Source: a virus (taxonomy: Duplodnaviria > Caudoviricetes). From it: a DNA stretch of 57,810 nt. The DNA lies in the IMG/VR virus record IMGVR_UViG_3300007735_000761, positions 1-57,810 of that record; one strand, 5' to 3'. Of this stretch, positions 1-57,810 are shown one piece after another. The notes beneath the pieces were generated by a model, which had not been told where the DNA came from, did no database searches, and saw nothing but the letters and a program-made list of their open reading frames with translations. Position numbers and translations under genes: made by a program. The number at the start of each line of letters is the position of its first letter. The stretch's first letter is position 1.

Positions 1-152
1 CAGTCGTGGCTCAACTACTGCAAGCCCGGCGAGTGGCACCACAAACACGCGCACCCGAACTCGTTTATCTCGGGCGTCCTTTACATGAAGGCTGCACGGG
101 AGCGCGACAAGATTTACTTCTACCGCGACGGCTATCAGCAGATCAAACTGCC
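1..152. repeat. Terminal overlap, left copy (circular assembly)
   Basis: Matches 57659-57810 apart from 4 synonymous substitutions; lies mid-gene. Confidence 0.95.
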
Positions 153-351
153 GACGGACAACTGGAACCTGCACAACTCAGAGTCGTGGTGGTTCGAGGT
201 CGGTGCGGGCGACCTGATGATTTTCCCCTCGCACCTCACGCACATGGTGGAATCCGTGCAGCAGGAGCGGGTCTCGCTGTCGTTTAACACTTTCCCAGTC
301 GGATACGTTGGTGAGGAAGAAAGTCTCACCGCTTTGCATTTGGAGAATTGA
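1..351 (+). CDS. 2OG-Fe(II) oxygenase (TIGR02466-like), C-terminal part; continues from 57410 across the circular junction
   Basis: SWLN..HxHxHPNSFISGVLY..GDLMIFPSHLTHMV..RVSLSFN motifs; frame is continuous across the overlap. Confidence 0.85.
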   Translation, partial: QSWLNYCKPGEWHHKHAHPNSFISGVLYMKAARERDKIYFYRDGYQQIKLPTDNWNLHNSESWWFEVGAGDLMIFPSHLTHMVESVQQERVSLSFNTFPVGYVGEEESLTALHLEN

Positions 352-352
352 T

Positions 353-718
353 ATGGCGCACTTTGCAGAGATTGATGCTAACGGTGTGGTGCAGCGCGTG
401 ATCGTTGTCGCCAACAAAGACACGGCTGACGTTGACGGCAACGAGAGCGAGGCCATCGGCGTAGCGTTCTGCCAGAGGCTGCTCGGCGGCAACTGGAAGC
501 AGACGAGCTACAACGCTAACTTCCGCAAGCACTACGCCGGGATCGGCTACACCTACGATGCAGGCCGCGATGCGTTCATCCCGCCGCAGCCGTATCCGTC
601 GTGGTCGCTGGATGCCGATTGCAACTGGCAGGCTCCGGTCGCCATGCCGAGCGACGGCAAGATGTATTCGTGGGACGAAGCCACGCAGGCTTGGGTCGCT
701 AGGGAGGCCATGACTTAA
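353..718 (+). CDS. Conserved phage tail-associated protein (possible fibre chaperone)
   Basis: GGAG SD; MAHFAEID..WKQTSYN..YAGIGYTYD..DAFIPPQPYPSW motif, typical downstream of Gly-rich fibre genes. Confidence 0.6.
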   Translation: MAHFAEIDANGVVQRVIVVANKDTADVDGNESEAIGVAFCQRLLGGNWKQTSYNANFRKHYAGIGYTYDAGRDAFIPPQPYPSWSLDADCNWQAPVAMPSDGKMYSWDEATQAWVAREAMT

Positions 719-720
719 TC

Positions 721-942
721 ATGGACTTTCAAGTTCTATTTAATATCGCCATTGGAATTGCTGGCGTTTGTGGCGGCTGGATTCTGAATAACATTTCTCG
801 TTCAATCGAAAAGCTGGACGAGGATGTTCGCAACATGCCGCTGACTTACGTAACGCAAAATCACTTTCAGCGCGATATTGACGAGATCAAATCCATGCTG
901 CGATTGATCTTTGACCGACTTGAGAACAAGCAAGACAAATGA
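721..942 (+). CDS. Small membrane protein of the lysis region
   Basis: N-terminal TM helix followed by a coiled coil. Confidence 0.6.
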   Translation: MDFQVLFNIAIGIAGVCGGWILNNISRSIEKLDEDVRNMPLTYVTQNHFQRDIDEIKSMLRLIFDRLENKQDK

Positions 943-1352
943 GCGAACCAATAGATATTGAACTGTTTAAGGCGCAGGCTCAGGCTGAATTAAATCGGCT
1001 TGAGGCTGAGTCGTCCGCTAAAGACGTTGCCGGTAAAGCCATTGGCAAGGATGGCCTGAAGTACATTACCGCCATCGTTCTTATCGGTGTAGTTGCAAGC
1101 CTCTTTCTTGACGGCGAAAAAATTGCTGCCGTGATGGGCTTGCTCGGTGCTTCGCTAACCGCCTTGATCTCGATGCTAAACGGCATTGCCGGAACGGTGG
1201 AAAAGGAAGACAAGCCCGAGTTCAAAGTCATTGAAGACTTGATCGCTAAACTTGATCGGCTTGATCGCAAAGAGATGCCGATGCGCGTAGATGTTGAGGG
1301 CGATCATGTAACCGTCACCAAGGGCGACGATGTGGTGAGGGCTTCCAAATGA
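939..1352 (+). CDS. Two-TM membrane protein (holin/antiholin candidate)
   Basis: Two hydrophobic helices; ATGA-coupled; upstream of the endolysin. Confidence 0.55.
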   Translation: MSEPIDIELFKAQAQAELNRLEAESSAKDVAGKAIGKDGLKYITAIVLIGVVASLFLDGEKIAAVMGLLGASLTALISMLNGIAGTVEKEDKPEFKVIEDLIAKLDRLDRKEMPMRVDVEGDHVTVTKGDDVVRASK

Positions 1353-1837
1353 TGACAATGGTTAGCACTTTCTTGTCGTTTCTCGCAGGCGGTCTGCCGA
1401 AAATCTTGACGTTGTTCCAAGACCGGCAGGACAAGAAGCATGAGATTGCGATCCTTCAAATGCAGAAGGAACGTGAGCTGGAAATGCTGGCCAAGGGCTA
1501 TCAGGCTCAAGCGCAGGTTGAAGAGATCAAGACCGAGCAGATCCAGATTCAGGCACAGGCCGAAGAGCGCGTAGCCCTCTATCAGCACGACATGAAGATT
1601 GGTGAAGGCGCGAGCCAGTGGGTCATTAACCTTCGGGCATCGGTGCGTCCGGTTGTGACTTACATTTTTGTGCTGGAGCTGGTGGCGCTTAATGTCGCGG
1701 GGCTTTGGTATGCATGGAACCAAGGCACGCCTTTTGCGCTAGCCATGGAAAATGTCTTTAGCGACGATGAAATGCTAATTCTGAGCAGCATCGTGGCATT
1801 TTGGTTTGGGACGCAGGCGTTTGGCCGTAAGTCGTGA
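1349..1837 (+). CDS. Holin-like protein (3TM/GTA-holin type)
   Basis: LRASVRPVVTY and FWFG motifs; TM helices; overlaps the endolysin start. Confidence 0.65.
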   Translation: MMTMVSTFLSFLAGGLPKILTLFQDRQDKKHEIAILQMQKERELEMLAKGYQAQAQVEEIKTEQIQIQAQAEERVALYQHDMKIGEGASQWVINLRASVRPVVTYIFVLELVALNVAGLWYAWNQGTPFALAMENVFSDDEMLILSSIVAFWFGTQAFGRKS

Positions 1838-2313
1838 AGACCAGTTCTGAGGCCATTAAGCTCATCAAGTGCCACGAGGGTGTCAGGCTCAAGCCTTACC
1901 GTTGTCCGGCGCTTTTGTGGACGGTCGGCGTGGGCCATGTCATAGACCCAGCACATGCAAAGGTGCCCTTTGAAGAAAGGCGCAATTTACCGATACCCGA
2001 TGGCTGGAACCGTGTCCTCGGCATGGACGAGGTGGACGCTATTCTGGCTAAAGACCTTGGCCGGTTTGAGCGCGGCGTGGCCCGATATTGCCCTCCTGCT
2101 CTTAATAGCCAAGGCCGCTTCGATGCTCTGGTTTCCTTCAGTTTCAACGTCGGCCTCGGCAATTTGCAACGCTCTGGGCTGCGGATGAAAACCAACCGGG
2201 GCGAGTTTGAAGAGGCGGCTGAGGAGTTTATGAAATGGACCAAAGCCGGTGGGCGGGTGCTGCCGGGGTTGGTCAAACGGCGTCTGGACGAGCAGAGACT
2301 ATACTTGTCGTAA
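1834..2313 (+). CDS. Endolysin, GH24 phage lysozyme
   Basis: HEG..PYRCPA..WTVGVGH (E-x8-C-x5-T triad), FDALVSFSFNVG, LPGLVKRR. Confidence 0.95.
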   Translation: MKTSSEAIKLIKCHEGVRLKPYRCPALLWTVGVGHVIDPAHAKVPFEERRNLPIPDGWNRVLGMDEVDAILAKDLGRFERGVARYCPPALNSQGRFDALVSFSFNVGLGNLQRSGLRMKTNRGEFEEAAEEFMKWTKAGGRVLPGLVKRRLDEQRLYLS

Positions 2314-2315
2314 GT

Positions 2316-2324
2316 TGTTATAAT
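2316..2324 (+). promoter_or_regulatory. Extended -10 promoter TGtTATAAT
   Basis: Perfect TGnTATAAT in the intergenic gap before 2379. Confidence 0.65.
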
Positions 2325-2378
2325 CGCGCCCAAATAGTCTTGCCCCGACTGGTAAGACGCGGGACTTAGGAGATTGAT

Positions 2379-3026
2379 ATGCCTGCGTCAATGACATTTA
2401 CCAGTTTGCAGTCGGACATCCGCAACTACCTTGAGCGCGGCGGAGCGACCGACCCTATTGTCTATGAGCAGATTCCCCGGCTGATTACGCTGGCGGAGCG
2501 CCGGATTGCGCGTGAACTGAAGATTCAGGGTTTCCAGCGGGTGGTCAATACGACCATGCAGTCTGGGGTGGCGGTGTATCCGAAACCCGACCGGTGGCGC
2601 GACACAATTAGCGTCAACATCGGCACCGGGGCTAACAACAACACCCACACGCCGGTCTTTGCTAGGTCTTATGAATATATCCGCCAGTACTGGCCGGACG
2701 AGACCCAGACTGATCAGCCGCTTTTTTACGCTGACTACAATTACAACTTCTGGATCTTCGGACCGACTCCGGATGCCGATTATCCGATGGAAGTGCTCTA
2801 TTACGAACTGCCGCCGCTTTTGGACGAAGTGACGCAGACTAACTGGCTGTCTGAGTACGCGCCCAATCTGCTCCTGTACGGGTCGCTGGTTGAGGCTACG
2901 CCGTTTGTGAAGGATGACCAGCGGGTGCAATTGTGGCAGTCCTACTATGACCGCTCGTTGGCCGCGCTTAATGGCGAGGATCTCCAGAAGATCGTTGACC
3001 GGTCTACGAATCGCCGGGAGGCTTAA
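2379..3026 (+). CDS. Head-tail adaptor / tail tubular A-like protein
   Basis: AGGAG SD; TNWLSEYAPNLLLYGSLVEA motif; position upstream of the nozzle. Confidence 0.7.
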   Translation: MPASMTFTSLQSDIRNYLERGGATDPIVYEQIPRLITLAERRIARELKIQGFQRVVNTTMQSGVAVYPKPDRWRDTISVNIGTGANNNTHTPVFARSYEYIRQYWPDETQTDQPLFYADYNYNFWIFGPTPDADYPMEVLYYELPPLLDEVTQTNWLSEYAPNLLLYGSLVEATPFVKDDQRVQLWQSYYDRSLAALNGEDLQKIVDRSTNRREA

Positions 3027-3029
3027 ACC

Positions 3030-4223
3030 GTGACTACTTATACGAATACTTTCGGCGGGACGAACATCTACCCTAGCGATGTGTCTTATCGCTATGTCTC
3101 GCTGACAATTGATCAGGCGCTAAGCTGGCCGCTTGAGACGGCTCCGACGAATGATGTGGTCGCGTCCATCATGGACGTTAACGCCACGACGACGAGCCTT
3201 GTCATCACGATGCCGGATGCGACTGAAGCGTCTACTGGTCAGACGGTGCTCTTTAACAATGTTGGCTCCAACACGTTTACGGTTAAGACCAGCACTGGCA
3301 CTCAGATCTGTGCGCCGACTTCGGGCAGCACTTTTCAGATTTACCTGACCAGTAACAGCACGGCTTCGGGCACTTGGCGCTCGTTTCAATACGGCGCGTC
3401 TGCTTCTGCGAACAATGCAGCCAGTCTGGCGGGTCTTGGCCTTAAAGCGATTGCAACGACGCTCAACCAGTCGATTGAAGTATCTTCTTTTAGCAGTAAC
3501 TACACGGCGGGTGTCAGCGACCGATCCAAGGCATTTATCTGGACGGGTGGTGCAGGAACGCTTGCTCTGACCGCAGCGCCGACGCTTGGCAACGACTGGT
3601 TTGTGCAGATTCGCAATGGCGGTACGGGCGATCTGACGATTGATCCCAACAGTTCCGAGAACATCAACGGCGCGGCTACCCTTACGCTTTCGCCCGGAGA
3701 CTCCTGCATCATCGTAACGGATGGCGTGCAGTTCTGGACGATTGGCTTTGGTCAGTCTGCGGTGTACGCCTTCAGCGTGCTTCAGATTGATATTTCGGGC
3801 AGCGGTAATTACACGCTTACCATATCTGAGCTTAATAAAACGGCTTATATTTTTATTGGCACCCTGACCGGAAACCGCGACATCATTGTTCCAACTACTG
3901 TTCAACAGTATTGGGTCAGCAATCAAACGACGGGTTCTTATACTCTTGGCATCAAGACGGCTGCGCAATCTCCGGCGACAACCGTAGCCCAAGGCGCACG
4001 CGCCATCCTGTACTGTGATGGCACTAACGTAGTGGACGCGGATACGGCAACGATTGCCATTCCGGTGACCGTAGCTCAGGGCGGTACGGGAGCAACTACG
4101 GCTTCGGGCGCTAGAGCTAATCTTGGCGCTACGGCAGTAGGCGATGCGGTCTTTACTGCGGCCAGCACTACGGCTGCGCAGATTGCACTTGGCCTTGATC
4201 CGATTCAGGGCGGCACGTACTAA
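3030..4223 (+). CDS. Tail structural/fibre protein
   Basis: T/S/G-rich beta protein; PVxQGGTGATTASGARANLG; C-terminal GGTY. Confidence 0.7.
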   Translation: MTTYTNTFGGTNIYPSDVSYRYVSLTIDQALSWPLETAPTNDVVASIMDVNATTTSLVITMPDATEASTGQTVLFNNVGSNTFTVKTSTGTQICAPTSGSTFQIYLTSNSTASGTWRSFQYGASASANNAASLAGLGLKAIATTLNQSIEVSSFSSNYTAGVSDRSKAFIWTGGAGTLALTAAPTLGNDWFVQIRNGGTGDLTIDPNSSENINGAATLTLSPGDSCIIVTDGVQFWTIGFGQSAVYAFSVLQIDISGSGNYTLTISELNKTAYIFIGTLTGNRDIIVPTTVQQYWVSNQTTGSYTLGIKTAAQSPATTVAQGARAILYCDGTNVVDADTATIAIPVTVAQGGTGATTASGARANLGATAVGDAVFTAASTTAAQIALGLDPIQGGTY

Positions 4224-5833
4224 TGCCTTTACAGCCGATCATCATTCGTCCGCAACCCGGTATCAAGCGGGACGGCACGAAGTTTGAGGGCAACTTCTAC
4301 GTTGACGGACAATGGGTCCGTTTTCAGCGTGGGCTCCCTCGAAAGATAGGCGGCTTTCGTGCGCTTCAAGATCGGCTGGACGGCATTGCGCGTGGCATGC
4401 ACGTTCACAATCATAATGGATATACCTATGTCCATATCGGCACGCAGGACGGTGTATTTCGTTTCCGCTTGAATCAAAACGGTTTGAGCAGCATTGTCAC
4501 GAATCGTACTAATCCTGCCTACGTCAGCAACAGCAATGCCAACTGGATGTTTGATGTGGCGTATAACACCACAACGAGCCAGAATGAAATCTTGGCGCAT
4601 GTCGCTTCTGACATTGAAGACATCTCCTCTGATGCCAACGGCGCTCTGTATCGCGGGTACGACAACGGCACGACTACGCTGGATCTGGTGTCAGCGGTCA
4701 CGGTCTCTGGCGGTATCGTTGCCTTAGCGCCGTATGTCTTTGCGTATGGCTCGGATGGCTTTGTGCAGTGGAGTCGCGCGGGATATACGGATGACTGGTC
4801 TGGCGGCGATGCCGGATCTGCTCGGGTTACGAGCCAGAAGATCGTCAAGGGACTACCGCTTCGTGCGGGTGCTGGCAATGCACCGTCTGGTCTTTTCTGG
4901 TCGCTGGATTCCGTAGTTCGCGCTACGTATGTGGGCGGCGCTGCCGTCTTTAACTTCGACACCATTACCTCGCAGTCAAGCATTCTCTCTGGGAAGAGTG
5001 TGATTGAGTACGACGGTTTGTACTTCTGGTGCGGCGTTGACCGCTTCTTGATGTTTAACGGTGTTGTACGCGAAGTACCCAATCAGCTTAATCTGAACTG
5101 GTTCTACGACAATCTGAACTACGCGCAGCGGCAGAAAGTCTTTGCGTTTAAAGTGCCGCGCTGGGGCGAGATTTGGTGGTGCTACCCGCGTGGCAGTGCG
5201 ACCGAATGCACTCATGCGGTGATCTACAACGTGCGCGAAGAAACGTGGTACGACACGGAGCTTCCAAATGGTGGACGCTCTGCGGGTATGTATGCGCAGG
5301 TCTTTAACTCGCCGCTTGTAATTGGCGTCATTGATACAGAACTGACTCAGTATCGCGGCGTACAAAACACCGAGCTGCGCATTACGGAAGATGGCAATCC
5401 TCGCATCATCAACGACCCCAAGGGCTACGTGGTGTGGCAGCACGAGTACGGCACCAACGAGATCAACGGCGATCAGGTTCGACCGGTGCAGTCGTACTTT
5501 GAGACGGCAGACATGTCGCTGATTGCTTCCGAGAACCCGCAGAACATGGCGATCCGAGTGGAATATCTGGAGCCGGACTTTGTGCAGGCAGGCGATATGA
5601 CCGTTCAAGTTACCGGTCGCGCTAATGCCAAGTCAGCCGAAGTCACTAGCGATCCGCAGACTATTTACGCCACGCCCACCGAGAAGCAGCAGCAGTTGGT
5701 GTACTTCCGCGAGATTCGTCGCGAGTTGCGCTTCCGGTTTGAAAGCAACACCCTGAATGGTAATTACCAGATGGGTCAGGTCATTGCGCACATTGAACCG
5801 GCGACCGGTACGATCTTGGGAGAAAACCCATGA
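4223..5833 (+). CDS. Tail nozzle / packaged-DNA stabilization protein (P22 gp10 / T7 gp12-like)
   Basis: WVRF..G.P.KIGG N-terminus; EIWWCYP..VIYN..E.TW motif; size and synteny. Confidence 0.75.
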   Translation: MPLQPIIIRPQPGIKRDGTKFEGNFYVDGQWVRFQRGLPRKIGGFRALQDRLDGIARGMHVHNHNGYTYVHIGTQDGVFRFRLNQNGLSSIVTNRTNPAYVSNSNANWMFDVAYNTTTSQNEILAHVASDIEDISSDANGALYRGYDNGTTTLDLVSAVTVSGGIVALAPYVFAYGSDGFVQWSRAGYTDDWSGGDAGSARVTSQKIVKGLPLRAGAGNAPSGLFWSLDSVVRATYVGGAAVFNFDTITSQSSILSGKSVIEYDGLYFWCGVDRFLMFNGVVREVPNQLNLNWFYDNLNYAQRQKVFAFKVPRWGEIWWCYPRGSATECTHAVIYNVREETWYDTELPNGGRSAGMYAQVFNSPLVIGVIDTELTQYRGVQNTELRITEDGNPRIINDPKGYVVWQHEYGTNEINGDQVRPVQSYFETADMSLIASENPQNMAIRVEYLEPDFVQAGDMTVQVTGRANAKSAEVTSDPQTIYATPTEKQQQLVYFREIRRELRFRFESNTLNGNYQMGQVIAHIEPATGTILGENP

Positions 5834-6066
5834 CGCACCGTATCGTAGATCCGCGTGGCATAGACTTGCAGTACTGGGCAGATACGCTTTGCTTGGACTT
5901 GGATGACTATGCTGTCATCCCGCAGCTCTATGACCCGGATCGCTGGCAAGACTGGGCTGCGGGACTTGTCGGTATCAACGGTATTTCGCAACTCAATCCG
6001 CCGTCGCCTTACCAGTTCAATGACTGGCGCGAGTGGGCACTTCGTTTTTATCAGATGTTGAATTAG
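5830..6066 (+). CDS. Small virion-associated protein
   Basis: Coupled ORF; Trp-rich (WQDWA..P.PY.F.DW.EWA). Confidence 0.6.
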   Translation: MTHRIVDPRGIDLQYWADTLCLDLDDYAVIPQLYDPDRWQDWAAGLVGINGISQLNPPSPYQFNDWREWALRFYQMLN

Positions 6067-6073
6067 GTGAACC

Positions 6074-8710
6074 ATGCCTAGCTACTACACTTATGGTGAG
6101 ATGCCGGACCCGGAAGAAGCCGTTTATGGCGTCGGTGGGCTGGATTCGTATTACAACGAAATGCCTATTCCGGCAGGTGCTGGGTTTGCTTCTCCGTTTG
6201 CAGACGAAGGGCGTGAAGGCGTTATGCCAGTGGGTGCTGACACCCCAATTAACGAAGAGCCTATTTATAGCGGCGGAATATCTGATCGAGAAACCATCAT
6301 GCCGACCGGCGAGGAGGAGCGCCTAACGCAGTCCTCTCCTGCGGCAACGACGGAAATGCCTGCAGCTTCTTATTTTGTTCCGGGGCTAACGACTTCAGTA
6401 ACTCCCACTGGCAGCACGCTTGAAGCTGGTCAGAAGGCAATGGCGTTGGCTTCGCTTGTTGACCCGTCTGCTCTTAAAGCCATGAACTTCCAAGTGGGAG
6501 ATGCGGCTTTTGGGGGTGGTGCTGGCGGATCTCCAATGACGCTTCAGTACTATCGAAACATAGCACCGGATACCGTTGGCGGTCAGGGTTCTTTCTACGA
6601 AGAGGGAGCCTTGGAGGCTGCTAAGGCAAACGCCGCTGATCCCACTCAAGGATTGTTTAAGTCTGGCTTTGAAGCTTTGGCAGGACAGCCCGGAATTCAA
6701 GAGGCTATTCAAGCAAAGAGTCAGCGCGATTTTGATGCAATTGCCAAGGTTGAATCTGACTATGACGTAATGAAGCCGCTGAGTGATTTGCTCAAGGCAA
6801 ACAAATTTAAAGAAGCTTTTGATTACGCCAAAGACAAGGGTGTTGAAGATAAGTTGATGCAAAGTAACTGGCTTGCTCAGTTGCGTCAGCCGTTTACTCC
6901 GGAAGAAATGAAAGACTTCTTTAAGTCTATGCCTCCGGGGTTTGCTGGAAGCAAGTTTGATTTTGCTCCAGAGATGGGAACGACTAGCGGGGCTGATTAC
7001 GGTTATCCAGATCCGCAGTCGGCGTATCAGCGGAAAGAAGACACGACGATCAAAGACGTTGTTAGATTTGGTCTTGATGTCATGCTTGCTGCTGCGGGCG
7101 TTCCGCCTATTCAGTCAGGGCTTACCAAGGCTGCATATACGCTTGCCGAAACCGGCGGCAATGTTGAAGCCGCTCTTAAAGCAGGCGTAGCCGCTGCGGC
7201 TGGGGCAAAGGTCGGTGAGTTTCTGCGTGCACCGGGACTTTCTGAAGTTACCCCAACGGGAGCTGTAGCAGGAACTACTGGCGCAGCAGCTCGGGCAGCA
7301 ACGGAGGCTGCAAAGCAAGGCGTAGCCAGCGGGCTTTCTGGCGGCGCTTTGCAAGAGATTGTGGTTCAGGCCGCAAGAGCAGCGGCTCCGGGTCTTGCTG
7401 AAACGGCGGTTAGAACGCTTGCCTCTAGTGCTTTGACCGAGGCCGTTAAGCCATCTGTGGCTGAAACTCCCAAGGTTGCGGAACCCGTCAAGACAGATCA
7501 GGTTGCTCGTGTAACTGAACCTTCTGGTCTTGAAGAAGTTGTTGTTTCAGGAAAGCGTTATTTTCAGCCAAGCCTTAAATCTGCTTTAGCCAGCGCCGCA
7601 ACGAGTGCAGGCACTCAGGACATTTTGTCTGAAAGACAAATTAAAGAAGCGCAAGAGGCTGAGCAAAGAGCTGCGGAAGAAGCGCAGAAGCCTGAAGATT
7701 TGGAAGAAGTCAAAGTGACGGCTAAAAGGCCAGCGTTGCTTGACCCTCTTGATCTGTTAAGAACTGGAACCGTTCCTGATTTTAGTAAAGAGTTGATGCA
7801 AAAAGGTTTGTACGATAAACCTATTTTTGAAGATGTTCCTATTAAAGATATTCCAAAAGAAAAATTAGAGGAAATTGTTGTAAAAGGGACAGCTCCCGTA
7901 AAGGGCGGTCTTACTGTTGGTGATGTTGCCGCAGGACTTGGTAGCGCTGCCGCTGCAAATGCTTTGTTAACTCAAGGCTATACGCAGCCTAATGTTGACC
8001 CGTTAACTGGCGAGCCTAAGCAAGTTCCAAAAACTCAACAAGAACTAGATTCCATTCAAAAGGCTCTTGCAACCGGCGCTGCTATTCCGGGCACTGGAGG
8101 CGCGTTAGATACAATTAAGAGTTTGCTTGAAAAATACGGCACACTTGAAAACGCATTAAAAATACTTGGCGCTATTGGTGCTGCGGGTGCAAAAACTCCA
8201 ACCGTTTCAACTGGTACGGGAGTTGGCGTTGGGGGTATGGGCGGCGCGTTGCCCAAGTACACCTATACCCGGCAGCAGTTGCGCCCGGACATTGACTACT
8301 ACACCTACGGCACCCGACCGGAAGCCAAGTTCTTTGAGCAGGGCTTGCAGTTGGAAAAGCCGGTTCAACCACCTCCGCCAGCGGACGTTAATCCGCCGGA
8401 TGAGAACAAGCCTATGGCTTATGGCGGCTTGACCGGCTACTCCCATGGCGGCAGTCACAGTTCGCGATACGTAGACGGCCCCGGCTCCGGTCGAGATGAC
8501 AAGATCCCGGCACTGCTCAGCGATGGGGAGTACGTGATTGACGCTGAGACCTTGGCGCTGTTGGGAGACGGCTCGACCAAGGAGGGGGCGAAGAGACTTG
8601 ACGAGTTCCGTGCTAATATCCGCAGGCACAAGGGTCAGGCCCTCTCGCGTGGCCAAATTAGTCCGAACGCTAAGTCGCCCGAAAAGTACATGGGCGGAGG
8701 GTTGACCTAA
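6074..8710 (+). CDS. Internal virion/ejection protein with TonB-box-like repeats
   Basis: 878 aa, Ala-rich; C-terminal AxGG plus GPGSGRDDKIPALLSDGEYVI motif; four L(E/Q)E(I/V)xV(T/S/Q/K)(A/G) motifs; first gene of the ejection cluster. Confidence 0.7.
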   Translation: MPSYYTYGEMPDPEEAVYGVGGLDSYYNEMPIPAGAGFASPFADEGREGVMPVGADTPINEEPIYSGGISDRETIMPTGEEERLTQSSPAATTEMPAASYFVPGLTTSVTPTGSTLEAGQKAMALASLVDPSALKAMNFQVGDAAFGGGAGGSPMTLQYYRNIAPDTVGGQGSFYEEGALEAAKANAADPTQGLFKSGFEALAGQPGIQEAIQAKSQRDFDAIAKVESDYDVMKPLSDLLKANKFKEAFDYAKDKGVEDKLMQSNWLAQLRQPFTPEEMKDFFKSMPPGFAGSKFDFAPEMGTTSGADYGYPDPQSAYQRKEDTTIKDVVRFGLDVMLAAAGVPPIQSGLTKAAYTLAETGGNVEAALKAGVAAAAGAKVGEFLRAPGLSEVTPTGAVAGTTGAAARAATEAAKQGVASGLSGGALQEIVVQAARAAAPGLAETAVRTLASSALTEAVKPSVAETPKVAEPVKTDQVARVTEPSGLEEVVVSGKRYFQPSLKSALASAATSAGTQDILSERQIKEAQEAEQRAAEEAQKPEDLEEVKVTAKRPALLDPLDLLRTGTVPDFSKELMQKGLYDKPIFEDVPIKDIPKEKLEEIVVKGTAPVKGGLTVGDVAAGLGSAAAANALLTQGYTQPNVDPLTGEPKQVPKTQQELDSIQKALATGAAIPGTGGALDTIKSLLEKYGTLENALKILGAIGAAGAKTPTVSTGTGVGVGGMGGALPKYTYTRQQLRPDIDYYTYGTRPEAKFFEQGLQLEKPVQPPPPADVNPPDENKPMAYGGLTGYSHGGSHSSRYVDGPGSGRDDKIPALLSDGEYVIDAETLALLGDGSTKEGAKRLDEFRANIRRHKGQALSRGQISPNAKSPEKYMGGGLT

Positions 8711-9780
8711 TGAGCGCAGTTGACTTTCTGTTTGAGGGCAGCGCCCCAACACCCGGAACCACGGCCAGCACTTCTCAGGTGCAGTTGCCCGAGTGGTATA
8801 CCCAGTACACGACCGACATGCTGGGCCGTGCTCAGGCAGCGGCTAACCTTCCGTATGCGCAGTACACCGGGCCGCGTATCGCCGGGTTCACCCCGACCGA
8901 GCAGGCTGGCTTTGAGGCCACCAAGCAGGCTGCAACCGCTTATCAGCCGTTTTTAGGGCAGGCGGGAACGACCCTTGGACAAGCAGGCGGGGTGAGTGCA
9001 CTCGGGGTTGCGCAGCCTTTCTTATCTGCTGCCAGCCAGACATTCCCCGGAGCCGTTGGGGCATACATGAGCCCCTACACCCAAAACGTGGTCAATCAGA
9101 TCGCGCAGCAGGGGGTCCGGCAGTTGCAGGAAAAGTATCTCCCGGCGGTGGGCGAAGAGTTTATCAAGGCTGGCCAGTTTGGCCCCGGCCCCGGTTCGAC
9201 CCGCATGGGCGAGTTTGGTGCGCGGGCGCTGCGTGACGTTCAAGAGGCGGTGCTCGCAGAACAGGCCAAGGCTCTTGAGTCGGGCTACAAAACGGCTGCG
9301 GATATCTACGGCACCGATGTGGGCCGGATGGCAACGCTTGCAGGCACGGCGGGTCAGTTGGGGCTTGGCGAAGCCAAAACGCTTCAGGATCTTGCGTCTC
9401 GTTATGGCGAGATGGCGGGCGAAGCTCAGCGTTTGGGCTTGACCGGTGCCGGTGCGATTGGCGGCGTAGGCGAGAAAGAACGCGCTATGCAGCAGGCCAA
9501 TCTTGAGCTGGCGTACAAGGACTTCTTGCGTCAGGAAGCGTATCCGAAAGAGCAGATCAAGTTCTTGAGCGATGTACTTCAAGGGGTTCGTCTGCCGGAA
9601 ACAAAGATTGAACAGACCACAACTACGCCCGCGCAGCCGGGAGGTCCTTCGGCAATTGAGAAGGCTATTACTGGCGCGACTGGGGTTGCCAACATTATTG
9701 ATCTTATTAAGAAGTACCTCCCTAGTGGGTCAAGCGGGGCTGGCAGCGTCGGTACGTCATCAACGACAGACGTTCTTTAA
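8710..9780 (+). CDS. Internal virion/ejection (pilot-like) protein
   Basis: Q/A/G-rich helical protein; PYAQYTGPRIAGF and YMSPYTQNVV motifs typical of this class. Confidence 0.65.
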   Translation: MSAVDFLFEGSAPTPGTTASTSQVQLPEWYTQYTTDMLGRAQAAANLPYAQYTGPRIAGFTPTEQAGFEATKQAATAYQPFLGQAGTTLGQAGGVSALGVAQPFLSAASQTFPGAVGAYMSPYTQNVVNQIAQQGVRQLQEKYLPAVGEEFIKAGQFGPGPGSTRMGEFGARALRDVQEAVLAEQAKALESGYKTAADIYGTDVGRMATLAGTAGQLGLGEAKTLQDLASRYGEMAGEAQRLGLTGAGAIGGVGEKERAMQQANLELAYKDFLRQEAYPKEQIKFLSDVLQGVRLPETKIEQTTTTPAQPGGPSAIEKAITGATGVANIIDLIKKYLPSGSSGAGSVGTSSTTDVL

Positions 9781-9812
9781 CAAGCTCAGAAAAGTTTTCG
9801 GAGATTTGAACC

Positions 9813-11162
9813 ATGGATGACGAAAATCAAGAGCTTGGTCTTTTTGGTCTGAGTTCATTAGGCGCTGAAGACGAAGAAGGCGAAGAGACCGCCAGCATTA
9901 CGGCTGCGGCTGAGGGAGCGTTGCCCTATGCCGACAAACTTCGCTCGGAGTACGAAAAAACCATTGGCGAGTACCGTACCTCGACTGAAGATGTTTTGAG
10001 TCAGATTACAGCAGCGCGTAAGCGTCTTGAAATGCAGCCCACTAGCAAGACTCGTGGCGAATACGTGCGTGGCCTTGCTGAAAAGTTAACTGCTCCTAAA
10101 GAATCTACTGACCCGCGCTTTTACGAGCGGCGCAATCTTTATACTTTCCTGCGCGATGTGGGTCAGTACGGTGCCGAGCAGTCAGAAGCCGAAAAGCAAG
10201 CCAAACTTAAACGTCAAGAAGACTTGGCTAAGTTGGATGAGTTAAAGGCCAAGTACCGTCAGTCAAGTGCGCTGGGCTTGCTCAAGGAGTTGGAGCCTGC
10301 TTATCGGGCTGCGATGAAACCGGCTACCACTCGCGACTCAAGGACAACGGATCAAAAGAATGCCGATTCCATGAATATGAGTCTTCGTGACTATTACGAA
10401 TGGAAGAATAAACAGCAGAAAGAGGGTAAAGACCCAAATACCGCTCTTGATCAATTCATTCGCGCAAGAGGTATTCTTGCGGACCCGAAATCTTCCCCGG
10501 CTGATAGAGCCGCCGCTTTGGATTACATCCAAAAGAACACGCCTGCTGACATTCGTAAAGGCAAAATGGCTGAGGATAAAAATTCCAAGGGCTATCTTGA
10601 GAGAATTACCAATCAAGTTACCTTTACGATTCCTGACATTGATAGCGCCATCAAACAGGTTGATGAAGGTGGCATATTCGCGGCTGGTAATTTGTCGAAG
10701 TGGCTGGAAGGCAAACCATTTATTGGTCAGAAAGCGACAAACCTTGAGCGCACGTTGGAATCTATCCGCTCCAAGCTGGGCTTTGACAAACTTGAAGAGT
10801 TGAAGAAACTTTCTCCGTATGGAGCAAGCGGACTGGGCGCTGTGTCCAACGCGGAGCAAAGATTGTTGCAGTCTGTTAAAGGCTCTGTCGAAAGAGATCA
10901 AAGCCCTGAAAACCTGCGCGCTAATCTTGTTCGTATTAAGGACTTTTACGAAAACGAAGTCTTTAACATCTTGTCGCGTGAGACTGGCATTCAGGGAATT
11001 ACCGGCATAGAAGAAGCGATGAAGGAACTGGATGCAATTAGGGAGGGTACTGCTCCTTCTGCTGCTCCAGCCGGTGCCTCTGCTATGCCCACAATTGACC
11101 CTGATGCTATTCGTAAAGAGCGAGAGCGGCGCAATGCACTGCGCAAAGCAGGAGGCGGCTAA
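9813..11162 (+). CDS. Internal virion/ejection protein
   Basis: Helical; C-terminal GASGLGAVSNAEQRLLQS motif typical of P22 gp20-like DNA-transfer proteins. Confidence 0.65.
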   Translation: MDDENQELGLFGLSSLGAEDEEGEETASITAAAEGALPYADKLRSEYEKTIGEYRTSTEDVLSQITAARKRLEMQPTSKTRGEYVRGLAEKLTAPKESTDPRFYERRNLYTFLRDVGQYGAEQSEAEKQAKLKRQEDLAKLDELKAKYRQSSALGLLKELEPAYRAAMKPATTRDSRTTDQKNADSMNMSLRDYYEWKNKQQKEGKDPNTALDQFIRARGILADPKSSPADRAAALDYIQKNTPADIRKGKMAEDKNSKGYLERITNQVTFTIPDIDSAIKQVDEGGIFAAGNLSKWLEGKPFIGQKATNLERTLESIRSKLGFDKLEELKKLSPYGASGLGAVSNAEQRLLQSVKGSVERDQSPENLRANLVRIKDFYENEVFNILSRETGIQGITGIEEAMKELDAIREGTAPSAAPAGASAMPTIDPDAIRKERERRNALRKAGGG

Positions 11163-14100
11163 TGGCTATTGATCTGAGCAAGCTGTCAGACGAAGACCTT
11201 GATGCTCTTGAAAAAGGAGACCTGACGAGCCTTTCAGACGAAGCTTTAGACATGCTTGAAGGTAGAGAGCGCCCCGCTGCTGCTCCTACTCCCGCTCCTG
11301 CTGCGCCCTCTGCTCCAGTAGAGCCATTCCGTAAAGGACCGCAGGGGCCGCGTCGTTATCCCGGTCAGAATAAAGATCAGCGTAGGCTTCCCTTGCTTCC
11401 AAGGGATGTGCGCATTCCGACTGACGTTAGCCCTGCCCGTGGAGTAAGCGGTCTCTTGGGTATTCCCGGTGGCGCTGTTCGCATGGTTCGCAGTGTTGCC
11501 GAATTGGGCGGCGAAACTGAAACTTCTCGTGCGCTTAAAGAACTTGAGGCTTCTATTGCCGCTCGCGCCCCTGAAAAAGAAGTTTATGAATTTGGTCGGG
11601 TTGTTCCAGAGATTCTTCCCTTTGGCGTTACGGCAGGAGTTATTTCTAAACTACCTGTTGCAAGTCGACTTGGTATGAGTGCGCTTCAGACAGCCGGACA
11701 AGCAGGCACAGCGTATGCCATTACCCCAGAGAATCGCGAAGAAGCTGCGTTAATTACTGGTCTTCTTGGCGCTGCGGGTGAAGCCGCTCAACCGGTTTAT
11801 CAGTTGGGCAAGCGCGGAGTCACCAAGATTCGTCAGTTGCTTAGCACGACAGGCCCTGTAGGCGCTACGCCTGCTGAAGAGGCTGCAATTCGTATTGCCC
11901 GTGAAAAAGCTCCGGGCATGGAGGCTACTGAAGCAGAACTTGCTGCTGCGCGCGAATCTGAACGTCTTAAAAGAGAAGAAGCTGAACGGCTTAAAGCCAA
12001 GTATCTTCAGAACGAAGCAAATCGCGCTGCTCGGAAGGGCGAATTAGTCAAAGCCAAAACGACTGCTGAAGAAGCCAAAGCGCGTGTCGAGGCTGAAACC
12101 AGCGCAGCGGTTAAGGATGCCAAGGCAAAGCAAGACGCTATTGCCGATCAAATCCGCGACCGTGGCAAACAACTTACGGAAGAAGCAAAGGCTACGGATA
12201 AGGTGCTTGAAGAGACCAACATCCGAGAGGCTGCGGAAGATGCCAAGGGAACCCTTGAAGATCGCGCTTCAGGATTCAAAACGCTTTCTCAGAATTTAAA
12301 GCAAGAAGCCGACGCCGCGAAAGCCACTGCCGTTGAGCCCTTGCCGGTGCGGGATAAAAAATCTCGTGCGGTTGATTTCCGTCAGTTGATTTTGTCCAAA
12401 CGTGAGAACCTTAAAGAAGCTCGTGATAAGTCAATTGGTCGAGTAGTAGACCCCAAGACTGGTAAGACCGAGCCGTTGCCGTTCTTAAAGGCTGCTTTGG
12501 ATAAAGAGGATGCCGGTCAAACGATTAGTGCTGCCCCTGCATTTCGCAATCTTGTCAATTTTGTGCGTGACAGGGCTGAAAACATTAGCCGTTATGGTGA
12601 TGATGTTCTTTTGCCTCACGCAAAGTTTTTAAAAGAACTTGAGCCTATAAGGGAAACGATTGATGCAAGCGGCCAGAAAGTAAAAGAAGTTGTTCCCATA
12701 AAATTTGAAAAGTTGTGGGAATTGCGTCGTCGTATTGAGAAAGCTCGTACCGGAGAAACCGCTACGGGGTATGAAGTTCTTGAGAAAGAAAAGCGTGAAG
12801 ATTTGCTTAAAGAAATTGATAACGCTTTGGATGAGTTTGGCGTTGGCTACAAAGACTTCAATAAGAAGTATTCTGAAGCTTCGCGCCCGCTGGATGATTT
12901 TGAGTTTGGAATTGGCGAAAAGGCGACAGAGACTCGTAAGTTTAGTCGCAATACGTTTATTGAAACTCCTGAAGTTGTTTTGGATACGGCGCTTTCAAAG
13001 CCCAGTCGTTCTTCTGCGGAGCGGCTAAAGCCCTTGTTTGAAGACGCTGATCAAGACAAACTTGAAAACATCATCTTTGAGTCGTTAGTTGAAAAGGCAG
13101 GCAATACTGCCAAGGGCTACGATGATGTACTCAAGAAGTACGGAGAGTTTCTTGAGGTTTTCCCAAATGCCAAGAATGCTTTCCGGGCAGAAGCAGATCG
13201 CGTAAAGACCGCGTTTGGAGAAGCGGAGAAGACTGCTGCATTTAAAGAACGCTGGGCAAAGCGCATGGAAGATCGCGCCGATAAGGCAGAAAAAGCGGTC
13301 AAGTCCATTAGCGGAATGCAGGAGCGCGTCAAGACTTCAATGACCTCGCCTTTGAAGGAAGGGGCATTGGACGACATTGGTGCGTTTGTTAGAGCCAACC
13401 CAAGCATGCGCCCCAAGGTGGGAGCCGCTCTGCAAGACGTTTTAAATTCCATGGATGATCGGGTGCTCATCAGGGCGCTTGAGGTTCCTGAGCGTCAGGC
13501 CGCGTTTATGCGCGCTGGAATGGATCGCTCACAAATAGATGATGTTCTGGCCGGAGCGCGTCGTCGCTCAGATGAGCGTGTTGCCAAACTTGCTGAAGTG
13601 AAGGAAATGGGCCGCAGCTTCAGAGAGGCCAAGAAGGAAACTGAGGCCGCTAAGAGCGCAGCCGCCGAAAGCAAGAGGGCCGCTACCGAAGAGGTTAAAA
13701 AGGCTGGGGCTGAAATTGGAAAATTAAGCGCAGAAGGTCGCGCTGAAGAAATTGCCAAGAAACAGGCTCAGGCAGAGTTTCAGGCTGCTCGTGGTCTGCG
13801 CGTTAGCGCACAGCAAAAGCGTCAGGCTTTGAGTGAACTTACTCCCGACATGCGCGATGCCATCAATATCGAAGCCGAAAAGATTCCGCTTAACACAACC
13901 GAAGGGCTAGCTCGTGCTACGACTTTGGCAACTGTTTTAGGTGGAGTTGGCAGCGTTGTTGCAGGTTCTGTCTTGGGCGGAATGCTTACCGCTGGAGTTG
14001 CTGCGGCAGGAGCTACTGGACGAAGAATTTTAATTAAAAAGCAGCAAAAACAAATTGCTGATGAAATTAAAAATGTTGTTTCTGAAATCCTGAAAGACGA

Positions 14101-14965
14101 AACAGGTGGCGTAGTTTCTGCTATTGAGGGGAAAATCAATCGCGCCAATGACGTTGCCGCAGCCCAGCGGATTGCTAATAAAGCCCTCTCTCGTTTGGGC
14201 TACAAGCCGGGTGTCGGCGCGGTAACTTCAAGCGTAATTTACAACGCTTACGCTCAAGAGCCTTCGCCAGAGGTAGAAAAGACCGAACCTGTCGCGGAAG
14301 AAGCTCCGGCAAGCGAACCGGTTGCCGAAGAAGCGCCTGCAAAAGAACCCGTTGCAGAAGAGCCTGCTCCTGTAGCAGAAGCAAAGTCTTATACCTTTGA
14401 AAGTTTGACTCCTGATCAAGTCAAAAGAATGGGCGAGTATTTTGACAGTTTGGGCATGAACAAGGATTTCTTGCTCAACGCTCGTACCTTTAATGCTACT
14501 CCGTTTGAAAAGCGCAAAAGGCTTTTTGACTTGATGGAAACTCGTAATATGGCCGATGGTGGCAGCGTAGATGCTGAGCGTCAGCGTATTGAAGCTGAAA
14601 TAAGGAAAACCCCTTGGTTCAGCGAATTTGTTCGCCAATACGGCGAAGAACCAGATTTGTCTGAAAGGGCCAATTACGATTACATGACTGCTTGGAAGGC
14701 CGGTGTACGGCCACGAATCAACCCGAATGATAAGCGGTATCATTGGGACTCAAAAACGCCTGACGGCAGAATGCTTAAAAAGCCAGATCATCCGACGATT
14801 TGGAAGACGTATTTTATGGATGCAACTGGCATCGACCCGGACACCATTGGCATTAAGAATGAGCAGGAAGCTCAGGCTTACATCAATGCCCAGCGCGTCA
14901 AAAAAGCGCGTGGTGGGTACACCCCAGCAGAAGAGGTCTTGCTAAGACGCTACTCAAGCAGGTAG
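11162..14965 (+). CDS. Large internal virion/ejection protein
   Basis: 1267 aa with coiled coils; N-terminal DLSxLSDE repeats; hydrophobic Gly-rich segments; AxGG motifs. Confidence 0.7.
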   Translation: MAIDLSKLSDEDLDALEKGDLTSLSDEALDMLEGRERPAAAPTPAPAAPSAPVEPFRKGPQGPRRYPGQNKDQRRLPLLPRDVRIPTDVSPARGVSGLLGIPGGAVRMVRSVAELGGETETSRALKELEASIAARAPEKEVYEFGRVVPEILPFGVTAGVISKLPVASRLGMSALQTAGQAGTAYAITPENREEAALITGLLGAAGEAAQPVYQLGKRGVTKIRQLLSTTGPVGATPAEEAAIRIAREKAPGMEATEAELAAARESERLKREEAERLKAKYLQNEANRAARKGELVKAKTTAEEAKARVEAETSAAVKDAKAKQDAIADQIRDRGKQLTEEAKATDKVLEETNIREAAEDAKGTLEDRASGFKTLSQNLKQEADAAKATAVEPLPVRDKKSRAVDFRQLILSKRENLKEARDKSIGRVVDPKTGKTEPLPFLKAALDKEDAGQTISAAPAFRNLVNFVRDRAENISRYGDDVLLPHAKFLKELEPIRETIDASGQKVKEVVPIKFEKLWELRRRIEKARTGETATGYEVLEKEKREDLLKEIDNALDEFGVGYKDFNKKYSEASRPLDDFEFGIGEKATETRKFSRNTFIETPEVVLDTALSKPSRSSAERLKPLFEDADQDKLENIIFESLVEKAGNTAKGYDDVLKKYGEFLEVFPNAKNAFRAEADRVKTAFGEAEKTAAFKERWAKRMEDRADKAEKAVKSISGMQERVKTSMTSPLKEGALDDIGAFVRANPSMRPKVGAALQDVLNSMDDRVLIRALEVPERQAAFMRAGMDRSQIDDVLAGARRRSDERVAKLAEVKEMGRSFREAKKETEAAKSAAAESKRAATEEVKKAGAEIGKLSAEGRAEEIAKKQAQAEFQAARGLRVSAQQKRQALSELTPDMRDAINIEAEKIPLNTTEGLARATTLATVLGGVGSVVAGSVLGGMLTAGVAAAGATGRRILIKKQQKQIADEIKNVVSEILKDETGGVVSAIEGKINRANDVAAAQRIANKALSRLGYKPGVGAVTSSVIYNAYAQEPSPEVEKTEPVAEEAPASEPVAEEAPAKEPVAEEPAPVAEAKSYTFESLTPDQVKRMGEYFDSLGMNKDFLLNARTFNATPFEKRKRLFDLMETRNMADGGSVDAERQRIEAEIRKTPWFSEFVRQYGEEPDLSERANYDYMTAWKAGVRPRINPNDKRYHWDSKTPDGRMLKKPDHPTIWKTYFMDATGIDPDTIGIKNEQEAQAYINAQRVKKARGGYTPAEEVLLRRYSSR
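14285..14381 (+). repeat. 30-nt in-frame tandem repeat (EPVAEE(A)PA x3 plus a partial copy)
   Basis: gaacc(t/g/c)gt(c/t)gcNgaaga units encoding a flexible linker. Confidence 0.8.
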
Positions 14966-14975
14966 AGTCAACCCT

Positions 14976-15206
14976 ATGAATAAGAAGGACAAGTACACGC
15001 CGGTCCAGATTGAGGACGGGAAGTGGTACAGGGTCCGGGGTTATACGCACACGGAATGCTGCGACTGCGCTTTGGTACACAAGGAAGAGTACCGATTAAA
15101 CGACGGCCATTTGGAGTGGAGGGCTACCCGTGATGATCGGGCCACTCGGAAGCGCCGCAAAGAACTGGGGATAAAGGTGCAAAGTGCCTCAAATACTGAC
15201 GGATGA
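14976..15206 (+). CDS. Small putative metal-binding protein (CCDCxLxH)
   Basis: ECCDCALVH motif; overlaps the phosphoesterase start. Confidence 0.6.
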   Translation: MNKKDKYTPVQIEDGKWYRVRGYTHTECCDCALVHKEEYRLNDGHLEWRATRDDRATRKRRKELGIKVQSASNTDG

Positions 15207-16191
15207 AGAATTCAAGTTTGTATGGGAATCTTGTAGGGGAGACGCCAAAAAGGTAGCAGAGCGATCAGGGATTACTCTCAGACAGGTTTACAACCGGCGG
15301 CGATACCTTGAGGGCAAGTATTCGATTAGCTTGAAGGCTAAGACTAGACCTGCTGGCAATTACGACAACAGCGAAAAAATAAAAACAGCAGAGCGTTTGG
15401 ATAGGCTGGCTGAAACACGACAAAATCGTTATGAAAAAGAAATGGGCATCAACGTCAAGAACGGCGTGGTGCTTGTGGGCTCAGATGCACACTACTGGCC
15501 CTTGATCGTCTCCAAGGCGCACGAAGCCTTTTGCAAGTTAGCCAAGGAGCTTAGTCCATCTATTGTCGTTCTGAATGGCGACATCTTGGACGGCGCTCGG
15601 ATCAGCCGTCACCCGCGAAACCTATGGGAAAAGCAGCCGTCGCTCAAAGACGAACTCGCTGCCGTTCAGGACCGTTGTGCTGAGATTGAGCGTGCTGCGC
15701 CTAAAGCTGCGTTGATACGAACGATTGGTAACCACGACGCCCGTTTTGAGCGGTATCTGTGCGAGAACGCGCCAGAGCTTGAAGAGATGAGCGGGTCTAC
15801 TTTGCTTGACTATCTTCCACGCTGGCGGGCTGGATGGACCGTTCACATCAATGCGCAGACAGAGGGGTGGACTGTTATACGGCATCGGCCTGTATCGGGG
15901 GGCATTCATTCAGCCTATAACAGCGTATTGAGGTCCGGCGTGAACTACGTGCATGGTCACCTTCATAAGTTAGAGCACAAGCCGTGGGGCGATTACCGTG
16001 GCCGTCACTGGGGCATTGATTGCGGAACGCTGGCTGATCCCAAAGGGCCCCAGTTCAACTACACCGAAGCAGGGCCGCTCAACTGGGGCAGCGGGTTTTA
16101 CGTGCTGACTTACAGAGACGGGCTAATGCTGCCGCCGGAGCCGTGCATTATTGAGCACGAGCGGGCGTGGTTCCGGGGCAAAGAAGTCTAG
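15184..16191 (+). CDS. Calcineurin-like metallophosphoesterase with N-terminal HTH
   Basis: SDAH, NGD, GNHD and GHLH motifs. Confidence 0.85.
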   Translation: MPQILTDEEFKFVWESCRGDAKKVAERSGITLRQVYNRRRYLEGKYSISLKAKTRPAGNYDNSEKIKTAERLDRLAETRQNRYEKEMGINVKNGVVLVGSDAHYWPLIVSKAHEAFCKLAKELSPSIVVLNGDILDGARISRHPRNLWEKQPSLKDELAAVQDRCAEIERAAPKAALIRTIGNHDARFERYLCENAPELEEMSGSTLLDYLPRWRAGWTVHINAQTEGWTVIRHRPVSGGIHSAYNSVLRSGVNYVHGHLHKLEHKPWGDYRGRHWGIDCGTLADPKGPQFNYTEAGPLNWGSGFYVLTYRDGLMLPPEPCIIEHERAWFRGKEV

Positions 16192-16490
16192 GGGAACCGG
16201 ACCCCTTCAGTATCCACGCGCTGGTTCTGGAGTGAGTCTACGTAAGCCGTGACGATGGCTTCGATGAACTCGTCAAACTGATCTGGCCTAAACTCCAGAA
16301 AGTTATAAGTCCCGCTGGCTTCGATAAACATCCCGGCAGCGGCAGAGGCTTCGTTAAGGGCGATCTTTTCGTTGGGTGACTTGTCGATCATATAGTCATC
16401 CATGCACCGCATTGAACAGAACCGGGCTTTCGGACGCAGCACCCCCGCCGGAGGAAGGTACAGGAACCCCCGAGCTTCCCGCTTGCACAT
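16188..16490 (-). CDS. Conserved helicase-associated protein (DUF6511-like; start uncertain)
   Basis: CxxC..FCSMRC motif; overlaps the helicase 3' end. Confidence 0.55.
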   Translation of the reverse strand: MCKREARGFLYLPPAGVLRPKARFCSMRCMDDYMIDKSPNEKIALNEASAAAGMFIEASGTYNFLEFRPDQFDEFIEAIVTAYVDSLQNQRVDTEGVRFP

Positions 16491-18075
16491 CCTGCACAAA
16501 CCTAAACTCGACAATCTCTGTGTACTTACCATTCTTTCGGACTTTGATTTCAACAGGCTTCATCAGGTTTTCGGCTTTAGCGATAGCGTCTACGGTCGCA
16601 TTAGGGAGGATGCCGGGGCCGGTCATACGCCTACGCCACCACTTGAGCGCCTTGTCCTTGGGATAGCCCTTGTGGTCAAAGCAAACCCATTCCCGGTGAA
16701 CGTCCAGTCCGCAGCGGTATTCGACCCGCATGGAGTCCGGGCTACCGGCTTTCTTGTGTAGCCTATAAACCACCGCATTGACCTTGTGCCATGTCGCCGG
16801 AGCGTTGGCGCTCATTACAGGCAGCGTCGTTGCCGTCTGGTCGATAGCGGGCGGGGTCGCTGGCCACTTATAGCCACAGTCCGGGCATTCAGACGATCCC
16901 GCAAAGACGATGCTCTGGCACTTGGGGCAGGTTTTAGTCGGCGCTACGCCTTCTCCGTTCGATTTACGGGGCTTCTTGGGGTTGACCCGATCTACAGGCC
17001 CATGTCGGGCGATGTTGCCTGCAAAGTCCAATACGAGGCAGTCATCCTTCCCCGGATGGTTACGCATGCCCCGACCCATAATCTGTATATACAAGCCGGT
17101 TGATTGAGTGGGCCGCAGGATAGCCAGCAAATCCACCGCCGGGGCATTGAAGCCCGTGGTCAGTACGCCCATGGATGCCAGCGCACGAATCTTGCCTTGT
17201 TTGAACTCGCGCACAATGCGGTCGCGCTCAGCGGTTGGCGTGTCCCCGAAAATGGTTTCGCAGCTCACCCCGTAGCGCCGGACAATTTCTGACACGTTGG
17301 TGGCATGGCCGACGCCTGAGCAAAAGATCAGCCACGACTTACGGTCAGCCCCGTAGGCCATGATCTCCCGTACTACCGACTCGTTAACGTCCGCTCGGTT
17401 GACGGCTTTTTCCAGTTCGCCCGGAATGAACTCGCCGCCTCGGATACCCACTTGGGAGACATCCAAACGGGTCTTGGGCTGTTTTGATACCAAGCGCGTG
17501 AGGTAGTTCTGTTCAACCATGTCTTTGAGGTCAGCTTCATACGAAATCCCGTCAAACAGCGCCTCGTCGCCCGAGTGCAGCAAACCCGAGTCCAAGCGGT
17601 AGGGCGTAGCCGTCAGGCCAATCACCCGCACATGGGGGTTCATTATCTTCAAGTTGTTCAGAAATTTCTGATACATCGTGTTCGTCTTGCGCGGGATCAG
17701 ATGCGCTTCGTCCACGAGCACAAGGTCTACCTTCGTAAAGCCTGACGCTTTCTTGTAAACCGACTGTATCCCGCAGAATACGATGGACGGATCAAACTCG
17801 CGCTTCTTGAGTCCTGCCGAGTTGATGCCCGCAGCCGATTCGGGCCACAGGTTCTTCAGTTCATCGTAGTTCTGCTTAATCAGTTCGCGAACGTGCGTGA
17901 CAATCAGGATCTTGCTGTCCGGCCATTGCTGCAAAATCTGGCGGCAGAACTCTGCAATGACGATGCTCTTGCCGGTTCCCGTAGGCAGCACGATCAGGGG
18001 ATTGCCGTCGCTCTCGCCTAGATACCTCAACGTGGCATCAATGGCTTCGGATTGGTACGGTCTTAACGTAATCAC
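16396..18075 (-). CDS. SF2 DEAD/DEAH helicase with Zn ribbon
   Basis: LRPYQ, PTGTGKS, DEAH, TAT, QIMGRGMR, CxxC..CxxC. Confidence 0.95.
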   Translation of the reverse strand: MITLRPYQSEAIDATLRYLGESDGNPLIVLPTGTGKSIVIAEFCRQILQQWPDSKILIVTHVRELIKQNYDELKNLWPESAAGINSAGLKKREFDPSIVFCGIQSVYKKASGFTKVDLVLVDEAHLIPRKTNTMYQKFLNNLKIMNPHVRVIGLTATPYRLDSGLLHSGDEALFDGISYEADLKDMVEQNYLTRLVSKQPKTRLDVSQVGIRGGEFIPGELEKAVNRADVNESVVREIMAYGADRKSWLIFCSGVGHATNVSEIVRRYGVSCETIFGDTPTAERDRIVREFKQGKIRALASMGVLTTGFNAPAVDLLAILRPTQSTGLYIQIMGRGMRNHPGKDDCLVLDFAGNIARHGPVDRVNPKKPRKSNGEGVAPTKTCPKCQSIVFAGSSECPDCGYKWPATPPAIDQTATTLPVMSANAPATWHKVNAVVYRLHKKAGSPDSMRVEYRCGLDVHREWVCFDHKGYPKDKALKWWRRRMTGPGILPNATVDAIAKAENLMKPVEIKVRKNGKYTEIVEFRFVQDVQAGSSGVPVPSSGGGAASESPVLFNAVHG

Positions 18076-18272
18076 GAATTCAACTCCGGTTTAGGAAGCT
18101 GCGCCAAAATCTTCGTCACGATGTTCTTGACGAGCAGCAATTCGGGGACGTTCTCGGACATGATGAGTGAGTAGCCGTAGATGTCTAATCCTTTCAGGAT
18201 CAAGATCATTTCATCATCGGTCAGCGTGAACTCTGCGATCTGGTTATCGTCTACTTGGCTGTGTCTATCCAT
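18072..18272 (-). CDS. Hypothetical protein
   Basis: Coupled ORF between the nuclease and helicase. Confidence 0.55.
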   Translation of the reverse strand: MDRHSQVDDNQIAEFTLTDDEMILILKGLDIYGYSLIMSENVPELLLVKNIVTKILAQLPKPELNS

Positions 18273-19201
18273 ATCGTCCCACCCCTTAACTTGTACTCGA
18301 CCCAGTTAGGACCCGAGTTTACCTGCTCACCGGGGATGAGATCAGGGACGTATAAATGGTTCTCGCAGCCTTGCTCTTGAGCTGGCATGTCTAAGTCTTT
18401 ATTGTGCAATTCACACTTCCACCCGCCCTCTTGCTGCGGGCTACTGTGCAAACAAGTGCGGCACGATTTGCGCTTCGGCAGCTCGTCTTCGTGACACATA
18501 CTGCGAAACGAACAGTACTTGCACTCGTGCCATGCTGGATCGCTGGAAATCTTGAGCGCAGGGCGGGGAGAGAAGATGATGCGTCTTGCCCGCTCTATGT
18601 ACTTCTCGGCTTCGCCCGGATCGTATTCTGTTACAACACTTGTTAGATCCCGCACCCCCGGCGACCCTGCCGTCAGGTAATGCTTCTTAGCGCCGAAGAA
18701 GTGCATGTAAATCTGAGCCTGTGCGTAATACACAATGTCCCAGTTTTTAAGCGCCGTGCTTTGATCAGAGTCCGTTAGCTTTTGCAGCTTCTTGAACTTC
18801 TGCTCGTTGACGATCTTGCACTCCCATACATACAACGTATGGGCATCTTGCAAAAGCCCGGTTAGCAGCCCGTCGCAGTTGCCGCGAAAGTGCCCGCCCA
18901 AATGCTCGAAAGAATGCTGAACACCGGGTTCCTTTTCCGTGGAAAGGTCCAACCCCGGAACCATCCGGAGCAGATCTGCAACGACCTGTTCGCCCCGATG
19001 TCCATCATTGATTCGTCGTAGCCCCGCAGCCTCAATGAAGCCGCGCTTAACCCACCTGAAGTTCAACCACAATTTGCGGTCACAGGGGTCTCCAATGGCC
19101 GATGCTCCAAGGTAAGGACGACTCCTTACTTCCTGAGTATTTTCAAGTGCATTATCTATTGCCCGTAAAGTCAGATCTTCAAGTTCTGGTAGCTTGACCA
19201 T
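18251..19201 (-). CDS. Cas4-like PD-(D/E)XK exonuclease
   Basis: YLGASAIGDPCDRKLW, DG..WECK, YYAQAQIYM, C-terminal Cys cluster. Confidence 0.85.
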   Translation of the reverse strand: MVKLPELEDLTLRAIDNALENTQEVRSRPYLGASAIGDPCDRKLWLNFRWVKRGFIEAAGLRRINDGHRGEQVVADLLRMVPGLDLSTEKEPGVQHSFEHLGGHFRGNCDGLLTGLLQDAHTLYVWECKIVNEQKFKKLQKLTDSDQSTALKNWDIVYYAQAQIYMHFFGAKKHYLTAGSPGVRDLTSVVTEYDPGEAEKYIERARRIIFSPRPALKISSDPAWHECKYCSFRSMCHEDELPKRKSCRTCLHSSPQQEGGWKCELHNKDLDMPAQEQGCENHLYVPDLIPGEQVNSGPNWVEYKLRGGTIWIDTAK

Positions 19202-19286
19202 GCCCCCTCCCAAAGAGGGCGCGACACGCGGGGGAGCAAATAGTAGGTGGGGGGATACTGCTCTCCCGAATGCCGCGCCCCGCTAG

Positions 19287-19769
19287 TTACTTCTTATGAC
19301 GTTCCCAAGGCTTCGCCGTTGCAGCGCCGGTTGATGCCGGAGCAGCCGCAGCCGCAGGAGCCGTGCTTACGCCATTGAGGGACATGTACGCCGGTCGGGC
19401 TTCCAGAGCACCCTGCTTGTTTTCCTTGTGGGTGATGGCAACCTTCAGCGGCTTGTTGTGCAACTGCACCGAGTCAGTCGGCAGGTTCTCAAAGTTGAGT
19501 GCCGAGCAAATGTTGGCCAGTTGCTTGCGGGCGATCTTGACCGCAGCCTCGTTCTTGTTGAACAGGTTCAAGCGGTCCCAGAACTTACGGCCCGCGTACT
19601 TCGGGCCAAGGATGCTGAACTCCAGCCAGAGATACTGACCGTCGCCCGCCTTCGTTGCGCGCAGTTCCGAGTCCACGATCTGCATCTGGTACTCACCAGC
19701 GGGCAGAATCTCAGGCGAGTCCTCGCCCATGTTCTGGAAGTCAGCAGGATTCAAATTTAAAAGCGCCAT
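19287..19769 (-). CDS. ssDNA-binding protein (DUF669-like)
   Basis: LPAGEY, GRKFWDRLNL, C-terminal PW tail. Confidence 0.8.
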   Translation of the reverse strand: MALLNLNPADFQNMGEDSPEILPAGEYQMQIVDSELRATKAGDGQYLWLEFSILGPKYAGRKFWDRLNLFNKNEAAVKIARKQLANICSALNFENLPTDSVQLHNKPLKVAITHKENKQGALEARPAYMSLNGVSTAPAAAAAPASTGAATAKPWERHKK

Positions 19770-19773
19770 GGTC

Positions 19774-20538
19774 TTACTCTCCTACGATGTTGTTCATAGC
19801 GGTGCCCAATGCATCCGCAAACTTTGGGTAATCAAGCGGCAGAATGTCCGGCAGCGGCCAACGTGACTTGGCTTGCCAACCCGGTCGCTCTTGCGTGTAG
19901 ATGACGCGATTGCCTGTGCCCACCGCACGAGTGACTTTTTGGTTGAAGCCAACGTCGCTCTTAACGGTCGAGTACTGCTGATTCGCAAACATCAGAATGT
20001 CGCACCACTCGCTAATCAGACTGGCGCTGCCGTGATGCAGATCCAACTGATAGCGGTCATACGGGTCCGCAAGCGGGTCATCGAATCGCTTGACTTGCGT
20101 ATGAGCAAGCAGAATCACCTGCATGTTCTTCACATTACGCAAATGGTCAAGCCCGTCGAGTAGTTGCTTCCAATACTCCGTCGCTGCCTTGTAGCCACGC
20201 CCGTAGCCAATGGCGTCGATGGTCGGGACGTTGTTGTCCTTCGCCACGCGCTTATGGACGAGTTGCTCTGCCCAATCCGCAGAGTCAAGCACCACGGTGT
20301 TGAAGTCGTGATCCTCGGCTGCGAGTGCGCCAATAGCGTCCATGATGTCGTCCATTGACTGGCAGACCGGGAACGCATTGACGTTGATTGCATCCAATCC
20401 TTCTTCGGTCACGATGTAGACCGGGTTCGGGGCTTGTGACGCAAAGGTTGATTTACCGATGCCGTGAGTGCCGTACACCACAATGCGCGGCGGACGAGCA
20501 ACTCCAGTCTTTCTCAGGCTGCTTAATGAAATAGCCAT
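19774..20538 (-). CDS. Sak4-like AAA ATPase recombinase (AAA_24)
   Basis: YGTHGIGKST Walker A; TVVLDS Walker B; GYGRGY; AKSR. Confidence 0.9.
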   Translation of the reverse strand: MAISLSSLRKTGVARPPRIVVYGTHGIGKSTFASQAPNPVYIVTEEGLDAINVNAFPVCQSMDDIMDAIGALAAEDHDFNTVVLDSADWAEQLVHKRVAKDNNVPTIDAIGYGRGYKAATEYWKQLLDGLDHLRNVKNMQVILLAHTQVKRFDDPLADPYDRYQLDLHHGSASLISEWCDILMFANQQYSTVKSDVGFNQKVTRAVGTGNRVIYTQERPGWQAKSRWPLPDILPLDYPKFADALGTAMNNIVGE

Positions 20539-20539
20539 C

Positions 20540-20914
20540 TCATGCTCCCATGACGATTTGAACGGTGGTTTTTGCAGGTTCCACAGTCAGCGCCGGAGCG
20601 AGGATTTTGTAGAACGCTGGTTCGTTGTTGGCGAGATACTTCACGCCAGTCTCATCCAAAGCGCGCTTCACCGGCCAGAGTGACTCGGGGATCTTGCTCG
20701 ACACTTGGTCAAACTTTTCCCAGTCAATCTTGCGATTCACGCGCCCGGTAATCGTGACTTTGAAGTCACCGATACTGTGGGTCTTGCTGCCCTCGTCTCG
20801 CTTACCCAATACGGTAACGAGCTCTTCTTCAAGTTGGATGCGCTGACGCTGCGCTTCCTTCTCCATCTGCTTCGCAGCGAACAAGTCGGCTGCAATTTCG
20901 ATCTCATTTCGCAT
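20540..20914 (-). CDS. Conserved phage protein of the Sak4 module
   Basis: First gene of the leftward replication operon; AAGGA SD. Confidence 0.7.
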   Translation of the reverse strand: MRNEIEIAADLFAAKQMEKEAQRQRIQLEEELVTVLGKRDEGSKTHSIGDFKVTITGRVNRKIDWEKFDQVSSKIPESLWPVKRALDETGVKYLANNEPAFYKILAPALTVEPAKTTVQIVMGA

Positions 20915-21005
20915 AACGGTTTCCTTGTTTAGTGTTCAGTTTTCAGGTTTGGGACATGGGACAAGACCGGACAAAGCCGGACAATTCCTCCCATGTCCGA
21001 AGTGG

Positions 21006-21047
21006 ACGTTACTCCCACTTGTGACGAAATGCAAGCGGTGGCATGAT
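21006..21047. promoter_or_regulatory. Overlapping divergent sigma70-type promoters
   Basis: Leftward TTGCAT-17-TAACGT (21034 to 21006); rightward TTGTGA-17-CATGAT (21019 to 21047). Confidence 0.6.
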
Positions 21048-21069
21048 GTCACCATTCCTAGGAGGACAA

Positions 21070-21423
21070 ATGACCCTTAACGAATGGCTTGAGCGAAATT
21101 GCTTGACGCACGAAGAGTTCGCTGATATGTGCGGCTGCACTCGTTCGGCGGTAACCCGGTGGGTCTTGGGGGCTCGACTGCCGCACCCCAAGTGGCTGAA
21201 GGTAATCCACCGCAAAACCAAAGGTCAAGTCACGATGTTCCGGCAGGGGCAGAACGACCGTGAGCGAGCGTTTATTTTGCTCTACACACGGGGGTTTACC
21301 GTAGAAGCTGCGGCGAAAAGGCTGCGTATTCACCGCAATACTCTCTCCAAGTTTTTCAGAGGGCAGGCTCAGACGCCGCCCGAAATCGTGTCACGTATAT
21401 ACAAATTAGCGGGGTTGGAATGA
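21070..21423 (+). CDS. Cro-like regulator with two HTH domains
   Basis: AGGAGG SD; THEEFADMCGCTRSAVTRW and TVEAAAKRLRIHRNTLSKF. Confidence 0.8.
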   Translation: MTLNEWLERNCLTHEEFADMCGCTRSAVTRWVLGARLPHPKWLKVIHRKTKGQVTMFRQGQNDRERAFILLYTRGFTVEAAAKRLRIHRNTLSKFFRGQAQTPPEIVSRIYKLAGLE

Positions 21424-21797
21424 TTGATCTCGTCATCTACGGTAAGCCCGTAGGCAAGGCGCGTCCACGCTTTGGCCGAAACAAGAAAGGCGGCGTGGTG
21501 ACTTACACGCCACAAGAAACCAAGTTGTACGAGCAGGGCGTTCAAACGCTCGCGCAAGTTGCTATGTTCGGAAAGTCCATGCTAGAAGGGCCGGTGAAGG
21601 TCACGATTAAAGCGTACTTTCAGCACAGCAAAAAAACAGGATGGCACATCTCGCGTCCGGATCTTGACAACATCGTCAAGGCAATCCTCGACGGCTTGAA
21701 CGGCACCGTATTCAGCGACGACGCTGTGGTGTGTCAGCTTGTTGCCTCTAAAGAATACGGCGAAGAACGAGTTGAGGTTCAAGTCGAAAATGTCTGA
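21420..21797 (+). CDS. rusA: RusA-family Holliday junction resolvase
   Basis: GKPVGKARPRF; RPDLDNIVKAILDGLNG..DD. Confidence 0.9.
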   Translation: MIDLVIYGKPVGKARPRFGRNKKGGVVTYTPQETKLYEQGVQTLAQVAMFGKSMLEGPVKVTIKAYFQHSKKTGWHISRPDLDNIVKAILDGLNGTVFSDDAVVCQLVASKEYGEERVEVQVENV

Positions 21798-24030
21798 CAG
21801 TTACATTGATCAATACGCCGCGAAACTCGTAGACGGCGGCTATCGCATCATTCCCATCATGCCGGGGACTAAGCGCCCCGGTCGCTACGATGGCGAGAAG
21901 TGGGGCGATCTAGCTCGTTGGACCGAGATCGACGCGCAGCAAGTTCATATCGACTTGTGGGCTAAATGGCCGGGATGCGGCATCGGCATCCTTACGGGTG
22001 AAGTCGTTGCTATCGACATCGACGTTCTGGATGAAAGCATTGCCGTAGCCATTGGGGAAGTCTTCCAAAAGAAGCTCGGTCGCACCGACATGATCCGCGT
22101 GGGTAAGGCTCCAAAGGCGCTTTACCTCTACCGGACATTAGAGCCCTTTACTAAGATTTCGCTGCACCCGATTGAAGTGCTCGCACAGGGCCAGCAGTTT
22201 GTGGCCTATGCCACGCATCCCGAAACCGGCAAGCCTTACGCATGGCCGTTGGATGCTCCGCACGAAGTCCCGGTCAAGGCGCTTCCCATTGTCACCCGCG
22301 AGCAAGTGCTGGAGGCCGCTGAGGAAGCCTATAAAGCCCTCCCGCCCAATTTGCGGCGTACCCGGCTCGTCACTACGGTTGTGCCAGACAAGGACGCTAA
22401 AACGTCCTACGACGGTCTTGTGGGCACCATGGCGGCGGTTGAGGACGCGCTCAAGTTTGTTCCGAATCCTGATTTGTCTTGGGACGATTGGAACCGCATC
22501 GGCATGGCGATCTACTGCGCGACCGAAGCCAAGGGTCTGCATATCTTCGATCAATGGTCGCGTGAGTCAGGCAAGTACAACAGTCTCGAAACCACCCAAC
22601 GGTGGGAGCACTACAGCAAATCGCCGCCCTCCAAAATTGGCGCGGGTACGCTTTACTACTTCGCGCAAAAGAACGGCTGGGCACCGCCTCCGCATCTTGA
22701 TCTCAACCCGCAAGTCCGCGCCGTCAAGGTAGACCTGACCGGGCTTAAAGAACCGAAGAAAATGCCTCGCAGTACTCGCGAGAACTTTCCGCAGGATTGG
22801 TTCACAAGCCCCTCTCTTGTCGGTCGCGTCACGCGCTGGATCAATGCGACCTCGCAGCAACCACAACCCACCTTCGCACTTGCGAACGCGCTTGCCATGT
22901 TCGGGGCAATCTTTGGGCGGCGCTACGCCATGGCGCATCTCAATACACGCTGCAACCTCTTTGTGATTGCCGTCGCCAAAACAGGTGCGGGTAAGGATCA
23001 CTCCCGGCAGCGCATCAAGGAACTCATGGCCGCAGCGGGATTGCACCAGATTATCTGTGGCGACCGCTTCAGTTCTGGCGTAGCCATCCTGCGAACGCTT
23101 TTTGAGTTCCCCTCGCGCATCAGTCACCTCGACGAGATGGGCCTGTACCTTCAGAGCTTGACCGCCAAGAACGCTGCAAGCCATCAGCGCGACATCATCA
23201 AGACCTTGCTTGAAGTCTATTCCAGCAGCGGTGGCATGTATCACGGTCAAGAATATGCGGACGTTACGAACCGCATCCGCTACGACATCAATCAGCCTAA
23301 CTTCAACTTCTTCGGCACGACCACGCCGCGCACGCTGATCCCGGCGTTGAACTTCGACATGGTGGATAACGGTACGCTCTCGCGCTTCCTGCTTATCCCT
23401 CCGTTTGAAGACTATCCCGACACGCAGATGCCGGAAGCCATCCCGGTTCCCGAAGACATCGTGAAAGACATCATGGACTCGTACAACGTCGTCCCGGCGG
23501 GAGTGGGCAACCTTGCAAATCAACCCTCGTTGCCCAACTCGCCCGTGGTGCCCATGGTGGTGCATTGGGAGGCTACGGCGTTCGATGAATACAAGGCCGT
23601 CAGAGACTGGCAGCTCAAGCAGTCGCGCTCGGATGACGCTCTCTGGGTGCGCTATAGCGAACTCACCGTCAAACTCGCCATGATCGAAGCCATAGCGCGT
23701 GATCCCATATCGCCTACCGTGACCTTTGAAATCTTTAAGATGGCGAATGATTTGGTGCGCTGGTCGTTCAATTACACGGCAGACTTGATCCACCGCGAAG
23801 TGGCAGAGAACGAAATCGAAGCCTCACACAAGCGCGTCTTGAACTTCATCCGTAAGCAGGGCGAAGCCGGAGCCAGTAGCACTCAACTGGCTAAGTCCTT
23901 GCAGGGCATGAAAGCCCGCGACCGCAACGAGATACTTCAGACGCTGCTGGAGTCCGGCGACATCGTGGAGGATGTCATCTCCAAGGAGGGGCCGGGGCGT
24001 AGCCGTAGGGTTTACAGGCTCAGGAAGTGA
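21790..24030 (+). CDS. Primase-polymerase / PriCT-2 / helicase (DUF3987-like) fusion
   Basis: AIDID and HPETG (Prim-Pol); WNRIGMA..WS..SGKY (PriCT-2); AKTGAGKD and LDE ATPase motifs. Confidence 0.9.
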   Translation: MSDSYIDQYAAKLVDGGYRIIPIMPGTKRPGRYDGEKWGDLARWTEIDAQQVHIDLWAKWPGCGIGILTGEVVAIDIDVLDESIAVAIGEVFQKKLGRTDMIRVGKAPKALYLYRTLEPFTKISLHPIEVLAQGQQFVAYATHPETGKPYAWPLDAPHEVPVKALPIVTREQVLEAAEEAYKALPPNLRRTRLVTTVVPDKDAKTSYDGLVGTMAAVEDALKFVPNPDLSWDDWNRIGMAIYCATEAKGLHIFDQWSRESGKYNSLETTQRWEHYSKSPPSKIGAGTLYYFAQKNGWAPPPHLDLNPQVRAVKVDLTGLKEPKKMPRSTRENFPQDWFTSPSLVGRVTRWINATSQQPQPTFALANALAMFGAIFGRRYAMAHLNTRCNLFVIAVAKTGAGKDHSRQRIKELMAAAGLHQIICGDRFSSGVAILRTLFEFPSRISHLDEMGLYLQSLTAKNAASHQRDIIKTLLEVYSSSGGMYHGQEYADVTNRIRYDINQPNFNFFGTTTPRTLIPALNFDMVDNGTLSRFLLIPPFEDYPDTQMPEAIPVPEDIVKDIMDSYNVVPAGVGNLANQPSLPNSPVVPMVVHWEATAFDEYKAVRDWQLKQSRSDDALWVRYSELTVKLAMIEAIARDPISPTVTFEIFKMANDLVRWSFNYTADLIHREVAENEIEASHKRVLNFIRKQGEAGASSTQLAKSLQGMKARDRNEILQTLLESGDIVEDVISKEGPGRSRRVYRLRK

Positions 24031-24067
24031 AAAAAATCCCCGGAGGAACTTACGCTCAACTCCGGGG
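24031..24067 (-). terminator. Intrinsic terminator of the leftward early operon
   Basis: ccccggag/ctccgggg stem with A6 on the left; convergent junction. Confidence 0.75.
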
Positions 24068-24123
24068 CAACACCCTTATCGGGTGACTCTCTAGGAGAAA
24101 CAACGAGATAGCACAGCCCGAGA

Positions 24124-24339
24124 TTACTCCCTCGGATCGTTGCCTGCAAGCCACTCCACGTACCACAGGGTTTTACGGGCGTCCTGCTCCACGGCGTCCT
24201 TATGCCCAAGCCGCCAGAGGTAAGCAATCGCGGTGCCCTTCAAGAACCCCCGCCACTCCTCCGGGGTGAGAGCTGACCGGATGGCATCAATGCACTCAAT
24301 CTCACCCTTCTTGTAGTGACTTGGATTTACGGGATCCAT
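24124..24339 (-). CDS. DUF3310 (T7 gp1.7 / SaV-like) protein
   Basis: DPVNPSHY..IECIDAI..YLWR.GHK..D..K..WY. Confidence 0.85.
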   Translation of the reverse strand: MDPVNPSHYKKGEIECIDAIRSALTPEEWRGFLKGTAIAYLWRLGHKDAVEQDARKTLWYVEWLAGNDPRE

Positions 24340-24520
24340 TTGTGGTTCCTTTCTTCTTGGCCCTTCGCTTGGCGTGACTGAGTACTGCCATTCGCTGATA
24401 GTGCTCTTTAGATCGCCGCTTCTTATCTCCTGAAGCAGCGCTTCCGCCTCGGCTTCCGATAGTCGCCAAGTATTCTCTGATGGCATCTTTGGCTCCGCTT
24501 ATGTCTTGCTTCTTAACCAT
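24302..24520 (-). CDS. Small basic protein
   Basis: YLATIGSRGG motif; GGAAG SD. Confidence 0.55.
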   Translation of the reverse strand: MVKKQDISGAKDAIREYLATIGSRGGSAASGDKKRRSKEHYQRMAVLSHAKRRAKKKGTTNGSRKSKSLQEG

Positions 24521-24702
24521 TCTACTTCCCTTTTCAACGTCAAAATTTCTTGTTGTAACGCCGTCGCTTCAGCCCACAGTCCAGCTTCGCGCATCTTGGC
24601 TAAAGCCTTCTCCACCCTGTCAGCTTGATTCTGCCCGTAGCCCCACGGCGCTCTTTCAAGTTCGGTTTTCCAAGAGCCGGGTCCGCTAATGTTGTCGATC
24701 AT
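24499..24702 (-). CDS. Hypothetical protein
   Basis: MIDN..PGSW..EL.R.PW.YGQ; coupled ORF. Confidence 0.55.
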   Translation of the reverse strand: MIDNISGPGSWKTELERAPWGYGQNQADRVEKALAKMREAGLWAEATALQQEILTLKREVEWLRSKT

Positions 24703-26068
24703 GCTCCATCCCCTCCAGTTCTTTAGTGACGGCTTCAATCACGTTGTCCCACGGTGCAATCATATTGTCGCGTGAGAAAATCTTAATGCTCGGATACCAC
24801 GCGCTCATGTCGCCATCCTTGTTGCCCCAGTACCAGAGCTTGTTGGCATCCATTAGCAGCACCTTACATCCCAAAGCCCCGGCCAGATGCACGGTCGAGC
24901 TACTCACGGCAACGATGACATCGCAGAGCGAACAGAGCGCAGCCAGTCCTTCAAAGTCTTTCACCAAGTCCACGCCCGTCGTCACGATGTTCGTACCATG
25001 CGCTCGGTTGAATTCCTCCACGGCATCTCGGCTGCTGCCATATTGCAGGTTCAAAATCTGATACTCATCCTTCAAGAAAGGCAGCATCTCTTGCAGCTTG
25101 ACCGACTTATGCGGCCCGATCTTGATGGCGCTCGACGCCCATGAGATGCCGACCGTCAGCTTGTCCTTGGTGAACCCGGTCTCTGCGCGGTACTTCTCCA
25201 CGAGCTCCGGGTCTGCCTTCAGATACTTGCGGGCAACGTGCGTGTGAATGTCCTTCAGCTCATGAATAAAACACCGGCCCACGCTCGCAAACGGAATGTG
25301 CGAGTCATGCAGATCAGACGGGACTTTCTCAAGGTGCGAGATGAACGTGACCTCCGGCATCGACCGGTTAAAGATCGTCACCAGTCGCGGGTCCACCATG
25401 GCAGTTACCCGGTCCACGTTCTTGCGAATTGCCGGGAGCATAGAAGCGTAAATAATCTGATCGCCAATCCCCTGCTCGCCCCATACCAGCACCGACTTCT
25501 GCTCGGCCCCTAGATTCCATTGCGGCTTGTTACTTTGTAGCGGCCTGCTCTTAAACCGCTCACTATTCCACCGCCTTTCATATAGGGGCCAGCCCGTCTT
25601 GAAATCATTCCGTTGCAAGGCAAGCAACCCCAGAATCCAATTTGAATTCGCGTTACTCGGGTCAATTTCATTCGCCTTCTCAAAGTCTTTCTGCGCTTCA
25701 TCCCAACGGCGCATCTCCCAATTGCATGCACCACGCTGAACAAGTGCATGGCCGTACTTGGGATTGATCTCTAACGCCTTTCCAAAGTCTTCAATTGCGG
25801 AGTCATACTTTTGCAGCTCCCCTTTCACGATGCCTCGGTTCACGTAGTCATCGGCATCCAACTTGCCCCGGCGTTCTGCGGCATCGTAATACCGCTCGGC
25901 CTCGACAAAGTTGCGCTCAATCTGCAAAAGCCGCGCTTTAGCCCGGTAGGGGATAATTTCCTTCGGCGCGAGGGAGATTGCGTAGTTACATAAATCCATC
26001 GCCTCGCCGTACTTCCCGGCTTGGAACGCTGCCTCTAACCTTTTAATAGCTTTTGCGTACTTGTTCAT
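24686..26068 (-). CDS. TPR-repeat + GT-B (GT9-like) glycosyltransferase
   Basis: About five TPRs, then GW.LYERRW..EQGIGD..VGISW..LNLQYG..CDVIVAVSSSTVHLAGALG..WYPS. Confidence 0.85.
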   Translation of the reverse strand: MNKYAKAIKRLEAAFQAGKYGEAMDLCNYAISLAPKEIIPYRAKARLLQIERNFVEAERYYDAAERRGKLDADDYVNRGIVKGELQKYDSAIEDFGKALEINPKYGHALVQRGACNWEMRRWDEAQKDFEKANEIDPSNANSNWILGLLALQRNDFKTGWPLYERRWNSERFKSRPLQSNKPQWNLGAEQKSVLVWGEQGIGDQIIYASMLPAIRKNVDRVTAMVDPRLVTIFNRSMPEVTFISHLEKVPSDLHDSHIPFASVGRCFIHELKDIHTHVARKYLKADPELVEKYRAETGFTKDKLTVGISWASSAIKIGPHKSVKLQEMLPFLKDEYQILNLQYGSSRDAVEEFNRAHGTNIVTTGVDLVKDFEGLAALCSLCDVIVAVSSSTVHLAGALGCKVLLMDANKLWYWGNKDGDMSAWYPSIKIFSRDNMIAPWDNVIEAVTKELEGMEHDRQH

Positions 26069-26736
26069 ATCGTTGCCGCTACTGCCATCCATTCGCGCCC
26101 GTACTCCACTTCGGTCCAGTCCTTAAACCATGGACCGCCTCGCGTCATGTGTACGCCAATCGGGTTCGGGCATTGATCTCGGGTGTACCAACCTTCTAGG
26201 TAGTTATACGCAATCGGCAAGTGTCCGATTACATCGTCGGTCAGCCACTCAAACCTGTGAAGATACGCGGGTGTGGCGACGTTGACCAGTTCTGGCGTGA
26301 GCTTCTTAACTTGTTCATGCTCGCAGTTAATGAACATGAAACTCGACCAGTTCTTTCGGGGGTAGTTGTGCTGAGGTTGGTTATTCATTTTGACCGTTTC
26401 GGTCGGCCTGTAGTCGTGCGGTACTACCAAGCACGCTTTTGCCCCGTGGGCGTAGTCAAGCAAAGTCGCAATGTCCCCCCGGAAAAGAAAATCGCAGTCG
26501 CAAAACAAGGCCCATCCGGAATACCCCGCGAGATATGGAGTCAGAAACCGCGTGAGGCTGAACTCCGTAGACGCGAGCGCATCGACCGGACGCCAATAGA
26601 TGCCCTGTTCGCGCAGCTCGCTCTGCTTTATCGGGACAATCTCTAACGGGATAGATGAGTGCAGCTTGAGCGAGTGAGCGCATACCTGATAGGCAACGTC
26701 CTCGCGGCTGTCCCAGCCAACAAACACTCTAAGCAT
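26065..26736 (-). CDS. GT-A glycosyltransferase (GT8 / CDI-like)
   Basis: VFVGWDSRE, STEFSLTRF, DCD (DxD), YPRKNWSS, HxTxGGPW. Confidence 0.85.
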   Translation of the reverse strand: MLRVFVGWDSREDVAYQVCAHSLKLHSSIPLEIVPIKQSELREQGIYWRPVDALASTEFSLTRFLTPYLAGYSGWALFCDCDFLFRGDIATLLDYAHGAKACLVVPHDYRPTETVKMNNQPQHNYPRKNWSSFMFINCEHEQVKKLTPELVNVATPAYLHRFEWLTDDVIGHLPIAYNYLEGWYTRDQCPNPIGVHMTRGGPWFKDWTEVEYGREWMAVAATI

Positions 26737-27400
26737 TTAAGAAAGCCTCCTTACGGGCGGGGCCTTTGTAGTGCAGGATGTACGGCACGTAGCCCTCGGT
26801 CATCCGGTCGGGCAGGCAGGCGTAATCCATCTCGTGTATCTCACCCACCAGCTCAGGGTAAAGCATGTGTGAATACACCTTGAGCGCCTCCTGATCGCCA
26901 TACCATTGCTTAAAGTTGGCGTTCATAAAGCCCATCAGGATCGCAAGCCCCTTCCATGCGTGATAGTTCTTCGTCACCGTCGCGCAGCCCAAGTAGGGAT
27001 ATAACGTGCCCAAGGGGATGCCGTGGTATTGCTTGAACACTCCGCCCCGCTGCTCGCCGTTAAACCCTACATCACGGTCAAATGAGCGACGGCAGAACAC
27101 GATCTCCCGGTCATCCAGAATCGCAGCCGGGTTAACGGGCAGCATAAAAAGCATATCGGTGTCGATGTACATGGCAGGGCGCATGATCTTCGCCTCCGCA
27201 AAGGCACGGGTGCGCCAGTACATGATCTGCTTAACGTCGCCTTGTGAAATCTTACGCTCCGAGACACCGGGCACTTCCGGCGTGGCATCGTCGGTGCACA
27301 TAATGACTTCAGCCTCCGGCATCACCGCCTTCAGCGAAGCGACCATCTTAGTCGGAAATGTAATGTCCTCGCCCACATGAAAGAAAACAAACAAGCTCAT
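26729..27400 (-). CDS. GT-A glycosyltransferase-like protein
   Basis: YIDTD (DxD), WYGDQEAL, LHYKG.RK. Confidence 0.75.
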   Translation of the reverse strand: MSLFVFFHVGEDITFPTKMVASLKAVMPEAEVIMCTDDATPEVPGVSERKISQGDVKQIMYWRTRAFAEAKIMRPAMYIDTDMLFMLPVNPAAILDDREIVFCRRSFDRDVGFNGEQRGGVFKQYHGIPLGTLYPYLGCATVTKNYHAWKGLAILMGFMNANFKQWYGDQEALKVYSHMLYPELVGEIHEMDYACLPDRMTEGYVPYILHYKGPARKEAFLNA

Positions 27401-27714
27401 GCGTCCTCCAGAGGGTCTCTCAGCATAATGGTCGAAGCATTTGCCGGGGCAGAGTGATACTTAAGTAGCACTTCAGATGCCCGCTCTAGCGTCTGCTTGC
27501 GAATCAATACCGCAAGTTTGCAAATCACATGCGCGTTGCTTTTTTTAGCCACCGCGCCCAAAGTGTCAAACTCACGCGCAATCTTCTCCACATAGTCCCA
27601 CTCGAAAAGTTCCAACTCCCCTTCGGGACTAATCTTGCACCAAACCTTTTCATCCTCTTGGGTCTCCGGTTGAGAAATGTAATCAAAGTTGGTCGGCGTT
27701 AAACTATCGGTCAT
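27397..27714 (-). CDS. Hypothetical protein
   Basis: ATGA-coupled in the operon. Confidence 0.6.
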   Translation of the reverse strand: MTDSLTPTNFDYISQPETQEDEKVWCKISPEGELELFEWDYVEKIAREFDTLGAVAKKSNAHVICKLAVLIRKQTLERASEVLLKYHSAPANASTIMLRDPLEDA

Positions 27715-28418
27715 AATTTCCTCAGCACTAAAAGTTGCGGGTAGTAATTTATCTCTGCAATCTCAGCGCGTAGGTCAACGCACCTCATCAAGTGATCCAT
27801 CATCGTCAGGATGGCTCTGCGGTCATTCACCGCAGCCGGGTCAAAGTGCGCTCTGAATTGCTCGGTATAAGATGGGCTATAAGTGCAGCCCAAGTCCTCA
27901 ATGATGTAATACCCGCCGCTTCGCACCCACGGCCAGCAGTTCTTGAACATCTCCACAATCTGCTCGGAGATATGACTTGCATCATCTATAAAAAGGTCAA
28001 ATGGCGCGTCTTTGGGCTCGTGCATTTTTGCAGGATCGCCAATCACGATCTTCACGTTGTCCAAGTTCTTGCACAAGTTCGCGCACTCAACCCTAACGTC
28101 ATAACCCACTATCGTAGACTCAGGGAGATAACGCGACCACATGTGAAGTGACGCGCCACACGCTACACCGGCTTCGGCAATCACAAGTTGAGCCGTGCGT
28201 CGGTTGTCCCCTTGCTGCGCGCAGAGAAAGTTAATCAGCGGCTCGTAGACTTCCGCGTAACGATGCTTGATCGTGCCCTTATCCGAGCCGTACAAGTCAG
28301 CAAGCCCCGTCAGGGACATTTCTAAAAGGTTCACCTCGCCCGTATCAGGTAGGTATTCCTCGGGCGGCACAGTATCCAGATAGCGGCGTACTCCCCCGCG
28401 AGCGTTGGGGTCGGTCAT
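27711..28418 (-). CDS. Class I SAM-dependent methyltransferase (sugar O-methyltransferase-like)
   Basis: YGSDKG..H.Y..Y, EAGVACGASL.MW, FIDDASH, GGYYIIEDL. Confidence 0.85.
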   Translation of the reverse strand: MTDPNARGGVRRYLDTVPPEEYLPDTGEVNLLEMSLTGLADLYGSDKGTIKHRYAEVYEPLINFLCAQQGDNRRTAQLVIAEAGVACGASLHMWSRYLPESTIVGYDVRVECANLCKNLDNVKIVIGDPAKMHEPKDAPFDLFIDDASHISEQIVEMFKNCWPWVRSGGYYIIEDLGCTYSPSYTEQFRAHFDPAAVNDRRAILTMMDHLMRCVDLRAEIAEINYYPQLLVLRKL

Positions 28419-28666
28419 GGCGCGCCTCTTGCACGAATTGCGGCGGCACATTGAATTGCTACCGTTCTTGGCATTGGCTCAATATCTTCTCTATTTATTT
28501 CTAACGCTTTTGCCGTTGCTTCACACACCTTCGCACAAGCCTCCCGCTCGGCGGCGGCAACAAGTCGAGCAAAGCGTTCAAGTTCTTCAGCCCTGAATTG
28601 GAATACCTGCACAGGCATCCCAAACCCTGCATGTTCGGCCATGCGGATAATGTCGTCGCTGTTCAT
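28415..28666 (-). CDS. Small protein, EREACA family copy 3
   Basis: DDIIRMA..LERFARLVAAAEREACAKVCE..AAIRARG. Confidence 0.7.
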   Translation of the reverse strand: MNSDDIIRMAEHAGFGMPVQVFQFRAEELERFARLVAAAEREACAKVCEATAKALEINREDIEPMPRTVAIQCAAAIRARGAP

Positions 28667-28923
28667 GCCTCACCCCTCGCCCGAATCGCGGCGGCGCAGT
28701 CGGCACACGCCGCAAGAAGCATCGGGTGGTCTTTGTCGGCCATTTTCTTTATGTAGTGATGCGTTAGTGTTTCCTCACACACCTTCGCACAAGCCTCCCG
28801 CTCGACGGCGGCAACGAGGGCGGCGAAGCGTTCAAGTAATGGGTCGTTCCATTCCGTTGGTACTAGCGTCCCGGTTTCTTTTGCCGCTTGTTTCGCCATG
28901 CGGACAATGTCGTCGCGGGTCAT
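28663..28923 (-). CDS. Small protein, EREACA family copy 2
   Basis: MTRDDIVRMA..LERFAALVAAVEREACAKVCE..AAIRARG. Confidence 0.7.
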   Translation of the reverse strand: MTRDDIVRMAKQAAKETGTLVPTEWNDPLLERFAALVAAVEREACAKVCEETLTHHYIKKMADKDHPMLLAACADCAAAIRARGEA

Positions 28924-29204
28924 AAAGGTTCCTCTCGCGTGACGTATTTGTTCGGCTTTTCTGTGTCGTTGCCATCGCCACGGATACAGTGCGCGATCTT
29001 TTTTGCCGACCACCCCTCGCAACAATCTTCAACCCATGTGGCAATCCATTCCTTGGTTTGTTCCATTTGGTCTCCCGCGACTATTGCGGCGAAGCGTTCA
29101 AGTCTAGTGATTAGGACTGGGTATTCCGGTCCGGTGCTTGGGTTTCGCCCAACACGTTCCCAACCCGCCTGTTTTGCCCAACGGATAATTTCGTCGCGGG
29201 TCAT
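28920..29204 (-). CDS. Small protein, diverged EREACA family copy 1
   Basis: MTRDEIIRWAKQAG..LERFAAIVA. Confidence 0.65.
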   Translation of the reverse strand: MTRDEIIRWAKQAGWERVGRNPSTGPEYPVLITRLERFAAIVAGDQMEQTKEWIATWVEDCCEGWSAKKIAHCIRGDGNDTEKPNKYVTREEPL

Positions 29205-29410
29205 TCTGCACCGTAATAGCGCAACACCAACGTGAACGCATCGACATGCTTTTGCAGTTCGTCAATGTCGTCCTGCTTCTCCATGTGAAAGATCGCAAGC
29301 GTCCCGCCTGCCTTGCGGCGCTTCAAGTCTGTCTTGAGACTCTTGAGCGTGTTCTTCAAGTCCTCGCGGACAAGCGCGTTCATACCCTCGACGCAAAGAT
29401 CGACTTTCAC
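29201..29410 (-). CDS. Hypothetical protein
   Basis: GTG start with GGAGG SD; coupled. Confidence 0.55.
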   Translation of the reverse strand: MKVDLCVEGMNALVREDLKNTLKSLKTDLKRRKAGGTLAIFHMEKQDDIDELQKHVDAFTLVLRYYGAE

Positions 29411-29589
29411 CAGAACCTCCCGAGCGCGTAGCCCGCTATAAAGACCACAACGCAAAGCAAAATCTCGACCACAAACATCACATCCATTTGCTTTTCGTTT
29501 TCCATCTTCATCTGGTCAATCTCAAACTTGAGATCAAGAATCTCGCGGTTCAGGCGGTCTTGTGCGTATTCGTATTCGTACTTATTCAC
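29407..29589 (-). CDS. Small protein with C-terminal TM helix
   Basis: GTG start with GGAGG SD; coiled coil plus hydrophobic tail. Confidence 0.55.
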   Translation of the reverse strand: MNKYEYEYAQDRLNREILDLKFEIDQMKMENEKQMDVMFVVEILLCVVVFIAGYALGRFW

Positions 29590-29705
29590 CAGTAATACCC
29601 TCCAGTTTTGCGGCGGCTGCACGCCCAATTCGGCGGCGGTACATGTCGCCACTCTCGGTTGATGTCAGCCTTCCATCTTTTAATCAGAGTCTTTAGCCAG
29701 TTCAT
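29586..29705 (-). CDS. Hypothetical 39-aa protein (not in the ORF track)
   Basis: MNWLKTLIKRWK..GGYYW; start and stop overlap the neighbouring ORFs. Confidence 0.4.
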   Translation of the reverse strand: MNWLKTLIKRWKADINREWRHVPPPNWACSRRKTGGYYW

Positions 29706-29856
29706 CCAAGTCTGTCCTTTGTAGTTCCATTTCGAGAAAGCGTATTTCTCTTTGCTTTTGAACGATCTGTTCCCAAAGTTGCTCCACGCGAGTCTTTTGA
29801 TGCACCCTTCGGGTGATTCGCTCGTCGGGCGCTTCGTCGTCCTTCTTCGACTGCAT
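29680..29856 (-). CDS. Hypothetical 58-aa coiled-coil protein (not in the ORF track)
   Basis: AAGGAG SD; MQSKKDD..ELAKDSD; lies almost entirely within 29702-30070 in another frame. Confidence 0.4.
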   Translation of the reverse strand: MQSKKDDEAPDERITRRVHQKTRVEQLWEQIVQKQREIRFLEMELQRTDLDELAKDSD

Positions 29857-30070
29857 CGCTTAACTCCTTAATCAGTCGGCGTACCTTTAAAACTGTCTGC
29901 CGTTGCCGCTTGGTGGTGGTATAACGTCGCGCTTCCGTAGGGCCGTTCTTACGATGCCGTTGTGAGCGCAAGTAAAAACATCGCCCCCGGTGCTCCGTCC
30001 CACACTCAGGGCAGCGCACCACTTTCTTCGGCTCCAAGCCGTAATACTTTCTAAACTCGCTCTCGTTCAT
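29702..30070 (-). CDS. Hypothetical basic protein with CxxC..H..C
   Basis: RCPECGTEHRGRC. Confidence 0.45.
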   Translation of the reverse strand: MNESEFRKYYGLEPKKVVRCPECGTEHRGRCFYLRSQRHRKNGPTEARRYTTTKRQRQTVLKVRRLIKELSDAVEEGRRSARRANHPKGASKDSRGATLGTDRSKAKRNTLSRNGTTKDRLG

Positions 30071-30239
30071 CGTCTTGCAGTTCGCACTCGTCGAAGTCCT
30101 CGCAGCCACACTCAGGGCAACAAGGCTCCGAAAAGGTCTCCATCGTGACGCATCCCCAATACTCGACGCGCTCCTGCCATCGGTACTCCCCCGGCTCAGA
30201 AAACGCCGCCTTGCAGCGTTGGCATCGGTAGTCGCTCAT
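30051..30239 (-). CDS. Zn-ribbon protein
   Basis: YRCQRC..F.EP..CPECG. Confidence 0.65.
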   Translation of the reverse strand: MSDYRCQRCKAAFSEPGEYRWQERVEYWGCVTMETFSEPCCPECGCEDFDECELQDDERERV

Positions 30240-30400
30240 AAAACCTTCGCGAGAAAGTGATTAAACGCCGCTAACGTCCGCTCCGCTTGTGCGGCTACGC
30301 GCATAACTTCCACTTGCGCGGCCTGCTCTAGTTTTTGCTGAACCTCGCTATATTCCCGATACGCACGATCCAATTCCTGCGATTCTGTCTCGTTGTCCAT
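30236..30400 (-). CDS. Hypothetical protein
   Basis: AGGAG SD; downstream of an operator-bearing promoter region. Confidence 0.6.
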   Translation of the reverse strand: MDNETESQELDRAYREYSEVQQKLEQAAQVEVMRVAAQAERTLAAFNHFLAKVL

Positions 30401-30484
30401 GTGCTCTCTCCTGTAGAGTGCTATTGAAAACAACCCGCTTGCTTAACTTACGCCCCTGCGGGTTAGAGCGCAAGCCCCTTAAAG

Positions 30485-30513
30485 TTGAAAGTCCGTAGCC
30501 GTGGGGGTAGGCT
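30485..30513 (+). promoter_or_regulatory. Promoter TTGAAA-17-TAGGCT giving a leaderless mRNA
   Basis: ATG at 30520 lies 7 nt after the -10; no SD. Confidence 0.55.
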
Positions 30514-30519
30514 AGGGCC

Positions 30520-30882
30520 ATGAAAGCCGCAGACTTCATCGGACTCCTGTTCCTGAGCCGCGACGTTGCCCATAGCGTCCATCTCAATACACGCTCGTAT
30601 GCCACTCATAAGGCGCTCCAGAAGTTTTATGAAGGGCTCCCAGAGTTGGCTGATAACTTTGCCGAAGCCTTTATGGGGCGTAACGGCCTCGTCGGGCCGA
30701 TTTCTCTTATGTCGGCTAACAAGAACCGCGACATTGTGGAGTTTCTTGAGGATCAGGTCGCGCAGATTGAAAAAGGTCGGTATGAGATTTGCGACCGCGA
30801 CGACTCTGTGCTCCAGAACCTCATTGACGAAATCGTGGCTCATTACCTCAGCGCGCTCTATAAACTCAAGAACCTCTCTTGA
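30520..30882 (+). CDS. Ferritin/Dps-like four-helix protein (DUF5856-like)
   Basis: H..HL.TRSYA.HKAL..FY....D.FAE..G; LQNLIDEI..YKL. Confidence 0.8.
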   Translation: MKAADFIGLLFLSRDVAHSVHLNTRSYATHKALQKFYEGLPELADNFAEAFMGRNGLVGPISLMSANKNRDIVEFLEDQVAQIEKGRYEICDRDDSVLQNLIDEIVAHYLSALYKLKNLS

Positions 30883-30996
30883 ACGATCAAGACACCCAAG
30901 ACTATTACGACCGCAAAGTCCGCAGGGCTGAAGAAACCCTGATCATGCTCGCTAAGTTATCGTTTGTTGTCGCAATAGCCTCGGGGCTCTACGCGC

Positions 30997-31626
30997 TTAT
31001 TGCGCGGTAAATTGCAGTAGCGTTGCCGGTATAAGAATCGCCGTCTTACCCGTATATCGGGGATAAATCAGCGCGTAGCCCGTCAAGTACTGCATCAGTA
31101 GCATCGCGTTGCCCACGCCCTTCTCGACGCCCTCGAAATCGTCCAGAACCAATACCGTCTTGTTGTGCATTAGTTCTTGTATCAACCTAATATCTTTCGG
31201 GCTCAATCGACCGTCGATATAAAACAAGTCCACCTTAACTTTTTGCTTCAACAAGTCCTCAAACATATCGGTGGATGACTTCTTCGGATACTGCACAATC
31301 GTGCCGCCCGTTACTTCGGGCAGTTTTATGTCATTCGATACGTCACAGGTGTAGATCGTCCCGCCCTCGTCCATGCTATGCGCTATCGCCATCGTACTGC
31401 GACCGATAAACGTCCCCACCTCCGCGACCACCGTAGGCCGAAAGTGAAAAACAACGTCCTGCAAGTCCTGTACGTCGCCCTCGTTTAGCGAGCCCGTGTC
31501 GTAATCGGCTTCGTCGCGCAACTCGTCCAACTTCCTGAACAACTCGCCAAGCCCGCGCCCTCGGCCCTCAATCTGCTTCCAAACAAATTCAGATAGTGTT
31601 TTGCGGTTGATGTTAATGGGGGTCAT
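30997..31626 (-). CDS. Class I SAM-dependent methyltransferase (Methyltransf_24-like)
   Basis: AEVGTFIGRST, DLFYIDG, VLDD. Confidence 0.8.
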   Translation of the reverse strand: MTPININRKTLSEFVWKQIEGRGRGLGELFRKLDELRDEADYDTGSLNEGDVQDLQDVVFHFRPTVVAEVGTFIGRSTMAIAHSMDEGGTIYTCDVSNDIKLPEVTGGTIVQYPKKSSTDMFEDLLKQKVKVDLFYIDGRLSPKDIRLIQELMHNKTVLVLDDFEGVEKGVGNAMLLMQYLTGYALIYPRYTGKTAILIPATLLQFTAQ

Positions 31627-31781
31627 GCTGCTTCTCCTATATCTCCGCTGCCACAAAAAGGGCAGACTTCTTTAGCCAATTCATGCGAACCCAACTCATC
31701 GCTGAAGTCGTGATCGTCCTTCAATATGCGATAGTCCGGCTCGTCAAATCGCTTGAAACACTTGTTGCATTGGTACTTCAT
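31623..31781 (-). CDS. Zn-ribbon protein (52 aa, not in the ORF track)
   Basis: MKYQCNKCFKRFDEP..CPFCGS; paralog of 30051-30239; coupled at both ends. Confidence 0.65.
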   Translation of the reverse strand: MKYQCNKCFKRFDEPDYRILKDDHDFSDELGSHELAKEVCPFCGSGDIGEAA

Positions 31782-32047
31782 GCGGTTTCTCCCTTTGCTT
31801 TCTGAAGCGCCCGATATGCCGCATCAATGTCTTTATAAAACTCGGTGCTTTCGTCCAGTTCCAATCTAACTGCTGCCAGTTTCAGCGAGCAATACGCTTG
31901 CTCCAAGGCGGCAAAGAGTTCCGGCGCAGCCGATATAAGACTGGCATCCTCGTCCTTATGTATGTCCGCGATCAGCCCCGCCGTTGCTCCGGTCAAGGTC
32001 TGGTGATTCGTGGCGTGTTGCTTCAATGTCCATGGTGCAGGGGTCAT
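31778..32047 (-). CDS. Small early protein (TPxPW..LIxAAPEL family)
   Basis: MTPAPW..DASLISAAPELFAALE..ALQKAKG. Confidence 0.7.
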   Translation of the reverse strand: MTPAPWTLKQHATNHQTLTGATAGLIADIHKDEDASLISAAPELFAALEQAYCSLKLAAVRLELDESTEFYKDIDAAYRALQKAKGETA

Positions 32048-32229
32048 GCTTGCGCTCCTGATACTTTTTGAATTGCATCCTTTTGGGTCGATGCGTCTAA
32101 CCCAGTTCCTTCAATAATCTCCACGGCTTCGCGTAGTGCGTCCGTCAACTCCGCTATCAGCCGATCCCGTACATGGATAGAGCGCAGGAAATCCAAAGCC
32201 TCGTCGGATGATCCAATATAGTTGCTCAT
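32044..32229 (-). CDS. Hypothetical early protein
   Basis: ATGA-coupled; GGAGG SD. Confidence 0.6.
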   Translation of the reverse strand: MSNYIGSSDEALDFLRSIHVRDRLIAELTDALREAVEIIEGTGLDASTQKDAIQKVSGAQA

Positions 32230-32498
32230 GCGGCTTCCTCCACCATCTTTTTCCACCCATTGTCGTCGTAAGTGTAAGAAATCAACTCGCCTTCCTCAGC
32301 GTCCCATGCCGAATACGTTCCGCTAACCAAATTGTCCAACTCCGCTTGCAGTTCCTCGTCGGTCATCTTGTCGTAACCGATAAAGCCTTCCGACAAGTAG
32401 TTATCCAGTAACCATGTATCGCCATACTTGGAAAAAGATTCGTAAATGTCATTTCGCGCTGCCGTCATTAGCAGGGCAACCATGTTTGAGCGTTTCAT
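32226..32498 (-). CDS. Hypothetical early protein
   Basis: ATGA-coupled. Confidence 0.6.
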   Translation of the reverse strand: MKRSNMVALLMTAARNDIYESFSKYGDTWLLDNYLSEGFIGYDKMTDEELQAELDNLVSGTYSAWDAEEGELISYTYDDNGWKKMVEEAA

Positions 32499-32722
32499 GC
32501 GGCTTCTCCTTCAAAAGCCTCTAAAGCGTCCCAAACAACAAAAGAGTCAATCTTGTTGCCTCGCTCCAACTCCTCGTTGATGTAGTTGGCGATATAACAG
32601 GCCAATTTGTCCCGTTTCTTGCGCTCGTTAAATCGTGCGAACACTTGCTCGTTATGCTCGACTGAGGACACCACAGAGCGCATCGCTCCATACTGTCCGG
32701 TATCTACTGCGTCGCCGTTCAT
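32495..32722 (-). CDS. Hypothetical early protein (YINEELERGN module)
   Basis: Shares a module with 32719-33030. Confidence 0.6.
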   Translation of the reverse strand: MNGDAVDTGQYGAMRSVVSSVEHNEQVFARFNERKKRDKLACYIANYINEELERGNKIDSFVVWDALEAFEGEAA

Positions 32723-33030
32723 GCTGCAACCTCCGTGGGATAAAGATGGTTTGCGGCATATTCCAACGTGTACCAAGTGATCCCAAGGCTTGCGTCGTGG
32801 TCGTCCTTGACCATTTCTAACACTTCAAACGCTTGATCGTCGTCCAAGTCAGGGCGCACCGTTTTAACGTCGTCGATGCACCACTCAATAAAGATACTGT
32901 GATTGTTTGCCGCGCCACCCTCAAATGCTTCGATGGCGTTTCGCAGGGTATAAACATCAATCTCGTTGCCGCGCTCCAGTTCCTCGTTGATGTAACCGGA
33001 AAGGTAAACGGCTAAGTTATGCGTTTTCAT
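32719..33030 (-). CDS. Hypothetical early protein (YINEELERGN module + WxxxDV..RPDL..QA.EVL domain)
   Basis: ATGA-coupled. Confidence 0.65.
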   Translation of the reverse strand: MKTHNLAVYLSGYINEELERGNEIDVYTLRNAIEAFEGGAANNHSIFIEWCIDDVKTVRPDLDDDQAFEVLEMVKDDHDASLGITWYTLEYAANHLYPTEVAA

Positions 33031-33176
33031 CGTGCTTCTTCCTCTGCTAGTGCGTGATCCTGTTCGACGTAATCGTATGCAACTTCGATCAATCGCTCGC
33101 GTGAGTTCTCGTCGCTCGTAAAGTACAGAACGAAATTTATAATTGTGTCGAGTGCTTCGCGTTGCTTGTCGTTCAT
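33027..33176 (-). CDS. Hypothetical 49-aa early protein (not in the ORF track)
   Basis: MNDKQREALD..EEEAR; ATGA overlaps at both ends; GAGG SD. Confidence 0.55.
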   Translation of the reverse strand: MNDKQREALDTIINFVLYFTSDENSRERLIEVAYDYVEQDHALAEEEAR

Positions 33177-33367
33177 GCTGCCACCTCATGCCCGCCGTGG
33201 ACAATAAAGGCATCGTTTACCCATACGTCAGCCGCTTCGTACCGCTGCTCCATGCTTCTGCAAGCGTTGGTTAAACGGTCGATGATCTCGTCTGCCGCAT
33301 CTGAATTAACATCGTCGATGCCGTTGAATTCAAAACAAATAGTGACTTGTAATGCTTTGCTAGCCAT
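33173..33367 (-). CDS. Hypothetical early protein
   Basis: AGGAG SD. Confidence 0.6.
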   Translation of the reverse strand: MASKALQVTICFEFNGIDDVNSDAADEIIDRLTNACRSMEQRYEAADVWVNDAFIVHGGHEVAA

Positions 33368-33393
33368 TTGTGCTATCTCCTAGATTGGTTGTA

Positions 33394-33630
33394 TTAGCCG
33401 TTCAAATAAGACTTGATCGCCGCGTAGGTGTACGGAATCTTTAGCGCTTTACAGGTGCGCTTGATCCCGTCGCCGTCTTTGTTCGCGGTGCCTTTTATAA
33501 GACCGTCAGTCATGCGCGTGGCGAGTGCTTCCGGTGTCATCCGCGCCGCTGCCGTTGAATAGGCAGGACTCGTAAACAGTTCTCGATATTGCGCCGCGAG
33601 CGTGTCGCGGAAAGTTTGTGCTTGAGTCAT
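33394..33630 (-). CDS. Conserved small early protein
   Basis: AGGAG SD; IKRTCKALKIPYTYAAIKSYL; first gene after the promoter. Confidence 0.65.
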   Translation of the reverse strand: MTQAQTFRDTLAAQYRELFTSPAYSTAAARMTPEALATRMTDGLIKGTANKDGDGIKRTCKALKIPYTYAAIKSYLNG

Positions 33631-33678
33631 TGGTGTTTACTCCTAAGCGTGTTTAGCGTGTTTGGACTCGACAGGGCC

Positions 33679-33706
33679 ATTTTACACAAGCCGCTTGCGT
33701 AAGCAA
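33679..33706 (-). promoter_or_regulatory. Early promoter TTGCTT-16-TAAAAT with a palindromic operator in the spacer
   Basis: CAAGCcGCTTG at 33687-33697. Confidence 0.6.
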
Positions 33707-33728
33707 ACCCTGCCGAATCCAATGACCA

Positions 33729-34034
33729 CTATGCGGACGCTTCCAGTTCCCTGATCCGCTGCCGGAGTCGTTCAATCTCTGTTTGTAGCACTCTGTTTTG
33801 AGTCGATAGCGCAGAAATCGGGTCAATGTAAGACATTGAAACCAGATAAAGCCCTTTGCCTTTTTTCTCTGCTTTGCCTCTCAAAACGTACCGATCCAGA
33901 CATTGGCGGCATGAAGCCTGATTACCCGCAACTTGATCCCCGAACATCTCTCTGGCCTTTTCGTAGACTTGCCTCGCCGTTGCCGGAGTGTTGAACGTAG
34001 TAAGTGCTTCAAAATAGATGGACACATTAGCCAT
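33729..34034 (-). CDS. Putative winged-helix protein with C-terminal coiled coil
   Basis: PATARQVYE..G.A...G.G.Y pattern; heptad-repeat tail. Confidence 0.55.
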   Translation of the reverse strand: MANVSIYFEALTTFNTPATARQVYEKAREMFGDQVAGNQASCRQCLDRYVLRGKAEKKGKGLYLVSMSYIDPISALSTQNRVLQTEIERLRQRIRELEASA

Positions 34035-34480
34035 GCTTTTACCCTCAAGAGTGTTAAAGAATACGAATAAGTAACTACTTCATAAACATGAATGTGACGC
34101 TTTTACTTAGTCGTTTAATTATGATGAACTAAGTAACTTGGTGAGTCAACATAAGTTCGTGTTTGCAGGAAAGAATGATTTTCAGTTTTTACGAATTCGT
34201 CGCTTGTAAGGTCTTGTTTTGCCAAGTAAATTGATGTTTTTTACATGGCATTGGGATTTATTTATTTCTTTCATGGGGTAATTAGAGAGAAAGAAAGGTA
34301 GACGAGTGTGGCAAGAAAGAAACACGAGTGTGGTAGAAAAGAGACAAGAGAGAGGGTATATTGAAAGAAATAAAAGAAAGGAAAGAATATATTTTTTTAA
34401 TTATAAACTCTCTTTCCAATCAATCACTTACACGCTTTCAATTCTTTCGTGGCGGGTAGAATAAATTCGTCGAAAGAATT
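34035..34480. other. AT-rich non-coding control region (origin/packaging candidate)
   Basis: No ORF; markedly AT-rich; purine tract 34284-34388; short repeats. Confidence 0.55.
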
Positions 34481-34600
34481 ACGGGACGCTTGCGCTACCC
34501 TCTGGCGACGGTATAAAATTGTTTTCGATACCTCCGTCGTGGACGCGCTACAGGCTGCGATATAAAACGCGATATAAGGTCATTACAGAGGATTTAACGC

Positions 34601-35125
34601 ATGGGTAAGGGTAAGGTAGCGGGTGCAGAGAAACCGGCTGCAATCGAGTCTGGTGGCGATATAAGAAAGGTCTACGCCGATATATCACCGCAGTATCAGA
34701 GTGATATCACTTTGGTAACACCCATAAACGACAATCGCAAGCATCCCGATTCCACCCTATCGGCTGCGGTAGCGTCCATGTCGTTTGCGGGATTCGATGC
34801 GCGCCGCGTTTGCTCCGCCTTGCGAATCAGCCCGAATACGCTTTTCGATCACTATAGGGACGAATTCGAGAATGGTTGCTCGCGCATGGTGGACAAGATA
34901 TCCGGCTCACTCGCTCAGCGGGCATTGGCGGGAAGTGATACGGCTGCGATTTTCCTGCTAAAGACTCGGGGCGGGGGGAAGTTTACTGAGCGCCAAAACG
35001 TGGAGTTATCTGGCTCCGTGGAAGTGACGCATAAGGCAGAGTTAGTGACGCAACTGGCGGGAATGATTTCTCGCGGGATAACGATAGATGCCGAACCCGT
35101 AGACGAAAAAAAAGGGCCGGAATAA
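34601..35125 (+). CDS. terS: Terminase small subunit
   Basis: HTH (ISPNTLFDHYRDE), LAQRALAGSDTAAIFLLKTRGG..ERQNVELSG. Confidence 0.75.
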   Translation: MGKGKVAGAEKPAAIESGGDIRKVYADISPQYQSDITLVTPINDNRKHPDSTLSAAVASMSFAGFDARRVCSALRISPNTLFDHYRDEFENGCSRMVDKISGSLAQRALAGSDTAAIFLLKTRGGGKFTERQNVELSGSVEVTHKAELVTQLAGMISRGITIDAEPVDEKKGPE

Positions 35126-35133
35126 ACCGGCCC
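35106..35133 (-). terminator. Intrinsic terminator for ardC
   Basis: gggccgg/ccggccc stem with A8 on the left. Confidence 0.75.
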
Positions 35134-35157
35134 CTAGTGAGTGCGGACTGTGGCGGC

Positions 35158-36045
35158 TTAGGCGGCTTCGTCCACGGCTTCGGCTTGCGTTCCACACAAG
35201 TATTCGGCGGCTTCCCTAGCGAGTGAGGCGGCTTTGAAAATTGCTTTCCGATCACTCTTCAGCACTTGCAGCCAGTTGTTCAGATATTGAGCATGATCAA
35301 CTCGCGGCTCGTTCGATATACCTAAGTGAGCGCAGCAAAAAGCCGCGCCTAACTCCGCAACTAACTCCTCGAAAGCATAAGCATGCGTCCCGAAATTGTT
35401 TAGCAACTTCCTATCCTTGCGGCTTGCATGTCCCGTCCAATGCACTAACTCGTGAGCCATGGTCGAGTAATAGCACTCCGTCGCGCTGCTAGTCGCAGTC
35501 GCGCTAAACAAGTCTTTTTCCGGCAACTGAATTTTATCAAGTGCGGGAATGTAACAGGCTTTTCCGGCTCGCAAGTGTTCGATGCTCGCGCCAGTTGAAC
35601 GCGCCCATGCTTCAGCACGTTCGATTGTCTCGACTTCGTTAGGCTTGTCGGCTTCGATGCCCTTGCAACGATCAGCCAATGCTCCGTCAACTTGATCGGC
35701 ATTGAATACATTGAAGTATTTCAGCATGGCGAAACTCGACTTTTCGCCAGTTGACTTGTCCTCTTTTTCAATCTTTGAAAAGAAAACAACGATGCTCGAC
35801 TTTTCTCCCTTGCGGACTGAGCATCCGGCGGCTTGCCATTGTTTAAACGATGCCCATGCTGAAGATTGAAAGGGCGCGAAATTCAGCAGCACCGTGTTTA
35901 TCCCGCGATAATTCTTTCCCGTCGTCGCATTGTATGGGCGGAGATTATTCCGGCCCTTGTTAAATGGGTTCGTCCAGTTCGTTCCTGCCGTTTCCATTTG
36001 CGCGATAACTTTATCGGTAACAGTCTGATACAAGTCGAAAGACAT
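35158..36045 (-). CDS. ardC: ArdC-like antirestriction / ssDNA-binding zincin protein
   Basis: LYQTVTDKVI, YRGIN, VRKGEKS, VFNADQ, HELVHWTG, YAFEELVAE, HAQYL..W. Confidence 0.9.
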   Translation of the reverse strand: MSFDLYQTVTDKVIAQMETAGTNWTNPFNKGRNNLRPYNATTGKNYRGINTVLLNFAPFQSSAWASFKQWQAAGCSVRKGEKSSIVVFFSKIEKEDKSTGEKSSFAMLKYFNVFNADQVDGALADRCKGIEADKPNEVETIERAEAWARSTGASIEHLRAGKACYIPALDKIQLPEKDLFSATATSSATECYYSTMAHELVHWTGHASRKDRKLLNNFGTHAYAFEELVAELGAAFCCAHLGISNEPRVDHAQYLNNWLQVLKSDRKAIFKAASLAREAAEYLCGTQAEAVDEAA

Positions 36046-36150
36046 ATTGCTATCTCCGTGTTTAGTTATTCGACACGGCAAGTTTAGCGCAAGCCGCTAG
36101 CGTCAATATGTATTATTGTGGCGCGACCATTGTGCGGACATTGGAAAGTA

Positions 36151-36229
36151 GCGGCTTATAACTGGCGGCTTGCGGCTTGCGGATTGTTGGCGGCTTGCGA
36201 CTGGCGCGGCTTGCGGACGTTAGCGGCTT
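36151..36229 (+). repeat. GCGGCTT heptamer array (6 exact copies plus variants)
   Basis: Copies start at 36151, 36165, 36172, 36190, 36206 and 36223. Confidence 0.8.
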
Positions 36230-36415
36230 AGAATCAGTTTAAAATGCCAATGCATAACGCAAGTCGCTAGGTTCCATCAGGGAAGTTGCGCGGGATAGCG
36301 TAATCGGAGCATGGGCGGGCGGGCGGGCGCGCAATTCGACGGCGGGGTCATAGGGTCCCATCTGCGTATATCACCTCCTCCCCGCACCGCACCCCTAGGG
36401 ACCCCTACCCGCTTG

Positions 36416-36424
36416 TGCTACTAT
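36416..36424 (+). promoter_or_regulatory. Extended -10 promoter TGcTACTAT at the start of the late region (leaderless)
   Basis: ATG at 36431 lies 7 nt after the -10; no SD. Confidence 0.5.
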
Positions 36425-36430
36425 GCGCAA

Positions 36431-36985
36431 ATGCTACACACAGGCGCGGGGCCCCTCCCCCGGCACACTTACTGCTACGTTGAGCCCCACACCTTCGGCA
36501 ACGCGGATTGGCTACGTGTCGCGTGGTTTGGACTAGTCAGCCACCCCGGCAGGACTTGGGGATGCCATCTGATGCTCGAATGCGGAGCCGTCTACCGCAA
36601 TGTCCCGCTGCACCGATTGGCCTCTATGCCCACACAAACACGCTGGGACCCCGCCGACGCACAGACATGGGATTGCTACGGCATTCACTTCAGCACGACG
36701 GAGTATCCGTTTCTCGAAGGGACCCGTATACGCACCCGGCTACGCTCCCGCCAAGAACACTTGGGCACTTACATGTTTACCGTGATCCCGATGCTGGATG
36801 GATTCAGCATGGAGCCGGAGCAGAGCAAGGAGTTTTACTTCATCAAACTGGACAACGGGCGCTTTACAGCGCAACCTACGAACCATTTGCTGGTGCAGGA
36901 CAAGTCTTTCATCACCGGCAGCGAATGGCCTAAATTAAAGCGTCAAACTGAAATTTGGAGTGTTGACCATGGCAACGAAGTCTAA
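36431..36985 (+). CDS. Conserved uncharacterised phage protein
   Basis: GAVYRNVPLH..WDCYG..LDNGRF.AQP.N motifs. Confidence 0.7.
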   Translation: MLHTGAGPLPRHTYCYVEPHTFGNADWLRVAWFGLVSHPGRTWGCHLMLECGAVYRNVPLHRLASMPTQTRWDPADAQTWDCYGIHFSTTEYPFLEGTRIRTRLRSRQEHLGTYMFTVIPMLDGFSMEPEQSKEFYFIKLDNGRFTAQPTNHLLVQDKSFITGSEWPKLKRQTEIWSVDHGNEV

Positions 36986-37151
36986 GGTGAATGCAGCGGG
37001 CAATTACACGAAGCCCGAGATGCGTAAGAAGCTGTTTAATCAGATCAAAGCGTCTGCTACCCAAGGCACCGCAGCAGGGCAATGGAGCGCGCGCAAAGCA
37101 CAGTTACTTGCCAAACGCTACAAAGAAAAGGGCGGCTCTTATCGTGACTAA
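36969..37151 (+). CDS. Small basic protein (N-terminal half of a DUF5872-like protein)
   Basis: YTKP.MRK..GQWSARKAQLLAK.YK.KGG.Y. Confidence 0.75.
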   Translation: MATKSKVNAAGNYTKPEMRKKLFNQIKASATQGTAAGQWSARKAQLLAKRYKEKGGSYRD

Positions 37152-37572
37152 GGTTTGCCTGCTTTGTCAGCAAGAGAAGATTGAATCGGCGTTTTATAAA
37201 TTTTATGACCGCTGGACCGGCAATCATTACCTAAGCGCAAGATGCAAGCCGTGTCATCAGCAATACAAAAAAAACAATCCTCAGGCCAAGCGTAACAGGA
37301 AGTCTGAGAAATTAAGGCTTAGGTATGGAATTACGTTTGAGCAATGGGAGTCTATGCGGGAGGCGGAGAACTACTCTTGCATGATTTGCGGAATTACCGA
37401 AGAAGAGATTGGCCGATCATTAGATGTTGATCACTGCCACAATTCTGGGAAAGTAAGAGGGTTGTTGTGCAATCCCTGCAATACTGTTTTGGGGCACGCT
37501 AGAGATCGAATTGATTTGTTAGAAGCAGCAGCAAATTATTTAAAGGCAAACAAAGACGGATACAAGCCATGA
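37144..37572 (+). CDS. Endonuclease VII-type free-standing homing endonuclease
   Basis: CxxC, YGIT, CMIC, LDVDHCH..GKVRGLLCNPCN; AT-richer than its neighbours. Confidence 0.9.
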   Translation: MTKVCLLCQQEKIESAFYKFYDRWTGNHYLSARCKPCHQQYKKNNPQAKRNRKSEKLRLRYGITFEQWESMREAENYSCMICGITEEEIGRSLDVDHCHNSGKVRGLLCNPCNTVLGHARDRIDLLEAAANYLKANKDGYKP

Positions 37573-37802
37573 AAGCACCACAGAAATCATTGAAGGACTG
37601 GACCGCGCAAGAGTGGCGCACGAAGTCGGGCAAGCGATCTTCAGATACCGGCGAGCGGTATTTGCCCAAGGCTGCGATTGAGTCGTTATCTCCGCAGGAA
37701 TACGCGGCAACGACTAGAGCCAAGCGCGAGGGCAAGGCCAAGGGCAAGCAGTTTGTCGCTCAGCCGAAGTCGATTGCCAAGAAGACTGCGCGCTACCGCT
37801 AG
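37569..37802 (+). CDS. Small basic protein (C-terminal half of a DUF5872-like protein)
   Basis: QKSLKDW..EWRTKSGK..GERYLPK.AI..LS. Confidence 0.75.
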   Translation: MKAPQKSLKDWTAQEWRTKSGKRSSDTGERYLPKAAIESLSPQEYAATTRAKREGKAKGKQFVAQPKSIAKKTARYR

Positions 37803-37805
37803 CCC

Positions 37806-39287
37806 ATGAGCCAACCGGCCAAACAACCGGCCATTACTCAATCGGAGCTGATCAAGAAACTCAACGAATTAAGCGTTGAGGACCTTGAGGCATTGCTGTC
37901 TCACACGAAGTGGGAGCAAACGCGGCACAAGCATCAAATCCCGCCGAAGGGCGATTGGACCGTATGGATGATGCTCGCGGGTCGTGGTGCGGGAAAAACC
38001 CGTGCGGCAGCGGAGTGGGTGTGGTGGGAGGCGTATCAGAACGCGGAAACGCGCTGGTTGGTCTCTGCTCCCACGGCAGCGGACATTCGCGATACGTGTT
38101 TTGAGGGCGAATCGGGATTAGTGAGCATTATTCCTGAGAAAGTGGTCAAAGAATACAACCGCTCGCTTTCGGAAATTATCTTGGTCAACGGCTCGCTCAT
38201 CAAAGGAATTAGCGCGGAGACCCCTGATCGGCTTCGTGGTGGTCAATGGCACGGCGCGTGGTGCGATGAGTTGGCTGCGTGGCAGTACGACCAAGAGGCG
38301 TGGGACATGATTATGTTCGCGCTGCGCTTGGGCAAGCACCCACGAATTGTAACTACAACAACCCCGAAGCCGAAGGCGCTGATTCGCGACCTGATTGAGC
38401 GCGATGGGGCGGATGTTCACGTCACGAGAGCCTCAACCTACGAAAATATTGCCAATCTAGCGCCGACTTTCCAGCAGCAGTTGCTGAAATTTGAGGGCAC
38501 GACGCTTGGAAGGCAGGAAATCCACGCGGAAGTGTTGAATCCGGAGGAGCAAGGCATCATCCGGCGCAACTGGATACAGATTTGGCCAGCGAAAAAGCCG
38601 TTGCCCCCGCTGGAACACATCGTGATGAGCTTGGATACGGCCTTCACGGAGCAGACAAGGGACAAGAAAACGTCGGATTCGGACCCTTCTGCGTGTGTGG
38701 TGCTCGGGATTTTCTACGAAAACGAGAAGCCGAACGTCATTTTGCTCGATTGTTGGGAAGACAAGCTTGGGCTTCCAGACTTAATTAAGCGCGTGCAGAA
38801 AGAAAGGGAAGTTTATTACGGCGACGATGAGCAAAAGCCGATGATCAAGCCGAAAGTGGGGCCTTCTCGCATGATTAACTCGGGAAGAAAGCCCGATACG
38901 CTCGTGATTGAGGACAAAGGCAGCGGAATTAGCCTCAGACAGATGCTGGCACGCGAAGGAATCATTGCGCATGCCTACAATCCGGGCAAAGCGAGCAAAT
39001 TGACCCGCTTGCACATGGTTTCACACCTATTTGCGAGCGGAATGGTGTGGTTTGTGGAGTCGGAGAAGCGAAAAGGGCAGGTTCGTAGCTGGGCGGAGCC
39101 CTTGCTGTACCAGCTTTGTTCGTTTTCGGGCGAAGGGACGATCCGGCACGATGACTTGATGGACGCTTGTACTCAAGGGTTACGTTTCCTTGCTGACCGG
39201 GATATGATAAGTGTGAGCAAGCCCAAGCCATTACAGCCTAGGTTGATCATTAACGAGCGTCCGAGGTCGAACCCCTATGGCATCTGA
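37806..39287 (+). CDS. terL: Terminase large subunit
   Basis: HQ, AGRGAGKT, LRG, WCDE, TTTP, nuclease LDTA..EDKGSG..HDDLMDA. Confidence 0.95.
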   Translation: MSQPAKQPAITQSELIKKLNELSVEDLEALLSHTKWEQTRHKHQIPPKGDWTVWMMLAGRGAGKTRAAAEWVWWEAYQNAETRWLVSAPTAADIRDTCFEGESGLVSIIPEKVVKEYNRSLSEIILVNGSLIKGISAETPDRLRGGQWHGAWCDELAAWQYDQEAWDMIMFALRLGKHPRIVTTTTPKPKALIRDLIERDGADVHVTRASTYENIANLAPTFQQQLLKFEGTTLGRQEIHAEVLNPEEQGIIRRNWIQIWPAKKPLPPLEHIVMSLDTAFTEQTRDKKTSDSDPSACVVLGIFYENEKPNVILLDCWEDKLGLPDLIKRVQKEREVYYGDDEQKPMIKPKVGPSRMINSGRKPDTLVIEDKGSGISLRQMLAREGIIAHAYNPGKASKLTRLHMVSHLFASGMVWFVESEKRKGQVRSWAEPLLYQLCSFSGEGTIRHDDLMDACTQGLRFLADRDMISVSKPKPLQPRLIINERPRSNPYGI

Positions 39288-41802
39288 GAACGAAAGCCCG
39301 ATGGAAGAGGCCCAAGAGGAATTGGGCGAGATTATGCTGGTTCCGGAAGAGATTTCGGACGTTGAGGACACCGAGGACGGTGGGGCGATTGTGCGTTTTG
39401 GCGAGGATGAGTCCGAGCCGGTGGGGGAGAGTCCGTTTTACGCGAACCTTGCGGAGTCGATGCCGGAAGCGGACATGGACGCGGTGGCGCAGGACTTCTT
39501 GGGGTTGATTGCCAAGGACAAGGAAGCGCGCAAGAAGCGTGATGAGCAGTATGAAGAGGGCATCCGGAGAACCGGACTTGGAGATGATGCACCGGGCGGC
39601 GCTCAGTTTCAGGGCGCAAGTCGGGTTGTGCACCCCATGCTCACTGAAGTCTGCGTGGACTTCTCTGCCCGAGCTATTAAGGAAATTTTCCCCGCCGAGG
39701 GACCCGTCAAGGATCACATCATTGGCGACGAAACTGCCGAAAAGGTAGCCAAGGCGCGCAGAAAGACGGCGTATTTGAATTGGCAGTTGACCCAGCAGAT
39801 GCCGGAGTTCCGGGCGGAGCTGGAGCAGCTTTTGACGCAAGTGCCGCTGGGTGGCGCGCAGTATCTCAAGCTCACGTATGACCCGAATAAGAAGCGCCCG
39901 GTTCCGCTTTTTATCGGCATTGATGACATTTACCTGCCCTATGCGGCAACGAACTTTTACTCGGCGGAGCGCAAGACGCACGTTCAGTACGTGACGGAGA
40001 TTGAGTATCTCCAGCGTGTGCGCTCGGGGATGTATCGGGATGTGGATCTTGCGCCGACGACGGCGGACCCCGACATCAGCAAATCCGAGAAGGCCAACAA
40101 CAAGATTGAGGGCCGGGACGACAGCGCGTATGACACCGATGGGCTGCGGACGATCTTTGAGATTTACGCGATTGCGGATCTGGAAGAAGAGTACGGATTA
40201 GCGCCGTACATCATCTCGGTAGACAAGACGAGCGGCAAGGTGCTCAGCATCTACCGCAACTGGCAAGAAGAAGACGAGACGCTGGATGAGATGCAGTGGA
40301 TCGTCGAGTTCCCGTTTGTGCCGTGGCGTGGTGCGTATCCGATTGGCATCCCGCAGATGATTGGCGGTATTTCGGCAGCGGCGACGGGTGCGCTTCGGGC
40401 GCTTCTGGATAGCGCGCACATTGCGAACTTCCCCGGAATGCTCAAGCTCAAGGGCGGTCGCGAAGGCGGTCAGTCCGAGCGCATTGATCCGACCGAGGTG
40501 AAGGAGATTGAGGGCGGTGCGTTCAGCGATGACATTCGCAAGATCGCGATGCCGTTGCCGTTCAATCAGCCTTCGGAAGTATTGTTCCGTTTGCTCGGGT
40601 TCTTGGTGGACGCGGGCAAGGGCGTCATTCGCACGACCCTAGAGGACATGGCGGACAATCAGGCGAACATGCCGGTTGGCACGCAACTTGCGCGCATTGA
40701 GCAGGGCATGGTGGTGTTTAACGCCATTCATGCGCGTCTGCACGATGCGATGGGCCGGACGCTCAAAGTGCTGCATCGGATCAATTCGATGTACCTTGAG
40801 AACGAAGAGGTCAAGGACGAGACGGGGCAGCTCCTTGTTCGTCGCTCGGACTTCTTGGGCCCGATGGATGTGGTGCCGGTCTCGGACCCCAACATTTTCT
40901 CTGAGACGCAGCGTTACGCGCAGGTTCAGGCGCTTAGCCAGCGAGCGGTGGCGCTTCCGCAGATTTACAACTTGCGCAAGGTCGAAGAGCGGATTCTTGA
41001 GCAGCTACGCATTCCGAATGCCAAGGAGCTTCTGATCCCGGCTTTTGAGCCGAAGGAGATGAACGCGGTCAATGAGAACGTAGCGGCGTCTTTGGGTAGG
41101 CCCATTTCGGCGTTCCCCGAGCAGGATCACCTTGCGCACTTGCAGGTGCATTTGGATTATTTGACCTCTCCCATTTTGGGCAGTTCGATGTTGATGGCCC
41201 CGCAGTTTGTGCCAATGATTATGAATCACATTAAAGAGCACATTGCGCTTTGGTATGCCACGCATGTCTTTAACGTGGCCTCCGAGGCAGCGGGGCGAGA
41301 CATCAGCGACTTCCAGAAGGTCAAGAGCAAAGAGGTCAAGCAAGAGTTTGACAAGCTTTTGGCTGCGACGAGTCAGCGCGTAGTGCCGGATGCTGCAAGG
41401 GCGTTTGGTGCGGTGCCGCAGATTGTGCAGCAGGCGATGGGAATGTTGCAGCAGATGCAGCAGGGCAATATGCCGCAAGACCCGCGTATGGCAGCGTCTA
41501 TGGCGGAAACCCAGCGTAAAGCGGCTGCGGATCAGGCCAACATTCAGGTCAAGCAGGCTGAGTTGCAGTTGGCGCAGGCGAAGCTTCAGCGTGAAGTGCA
41601 GGAAGCGGAGCAGCGCAGATCTGACAACATGCAGCGCGAAGTGTTCAAGCAGGATCGTCTTGATAAGCGTCAAGGCGCGGAGCTTGATGTCAAGCTGGTC
41701 ACGAACCGTGAGGATAATGACACCGCGAAGCAAATTGCCGCGATGGAAGCGATCACGGGTGAGAATGTTAGTGTTTCAACAGGTACAGGAATCAATCCGT
41801 AA
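39277..41802 (+). CDS. Portal protein
   Basis: 841 aa directly after TerL; VHPMLTE, LLDSAH.AN, PVSDPNIFS, AFPEQDH.AH. Confidence 0.9.
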   Translation: MASENESPMEEAQEELGEIMLVPEEISDVEDTEDGGAIVRFGEDESEPVGESPFYANLAESMPEADMDAVAQDFLGLIAKDKEARKKRDEQYEEGIRRTGLGDDAPGGAQFQGASRVVHPMLTEVCVDFSARAIKEIFPAEGPVKDHIIGDETAEKVAKARRKTAYLNWQLTQQMPEFRAELEQLLTQVPLGGAQYLKLTYDPNKKRPVPLFIGIDDIYLPYAATNFYSAERKTHVQYVTEIEYLQRVRSGMYRDVDLAPTTADPDISKSEKANNKIEGRDDSAYDTDGLRTIFEIYAIADLEEEYGLAPYIISVDKTSGKVLSIYRNWQEEDETLDEMQWIVEFPFVPWRGAYPIGIPQMIGGISAAATGALRALLDSAHIANFPGMLKLKGGREGGQSERIDPTEVKEIEGGAFSDDIRKIAMPLPFNQPSEVLFRLLGFLVDAGKGVIRTTLEDMADNQANMPVGTQLARIEQGMVVFNAIHARLHDAMGRTLKVLHRINSMYLENEEVKDETGQLLVRRSDFLGPMDVVPVSDPNIFSETQRYAQVQALSQRAVALPQIYNLRKVEERILEQLRIPNAKELLIPAFEPKEMNAVNENVAASLGRPISAFPEQDHLAHLQVHLDYLTSPILGSSMLMAPQFVPMIMNHIKEHIALWYATHVFNVASEAAGRDISDFQKVKSKEVKQEFDKLLAATSQRVVPDAARAFGAVPQIVQQAMGMLQQMQQGNMPQDPRMAASMAETQRKAAADQANIQVKQAELQLAQAKLQREVQEAEQRRSDNMQREVFKQDRLDKRQGAELDVKLVTNREDNDTAKQIAAMEAITGENVSVSTGTGINP

Positions 41803-41811
41803 GGAGGATTT

Positions 41812-41985
41812 ATGGCAGACGATTACATGAAGCAGCATCACATGCTGGCTATGGGAATGAAGGTCGATGGCCAGAAGATGGTCAACGGCGGTCCGAAGAA
41901 GGGAATGATTGAAGAGACGAAGGGTACCAAGGGCGACCCGAAAGCAACGCCCGCCATCATTAGCAAAGGTAAACAAAACGCATGA
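41812..41985 (+). CDS. Small protein (57 aa, not in the ORF track)
   Basis: AGGAGG SD; MADDYMKQHH..; coupled to 41982. Confidence 0.6.
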   Translation: MADDYMKQHHMLAMGMKVDGQKMVNGGPKKGMIEETKGTKGDPKATPAIISKGKQNA

Positions 41986-42176
41986 TTGAGCGACTTATTG
42001 ACGAATTGGAGTTGGCCAAGGCTCGCGTTGCACACGATGCGATGAAGCGGCAACTGGAAGGTAAGGACGCTAGATTTGAATATGGCAAGGCAGTGGGCAC
42101 TTACGCCGGGTTGCAGGCCGCGATTAACTACATCAATGGTCTTCTCGCAGATCAGGAAGAAGACGAGGACTTTTAA
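41982..42176 (+). CDS. Small head-assembly region protein
   Basis: Y...VG.Y.GL motif commonly found upstream of phage GroES. Confidence 0.65.
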   Translation: MIERLIDELELAKARVAHDAMKRQLEGKDARFEYGKAVGTYAGLQAAINYINGLLADQEEDEDF

Positions 42177-42178
42177 CA

Positions 42179-42577
42179 ATGTCAGCAGTGAATGAGGCTT
42201 TTCCTAGTGTAGAGCCGGGTTTGGTTCCTTTTGGTTCGCGTGTTTTGGTGCAGATCCGCAGTGCGAAGAAAACTTCGTCAGGCGGAATTATTCTGCACAG
42301 CGAAACGCGGGAGACTGAGATCTGGAATACCCAGATTGCGAAAGTTGTGAAGCTCGGGCCGTTGGCCTTCAAGAATCGCAACACGATGGAATCTTGGCCG
42401 GAAGGTAATTGGTGCAAAGAGGGCGAGTTCGTCCGGGTGCCCAAGTACGGCGGTGATCGTTGGAAGGTGCCGTTTGGCAAGGACGGGGAGGATGAGGCCC
42501 TGTTTGTAATCTTCAACGATTTGGACATCGTGGGTGGTGTAGTGGGTGATCCGCTTGCCATCAAGGCGTTTATCTGA
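42179..42577 (+). CDS. groES: GroES-like co-chaperonin
   Basis: PFGSRVLVQ..SSGGIIL..VVKLGP..WCKEG..KYGG..ND.DI. Confidence 0.85.
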   Translation: MSAVNEAFPSVEPGLVPFGSRVLVQIRSAKKTSSGGIILHSETRETEIWNTQIAKVVKLGPLAFKNRNTMESWPEGNWCKEGEFVRVPKYGGDRWKVPFGKDGEDEALFVIFNDLDIVGGVVGDPLAIKAFI

Positions 42578-42587
42578 GGGTTGAATC

Positions 42588-43562
42588 ATGGCTAAAGATC
42601 AATTGACCGAGAGCGACGACACTCCTGAAAAGGAAGAATATGTTGTTGTGGAAACACCTCCCGAAGAGGCTGAGGCTCAAGCTGAAGAAGCTCCAGAGCA
42701 AGAAGCCGAAGCGGATGACGAGGATGAGCGTTTGGCAGATGCGGACGAGGCTGAGGATGATCAGCCCCAAGGACGCAGAGCCCTCACGCCAGAGGAAAAG
42801 CGCGCACAACGTCAGCAGCGTAAATTCCGCCGCAAGGCAGCGATTGAGCACAAGGAGCGCGAACTCGCGTATTTGCGTGCGGAGAACGAGGAATTTAAGC
42901 GGCGGCTTTCAAACGTAGAAAAGCAGACCACGCAGTTTAATTTGTCTGCGGTGGATCAAAAGCTCAACGAGGCGCTCAACGAAGCCCAGATGGCTGAGCG
43001 GATCATGGCCAAGGCCATTGAGCAGGGGCAGGGTGAGGATGTTACCAAGGCGCTCCAGATTCGCGACTCGGCCATGGAGCGAGCGCGTCAGCTCAAGGCT
43101 GCGAAGGAGCAGGCAGAGCGCCCGCAACCGCAGAAGACCCAGAAAGACCCGCGCATAGCCGCGTACGCCAAGGAGTGGATTGACGCCAACAACTGGTACG
43201 ACCCGTCCGGCAAGGACGAGGATTCGGCCATTGTGAAGGTCATCGACCAGCGACTGGCGGCGGAGGGGTATAACCCTGCGAGCGAGGATTACTGGATTGA
43301 GCTCGACAACCGGGTGGCCCGCAGGCTCCCCCACCGATACGGAGAGGAAGCTGTGGAAAAGCCAAAAACTGCCTCAAAACGCGGTGGTCCGCCGGTAGGG
43401 GGCAAGCGTGAATATGCGCCGCCGTCTACCCGAAAAGAGATTTATATCAGCCCTGAGCGCAAGCAGGCGCTCGTGGACGCAGGCGTCTGGGACAACCCGG
43501 AGTTGCGTCAACGCTACATTAAGCGTTATGCTGACTATGATCGTAACAATTCTTCTCGCTAA
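42588..43562 (+). CDS. Capsid scaffolding protein
   Basis: Acidic N-terminus, long coiled coil, W...N.WY motif, position before the capsid genes. Confidence 0.7.
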   Translation: MAKDQLTESDDTPEKEEYVVVETPPEEAEAQAEEAPEQEAEADDEDERLADADEAEDDQPQGRRALTPEEKRAQRQQRKFRRKAAIEHKERELAYLRAENEEFKRRLSNVEKQTTQFNLSAVDQKLNEALNEAQMAERIMAKAIEQGQGEDVTKALQIRDSAMERARQLKAAKEQAERPQPQKTQKDPRIAAYAKEWIDANNWYDPSGKDEDSAIVKVIDQRLAAEGYNPASEDYWIELDNRVARRLPHRYGEEAVEKPKTASKRGGPPVGGKREYAPPSTRKEIYISPERKQALVDAGVWDNPELRQRYIKRYADYDRNNSSR

Positions 43563-43577
43563 ACAAGGGAGCGAGTT

Positions 43578-44114
43578 ATGAGCGATGAAAGACTGAAGAA
43601 AGTTCTTGGCGAAGGTCGTGAGAGCCGCAGCGCGTATGATCGCGCAGCCACTGAGAGCCGCGAGCTGTCAGACGACGACCGGGTTGAGATGTTTCGTCAG
43701 CAGTTTATTCAGGCCGCGTTGCCTGATCTGCCGAAGATTCCGGGTTACCACACTTGCTGGTTGACCACGACGAACCCTAGAGATTCGATTCAGGCGCGAA
43801 TTCGGCTTGGATATGAGCCGATTAAGCCCGAAGAGGTTCCCGGTTGGGAATACGCTTCGATTAAAACTGGCGAATGGATGGGGTTCATTGGGGTTAACGA
43901 GATGCTTGCGTTCAAGCTTCCGATGGCGCTGTACAAGAGGTACATGCAGGCGGTGCACTACGATGCCCCCAATCAGGAAGAAGAACGGCTGCTTGGTGCG
44001 ACTGAGAGCATGCGTGAGCAGGCCGAGCGCGCTGGGTCAAGGTTGGTCGAAGGTGACGGCATGTCGGCAATTCGGGAATCTGCCAAGGTACGCGCACCTA
44101 ACGAATGGGCGTAA
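43578..44114 (+). CDS. Head-associated protein
   Basis: IPGYH.CW..R...GYEP motif; synteny. Confidence 0.6.
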   Translation: MSDERLKKVLGEGRESRSAYDRAATESRELSDDDRVEMFRQQFIQAALPDLPKIPGYHTCWLTTTNPRDSIQARIRLGYEPIKPEEVPGWEYASIKTGEWMGFIGVNEMLAFKLPMALYKRYMQAVHYDAPNQEEERLLGATESMREQAERAGSRLVEGDGMSAIRESAKVRAPNEWA

Positions 44115-44143
44115 CTTGGTAACTTTTTTCTGAGGGTAACCAA

Positions 44144-44707
44144 ATGTCTTCTACCAGCGCAGCTTTTGGCCTGCGTCCGGCTTTCCATCCAAGTGGGATC
44201 GTTCGACCCACCGCGATGACGATTGCCTCCGGATACGGTGCCAATATTCTTCAGTTCCAGCCCGTCCTTATTGCCGGCACCGGTGGTGTCATTGAGGCAG
44301 CGGGTGCCAGTGATCCTATCGTGGGTACGTTCATGGGTGTCGAATTCACCGACACTGATGGCCGTCGCCGCGTGAGCAACAAGTGGACGGCTTCTACGTC
44401 GGGCACTGACATCGTTGCCTACGTGACCACTGATCCGGCGATTGTGTACGAGATTCAATCGAACGCAACGCTGAGCATCTCGGACATCGGCTCCCAGATG
44501 GACTTTGGCAGCGTCACGGCAGGTAACACCACCGTCGGCCTCTCGCAGGCGATGTTGGACGTTGCTACCAAGACGACTTCCGGCAATGCTATTTGCCGCG
44601 TTGTAAACCTCGCCCCCGAAGTCAGCAATGCTTGGGGTGATGCTTACGTCATCGTTCAGGTCCAGATTAGCGAGCACCAGTTTGTCGCTAATAAGGCTGC
44701 ATTTTAA
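44144..44707 (+). CDS. Capsid decoration/cement protein
   Basis: AFGLRP..G.F.GVE..V..DP..VYEIQ; directly before the MCP. Confidence 0.7.
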   Translation: MSSTSAAFGLRPAFHPSGIVRPTAMTIASGYGANILQFQPVLIAGTGGVIEAAGASDPIVGTFMGVEFTDTDGRRRVSNKWTASTSGTDIVAYVTTDPAIVYEIQSNATLSISDIGSQMDFGSVTAGNTTVGLSQAMLDVATKTTSGNAICRVVNLAPEVSNAWGDAYVIVQVQISEHQFVANKAAF

Positions 44708-44720
44708 GGAGGACTAGAAC

Positions 44721-45635
44721 ATGGCAGTCCCAATGCGTAGTACTGACTTTCGTTCCATTGTTGAGCCTATTCTTAACGAGGCTTTCGATGGCGTTTATGA
44801 CCAGCGTGCTGACGAGTGGAAGCAAGTCTTCGTCCAGCAGCAGGGCATTCCCCGCAACTACCACGAAGAGCCGGTTCTGTACGGGTTCGGCGCTGCTCCG
44901 GAACTTCCGGACGGCACCCCGGTCACGTATCAGGCTGGTGGCGTGCTCTTCTTGCAGCGTTACGTCTACAAGGTCTACGGCCTTGCATTCGCGCTCACGA
45001 AGGTGCTCGTGGAAGATGGTGACCACATCCGTATCGGCCAGACCTACGCGAAGCATCTCGCGCAGTCGCTGATCGAGACGAAGGAAACCCTCTGCGCCAA
45101 CGTCCTGAACCGTGCCTTTACGGCGGGTTACAACGGTGGCGACGGCACCACGCTTGTCGCGACCAACCACCCGCTCGCTGCTGGCACCTTCAGCAACCAG
45201 CTCACGACCCCGGCTGCGCTCTCGCAGACCTCGCTGGAGCAGCTCCTCATTCAGATCCGCAACGCTGTTGACAACAACGGCAAGCGCATCCGTTTGAACC
45301 CGGAGAAGCTCGTCGTGTCGCCGTCGAACGTGTTTCAAGCGGAAGTGCTCCTCAAGAGCGTCCTCCGTACCGGCACGGCTGACAACGACATCAACCCGGT
45401 GAAGTCGATGGGCCTCCTCGCTGGCGGTCAGGCTAACCTGTCGCGTTTGACCTCGACCACCGCTTGGTGGGTGAAGACGGACGCGCCGGAAGGCCTCAAG
45501 CTGATGATGCGTCGTGGCCTTGAGAAGAGCATGGAAGGTGACTTCGAAACCGACTCCACGCGCTTCAAGAGCACCGAGCGTTATGCGGTGGGCTGGACCG
45601 ATCCTCGGACGGTCTATGGAACGCCGGGCGTTTGA
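44721..45635 (+). CDS. Major capsid protein (Mu gpT-like, HK97 fold)
   Basis: AGGAGG SD; strongly biased codon use; DFETD..FK..ERY..GW.DPR..YG.PG C-terminus. Confidence 0.9.
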   Translation: MAVPMRSTDFRSIVEPILNEAFDGVYDQRADEWKQVFVQQQGIPRNYHEEPVLYGFGAAPELPDGTPVTYQAGGVLFLQRYVYKVYGLAFALTKVLVEDGDHIRIGQTYAKHLAQSLIETKETLCANVLNRAFTAGYNGGDGTTLVATNHPLAAGTFSNQLTTPAALSQTSLEQLLIQIRNAVDNNGKRIRLNPEKLVVSPSNVFQAEVLLKSVLRTGTADNDINPVKSMGLLAGGQANLSRLTSTTAWWVKTDAPEGLKLMMRRGLEKSMEGDFETDSTRFKSTERYAVGWTDPRTVYGTPGV

Positions 45636-45692
45636 CGGGGATCAGTCCAAGGTGATAGGGTCAGGTTTTCTGGCTCTATCACTGAGGACAAA

Positions 45693-46373
45693 ATGCCTGT
45701 TAAATGTCATGTCATAGATTGTTCGCGACCCGCTGTAACTAAAGGACTTTGCGATACACATCGTAAAAGACTTGAACGACACGGGCATCTTGACCAAACA
45801 AGGCCGGTAGACTGGGGTAGCCGTGAAAAGCATCCAGCCTACCGGTCTTGGTCAGGGCTTCTTAGATTTCATCGGTTGAACACTTGTTCTGAGTGGATCA
45901 ACGACTTCTGGGCTTTTGCAAATAGCATCCCAGAAAAACCTAGTTCAGAAGCTAAAGCGCAAAGACCAGACCCTAGTAAGCCTTGGGGTCCTGACAATTT
46001 TTATTGGAAAGAACCAAGGTTTAGCACAGAGCACCGGAAAGAAAGAGCCGCATATATGCGTATGTGGTCTAAAACAAATAGATCTGCCAATCCGGATTAC
46101 TTTAAAGACAAGGATTTAAAGAAAAATTACGGCGTCACCCTTGACTGGTACAACCAGCAGCATGCTAAGCAAAATGGCGTTTGCGCTATCTGTAGTCAGC
46201 CAGAAACAACTGTTATTCATGGCAAACAAGTTTCTCTAGCGGTAGACCATTGCCACAACACGGGAAAGGTTCGCGCCTTGCTTTGTACTTCCTGTAACCG
46301 CGCCATCGGCATGCTCAAGCACGACCGGGACCTGCTGAAAAAAGCCATTGCATATCTGGAAACTTACGTCTAG
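45693..46373 (+). CDS. Endonuclease VII-type free-standing homing endonuclease
   Basis: C..C..GLC..H; CAIC; LAVDHCH.TGKVRALLCTSCN; AT-richer than its neighbours. Confidence 0.9.
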   Translation: MPVKCHVIDCSRPAVTKGLCDTHRKRLERHGHLDQTRPVDWGSREKHPAYRSWSGLLRFHRLNTCSEWINDFWAFANSIPEKPSSEAKAQRPDPSKPWGPDNFYWKEPRFSTEHRKERAAYMRMWSKTNRSANPDYFKDKDLKKNYGVTLDWYNQQHAKQNGVCAICSQPETTVIHGKQVSLAVDHCHNTGKVRALLCTSCNRAIGMLKHDRDLLKKAIAYLETYV

Positions 46374-46392
46374 AGTTAGTCTAGGTATAGTT

Positions 46393-46459
46393 CTAGGCAT
46401 TTCCAGCCCATCTGACCGGCCTAGCGGACGATGCACAGACGGATGGGCGACTCGTGCAT
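46393..46459 (+). ncRNA. Double-pseudoknot structured RNA (candidate Mu-gpT-DE motif)
   Basis: Three interleaved helices: 46393-98/46419-24, 46406-14/46440-48, 46431-36/46454-59; downstream of the gpT-like MCP. Confidence 0.6.
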
Positions 46460-46472
46460 GAGGTAATTTGCA

Positions 46473-46715
46473 ATGGCTTCAACAACCTTTACGGGCCCGG
46501 TTAACTCCCTCAACGGATTTTCGGGCACTGTCCTTTCGGTGGCTTCGGCCACGATCACGAATCTCGCCGCTTCGACGCTGACGATTGGCACCACGAAGAT
46601 GACTGGTGCTAACAGCGTTGTGTCGGGCACGGTTTCGGCTCAGCTTGGGTACATGCAGGTTCTGGTCGGTTCGACCACTGCCTACATCGGACTTTACAAG
46701 AGCCTGACGCTGTAA
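46473..46715 (+). CDS. Small head fibre/decoration protein
   Basis: MASTTFTGPV.S.NGF N-terminus, typical after the MCP. Confidence 0.7.
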   Translation: MASTTFTGPVNSLNGFSGTVLSVASATITNLAASTLTIGTTKMTGANSVVSGTVSAQLGYMQVLVGSTTAYIGLYKSLTL

Positions 46716-46719
46716 TGAC

Positions 46720-46746
46720 GAGGGGGGCTTCGGCCCCTCTTTTCTT
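46720..46746 (+). terminator. Intrinsic terminator of the capsid transcript
   Basis: GC-rich stem with cUUCGg loop and U tract. Confidence 0.85.
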
Positions 46747-46768
46747 GTGATTGTGAGGGAAAGCAACC

Positions 46769-47401
46769 ATGCGTCCTATTAGTTTTACAAGATCACAACC
46801 GGCGGCAAGTGCGACTAGCGTAGCGGCGGCTCAGGTCCTTAACACGACTGCCGTTACGATTAACGGAACGCTGGCTTCTGGCGGTGTTGCAACGTACACC
46901 GTGTCGGCATATCCGACCGTTACGGCTGACTCCAACGCGAACGGCAAAACTTTTACGATTGTGGGCACACGCCCCGGTGGTGGTGATCAAACCTCCACTA
47001 TTACTTTTGCCGCAGCTTCTGGCACCGTGACGGGTTCAATTGCATTTGCGACAATCACGGGCGTAACAGCCTCTGCTGCGACGAGCGCCACGATTAGCGT
47101 GGGCAATGCGATCACGGGTTACACCGACTGGATTCCGCTCGACATCTACACCCCAAATCAGGTGACCAACATTTCCGCTAAGACGAGCGGCACGGTCAAC
47201 TATTCGGTGCAGTACACGAACGAAGATCCTTTTGACCGTTCGATCCAGCAGTTGGCGGTGCCGCATCCGAATGGGAGCTTGACCGCAGCCACGGGCGACG
47301 AGACGCAGTTTACGACTACGCTCATGCGTGCCGTGCGTCTGGTTATCAACTCGGGCAGCGGTTCGGTTCGCTTCACTTGCGTCCAGCAGTCCACGCAGTA
47401 A
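46769..47401 (+). CDS. Virion structural protein
   Basis: T/S-rich beta protein; synteny. Confidence 0.65.
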   Translation: MRPISFTRSQPAASATSVAAAQVLNTTAVTINGTLASGGVATYTVSAYPTVTADSNANGKTFTIVGTRPGGGDQTSTITFAAASGTVTGSIAFATITGVTASAATSATISVGNAITGYTDWIPLDIYTPNQVTNISAKTSGTVNYSVQYTNEDPFDRSIQQLAVPHPNGSLTAATGDETQFTTTLMRAVRLVINSGSGSVRFTCVQQSTQ

Positions 47402-47404
47402 GCC

Positions 47405-48109
47405 ATGGCTAACGTCAAGATCACTGATCTTTCTGCGGGGACTGCGCTGGGCGGGACGGAACTTTTTGAGTCTGTTCAAAGCTCAACGTCGGTCAAGCTT
47501 ACGGCTGCGCAGATCAAGACGTTTACTAATGGCTCCGTAACTATTTCTGGCGGAACGATTAGTTCCGTCACAATTAGTAATTCAACGGGTAGTTTTAGCT
47601 CGTTGAACGTGACTGCGGGTGCGATTCCGCTGACGACAATTACGGGTATTAGTTATGCGCAGCTAACGTCTACCCGTGACCAGACTGCTGTGTCTGCTAA
47701 CGTCGCGTATGCGGTGTCTTTTGATACGGCATCGTCTTGGAATTCTGGAATTACAACCGCTTCAAGTACAAACATTACGTTTGCGACCGCTGGCGTGTAT
47801 TTGTGCTCCATGAATTTCCAGTTGAAAAACACCAACACTTCTAACCATACGGTTACGATTTGGTATCAAAAGAACGGTGTTAATGCCGCAAATAGTGGAT
47901 CAACAATTAGCGTTCCAAAAGCAACCGATGGCGGCGTTACGGTGTTTGAGTTGACTTTCCAAGAGCAAGTTACGGCAGGTCAGTATTTGACGTTGTATTG
48001 GTCAACAGATAATACGGCTGTTTCTTTGGATTACACTGCTGCATCTGCGGGACCGCCTAACGTGCCTGCTATTCCATCCATCATTTTCACTGCTCACAGG
48101 GTTTTCTAA
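47405..48109 (+). CDS. Fibre protein with KITDL N-terminus and C1q/BclA-like C-terminal domain
   Basis: MANVKITDL; ITF.TAGVY..NFQL..W..KNG..P.IPS.I. Confidence 0.65.
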   Translation: MANVKITDLSAGTALGGTELFESVQSSTSVKLTAAQIKTFTNGSVTISGGTISSVTISNSTGSFSSLNVTAGAIPLTTITGISYAQLTSTRDQTAVSANVAYAVSFDTASSWNSGITTASSTNITFATAGVYLCSMNFQLKNTNTSNHTVTIWYQKNGVNAANSGSTISVPKATDGGVTVFELTFQEQVTAGQYLTLYWSTDNTAVSLDYTAASAGPPNVPAIPSIIFTAHRVF

Positions 48110-48417
48110 TGAAAGTGCGCGGTGACTGGTCAGAGTGGCAGCAGTACGCCAAGGGCGGCGGGGCTTGGACTCGCGCTGAAGGCAAGGACCCCTCTGGCGG
48201 GCTCAATGAAAAGGGCCGCGCTTCGCTTCGCGCACAGGGGCAGAACATTAAACGTCCGGTGTCGTCTAAAGAAGCCAAGCGTAGCCCGAAGGCAGCGGCA
48301 CGGCGTAAATCATTTTGTGCGCGGATGTCGGGGATGAAGAAGCGTCTTACGAGTGCAGAAACGGCTCGCGATCCCGATAGTCGTATTAACAAAGCTCTTC
48401 GCAAGTGGGATTGTTAA
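48109..48417 (+). CDS. Small basic protein (DUF6321-like) with YAKGG
   Basis: W.R.EGK.PSGGLN.KGR..RRKSFCARMSG..SRINKALRKW.C. Confidence 0.8.
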   Translation: MKVRGDWSEWQQYAKGGGAWTRAEGKDPSGGLNEKGRASLRAQGQNIKRPVSSKEAKRSPKAAARRKSFCARMSGMKKRLTSAETARDPDSRINKALRKWDC

Positions 48418-48418
48418 C

Positions 48419-48559
48419 ATGAAAAAGAAGTCCGCTGCTCGTAAACCGATGGCAAAAGCCATTAGCTGGCAAGACCGGCTGTGGATTAGATTGACTGTGC
48501 TCAAGGCGAAGCTGAACAGCTTCTGGTTTAATTTGAGAGGAAAATTCAATGGCCGTTAA
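48419..48559 (+). CDS. Hypothetical small basic protein
   Basis: Fills the gap between flanking genes; weak SD. Confidence 0.4.
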   Translation: MKKKSAARKPMAKAISWQDRLWIRLTVLKAKLNSFWFNLRGKFNGR

Positions 48560-49250
48560 GTACGTCAAAGACTTTTCGTTCCCGGCTTCGGGCGGCTTTC
48601 ACGGCGATGTTCAGCGTTTCGCCAAGGGCGGTCATGTGACCAAGGTGCCTGCAAAGGCCAAGGCGTCCGCCAAGGATATGCCTGCTCGTGCGAAGCCGAA
48701 TGCTCCGGCGAAGGGCGCTTCGAAGATGAAGTCGGAGCCCAAGATGGGTAAGGGGCAGGGTTACGCTGAAGGTGGCCGCGTTCCGGGCTACGACATGGAT
48801 CGTTTGCCTGCCAAGAAGCCGCCGGGACGCACGATGGATTTGGCTCCGTCGAAGCCGGAAAAGGGCATGTATGAAGGCTACGCCAAGGGCGGCAAAGTCG
48901 CCAAGGTCATGCGCGAGTACAAGGAAGGCAAGCTGCATTCGGGCTCCAAGAAGGGTCCGCTTGTAAAGAACCGCGAGCAGGCGGTTGCAATTGCGCTGTC
49001 TGAGGCTCGCAAGGCCGGTGCCAAGATCCCGAAGAAGGCCGAGGGTGGCATTTTCACCGATGAGGCCATGGCCTATCAGTCAAAGGGCCCGAAGACTCGT
49101 TACACCCCGGCTAAGGGGCGTCGTGAAGCGCGTGAGCGTGCTATGGAGCGCCGTGCTCGCGAAGCCATGGAGCGTGCTGAGAAGTTTGCTCCGGGCATGA
49201 GTTTGGATATGCCGGATCGTCGCAGTAAGGGCGGTATGCCACGGCGGTAA
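48549..49250 (+). CDS. Basic internal protein with AxGG repeats and a DUF6496-like segment
   Basis: FAKGG, YAEGG, YAKGG, KAEGG; KVMREYKEGKLHSGS..QAVAIALSEARK. Confidence 0.75.
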   Translation: MAVKYVKDFSFPASGGFHGDVQRFAKGGHVTKVPAKAKASAKDMPARAKPNAPAKGASKMKSEPKMGKGQGYAEGGRVPGYDMDRLPAKKPPGRTMDLAPSKPEKGMYEGYAKGGKVAKVMREYKEGKLHSGSKKGPLVKNREQAVAIALSEARKAGAKIPKKAEGGIFTDEAMAYQSKGPKTRYTPAKGRREARERAMERRAREAMERAEKFAPGMSLDMPDRRSKGGMPRR

Positions 49251-49251
49251 G

Positions 49252-49260
49252 TGATAAAAT
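49252..49260 (+). promoter_or_regulatory. Extended -10 promoter TGaTAAAAT
   Basis: Intergenic, upstream of 49322. Confidence 0.55.
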
Positions 49261-49321
49261 AGATTTATCCGGTCATTAGGGTCTGCTCGGTGCAGTAGAC
49301 CAAGGCGCAAGAGGGACCCTG

Positions 49322-50317
49322 ATGGCAACTTCCGGTACAGTCTCGACAACGCAATTTACGACGAGGCAGGTCATTGACCATGCCTTCAGGCGCTGTCGTT
49401 TGGGTGCGCAGCAGATCACCTCTGAGATGATCAATGTTGCCAACGACCAGCTTTACCTGATCCTGTCTGACCTTGCGAACCGTGGCGTTCAGCTCTGGTG
49501 TATTGAGCGATTGGTGATGCCACTTTATGAGGGGCAGGGTGCGGTGACGCTGCCTCTGGGCACCGTTGATGTGCTCAATACCAATTTGCGCACGTTGCAG
49601 GAAGCGACGGGCACCACGGCTACGACATCGACGACTTATCAAAACTACAACGTAGACGGCTTGACGGTGACGACTGTGGGCGTTTTGTGGTCAGCCGCAG
49701 CCCAACCGTTTGTAGTTGAGATGTCCAACGATGGCATTACGTGGACGAACGTGCCGCTTTCTAGTTACGTCAGTAATCCTGATGCAGCCGCCGGTGAATG
49801 GACTTGGGTAGATACTGAAGTCCCCGAGTCTGCGGATTACTTTCGAGTACGGGTGACGAGCGGAACGCTTTCGTATTCTCAGGTTTTTTTCGGTAACACG
49901 CCAAATGAAATCCCGATTGCGCGATTGAACCGAGACGACTGGACGGCGCTACCTAACAAGTCTTTTGAGGGTCGCCCGTTGCAGTTTTGGTTTGACCGTC
50001 AGCGCGATCAGCCTGTGATGCGGCTTTGGCCAATTCCAAATGCGGCTGCGGAGACACAAACGATTGTGCTGTGGCGGCATCGTTACATTCAGGACGTTGG
50101 GACCATGACGCAGGAGCTTGACGTTCCTCAGCGTTGGTTCAATGCGATTGTAGCGTTGCTGGCAAGCAAACTTGCGGATGAGACTCCGGAGGTTGATGCG
50201 CAGTTGATGCCAATTTTGGAAGTCAAGGCTGAGAAGGCGCTGGCTCAAGCGGAGAACGAAGAGCGCGACAACTCGCCCATTTACTGGACTCCGAATCTTA
50301 ATCCGTACACACGATGA
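49322..50317 (+). CDS. Head-tail adaptor/neck protein with an inserted beta domain
   Basis: MATSGT..A..RC..L..LANRG..LW; Y/W.ALPNK..GRP.QFW.DRQ..LWP.P. Confidence 0.75.
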   Translation: MATSGTVSTTQFTTRQVIDHAFRRCRLGAQQITSEMINVANDQLYLILSDLANRGVQLWCIERLVMPLYEGQGAVTLPLGTVDVLNTNLRTLQEATGTTATTSTTYQNYNVDGLTVTTVGVLWSAAAQPFVVEMSNDGITWTNVPLSSYVSNPDAAAGEWTWVDTEVPESADYFRVRVTSGTLSYSQVFFGNTPNEIPIARLNRDDWTALPNKSFEGRPLQFWFDRQRDQPVMRLWPIPNAAAETQTIVLWRHRYIQDVGTMTQELDVPQRWFNAIVALLASKLADETPEVDAQLMPILEVKAEKALAQAENEERDNSPIYWTPNLNPYTR

Positions 50318-50628
50318 GTTTGTTTCTTGACACTCGTGGTCAGCCTTATGCAGCGGTTGCAATTTGTGATCGTTGCAGTCGGAAATTTCCGTTGGCTGAG
50401 TTGATGCCGGATCGAAACTATCCGGGGCTACGAGTATGCCGAGAAGATTTGGATGATTTGGACCCGTATCGTTTGCCTGCGCGTCAGACAGAGCGAATTA
50501 CTCTGCCGTTTGTGCGCCCGGACGTTCCGTTGTCTTCACAGCCGTATGGTGTAATTAGTGAAGACGGCAACACGTTTTTGGTTAACGAGCAAGATGACGA
50601 TTACCTTGAGCCGGAGCAGCCCCTGTAA
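50314..50628 (+). CDS. Small Cys-containing virion protein
   Basis: AICDRC..GLRVC..D..DP..RPD; C-terminal ISEDG. Confidence 0.7.
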   Translation: MSLFLDTRGQPYAAVAICDRCSRKFPLAELMPDRNYPGLRVCREDLDDLDPYRLPARQTERITLPFVRPDVPLSSQPYGVISEDGNTFLVNEQDDDYLEPEQPL

Positions 50629-53270
50629 TGGCCAACGTACCTAGTAATTTAATTCCAAGCAGAATCACGCAGCTTCCCGAAGCTCCGGTTGCGGACCCGG
50701 CTGGCTATTTCCCGATTGTTATTTCGGGCACGACCTATAAGGTCCAGTTCAGTCAGATTCAGGGCAACGTCGAGGTCCCGGCTTCGCGACAAATTATTGC
50801 GGGCACGGGGCTGACGGGCGGCGGAACGCTTTCGCAAAACATCACGATTGCAGTCGCCAACGGCGGGATCGGCAACGATCAGCTTGATACAACGGGCGTG
50901 GCTGCGGGATCGTATGGCACCGGTAGCGACATTCCTGTAGTTACAGTTAACTCCAAGGGCCGCGTCACGAGCGTTAGCACAACGCCGGTAGTTGTGAGCG
51001 GATATGTATCCGACACCATTCAGGTTGTAGCGGGTACAGGACTTGCGGGTGGCGGCACGCTGTCGCAAAACCGCACGCTGTCTATTGATTACGCGGCTAC
51101 GACGCCATCTTCTTTGGGCACTGCGTCGGCAGGATCGGCAGCGACTCCTGCTCGGATAGATCACGTTCACCCAGCGCTTAATTTAAGCGATAGCACTCAA
51201 ACGAGTGGCGTGTTGCCGATGGGCCGTGGTGGTACTGGCGCAAATTTGTCGCCGGTTGCGGGTGCGGTAGTCCTAACCAATGGCAGCAACTTTGAGCTGA
51301 GCAATGTCGGTAACGCGGGACAGGTATTTATCTCAAACGGTGCATCTGCTCCGGATTGGGGTAATGCTTCGTCTTTGACGGTTGATGCCGCAAGCAGATT
51401 GCTAGGTGGCGCTGCTAATCGGGTTGTTTATCAGTCTGCTACTAATCAAACCAGTTTTGTTATTGCGCCGAGCGTGTCAGATACCTTCCTTAAATGGAAT
51501 GGAACGTCTTTTGAGTGGGCTGTTACTCCGGGCGCTGGCACGGTTACAAGCGTTGATGGATCTGGAGGCTCAACGGGCCTTACGCTAAGCGGTGGTCCTA
51601 TTACGTTGGCTGGCACGCTAACGCTTGGTGGAACACTGGCAATTGGTGCAGGAGGCACGGGTCTTTCGGCTGCGGCAACTAATGGGCAGTTGCTGATTGG
51701 CAATGGAAATGGTTACACGCTCGCGACTCTTACAGCGGGCACGGCAATTTCTGTCACGAATGCGACTGGCAGCATTACGCTGGCCAATACGGCTCCGGAT
51801 CAAACGGTTGTTATAACCGGCAGCACCGCTATTAGCATTGCTGGGACGTATCCAAGCTTTACGGTAACCAATACTGCTCCCGATCAGACCGTTGTTATAA
51901 GTGGCAGCACAGCCATTAGCATTTCGGGTACGTACCCAAGCTTTACGGTAACCAATACTGCTCCTGATCAAACGGTCACGGTAACGAGCGGCACTAACAT
52001 CAGTGTCAGCGGCACGTATCCAAGCTTTACTGTTTCTTCGCCCAATACCGTTGTAGGCCCTGCCGGAGCCACGAGTGGCGCGATTGCGCTTTATGACGGC
52101 GGCACTGGCAAGTTGATCAAGAACTCGGCCATTACGATCAATGCGTCTGGCGTCATCAGCAACGTCAATACGCCTAATGCGGCAACCGACGCGGCTAACA
52201 AGCAATACGTAGACGATCTGGTTAGTTCCGGCATTCACATTCATACGCCGGTTGTGCTGGCAACTTCGCCGGGATCTTCGCGTACCGACACGTACAACAA
52301 CGGTACGGCGGGTGTTAGCGCCACGCTGACTTCAGTGGCTAACGGCACGCTGGTCATCGACGGCACGGTCGCTTCTGCAACGATCCGCGTGCTGATCCAA
52401 GACTGCTCTAACCCGATTGGCAACGGCATATATGTCGTCACCAACGCGGGTAGCGCCAGTGCTCAGTACGTAATGACGCGATCTTCGGACGCGGATACGG
52501 CGGGTCAGCAGTCTACTCAGTCGCTTGACGACGGAAGCTACTTCTTCACGACCGGCGGTACGAGCAACAAGGGTGCCTCTTGGGTTAATACCAATACGGG
52601 CAACATTAGCTTTGGCTCGACGGCGATTACGTTCTCGCAGTTCAGCGCCTCGCAGGTGTACTCGGCGGGAAATGGACTTAGCCTGACTAATACGGTGTTC
52701 TCGCTTGAGACCCCGGTTAGCGTGCTAAATGGTGGCACGGGACGTTCTTCGGCTCCGACCAATGGTCAGTTGCTGATTGGTAATGGTGCGGGGTACACCC
52801 TTGCGGGGCTGACGGCAGGCACCGGAGTTTCGGTCACCAACGCCACTGGGTCGATTACGCTTGCGAATACCGCACCGGATCAAACGGTCATTATTACGGG
52901 TAGCGGAATTGTCAGCGTTACCGGCACTTATCCTAGCTTTACGGTAGGGGCGGTCGAAACATATAGCGGTACGGTCACCAGCGTTGATGGTTCCAGCACA
53001 GTCAGCGGATTCACGCTTTCTGGCGGACCCATTACGTCTTCGGGAAGATTGACTCTTGCCGGAACACTTGGGATTAGCTCGGGTGGTACCGGACTTAGTG
53101 GGACCCCCACAAACGGACAACTGTTAATCGGTAACGGGTCTGGATATACCCTTGCCACTCTGACGCAAGGATCTGGCGTGACGATTACCTCTGGAACCGG
53201 TAGCATTACAATTGCTGCCACAGGTGGTGGCGGGGGTAGTAACGCATACGCTTGGTTCATTGCGGCTTAG
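50628..53270 (+). CDS. Long tail fibre protein with internal repeats
   Basis: AGTGL.GGG.LS repeats; TNGQLLIGNG x3; NTAPDQTV..GTYPSFTV x4; DAANKQYVD. Confidence 0.85.
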   Translation: MANVPSNLIPSRITQLPEAPVADPAGYFPIVISGTTYKVQFSQIQGNVEVPASRQIIAGTGLTGGGTLSQNITIAVANGGIGNDQLDTTGVAAGSYGTGSDIPVVTVNSKGRVTSVSTTPVVVSGYVSDTIQVVAGTGLAGGGTLSQNRTLSIDYAATTPSSLGTASAGSAATPARIDHVHPALNLSDSTQTSGVLPMGRGGTGANLSPVAGAVVLTNGSNFELSNVGNAGQVFISNGASAPDWGNASSLTVDAASRLLGGAANRVVYQSATNQTSFVIAPSVSDTFLKWNGTSFEWAVTPGAGTVTSVDGSGGSTGLTLSGGPITLAGTLTLGGTLAIGAGGTGLSAAATNGQLLIGNGNGYTLATLTAGTAISVTNATGSITLANTAPDQTVVITGSTAISIAGTYPSFTVTNTAPDQTVVISGSTAISISGTYPSFTVTNTAPDQTVTVTSGTNISVSGTYPSFTVSSPNTVVGPAGATSGAIALYDGGTGKLIKNSAITINASGVISNVNTPNAATDAANKQYVDDLVSSGIHIHTPVVLATSPGSSRTDTYNNGTAGVSATLTSVANGTLVIDGTVASATIRVLIQDCSNPIGNGIYVVTNAGSASAQYVMTRSSDADTAGQQSTQSLDDGSYFFTTGGTSNKGASWVNTNTGNISFGSTAITFSQFSASQVYSAGNGLSLTNTVFSLETPVSVLNGGTGRSSAPTNGQLLIGNGAGYTLAGLTAGTGVSVTNATGSITLANTAPDQTVIITGSGIVSVTGTYPSFTVGAVETYSGTVTSVDGSSTVSGFTLSGGPITSSGRLTLAGTLGISSGGTGLSGTPTNGQLLIGNGSGYTLATLTQGSGVTITSGTGSITIAATGGGGGSNAYAWFIAA

Positions 53271-53281
53271 GAGCGACTTAA

Positions 53282-53872
53282 ATGTCAATGTTTATTCTTA
53301 ACGCAACGACCAAGAGTATTGTTGCCACGATGTCTGGGGCGGCGGCAACGACCAACCCTGACTTTACGGCGGCTTGGGCGGATAACGACGGAACCACCTT
53401 TACCGAAGGATCTTCGGACGGCGCGCTTAATGGCACGAGTCAGGTCACGGTAGTTGCCGCTCCGGCGGCTAGCACCCGTCGCACCATCAAGTCTATTACT
53501 ATTGAGAATCGCGACACGGCAGCGGTCACGGTCACGCTGAGTTACAACAACAATAGTACTTTAAGAACTATTGCGGTTGTGACCCTTGCGGTGGGTGATA
53601 CGTGGACGTTAAACGGGACGTTTGATACCGCCGGGGCGCTCAAACAGACCCTTGGCACGGTTAACCTTGCCACTCAAGTAACGGGCACATTGCCGGTTGC
53701 AAACGGCGGTACGGGGTCTGGCACAGCAGCCGGTGCTCGGACAAACTTGGGTCTTGGTACAATGGCTGTACAGGACGCTAGCAGCGTTGTCATTACTGGC
53801 GGGTCGATTGGAAGCAGCGTTCTGGTGAACCTGACCAATTCCACCGGAAACATTAGCGGAGGCACCTACTAA
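53282..53872 (+). CDS. Tail fibre-associated protein
   Basis: GTLPVANGGTG..ARTNLGLG; C-terminal GGTY. Confidence 0.7.
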   Translation: MSMFILNATTKSIVATMSGAAATTNPDFTAAWADNDGTTFTEGSSDGALNGTSQVTVVAAPAASTRRTIKSITIENRDTAAVTVTLSYNNNSTLRTIAVVTLAVGDTWTLNGTFDTAGALKQTLGTVNLATQVTGTLPVANGGTGSGTAAGARTNLGLGTMAVQDASSVVITGGSIGSSVLVNLTNSTGNISGGTY

Positions 53873-54759
53873 TGCCCACGATTCTTTTGAAGAAAAGCGA
53901 TACAGCTAGCTCGGTTCCAACAACGAGCCAGTTGACCAATCTAGCGGGCGGTGCAGAGGTTGCCGTCAATACTGCTGACCGACGCATGTACACCATGACT
54001 TCGGCCAGTGCGGTTGTGGAACTGGGAAACAACCCCACCAGTTTGAATATCACCACCGGAAACTTGGCGTTCACCGGCACCGCCCAGCGCATCACGGGCG
54101 ATATGTCCAATGCGACGGTCAGTAACCGGCTCGCATTTCAAACTAGCACGACGAATGGAAGCACAACCCTAAACATAATTCCCAACGGGACTGGAACGGC
54201 ATCGCAATTCGTTGCCCACATGGGTTCTGATCCGGCAAACACATCAAGAGCCGGAATAAATATAAATAGTACGCAAAGTGCTGCGTTGGTGTTTTCTGAC
54301 ATCACCGGCACCGGCACCTACCTGCCGATGACCTTCTATACCGGCGGCAGCGAAGCCGCTCGGATCACCACAACGCGCAATCTTCTCGTCGGCACTACGA
54401 CGGACATTTCAGGCCGTAGCGGTGTTATTTCGGATGCGATTGGTAACGTCCGCGACATCCCATCAGCCGGTGCAGCCAAGACTTCAACTTACACGCTGGC
54501 GATTACCGATATTGGCGAGTTTGTGACGTTGGGCACTAGCGGTGCGATTGATGTGCCAAATGGTGTATTTTCTGCGGGTAACGCGGTTTCGATTTATAAC
54601 AACACCACGGGCAACACCACGATCAGCCTGACCATCACGACCGCTTATATTGCAGGTACAAATACAGATAAGGCTTCGGTTACACTTGCCACTCGCGGAG
54701 TAGCTACGATTTTGTTTATTTCCAACTCGGTTTGCGTACTTACGGGCAACGTGAGTTAA
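53872..54759 (+). CDS. Tail fibre protein
   Basis: N-terminal ILLKKS..VP..L..E.AVNTAD anchor motif; F.TGGSE..RI repeat. Confidence 0.75.
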   Translation: MPTILLKKSDTASSVPTTSQLTNLAGGAEVAVNTADRRMYTMTSASAVVELGNNPTSLNITTGNLAFTGTAQRITGDMSNATVSNRLAFQTSTTNGSTTLNIIPNGTGTASQFVAHMGSDPANTSRAGININSTQSAALVFSDITGTGTYLPMTFYTGGSEAARITTTRNLLVGTTTDISGRSGVISDAIGNVRDIPSAGAAKTSTYTLAITDIGEFVTLGTSGAIDVPNGVFSAGNAVSIYNNTTGNTTISLTITTAYIAGTNTDKASVTLATRGVATILFISNSVCVLTGNVS

Positions 54760-54762
54760 GTC

Positions 54763-57168
54763 ATGTCAGGAATAATGATGCTCCTGCTCGGTCGATCTGT
54801 GACCGGCGGGTTCACCGAATACAAAATCTTCACCGCATCCGGTAACTGGACTGCGCCCTCTGGCGTGACCGAGGTTGAGTACCTTGTCGTCGCTGGCGGT
54901 GGTGGTGGTGGTTGTGATTTGGCTGGTGGCGGCGGTGCCGGTGGGTTTCGTACTGGTACGGGGTTTTCTGTAACCGCAGGAACTGATTACACCATTACGG
55001 TTGGCGCTGGAGGCGCACAAAAAACCACAAGCGGAAACGGAAACGCTGGCAACAATTCTGTATTTAGCACTATCACAGCCGCAGGCGGTGGGTATGGTGG
55101 GCGATACATAACTGACGGTGGCTCTGGCGGTTCTGGCGGTGGCGCAGGCGGTGACAATACTGGTTCAACGCCAAAAACGGGCGGCGCAGGAAACACGCCT
55201 AGCGTTTCGCCGTCACAAGGCAATAACGGCGGTAATAGTGGCGCTGGAAATCCAACTGGCGGCGGCGGCGGTGGTGGAGCATCTGCTGTCGGTGGAAATT
55301 CAAATACAAGTAACGCTGGAAATGGCGGCAACGGCACGGCCTCTACTATTTCCGGCAGTTCCGTAACTTATGCCGGTGGCGGCGGTGGCGGTGGATTTAC
55401 GCCAAATGGATTAGCCGCTGGTTCTGGCGGCACAGGCGGCGGTGGTGCGGGATCAGCGCCGTCAGGTTCTGCTGCTACTGCGGGAACCGCAAACACAGGC
55501 GGCGGCGGCGGCGGTGGCGCTGGAGCATCAGGAGCAGGCGGCGCAGGCGGCTCTGGCATTGTCATCCTCAAGTACACCGTACCCGTACAGTCTGTCGTAG
55601 CCACGTTTACCTCTACCGGCACATGGACTGCGCCCAGCGGCGTCAGCGAGGTTGAGTATCTCGTCGTTGCGGGTGGTGGTGGCGGCGCTACAAACGTAGG
55701 CGGTGGTGGCGGTGCGGGTGGATTCCGCACAGGTACTGGATTATCTGTCACAGCAGGAACCGATTACACGGTTACAGTTGGCGCTGGCGGCAACGCAGGA
55801 TCAGCAGGCAACAACTCCGTATTTAGTTCAATTACGTCTGCTGGTGGCGGTAATGGCGGCGCGTATCAAAACGCCGGGGCAAATGGAGGCTCTGGTGGCG
55901 GCGGTGGCTCAAACAATGCCCCCGGCGCTTCTCAACCGGGCGGTACTGGAAACACGCCTTCAGTTAGCCCGTCACAAGGAAATAACGGCGGCGCAGGAAA
56001 TGTTGGGACTCCTGCTGGCCCTGCGAATAACGGCGCTGGTGGTGGCGGCGGCGCATCTGCCGCTGGCACAAGTTCAACAGCGTTAACCAATGCAAGCGGC
56101 GGCGCTGGTGGAAATGGAACCGCATCTAGCATTAGCGGTGGTTCGGTTACTTACGCTGGAGGCGGCGGCGGGGGTGGCGCTGTTTCGCCTGCTGCTTCTG
56201 GCGGCACGGGCGGTGGTGGCCAAGGTGGCGTTGGTCAAAGCGGCCAAGATAACGCAACGGCAGGCACTGCTAACACGGGCGGCGGCGGCGGCGGCGGTTG
56301 TTCTCAAAGTGGCCCCGGCAAAGCAGGCGGCTCAGGCATCGTCATTCTCAAATACAACATCGGCTCTGCCTCAATCTTCACCTTCAAGTCCACGCAGAAG
56401 TGGACTGCACCGGCTGGTGCGGTCAGCGTTGACTACCTCGTTGTAGCGGGTGGTGGTGGAGGTGGTGGAACGTATGCCGGAGGTGGCGGCGCGGGTGGTT
56501 TCCGCACAGGCACAGGACTGGCAATCACCGCAGGCACGGACTATACCGTTACGGTTGGTGCCGGTGGCTCTGGCGGGGTAGGCGGGTCATCTGGTGCAAA
56601 CACAAACGGAGCCAAAGGCAACGATTCGGTATTTAGCACCATTACTTCAACCGGCGGTGGATTTGGCGCAAGAGGCGATACACCGGGCGCTGCACAAAAT
56701 GGTGGCGCAGGCGGCTCTGGTGGCGGCGGGGGCGGTTCTGGGTCATTAGCCGGAACAGGCGGAACTGGAAATACGCCAAGTGTTTCGCCGTCTCAAGGCT
56801 CAAATGGTGGAAGTAGCGTTGCATCTCCTGCTATTGGAGCGGCAGGTGGTGGCGGTGGCGCTAGTGCGGCAGGAGCAAATAGCACCTCAACCGTTGCAGG
56901 AAATGGCGGTGCCGGAACTGCATCAACCATTTCTGGCTCTAGCGTTACTTACGCTGGTGGCGGTGGTGGCGGTATTTTGTCTGGCGGCACATCTGCTGGC
57001 ACGGGCGGCTCTGGCGGCGGTGGCTCTGGCGGAAAAGGCGCGGCAGGAACTGCTGGTACCGCTAATACAGGCGGCGGCGGTGGTGGTGGCGGCGCGCAGG
57101 CAAGTGGCACAGGAGATGGCGGCGCAGGCGGCTCTGGTATCGTAATTCTCAAGGTCAACTTCACATGA
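54763..57168 (+). CDS. Glycine-rich adhesin with three tandem polyglycine domains
   Basis: Three copies of WTAP.G..V.YLVVAGGGGG..GGGGAGGFRTGTG..ANTGGGGGG..GGSGIVILK. Confidence 0.85.
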   Translation: MSGIMMLLLGRSVTGGFTEYKIFTASGNWTAPSGVTEVEYLVVAGGGGGGCDLAGGGGAGGFRTGTGFSVTAGTDYTITVGAGGAQKTTSGNGNAGNNSVFSTITAAGGGYGGRYITDGGSGGSGGGAGGDNTGSTPKTGGAGNTPSVSPSQGNNGGNSGAGNPTGGGGGGGASAVGGNSNTSNAGNGGNGTASTISGSSVTYAGGGGGGGFTPNGLAAGSGGTGGGGAGSAPSGSAATAGTANTGGGGGGGAGASGAGGAGGSGIVILKYTVPVQSVVATFTSTGTWTAPSGVSEVEYLVVAGGGGGATNVGGGGGAGGFRTGTGLSVTAGTDYTVTVGAGGNAGSAGNNSVFSSITSAGGGNGGAYQNAGANGGSGGGGGSNNAPGASQPGGTGNTPSVSPSQGNNGGAGNVGTPAGPANNGAGGGGGASAAGTSSTALTNASGGAGGNGTASSISGGSVTYAGGGGGGGAVSPAASGGTGGGGQGGVGQSGQDNATAGTANTGGGGGGGCSQSGPGKAGGSGIVILKYNIGSASIFTFKSTQKWTAPAGAVSVDYLVVAGGGGGGGTYAGGGGAGGFRTGTGLAITAGTDYTVTVGAGGSGGVGGSSGANTNGAKGNDSVFSTITSTGGGFGARGDTPGAAQNGGAGGSGGGGGGSGSLAGTGGTGNTPSVSPSQGSNGGSSVASPAIGAAGGGGGASAAGANSTSTVAGNGGAGTASTISGSSVTYAGGGGGGILSGGTSAGTGGSGGGGSGGKGAAGTAGTANTGGGGGGGGAQASGTGDGGAGGSGIVILKVNFT

Positions 57169-57413
57169 AAACTTACCAACTGATGGGCATTGATACGGCG
57201 ATGCACTTGTTGCGTCCCGGTGCGAAGTGGGAGATCAGCAACCGCGAGATCACGCGGTGGGAAGACCCGCGACCGAAACCGTCGTGGGACGAGATCATGT
57301 TCACGATTGAAAAGATCAAAGAACTTGAGGACGCGGTGCCGACGATCCTGTTGCCCGAGCAGGCAAAAGCGTTTGAGGAATACGTCAGCCAGATTGAAAA
57401 GGCGGTCGCGTGA
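57165..57413 (+). CDS. Small fibre-associated protein (XkdW-like)
   Basis: A..LRPGAKW..W.D.RPKPS..EI. Confidence 0.6.
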   Translation: MKTYQLMGIDTAMHLLRPGAKWEISNREITRWEDPRPKPSWDEIMFTIEKIKELEDAVPTILLPEQAKAFEEYVSQIEKAVA

Positions 57414-57810
57414 ACCTCTATTCCATATTCCCGACAGCGGTTGCCAAGTTTGAACTCGGACGGGACTACACCGCTGAGGAAAGCGCCTTTGTGGACTCGC
57501 AAGAGACGCACAAGAACCAAGGCAACACGACGAGCAACGACCGTTATGTGTTGCGCCACGACACGATGGCAAACCTCAAGGCGTTCGTAGAAGCCAGCGT
57601 GGGCGAGTACCTGCGCTCGATCTACTCACCGAAGAACGAGGTCGGCCTACGCGTCACGCAGTCGTGGCTGAATTACTGCAAGCCCGGCGAGTGGCACCAC
57701 AAGCACGCGCACCCGAACTCGTTTATCTCGGGCGTCCTTTACATGAAGGCCGCACGGGAGCGCGACAAGATTTACTTCTACCGCGACGGCTATCAGCAGA
57801 TCAAACTGCC
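57410..57810 (+). CDS. 2OG-Fe(II) oxygenase (TIGR02466-like), N-terminal part
   Basis: GTG start coupled to the 57413 stop; LYSIFPT..TQSWLN..HxH; continues at position 1. Confidence 0.85.
   Translation, partial: MNLYSIFPTAVAKFELGRDYTAEESAFVDSQETHKNQGNTTSNDRYVLRHDTMANLKAFVEASVGEYLRSIYSPKNEVGLRVTQSWLNYCKPGEWHHKHAHPNSFISGVLYMKAARERDKIYFYRDGYQQIKL
57659..57810. repeat. Terminal overlap, right copy
   Basis: Matches 1-152 with 4 substitutions. Confidence 0.95.

What the first reader, a model, noticed from the sequence alone, without database searches (positions are those of the whole stretch)
7238..7891. Ejection-type protein carries a regularly spaced array of TonB-box-like motifs: possible TonB-powered genome entry
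Seen: the 878-aa protein contains LQEIVVQAAR (7349), LEEVVVSGKR (7529), LEEVKVTAKR (7700) and LEEIVVKGT (7865), spaced 60, 57 and 55 aa apart in otherwise low-complexity, disorder-like sequence. A weaker LSEVTPTG lies at 7238. Known: this pattern matches the N-terminal TonB box of TonB-dependent transporters (LEEVVVTAxR type, common in Xanthomonadales, Caulobacterales, Sphingomonadales and other aquatic taxa). Group B colicins use their own TonB box to be pulled into the cell by TonB-ExbBD. Phages T1 and phi80 need TonB but act through the receptor's box. Inference: once ejected into the periplasm, this protein may offer successive handles so that host TonB and pmf ratchet the protein, or the DNA conduit, across the envelope. 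Alternatively it could sequester TonB to block superinfection. I know of no characterised phage-encoded TonB-box array, but I cannot verify novelty.
Basis: partly seen in the sequence, partly recalled or inferred. Interest (0 to 1): 0.92.

Follow-up and report, generated by a model that had tools for sequence, protein, structure and literature searches.

The report
TonB-box look-alikes on phage ejection protein
A protein that this short-tailed phage probably injects ahead of its DNA carries four copies of the short docking tag that bacterial outer-membrane importers use to engage the TonB energy motor, so the phage may plug into that motor during entry, though binding has not been tested.

Summary
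The 878-aa protein (6074-8710, +) has four L-[EQ]-E-[IV]-x-V motifs at aa 426, 486, 543 and 598. Shuffles give 0.006 per protein, and there is none elsewhere in the window.

The window is a complete 57.8-kb podophage. Its portal is 58% identical to that of Caulobacter phage RW. The gene sits where SU10-type phages keep their ejection proteins.

- **Conservation:** 94 of 121 homologs keep the motif in 1-7 copies, while spacers and spacing (23-178 aa) diverge.
- **Bacterial meaning:** the 8-mer LEEVVVTG lies just upstream of a TonB-dependent-receptor Plug domain in 71 of 80 bacterial loci examined.
- **Independent scoring:** a matrix built only from 30 receptor TonB boxes of a Caulobacteraceae genome ranks the four sites as the top 4 of 30,722 window positions. 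They score below 27 of the 30 real boxes.
- **Structure:** three motifs lie in predicted coil and one in a predicted helix.
- **Rejected part:** the "weaker" fifth motif (7238) scores about 0 bits and is not supported.

TonB binding and the ratchet model remain untested inference. My four TonB-box searches of the paper library found no description. Earlier notes of this scan report similar look-alikes on tail proteins of other phages.

The parts
6074..8710 (+). Gene for the 878-aa TonB-box-bearing ejection-type protein (P0001)
   Evidence: ORF and translation. The N-terminus MxxYYTYG is conserved in homologs. No Pfam family. Only aa 797-830 match tape-measure PHROGs. The profile finds 6510 representative relatives at E<=0.001.
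7349..7378 (+). Motif 1, LQEIVVQAAR (aa 426-435)
   Evidence: 14.1 bits with the receptor-derived matrix. L426 and E428 are invariant columns in 16 homologs. It lies in predicted helix 423-437.
7529..7558 (+). Motif 2, LEEVVVSGKR (aa 486-495)
   Evidence: 17.4 bits, the best of 30,722 six-frame positions in the window. It lies in the coil segment 458-519 with pLDDT<50.
7700..7729 (+). Motif 3, LEEVKVTAKR (aa 543-552)
   Evidence: 15.8 bits. It lies in the coil segment 538-571 with pLDDT<50.
7865..7894 (+). Motif 4, LEEIVVKGTA (aa 598-607)
   Evidence: 15.9 bits. It lies in the coil segment 598-613 with pLDDT<50. It lacks the R/K at +9.
7238..7267 (+).
   Evidence: -0.0 bits with the receptor-derived matrix.
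6581..6973 (+). Confidently folded helical N-terminal domain (aa ~170-300)
   Evidence: AF2 blocks with pLDDT about 77-95. No PDB sequence or fold match.
7046..7228 (+). Ala/Gly-rich, mildly hydrophobic helices before the array (aa 325-350 and 366-385)
   Evidence: Kyte-Doolittle 19-residue means of 1.09-1.24. This is below the value of a classical membrane helix. A membrane role is inference.
7910..7975 (+). Ala/Gly-rich, mildly hydrophobic segment after the array (aa 613-634)
   Evidence: Kyte-Doolittle maximum 1.19. Predicted helix 625-634.
8231..8707 (+). Conserved C-terminal module (aa 720-878), shared with tape measure proteins and Caulobacter phage RW gp066c
   Evidence: Most nearly invariant columns lie here. 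aa 800-876 are 66% identical to RW, GB2A, RLK and KcrB. phrog_25241 and phrog_6090 'tape measure' match aa 797-830.
2379..3026 (+). Tail adaptor (context)
   Evidence: Pfam SU10_adaptor PF24175, E 2.9e-28.
4223..5833 (+). Nozzle-slot virion structural protein directly upstream (context)
   Evidence: phrog_3287 virion structural protein, E 7.5e-33. The nozzle role is inferred from gene order.
8710..14965 (+). Three further large genes of the presumed ejection block (356, 449 and 1267 aa)
   Evidence: ORFs. The 449-aa protein matches phrog_2534 'released from the phage upon host infection', E 3.5e-5. None has a TonB-box-like site above 7.3 bits.

Best explanation
The 878-aa protein is an internal virion (ejection) protein of a complete podophage related to the Caulobacter Riverwalk phages. 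Between a folded helical N-terminal part and a tape-measure-like C-terminal module it carries a flexible linker with four copies of a short linear motif. The family consensus is E-E-P-L-E-E-V-V-V-T-G-K-R-P. This motif matches the TonB box, and the residues just after it, of proteobacterial TonB-dependent outer-membrane receptors. Most likely, once the protein is expelled through the tail into the periplasm, these strands dock onto the C-terminal domain of host TonB by strand addition, as receptor and group B colicin TonB boxes do. That would tie the ejected protein to the proton-motive-force-driven ExbB-ExbD-TonB motor. The motor could pull successive stretches of the protein out of the particle, or anchor the trans-periplasmic channel to the inner membrane. 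Shown here: the motif, its conservation, its identity with receptor TonB boxes, its predicted disorder and its gene context. Inferred: ejection into the periplasm, TonB binding and any energy coupling.
For: (1) Four sites against 0.006 expected, and none elsewhere in the window. (2) Conservation with divergent spacers: 94 of 121 homologs have the strict motif in 1-7 copies. Positions that the regex did not fix are also conserved in 245 instances: T 65% at +6, G/A 76% at +7, R/K 97% at +9. In 150 representatives that are under 50% identical to each other, 73 have at least one site of 12 bits or more, against 2 after shuffling. Of the 118 that are 500 aa or longer, 45 have two or more sites. (4) An independent matrix was built from 30 receptor boxes of one Caulobacteraceae genome, which has 45 Plug hits and an exbB-exbD-tonB operon. 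It ranks the four sites 1-4 among 30,722 six-frame positions at 14.1-17.4 bits, while the 99th percentile of shuffle maxima is 10.7. 62 of 121 homologs have a site at 19.1 bits or more, inside the range of real boxes. (5) The flavour is proteobacterial. R/K at +9 occurs in 21 of 39 short-N-terminus receptor loci and in 2 of 41 SusC-like loci, and the nearest cultured phages infect Caulobacter. (6) Motifs 2-4 lie in predicted coil, and the flanks are Pro-rich in the family logo. (7) Ejection slot: the order is adaptor, fibre, nozzle-slot protein, then four large genes. In SU10, gp20-24, which by their numbers follow nozzle gp17 and needle gp18, are the ejection proteins (passages of PMC9509320). 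(8) The 8-mer recurs in unrelated phage virion proteins. There are 63 viral stretches, 25 of them in this family, against 12 for the reversed peptide. In ORFs of 150 aa or more the count is 56 against 4. (9) Cultured Caulobacter phage RW gp066c has one site at 20.3 bits, the top of 15,374 positions in its 16-kb locus.
Against: No binding, virion or infection data exist, and the host is unknown: no tRNA genes were found and no relative turned up in 185,579 species genomes. This phage's own four sites (14.1-17.4 bits) score below 27 of 30 real receptor boxes in leave-one-out scoring, which reach 19.1 or more. They depart from the receptor consensus at +6 (Q, S, K) and at +4 (K). My first, 15-residue matrix with flanks and weak pseudocounts did not separate them. 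The scores were 5.2, 2.6, 2.1 and -1.7, the 99th percentile of shuffle maxima was 7.7, and two other window positions scored higher. The 10-residue matrix was a second attempt. Motif 1 is predicted helical. 18% of family instances have E at +6; 29 of the 30 receptor boxes printed have T there and none has E. 25 of 121 homologs have no site of 12 bits or more. Related phages MW202545 and Pelagibacter phage HTVC023P have no such site in the regions read. The motif is a generic strand-forming peptide and could bind something else.
Confidence: 0.5

Rival explanations
1. The motif is a generic strand-forming repeat. The ejection protein uses it to assemble with itself or with other phage proteins, for example to build the trans-periplasmic tube, or to bind another envelope component. 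On this view its likeness to TonB boxes is convergence on a good edge strand.
For: Variable copy number and spacing, as in structural repeats. E at +6 in 18% of instances, and variants such as repeated EVKVEAP in P0116 that drift from the receptor consensus. Motif 1 is predicted helical. This phage's sites score below most real boxes.
Against: The likeness covers ten positions, including L at 0 and R/K at +9, which a bare edge strand would not need. In bacteria the 8-mer is almost confined to receptor N-termini, 71 of 80 loci. It recurs in unrelated phage proteins at disordered ends. No partner with a matching conserved strand was seen in the window.
Confidence: 0.3
2. The boxes bind TonB to occupy it rather than to be pulled. 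That would shut down receptor-dependent uptake or block superinfection by TonB-dependent phages and bacteriocins.
For: The same sequence evidence as for TonB binding. Several boxes per chain would raise avidity.
Against: A virion delivers few copies of an ejection protein, whereas a cell holds hundreds of TonB molecules (recalled, not tested here). Exclusion functions are usually expressed after infection, not carried in the particle. Nothing here bears directly on this.
Confidence: 0.07
3. L-x-E followed by hydrophobic residues marks cleavage sites for a head maturation protease, as in T4-type proheads. The internal protein would then be cut into pieces of about 55 aa.
For: L at 0 and E at +2 are fixed by the regex that defined the motif instances, and L426 and E428 are invariant columns in the 16-sequence alignment. 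The protein is presumably packed in the head. A 324-aa gene of unknown function lies in the capsid module (42588-43562). The T4 cleavage rule is recalled, not tested.
Against: Conservation runs seven residues downstream, to T, G/A and R/K. The same motif occurs on baseplate tail-tube-cap proteins, which are not head proteins. No protease family was identified.
Confidence: 0.05

Closest known systems
TonB box of TonB-dependent outer-membrane receptors (proteobacterial form, as in the 30 receptors of the Caulobacteraceae genome G001)
   Same: The same ten-residue pattern: L/V, acidic, acidic, I/V, I/V, V, T, G/A, x, R. LEEVVVTG precedes a Plug domain in 71 of 80 bacterial loci. Both lie in extended, unstructured sequence.
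   Different: The phage protein has no Plug or barrel. The boxes are internal and present in four copies rather than one near the N-terminus. Position +6 is looser (Q, S, K here; E in 18% of the family).
Group B colicins, pesticin and S-type pyocins: imported toxins with their own TonB box in a disordered translocation domain
   Same: A foreign protein that must cross the envelope carries a receptor-type TonB box in disordered sequence. The proposed use, being pulled by TonB-ExbBD, is the same. This comparison rests on recall. Pesticin's TonB box appears in PMC3390615, of which I saw the search listing only.
   Different: Those toxins have one N-terminal box plus receptor-binding and killing domains. 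Here there is an internal array in a virion protein with no such domains.
Podophage ejection proteins (SU10 gp20-24; T7 gp14-16; P22 gp7, gp20, gp16)
   Same: Large genes after the tail and nozzle genes, low-confidence folds, and a presumed release into the periplasm (PMC9509320 passages).
   Different: No sequence or fold relation to any solved ejection protein was found. No TonB box has been reported on them in my searches.
C-terminal module of tape measure proteins
   Same: aa 797-830 match phrog_25241 and phrog_6090, both 'tail length tape measure protein'. The Gly-Gly tags were noted by the scan.
   Different: Only a match of about 30 residues. This is a short-tailed phage, and the rest of the protein is unrelated.
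TonB-dependent phages T1 and phi80
   Same: Phage entry depends on TonB (recalled).
   Different: They rely on the receptor's own TonB box. Here the box is on a phage protein.

Membership tests
Functional TonB box (TonB-binding short linear motif) | Sequence fits the TonB-box consensus of receptors | tested here: met
   A matrix from 30 receptor boxes scores the four sites at 14.1-17.4 bits, the top 4 of 30,722 positions. They are weaker than 27 of 30 real boxes. A first 15-residue matrix did not separate them. PROSITE PS00430 was not available.
Functional TonB box (TonB-binding short linear motif) | Lies in extended, accessible sequence | tested here: inconclusive
   Motifs 2-4 lie in coil with pLDDT<50, but motif 1 lies in a predicted helix. 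Periplasmic exposure is inferred from gene position only.
Functional TonB box (TonB-binding short linear motif) | Binds the TonB C-terminal domain by strand addition | not testable with these tools
   Needs a binding assay or a structure.
Functional TonB box (TonB-binding short linear motif) | Function depends on TonB-ExbBD and proton motive force | not testable with these tools
   Needs infection of tonB/exbBD mutants. The host of this phage is unknown.
TonB-dependent receptor | Plug domain and 22-strand barrel | tested here: not met
   No Pfam family at E<=0.01.
Group B colicin-type translocation domain | Single N-terminal TonB box followed by receptor-binding and cytotoxic domains | tested here: not met
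   The boxes lie at aa 426-607 of 878. No colicin or pyocin family matched in Pfam.
Podophage ejection (internal virion) protein | Gene in the block after adaptor, fibre and nozzle genes | tested here: met
   SU10_adaptor at 2379-3026, fibre-like gene at 3030-4223, phrog_3287 at 4223-5833, then 6074-14965. SU10 order from PMC9509320.
Podophage ejection (internal virion) protein | Present in virions and lost on genome release | not testable with these tools
   Needs virion proteomics.
Tape measure protein | Full-length relation to a tape measure family in a long-tailed phage | tested here: not met
   Only aa 797-830 match. The tail module is podophage-like.

The most novel reading that the evidence does not exclude
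A large family of phage ejection proteins (6510 representative relatives at E<=0.001) carries arrays of host-type TonB boxes. These would let the host's own ExbB-ExbD-TonB motors reel the unfolded protein out of the capsid hand over hand. That would make the proton motive force, through TonB, the energy source for the first step of podophage entry. The same tag on unrelated tail-tip proteins would then mark a general, undescribed phage strategy.
Probability: 0.3. Interest if true: 0.9.

Novelty: new variant of a known kind. Interest (0 to 1): 0.75.

Why it matters
How short-tailed phages move their ejection proteins and the first DNA across the outer membrane and periplasm is still poorly understood, and so is what pays for it. 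A virion protein with its own TonB boxes would give a concrete, testable energy coupling. The phage would borrow the host's TonB motor directly, as group B colicins do, rather than through a receptor as T1 and phi80 do. It would also predict new resistance routes through tonB and exbBD, and a sequence tag for finding proteins that phages send into the periplasm. A cultured pair, Caulobacter vibrioides and phage RW, has one strong site and could be used for the test.

Tried and rejected
**Structure and family searches**
- One complex prediction gave no verdict, so it says nothing either way. It paired the TonB C-terminal domain of the Caulobacteraceae genome G001 with P0001 aa 476-511.
- P0001 has no Pfam family.
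- A profile search of PDB sequences found nothing at E<=1.
- Foldseek of the AF2 model against the PDB gave no match at E<=0.001.
- The ESM Atlas gave only viral hypothetical clusters.

**Host search**
- A scan of 185,579 species genomes with the family alignment found no relative.
- No tRNA genes were found.
- Megablast of window 1-20000 against phage records found nothing.

**Matrix forking**
- The first, 15-residue matrix did not separate the motifs.
- I then used a 10-residue core with substitution-based pseudocounts.

**Relatives without the motif**
- I read MW202545 bases 1-50000 and the whole of HTVC023P.
- Neither has a site above 10.9 bits.
- They lack a detectable P0001 homolog, so this says little.
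- I recall that Pelagibacter lacks TonB, but I did not test it.

**Readings rejected**
- Chance or low complexity, rejected by the shuffles.
- Recent tandem duplication, rejected because no DNA repeat is present.
- A fragment captured from a receptor gene, rejected because no Plug domain is present.

**Literature**
- Four TonB-box searches found no paper describing a TonB box on a phage virion protein: 'TonB box' with 'phage'/'ejection protein' (at least 2 of 3 terms), with 'phage protein', with 'virion', and with 'phage tail'.
- In one search none of the 20 rows listed (of 161 papers) contained 'TonB box'.
- One search was too loose to be useful, and one search failed because a term was too short.
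- The library holds open-access papers and bioRxiv only, and supplements were not seen.
- Of PMC11053796 and PMC9509320 I read passages found by term search. Of all other papers I saw only the search listing.
Full report
**What the window is**

The window is a complete 57,810-bp virus record with a podophage layout. It holds:
- a large terminase (37806-39287)
- a portal (39277-41802; phrog_1216)
- a Mu-gpT-like major head protein (44721-45635)
- an SU10-type adaptor (2379-3026; PF24175, E 2.9e-28)
- a fibre-like protein (3030-4223)
- a virion structural protein in the nozzle slot (4223-5833; phrog_3287)
- four large genes at 6074-14965

The portal is 58% identical to those of Caulobacter phages RW, KcrB, RLK and GB2A. 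PMC11053796 proposes the genus Riverwalkvirus for these phages (passages read). The portal is also 46% identical to that of an uncultured phage, MW202545. It is about 33-37% identical to those of Roseobacter and Pelagibacter phages. In SU10, proteins gp20-24 are present in virions and absent after genome release; by their numbers they follow nozzle gp17 and needle gp18 (PMC9509320, passages read). By gene order the target gene 6074-8710 is therefore an ejection-type protein. This is an inference.

**The observation**

The regex L[EQDS]E[IV].V hits four times. Shuffles of the protein give a mean of 0.006 hits, and 0 of 20,000 shuffles had two or more. No other six-frame ORF of 100 aa or more in the window has a hit. 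The DNA has no tandem repeat that could explain this.

**Anatomy of the protein**

AlphaFold2 on a 121-sequence alignment gives mean pLDDT 57.7. The parts are:
- a confident helical domain at about aa 170-300
- further Ala/Gly-rich helices up to aa 458
- long coil segments with pLDDT below 50 at 458-519, 538-571 and 598-613, which contain motifs 2, 3 and 4
- two short strands and a long helix in the C-terminal module

Motif 1 lies in a predicted helix (423-437). Mildly hydrophobic Ala/Gly segments flank the array at 325-350, 366-385 and 613-634, with Kyte-Doolittle maxima of 1.09-1.24. The last 160 residues are the most conserved part. This part is shared with RW gp066c (66% identity over aa 800-876). 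About 30 residues of it match tape-measure PHROGs.

**Conservation**

- Of 121 proteins (the query plus 120 homologs), 94 carry the strict motif in 1-7 copies.
- Of the 27 without it, 19 have looser variants and 8 have none by my regex. One of those 8, P0116, shows a repeated EVKVEAP variant.
- In 245 instances, drawn from these 121 proteins and nine further cluster members (130 in all), positions that the regex did not fix are conserved: T 65% and E 18% at +6, G/A 76% at +7, R/K 97% at +9, P 49% at +10.
- Spacings range from 23 to 178 aa, and the alignment shows unrelated, indel-rich spacers.
- A profile search of 1.84 billion representatives finds 6510 relatives at E<=0.001 and 721 at E<=1e-30.
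- Among the best 150 representatives, which are under 50% identical to each other, 73 have at least one site of 12 bits or more with the receptor matrix, against 2 after shuffling.
- Of the 118 representatives that are 500 aa or longer, 66 have at least one site and 45 have two or more.

**Is it a TonB box by sequence?**

I scanned one genome for each of 185,579 species for DNA able to encode LEEVVVTG. In most of them the motif lies 30-150 aa into an ORF of 600-1160 aa. 71 of 80 fragments contain a Plug domain (PF07715) just downstream, and 41 also have the CarbopepD_reg_2 domain typical of SusC-like receptors. The 9 without Plug include fragments cut by locus ends, a 91-aa ORF (L062) and two vWA-domain ORFs.

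One of the 80 loci lies in a Caulobacteraceae genome, G001. That genome has an exbB-exbD-tonB operon and 45 Plug matches. The 30 loci returned show boxes of the form L/V, acidic, acidic, I/V, I/V, V, T, G/A, x, R about 14 residues before the Plug match.

A 10-residue matrix built only from these 30 boxes gives the following:
- The four phage sites score 17.4, 15.9, 15.8 and 14.1 bits. They rank as the top four of 30,722 six-frame positions in the window; the fifth position scores 10.0.
- The next-best position in P0001 scores about 0 bits.
- The 99th percentile of shuffle maxima is 10.7.

Against the claim:
- 27 of 30 real boxes score 19.1 or more in leave-one-out scoring, so this phage's sites are weaker than typical receptor boxes.
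- My first matrix, 15 residues wide with weak pseudocounts, failed to separate them.

In the family as a whole, 62 of 121 proteins have a site at 19.1 bits or more. R/K at +9 is a feature of receptors with short N-termini (21 of 39). It is rare in SusC-like receptors (2 of 41). The phage motif therefore has the proteobacterial flavour, which fits the Caulobacter-phage kinship.

**Beyond this family**

- In 2.9 million viral contigs the same DNA pattern matches 63 stretches. 25 lie in P0001 homologs, whose ORFs hold 2-7 motif-like sites (L196, cut by the locus end, has 2), and 38 lie elsewhere.
- The reversed peptide matches 12 stretches. In ORFs of 150 aa or more the counts are 56 against 4.
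- The other carriers include T4 gp48-like baseplate tail-tube-cap proteins (phrog_230), a virion structural protein family (phrog_11190), a tape-measure-like ORF and one true receptor.
- Cultured Caulobacter phage RW has one site at 20.3 bits in gp066c, the best of 15,374 positions in its locus.
- Earlier notes of this scan describe TonB-box look-alikes on tape measure and T4-like tail-tip proteins in other genomes. These are unchecked AI notes. My tail-tube-cap hits agree with them independently.

**Mechanism**

Established knowledge of the Ton system (recalled) is as follows. The TonB C-terminal domain binds the TonB box by strand addition. ExbB-ExbD use the proton motive force to pull on it. 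Group B colicins and S-pyocins carry their own box in a disordered domain and are pulled in.

The phage linker has the same tag in disordered, Pro-flanked sequence, on a protein expected to emerge at the periplasmic face of the outer membrane. That is where TonB searches for boxes. I therefore think TonB docking is the most likely function (about 0.5), with pulling or anchoring as the consequence. A hand-over-hand ratchet is the bold version (about 0.3).

The rivals are a generic assembly strand (0.3), TonB occupation (0.07) and protease sites (0.05). None of the binding steps is shown.

**Novelty**

Four TonB-box searches of the open-access library found no report of a TonB box on a phage virion protein. 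Subscription journals and supplements were not covered. I rate this a new variant of a known kind: TonB-box mimicry by imported proteins. This scan had already seen the same thing on other DNA.

Noticed in passing
L190:866-2095:+, L164, L191:2-1255:+ (IMG/VR loci): T4 gp48-like baseplate tail-tube-cap proteins (phrog_230, E about 1e-44) have N-terminal extensions with one LEEVVVTG-type motif. L191 has two (LQEVTVTGTR and LEEVVVTGRR).
   Followed up: partly
L170:1335-4307:- (also L168, L173, L201): A virion structural protein family (phrog_11190) of about 850-990 aa carries a single LEEVVVTGKRVPEP-type site in a polar, disordered-looking N-terminal part.
   Followed up: partly
L163, L169:2865-3428:+, L178, L183, L202, L210: A recurrent ORF of about 190 aa on viral contigs has the motif followed by SR about 45 aa from its start. 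It has no Pfam or PHROG match and its function is unknown.
   Followed up: no
L198:4407-6761:-: A genuine TonB-dependent receptor (Plug plus barrel) lies on a 57-kb contig classed as viral. It could be host DNA, a prophage flank or a carried gene.
   Followed up: no
L024 and L067 (Bacteroidota genomes): In 2 of 80 bacterial loci the motif lies about 700 aa into ORFs that carry vWF_A/VWA domains, not at a receptor N-terminus.
   Followed up: no
L001:6498-8240 (Caulobacter phage RW gp066c): This cultured relative shares the C-terminal module. It has one strong site (VDEIVVTPSQ, 20.3 bits) and a degenerate second one (VDELVIKP) in a Pro/Thr-rich linker. That makes it a usable experimental system.
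   Followed up: partly
window 6083-6097 and 8297-8311 (aa 4-8 and 742-746 of P0001): The peptide YYTYG occurs at the very N-terminus and again in the C-terminal module (DIDYYTYGTRPEAKFF). Both are nearly invariant in homologs. Its meaning is unknown.
   Followed up: no
window 8414-8700: Gly-Gly tags (MAYGG, YSHGG, YMGGG) lie in the C-terminal module.
   Followed up: no
window 36991-37572 and 45693-46373: There are two endonuclease VII-type genes. One sits directly after the major head gene, inside the structural module.
   Followed up: no
window 42179-42577: A GroES-like co-chaperonin gene lies between the portal and capsid genes (phrog_3188). HTVC023P and MW202545 have it too.
   Followed up: no
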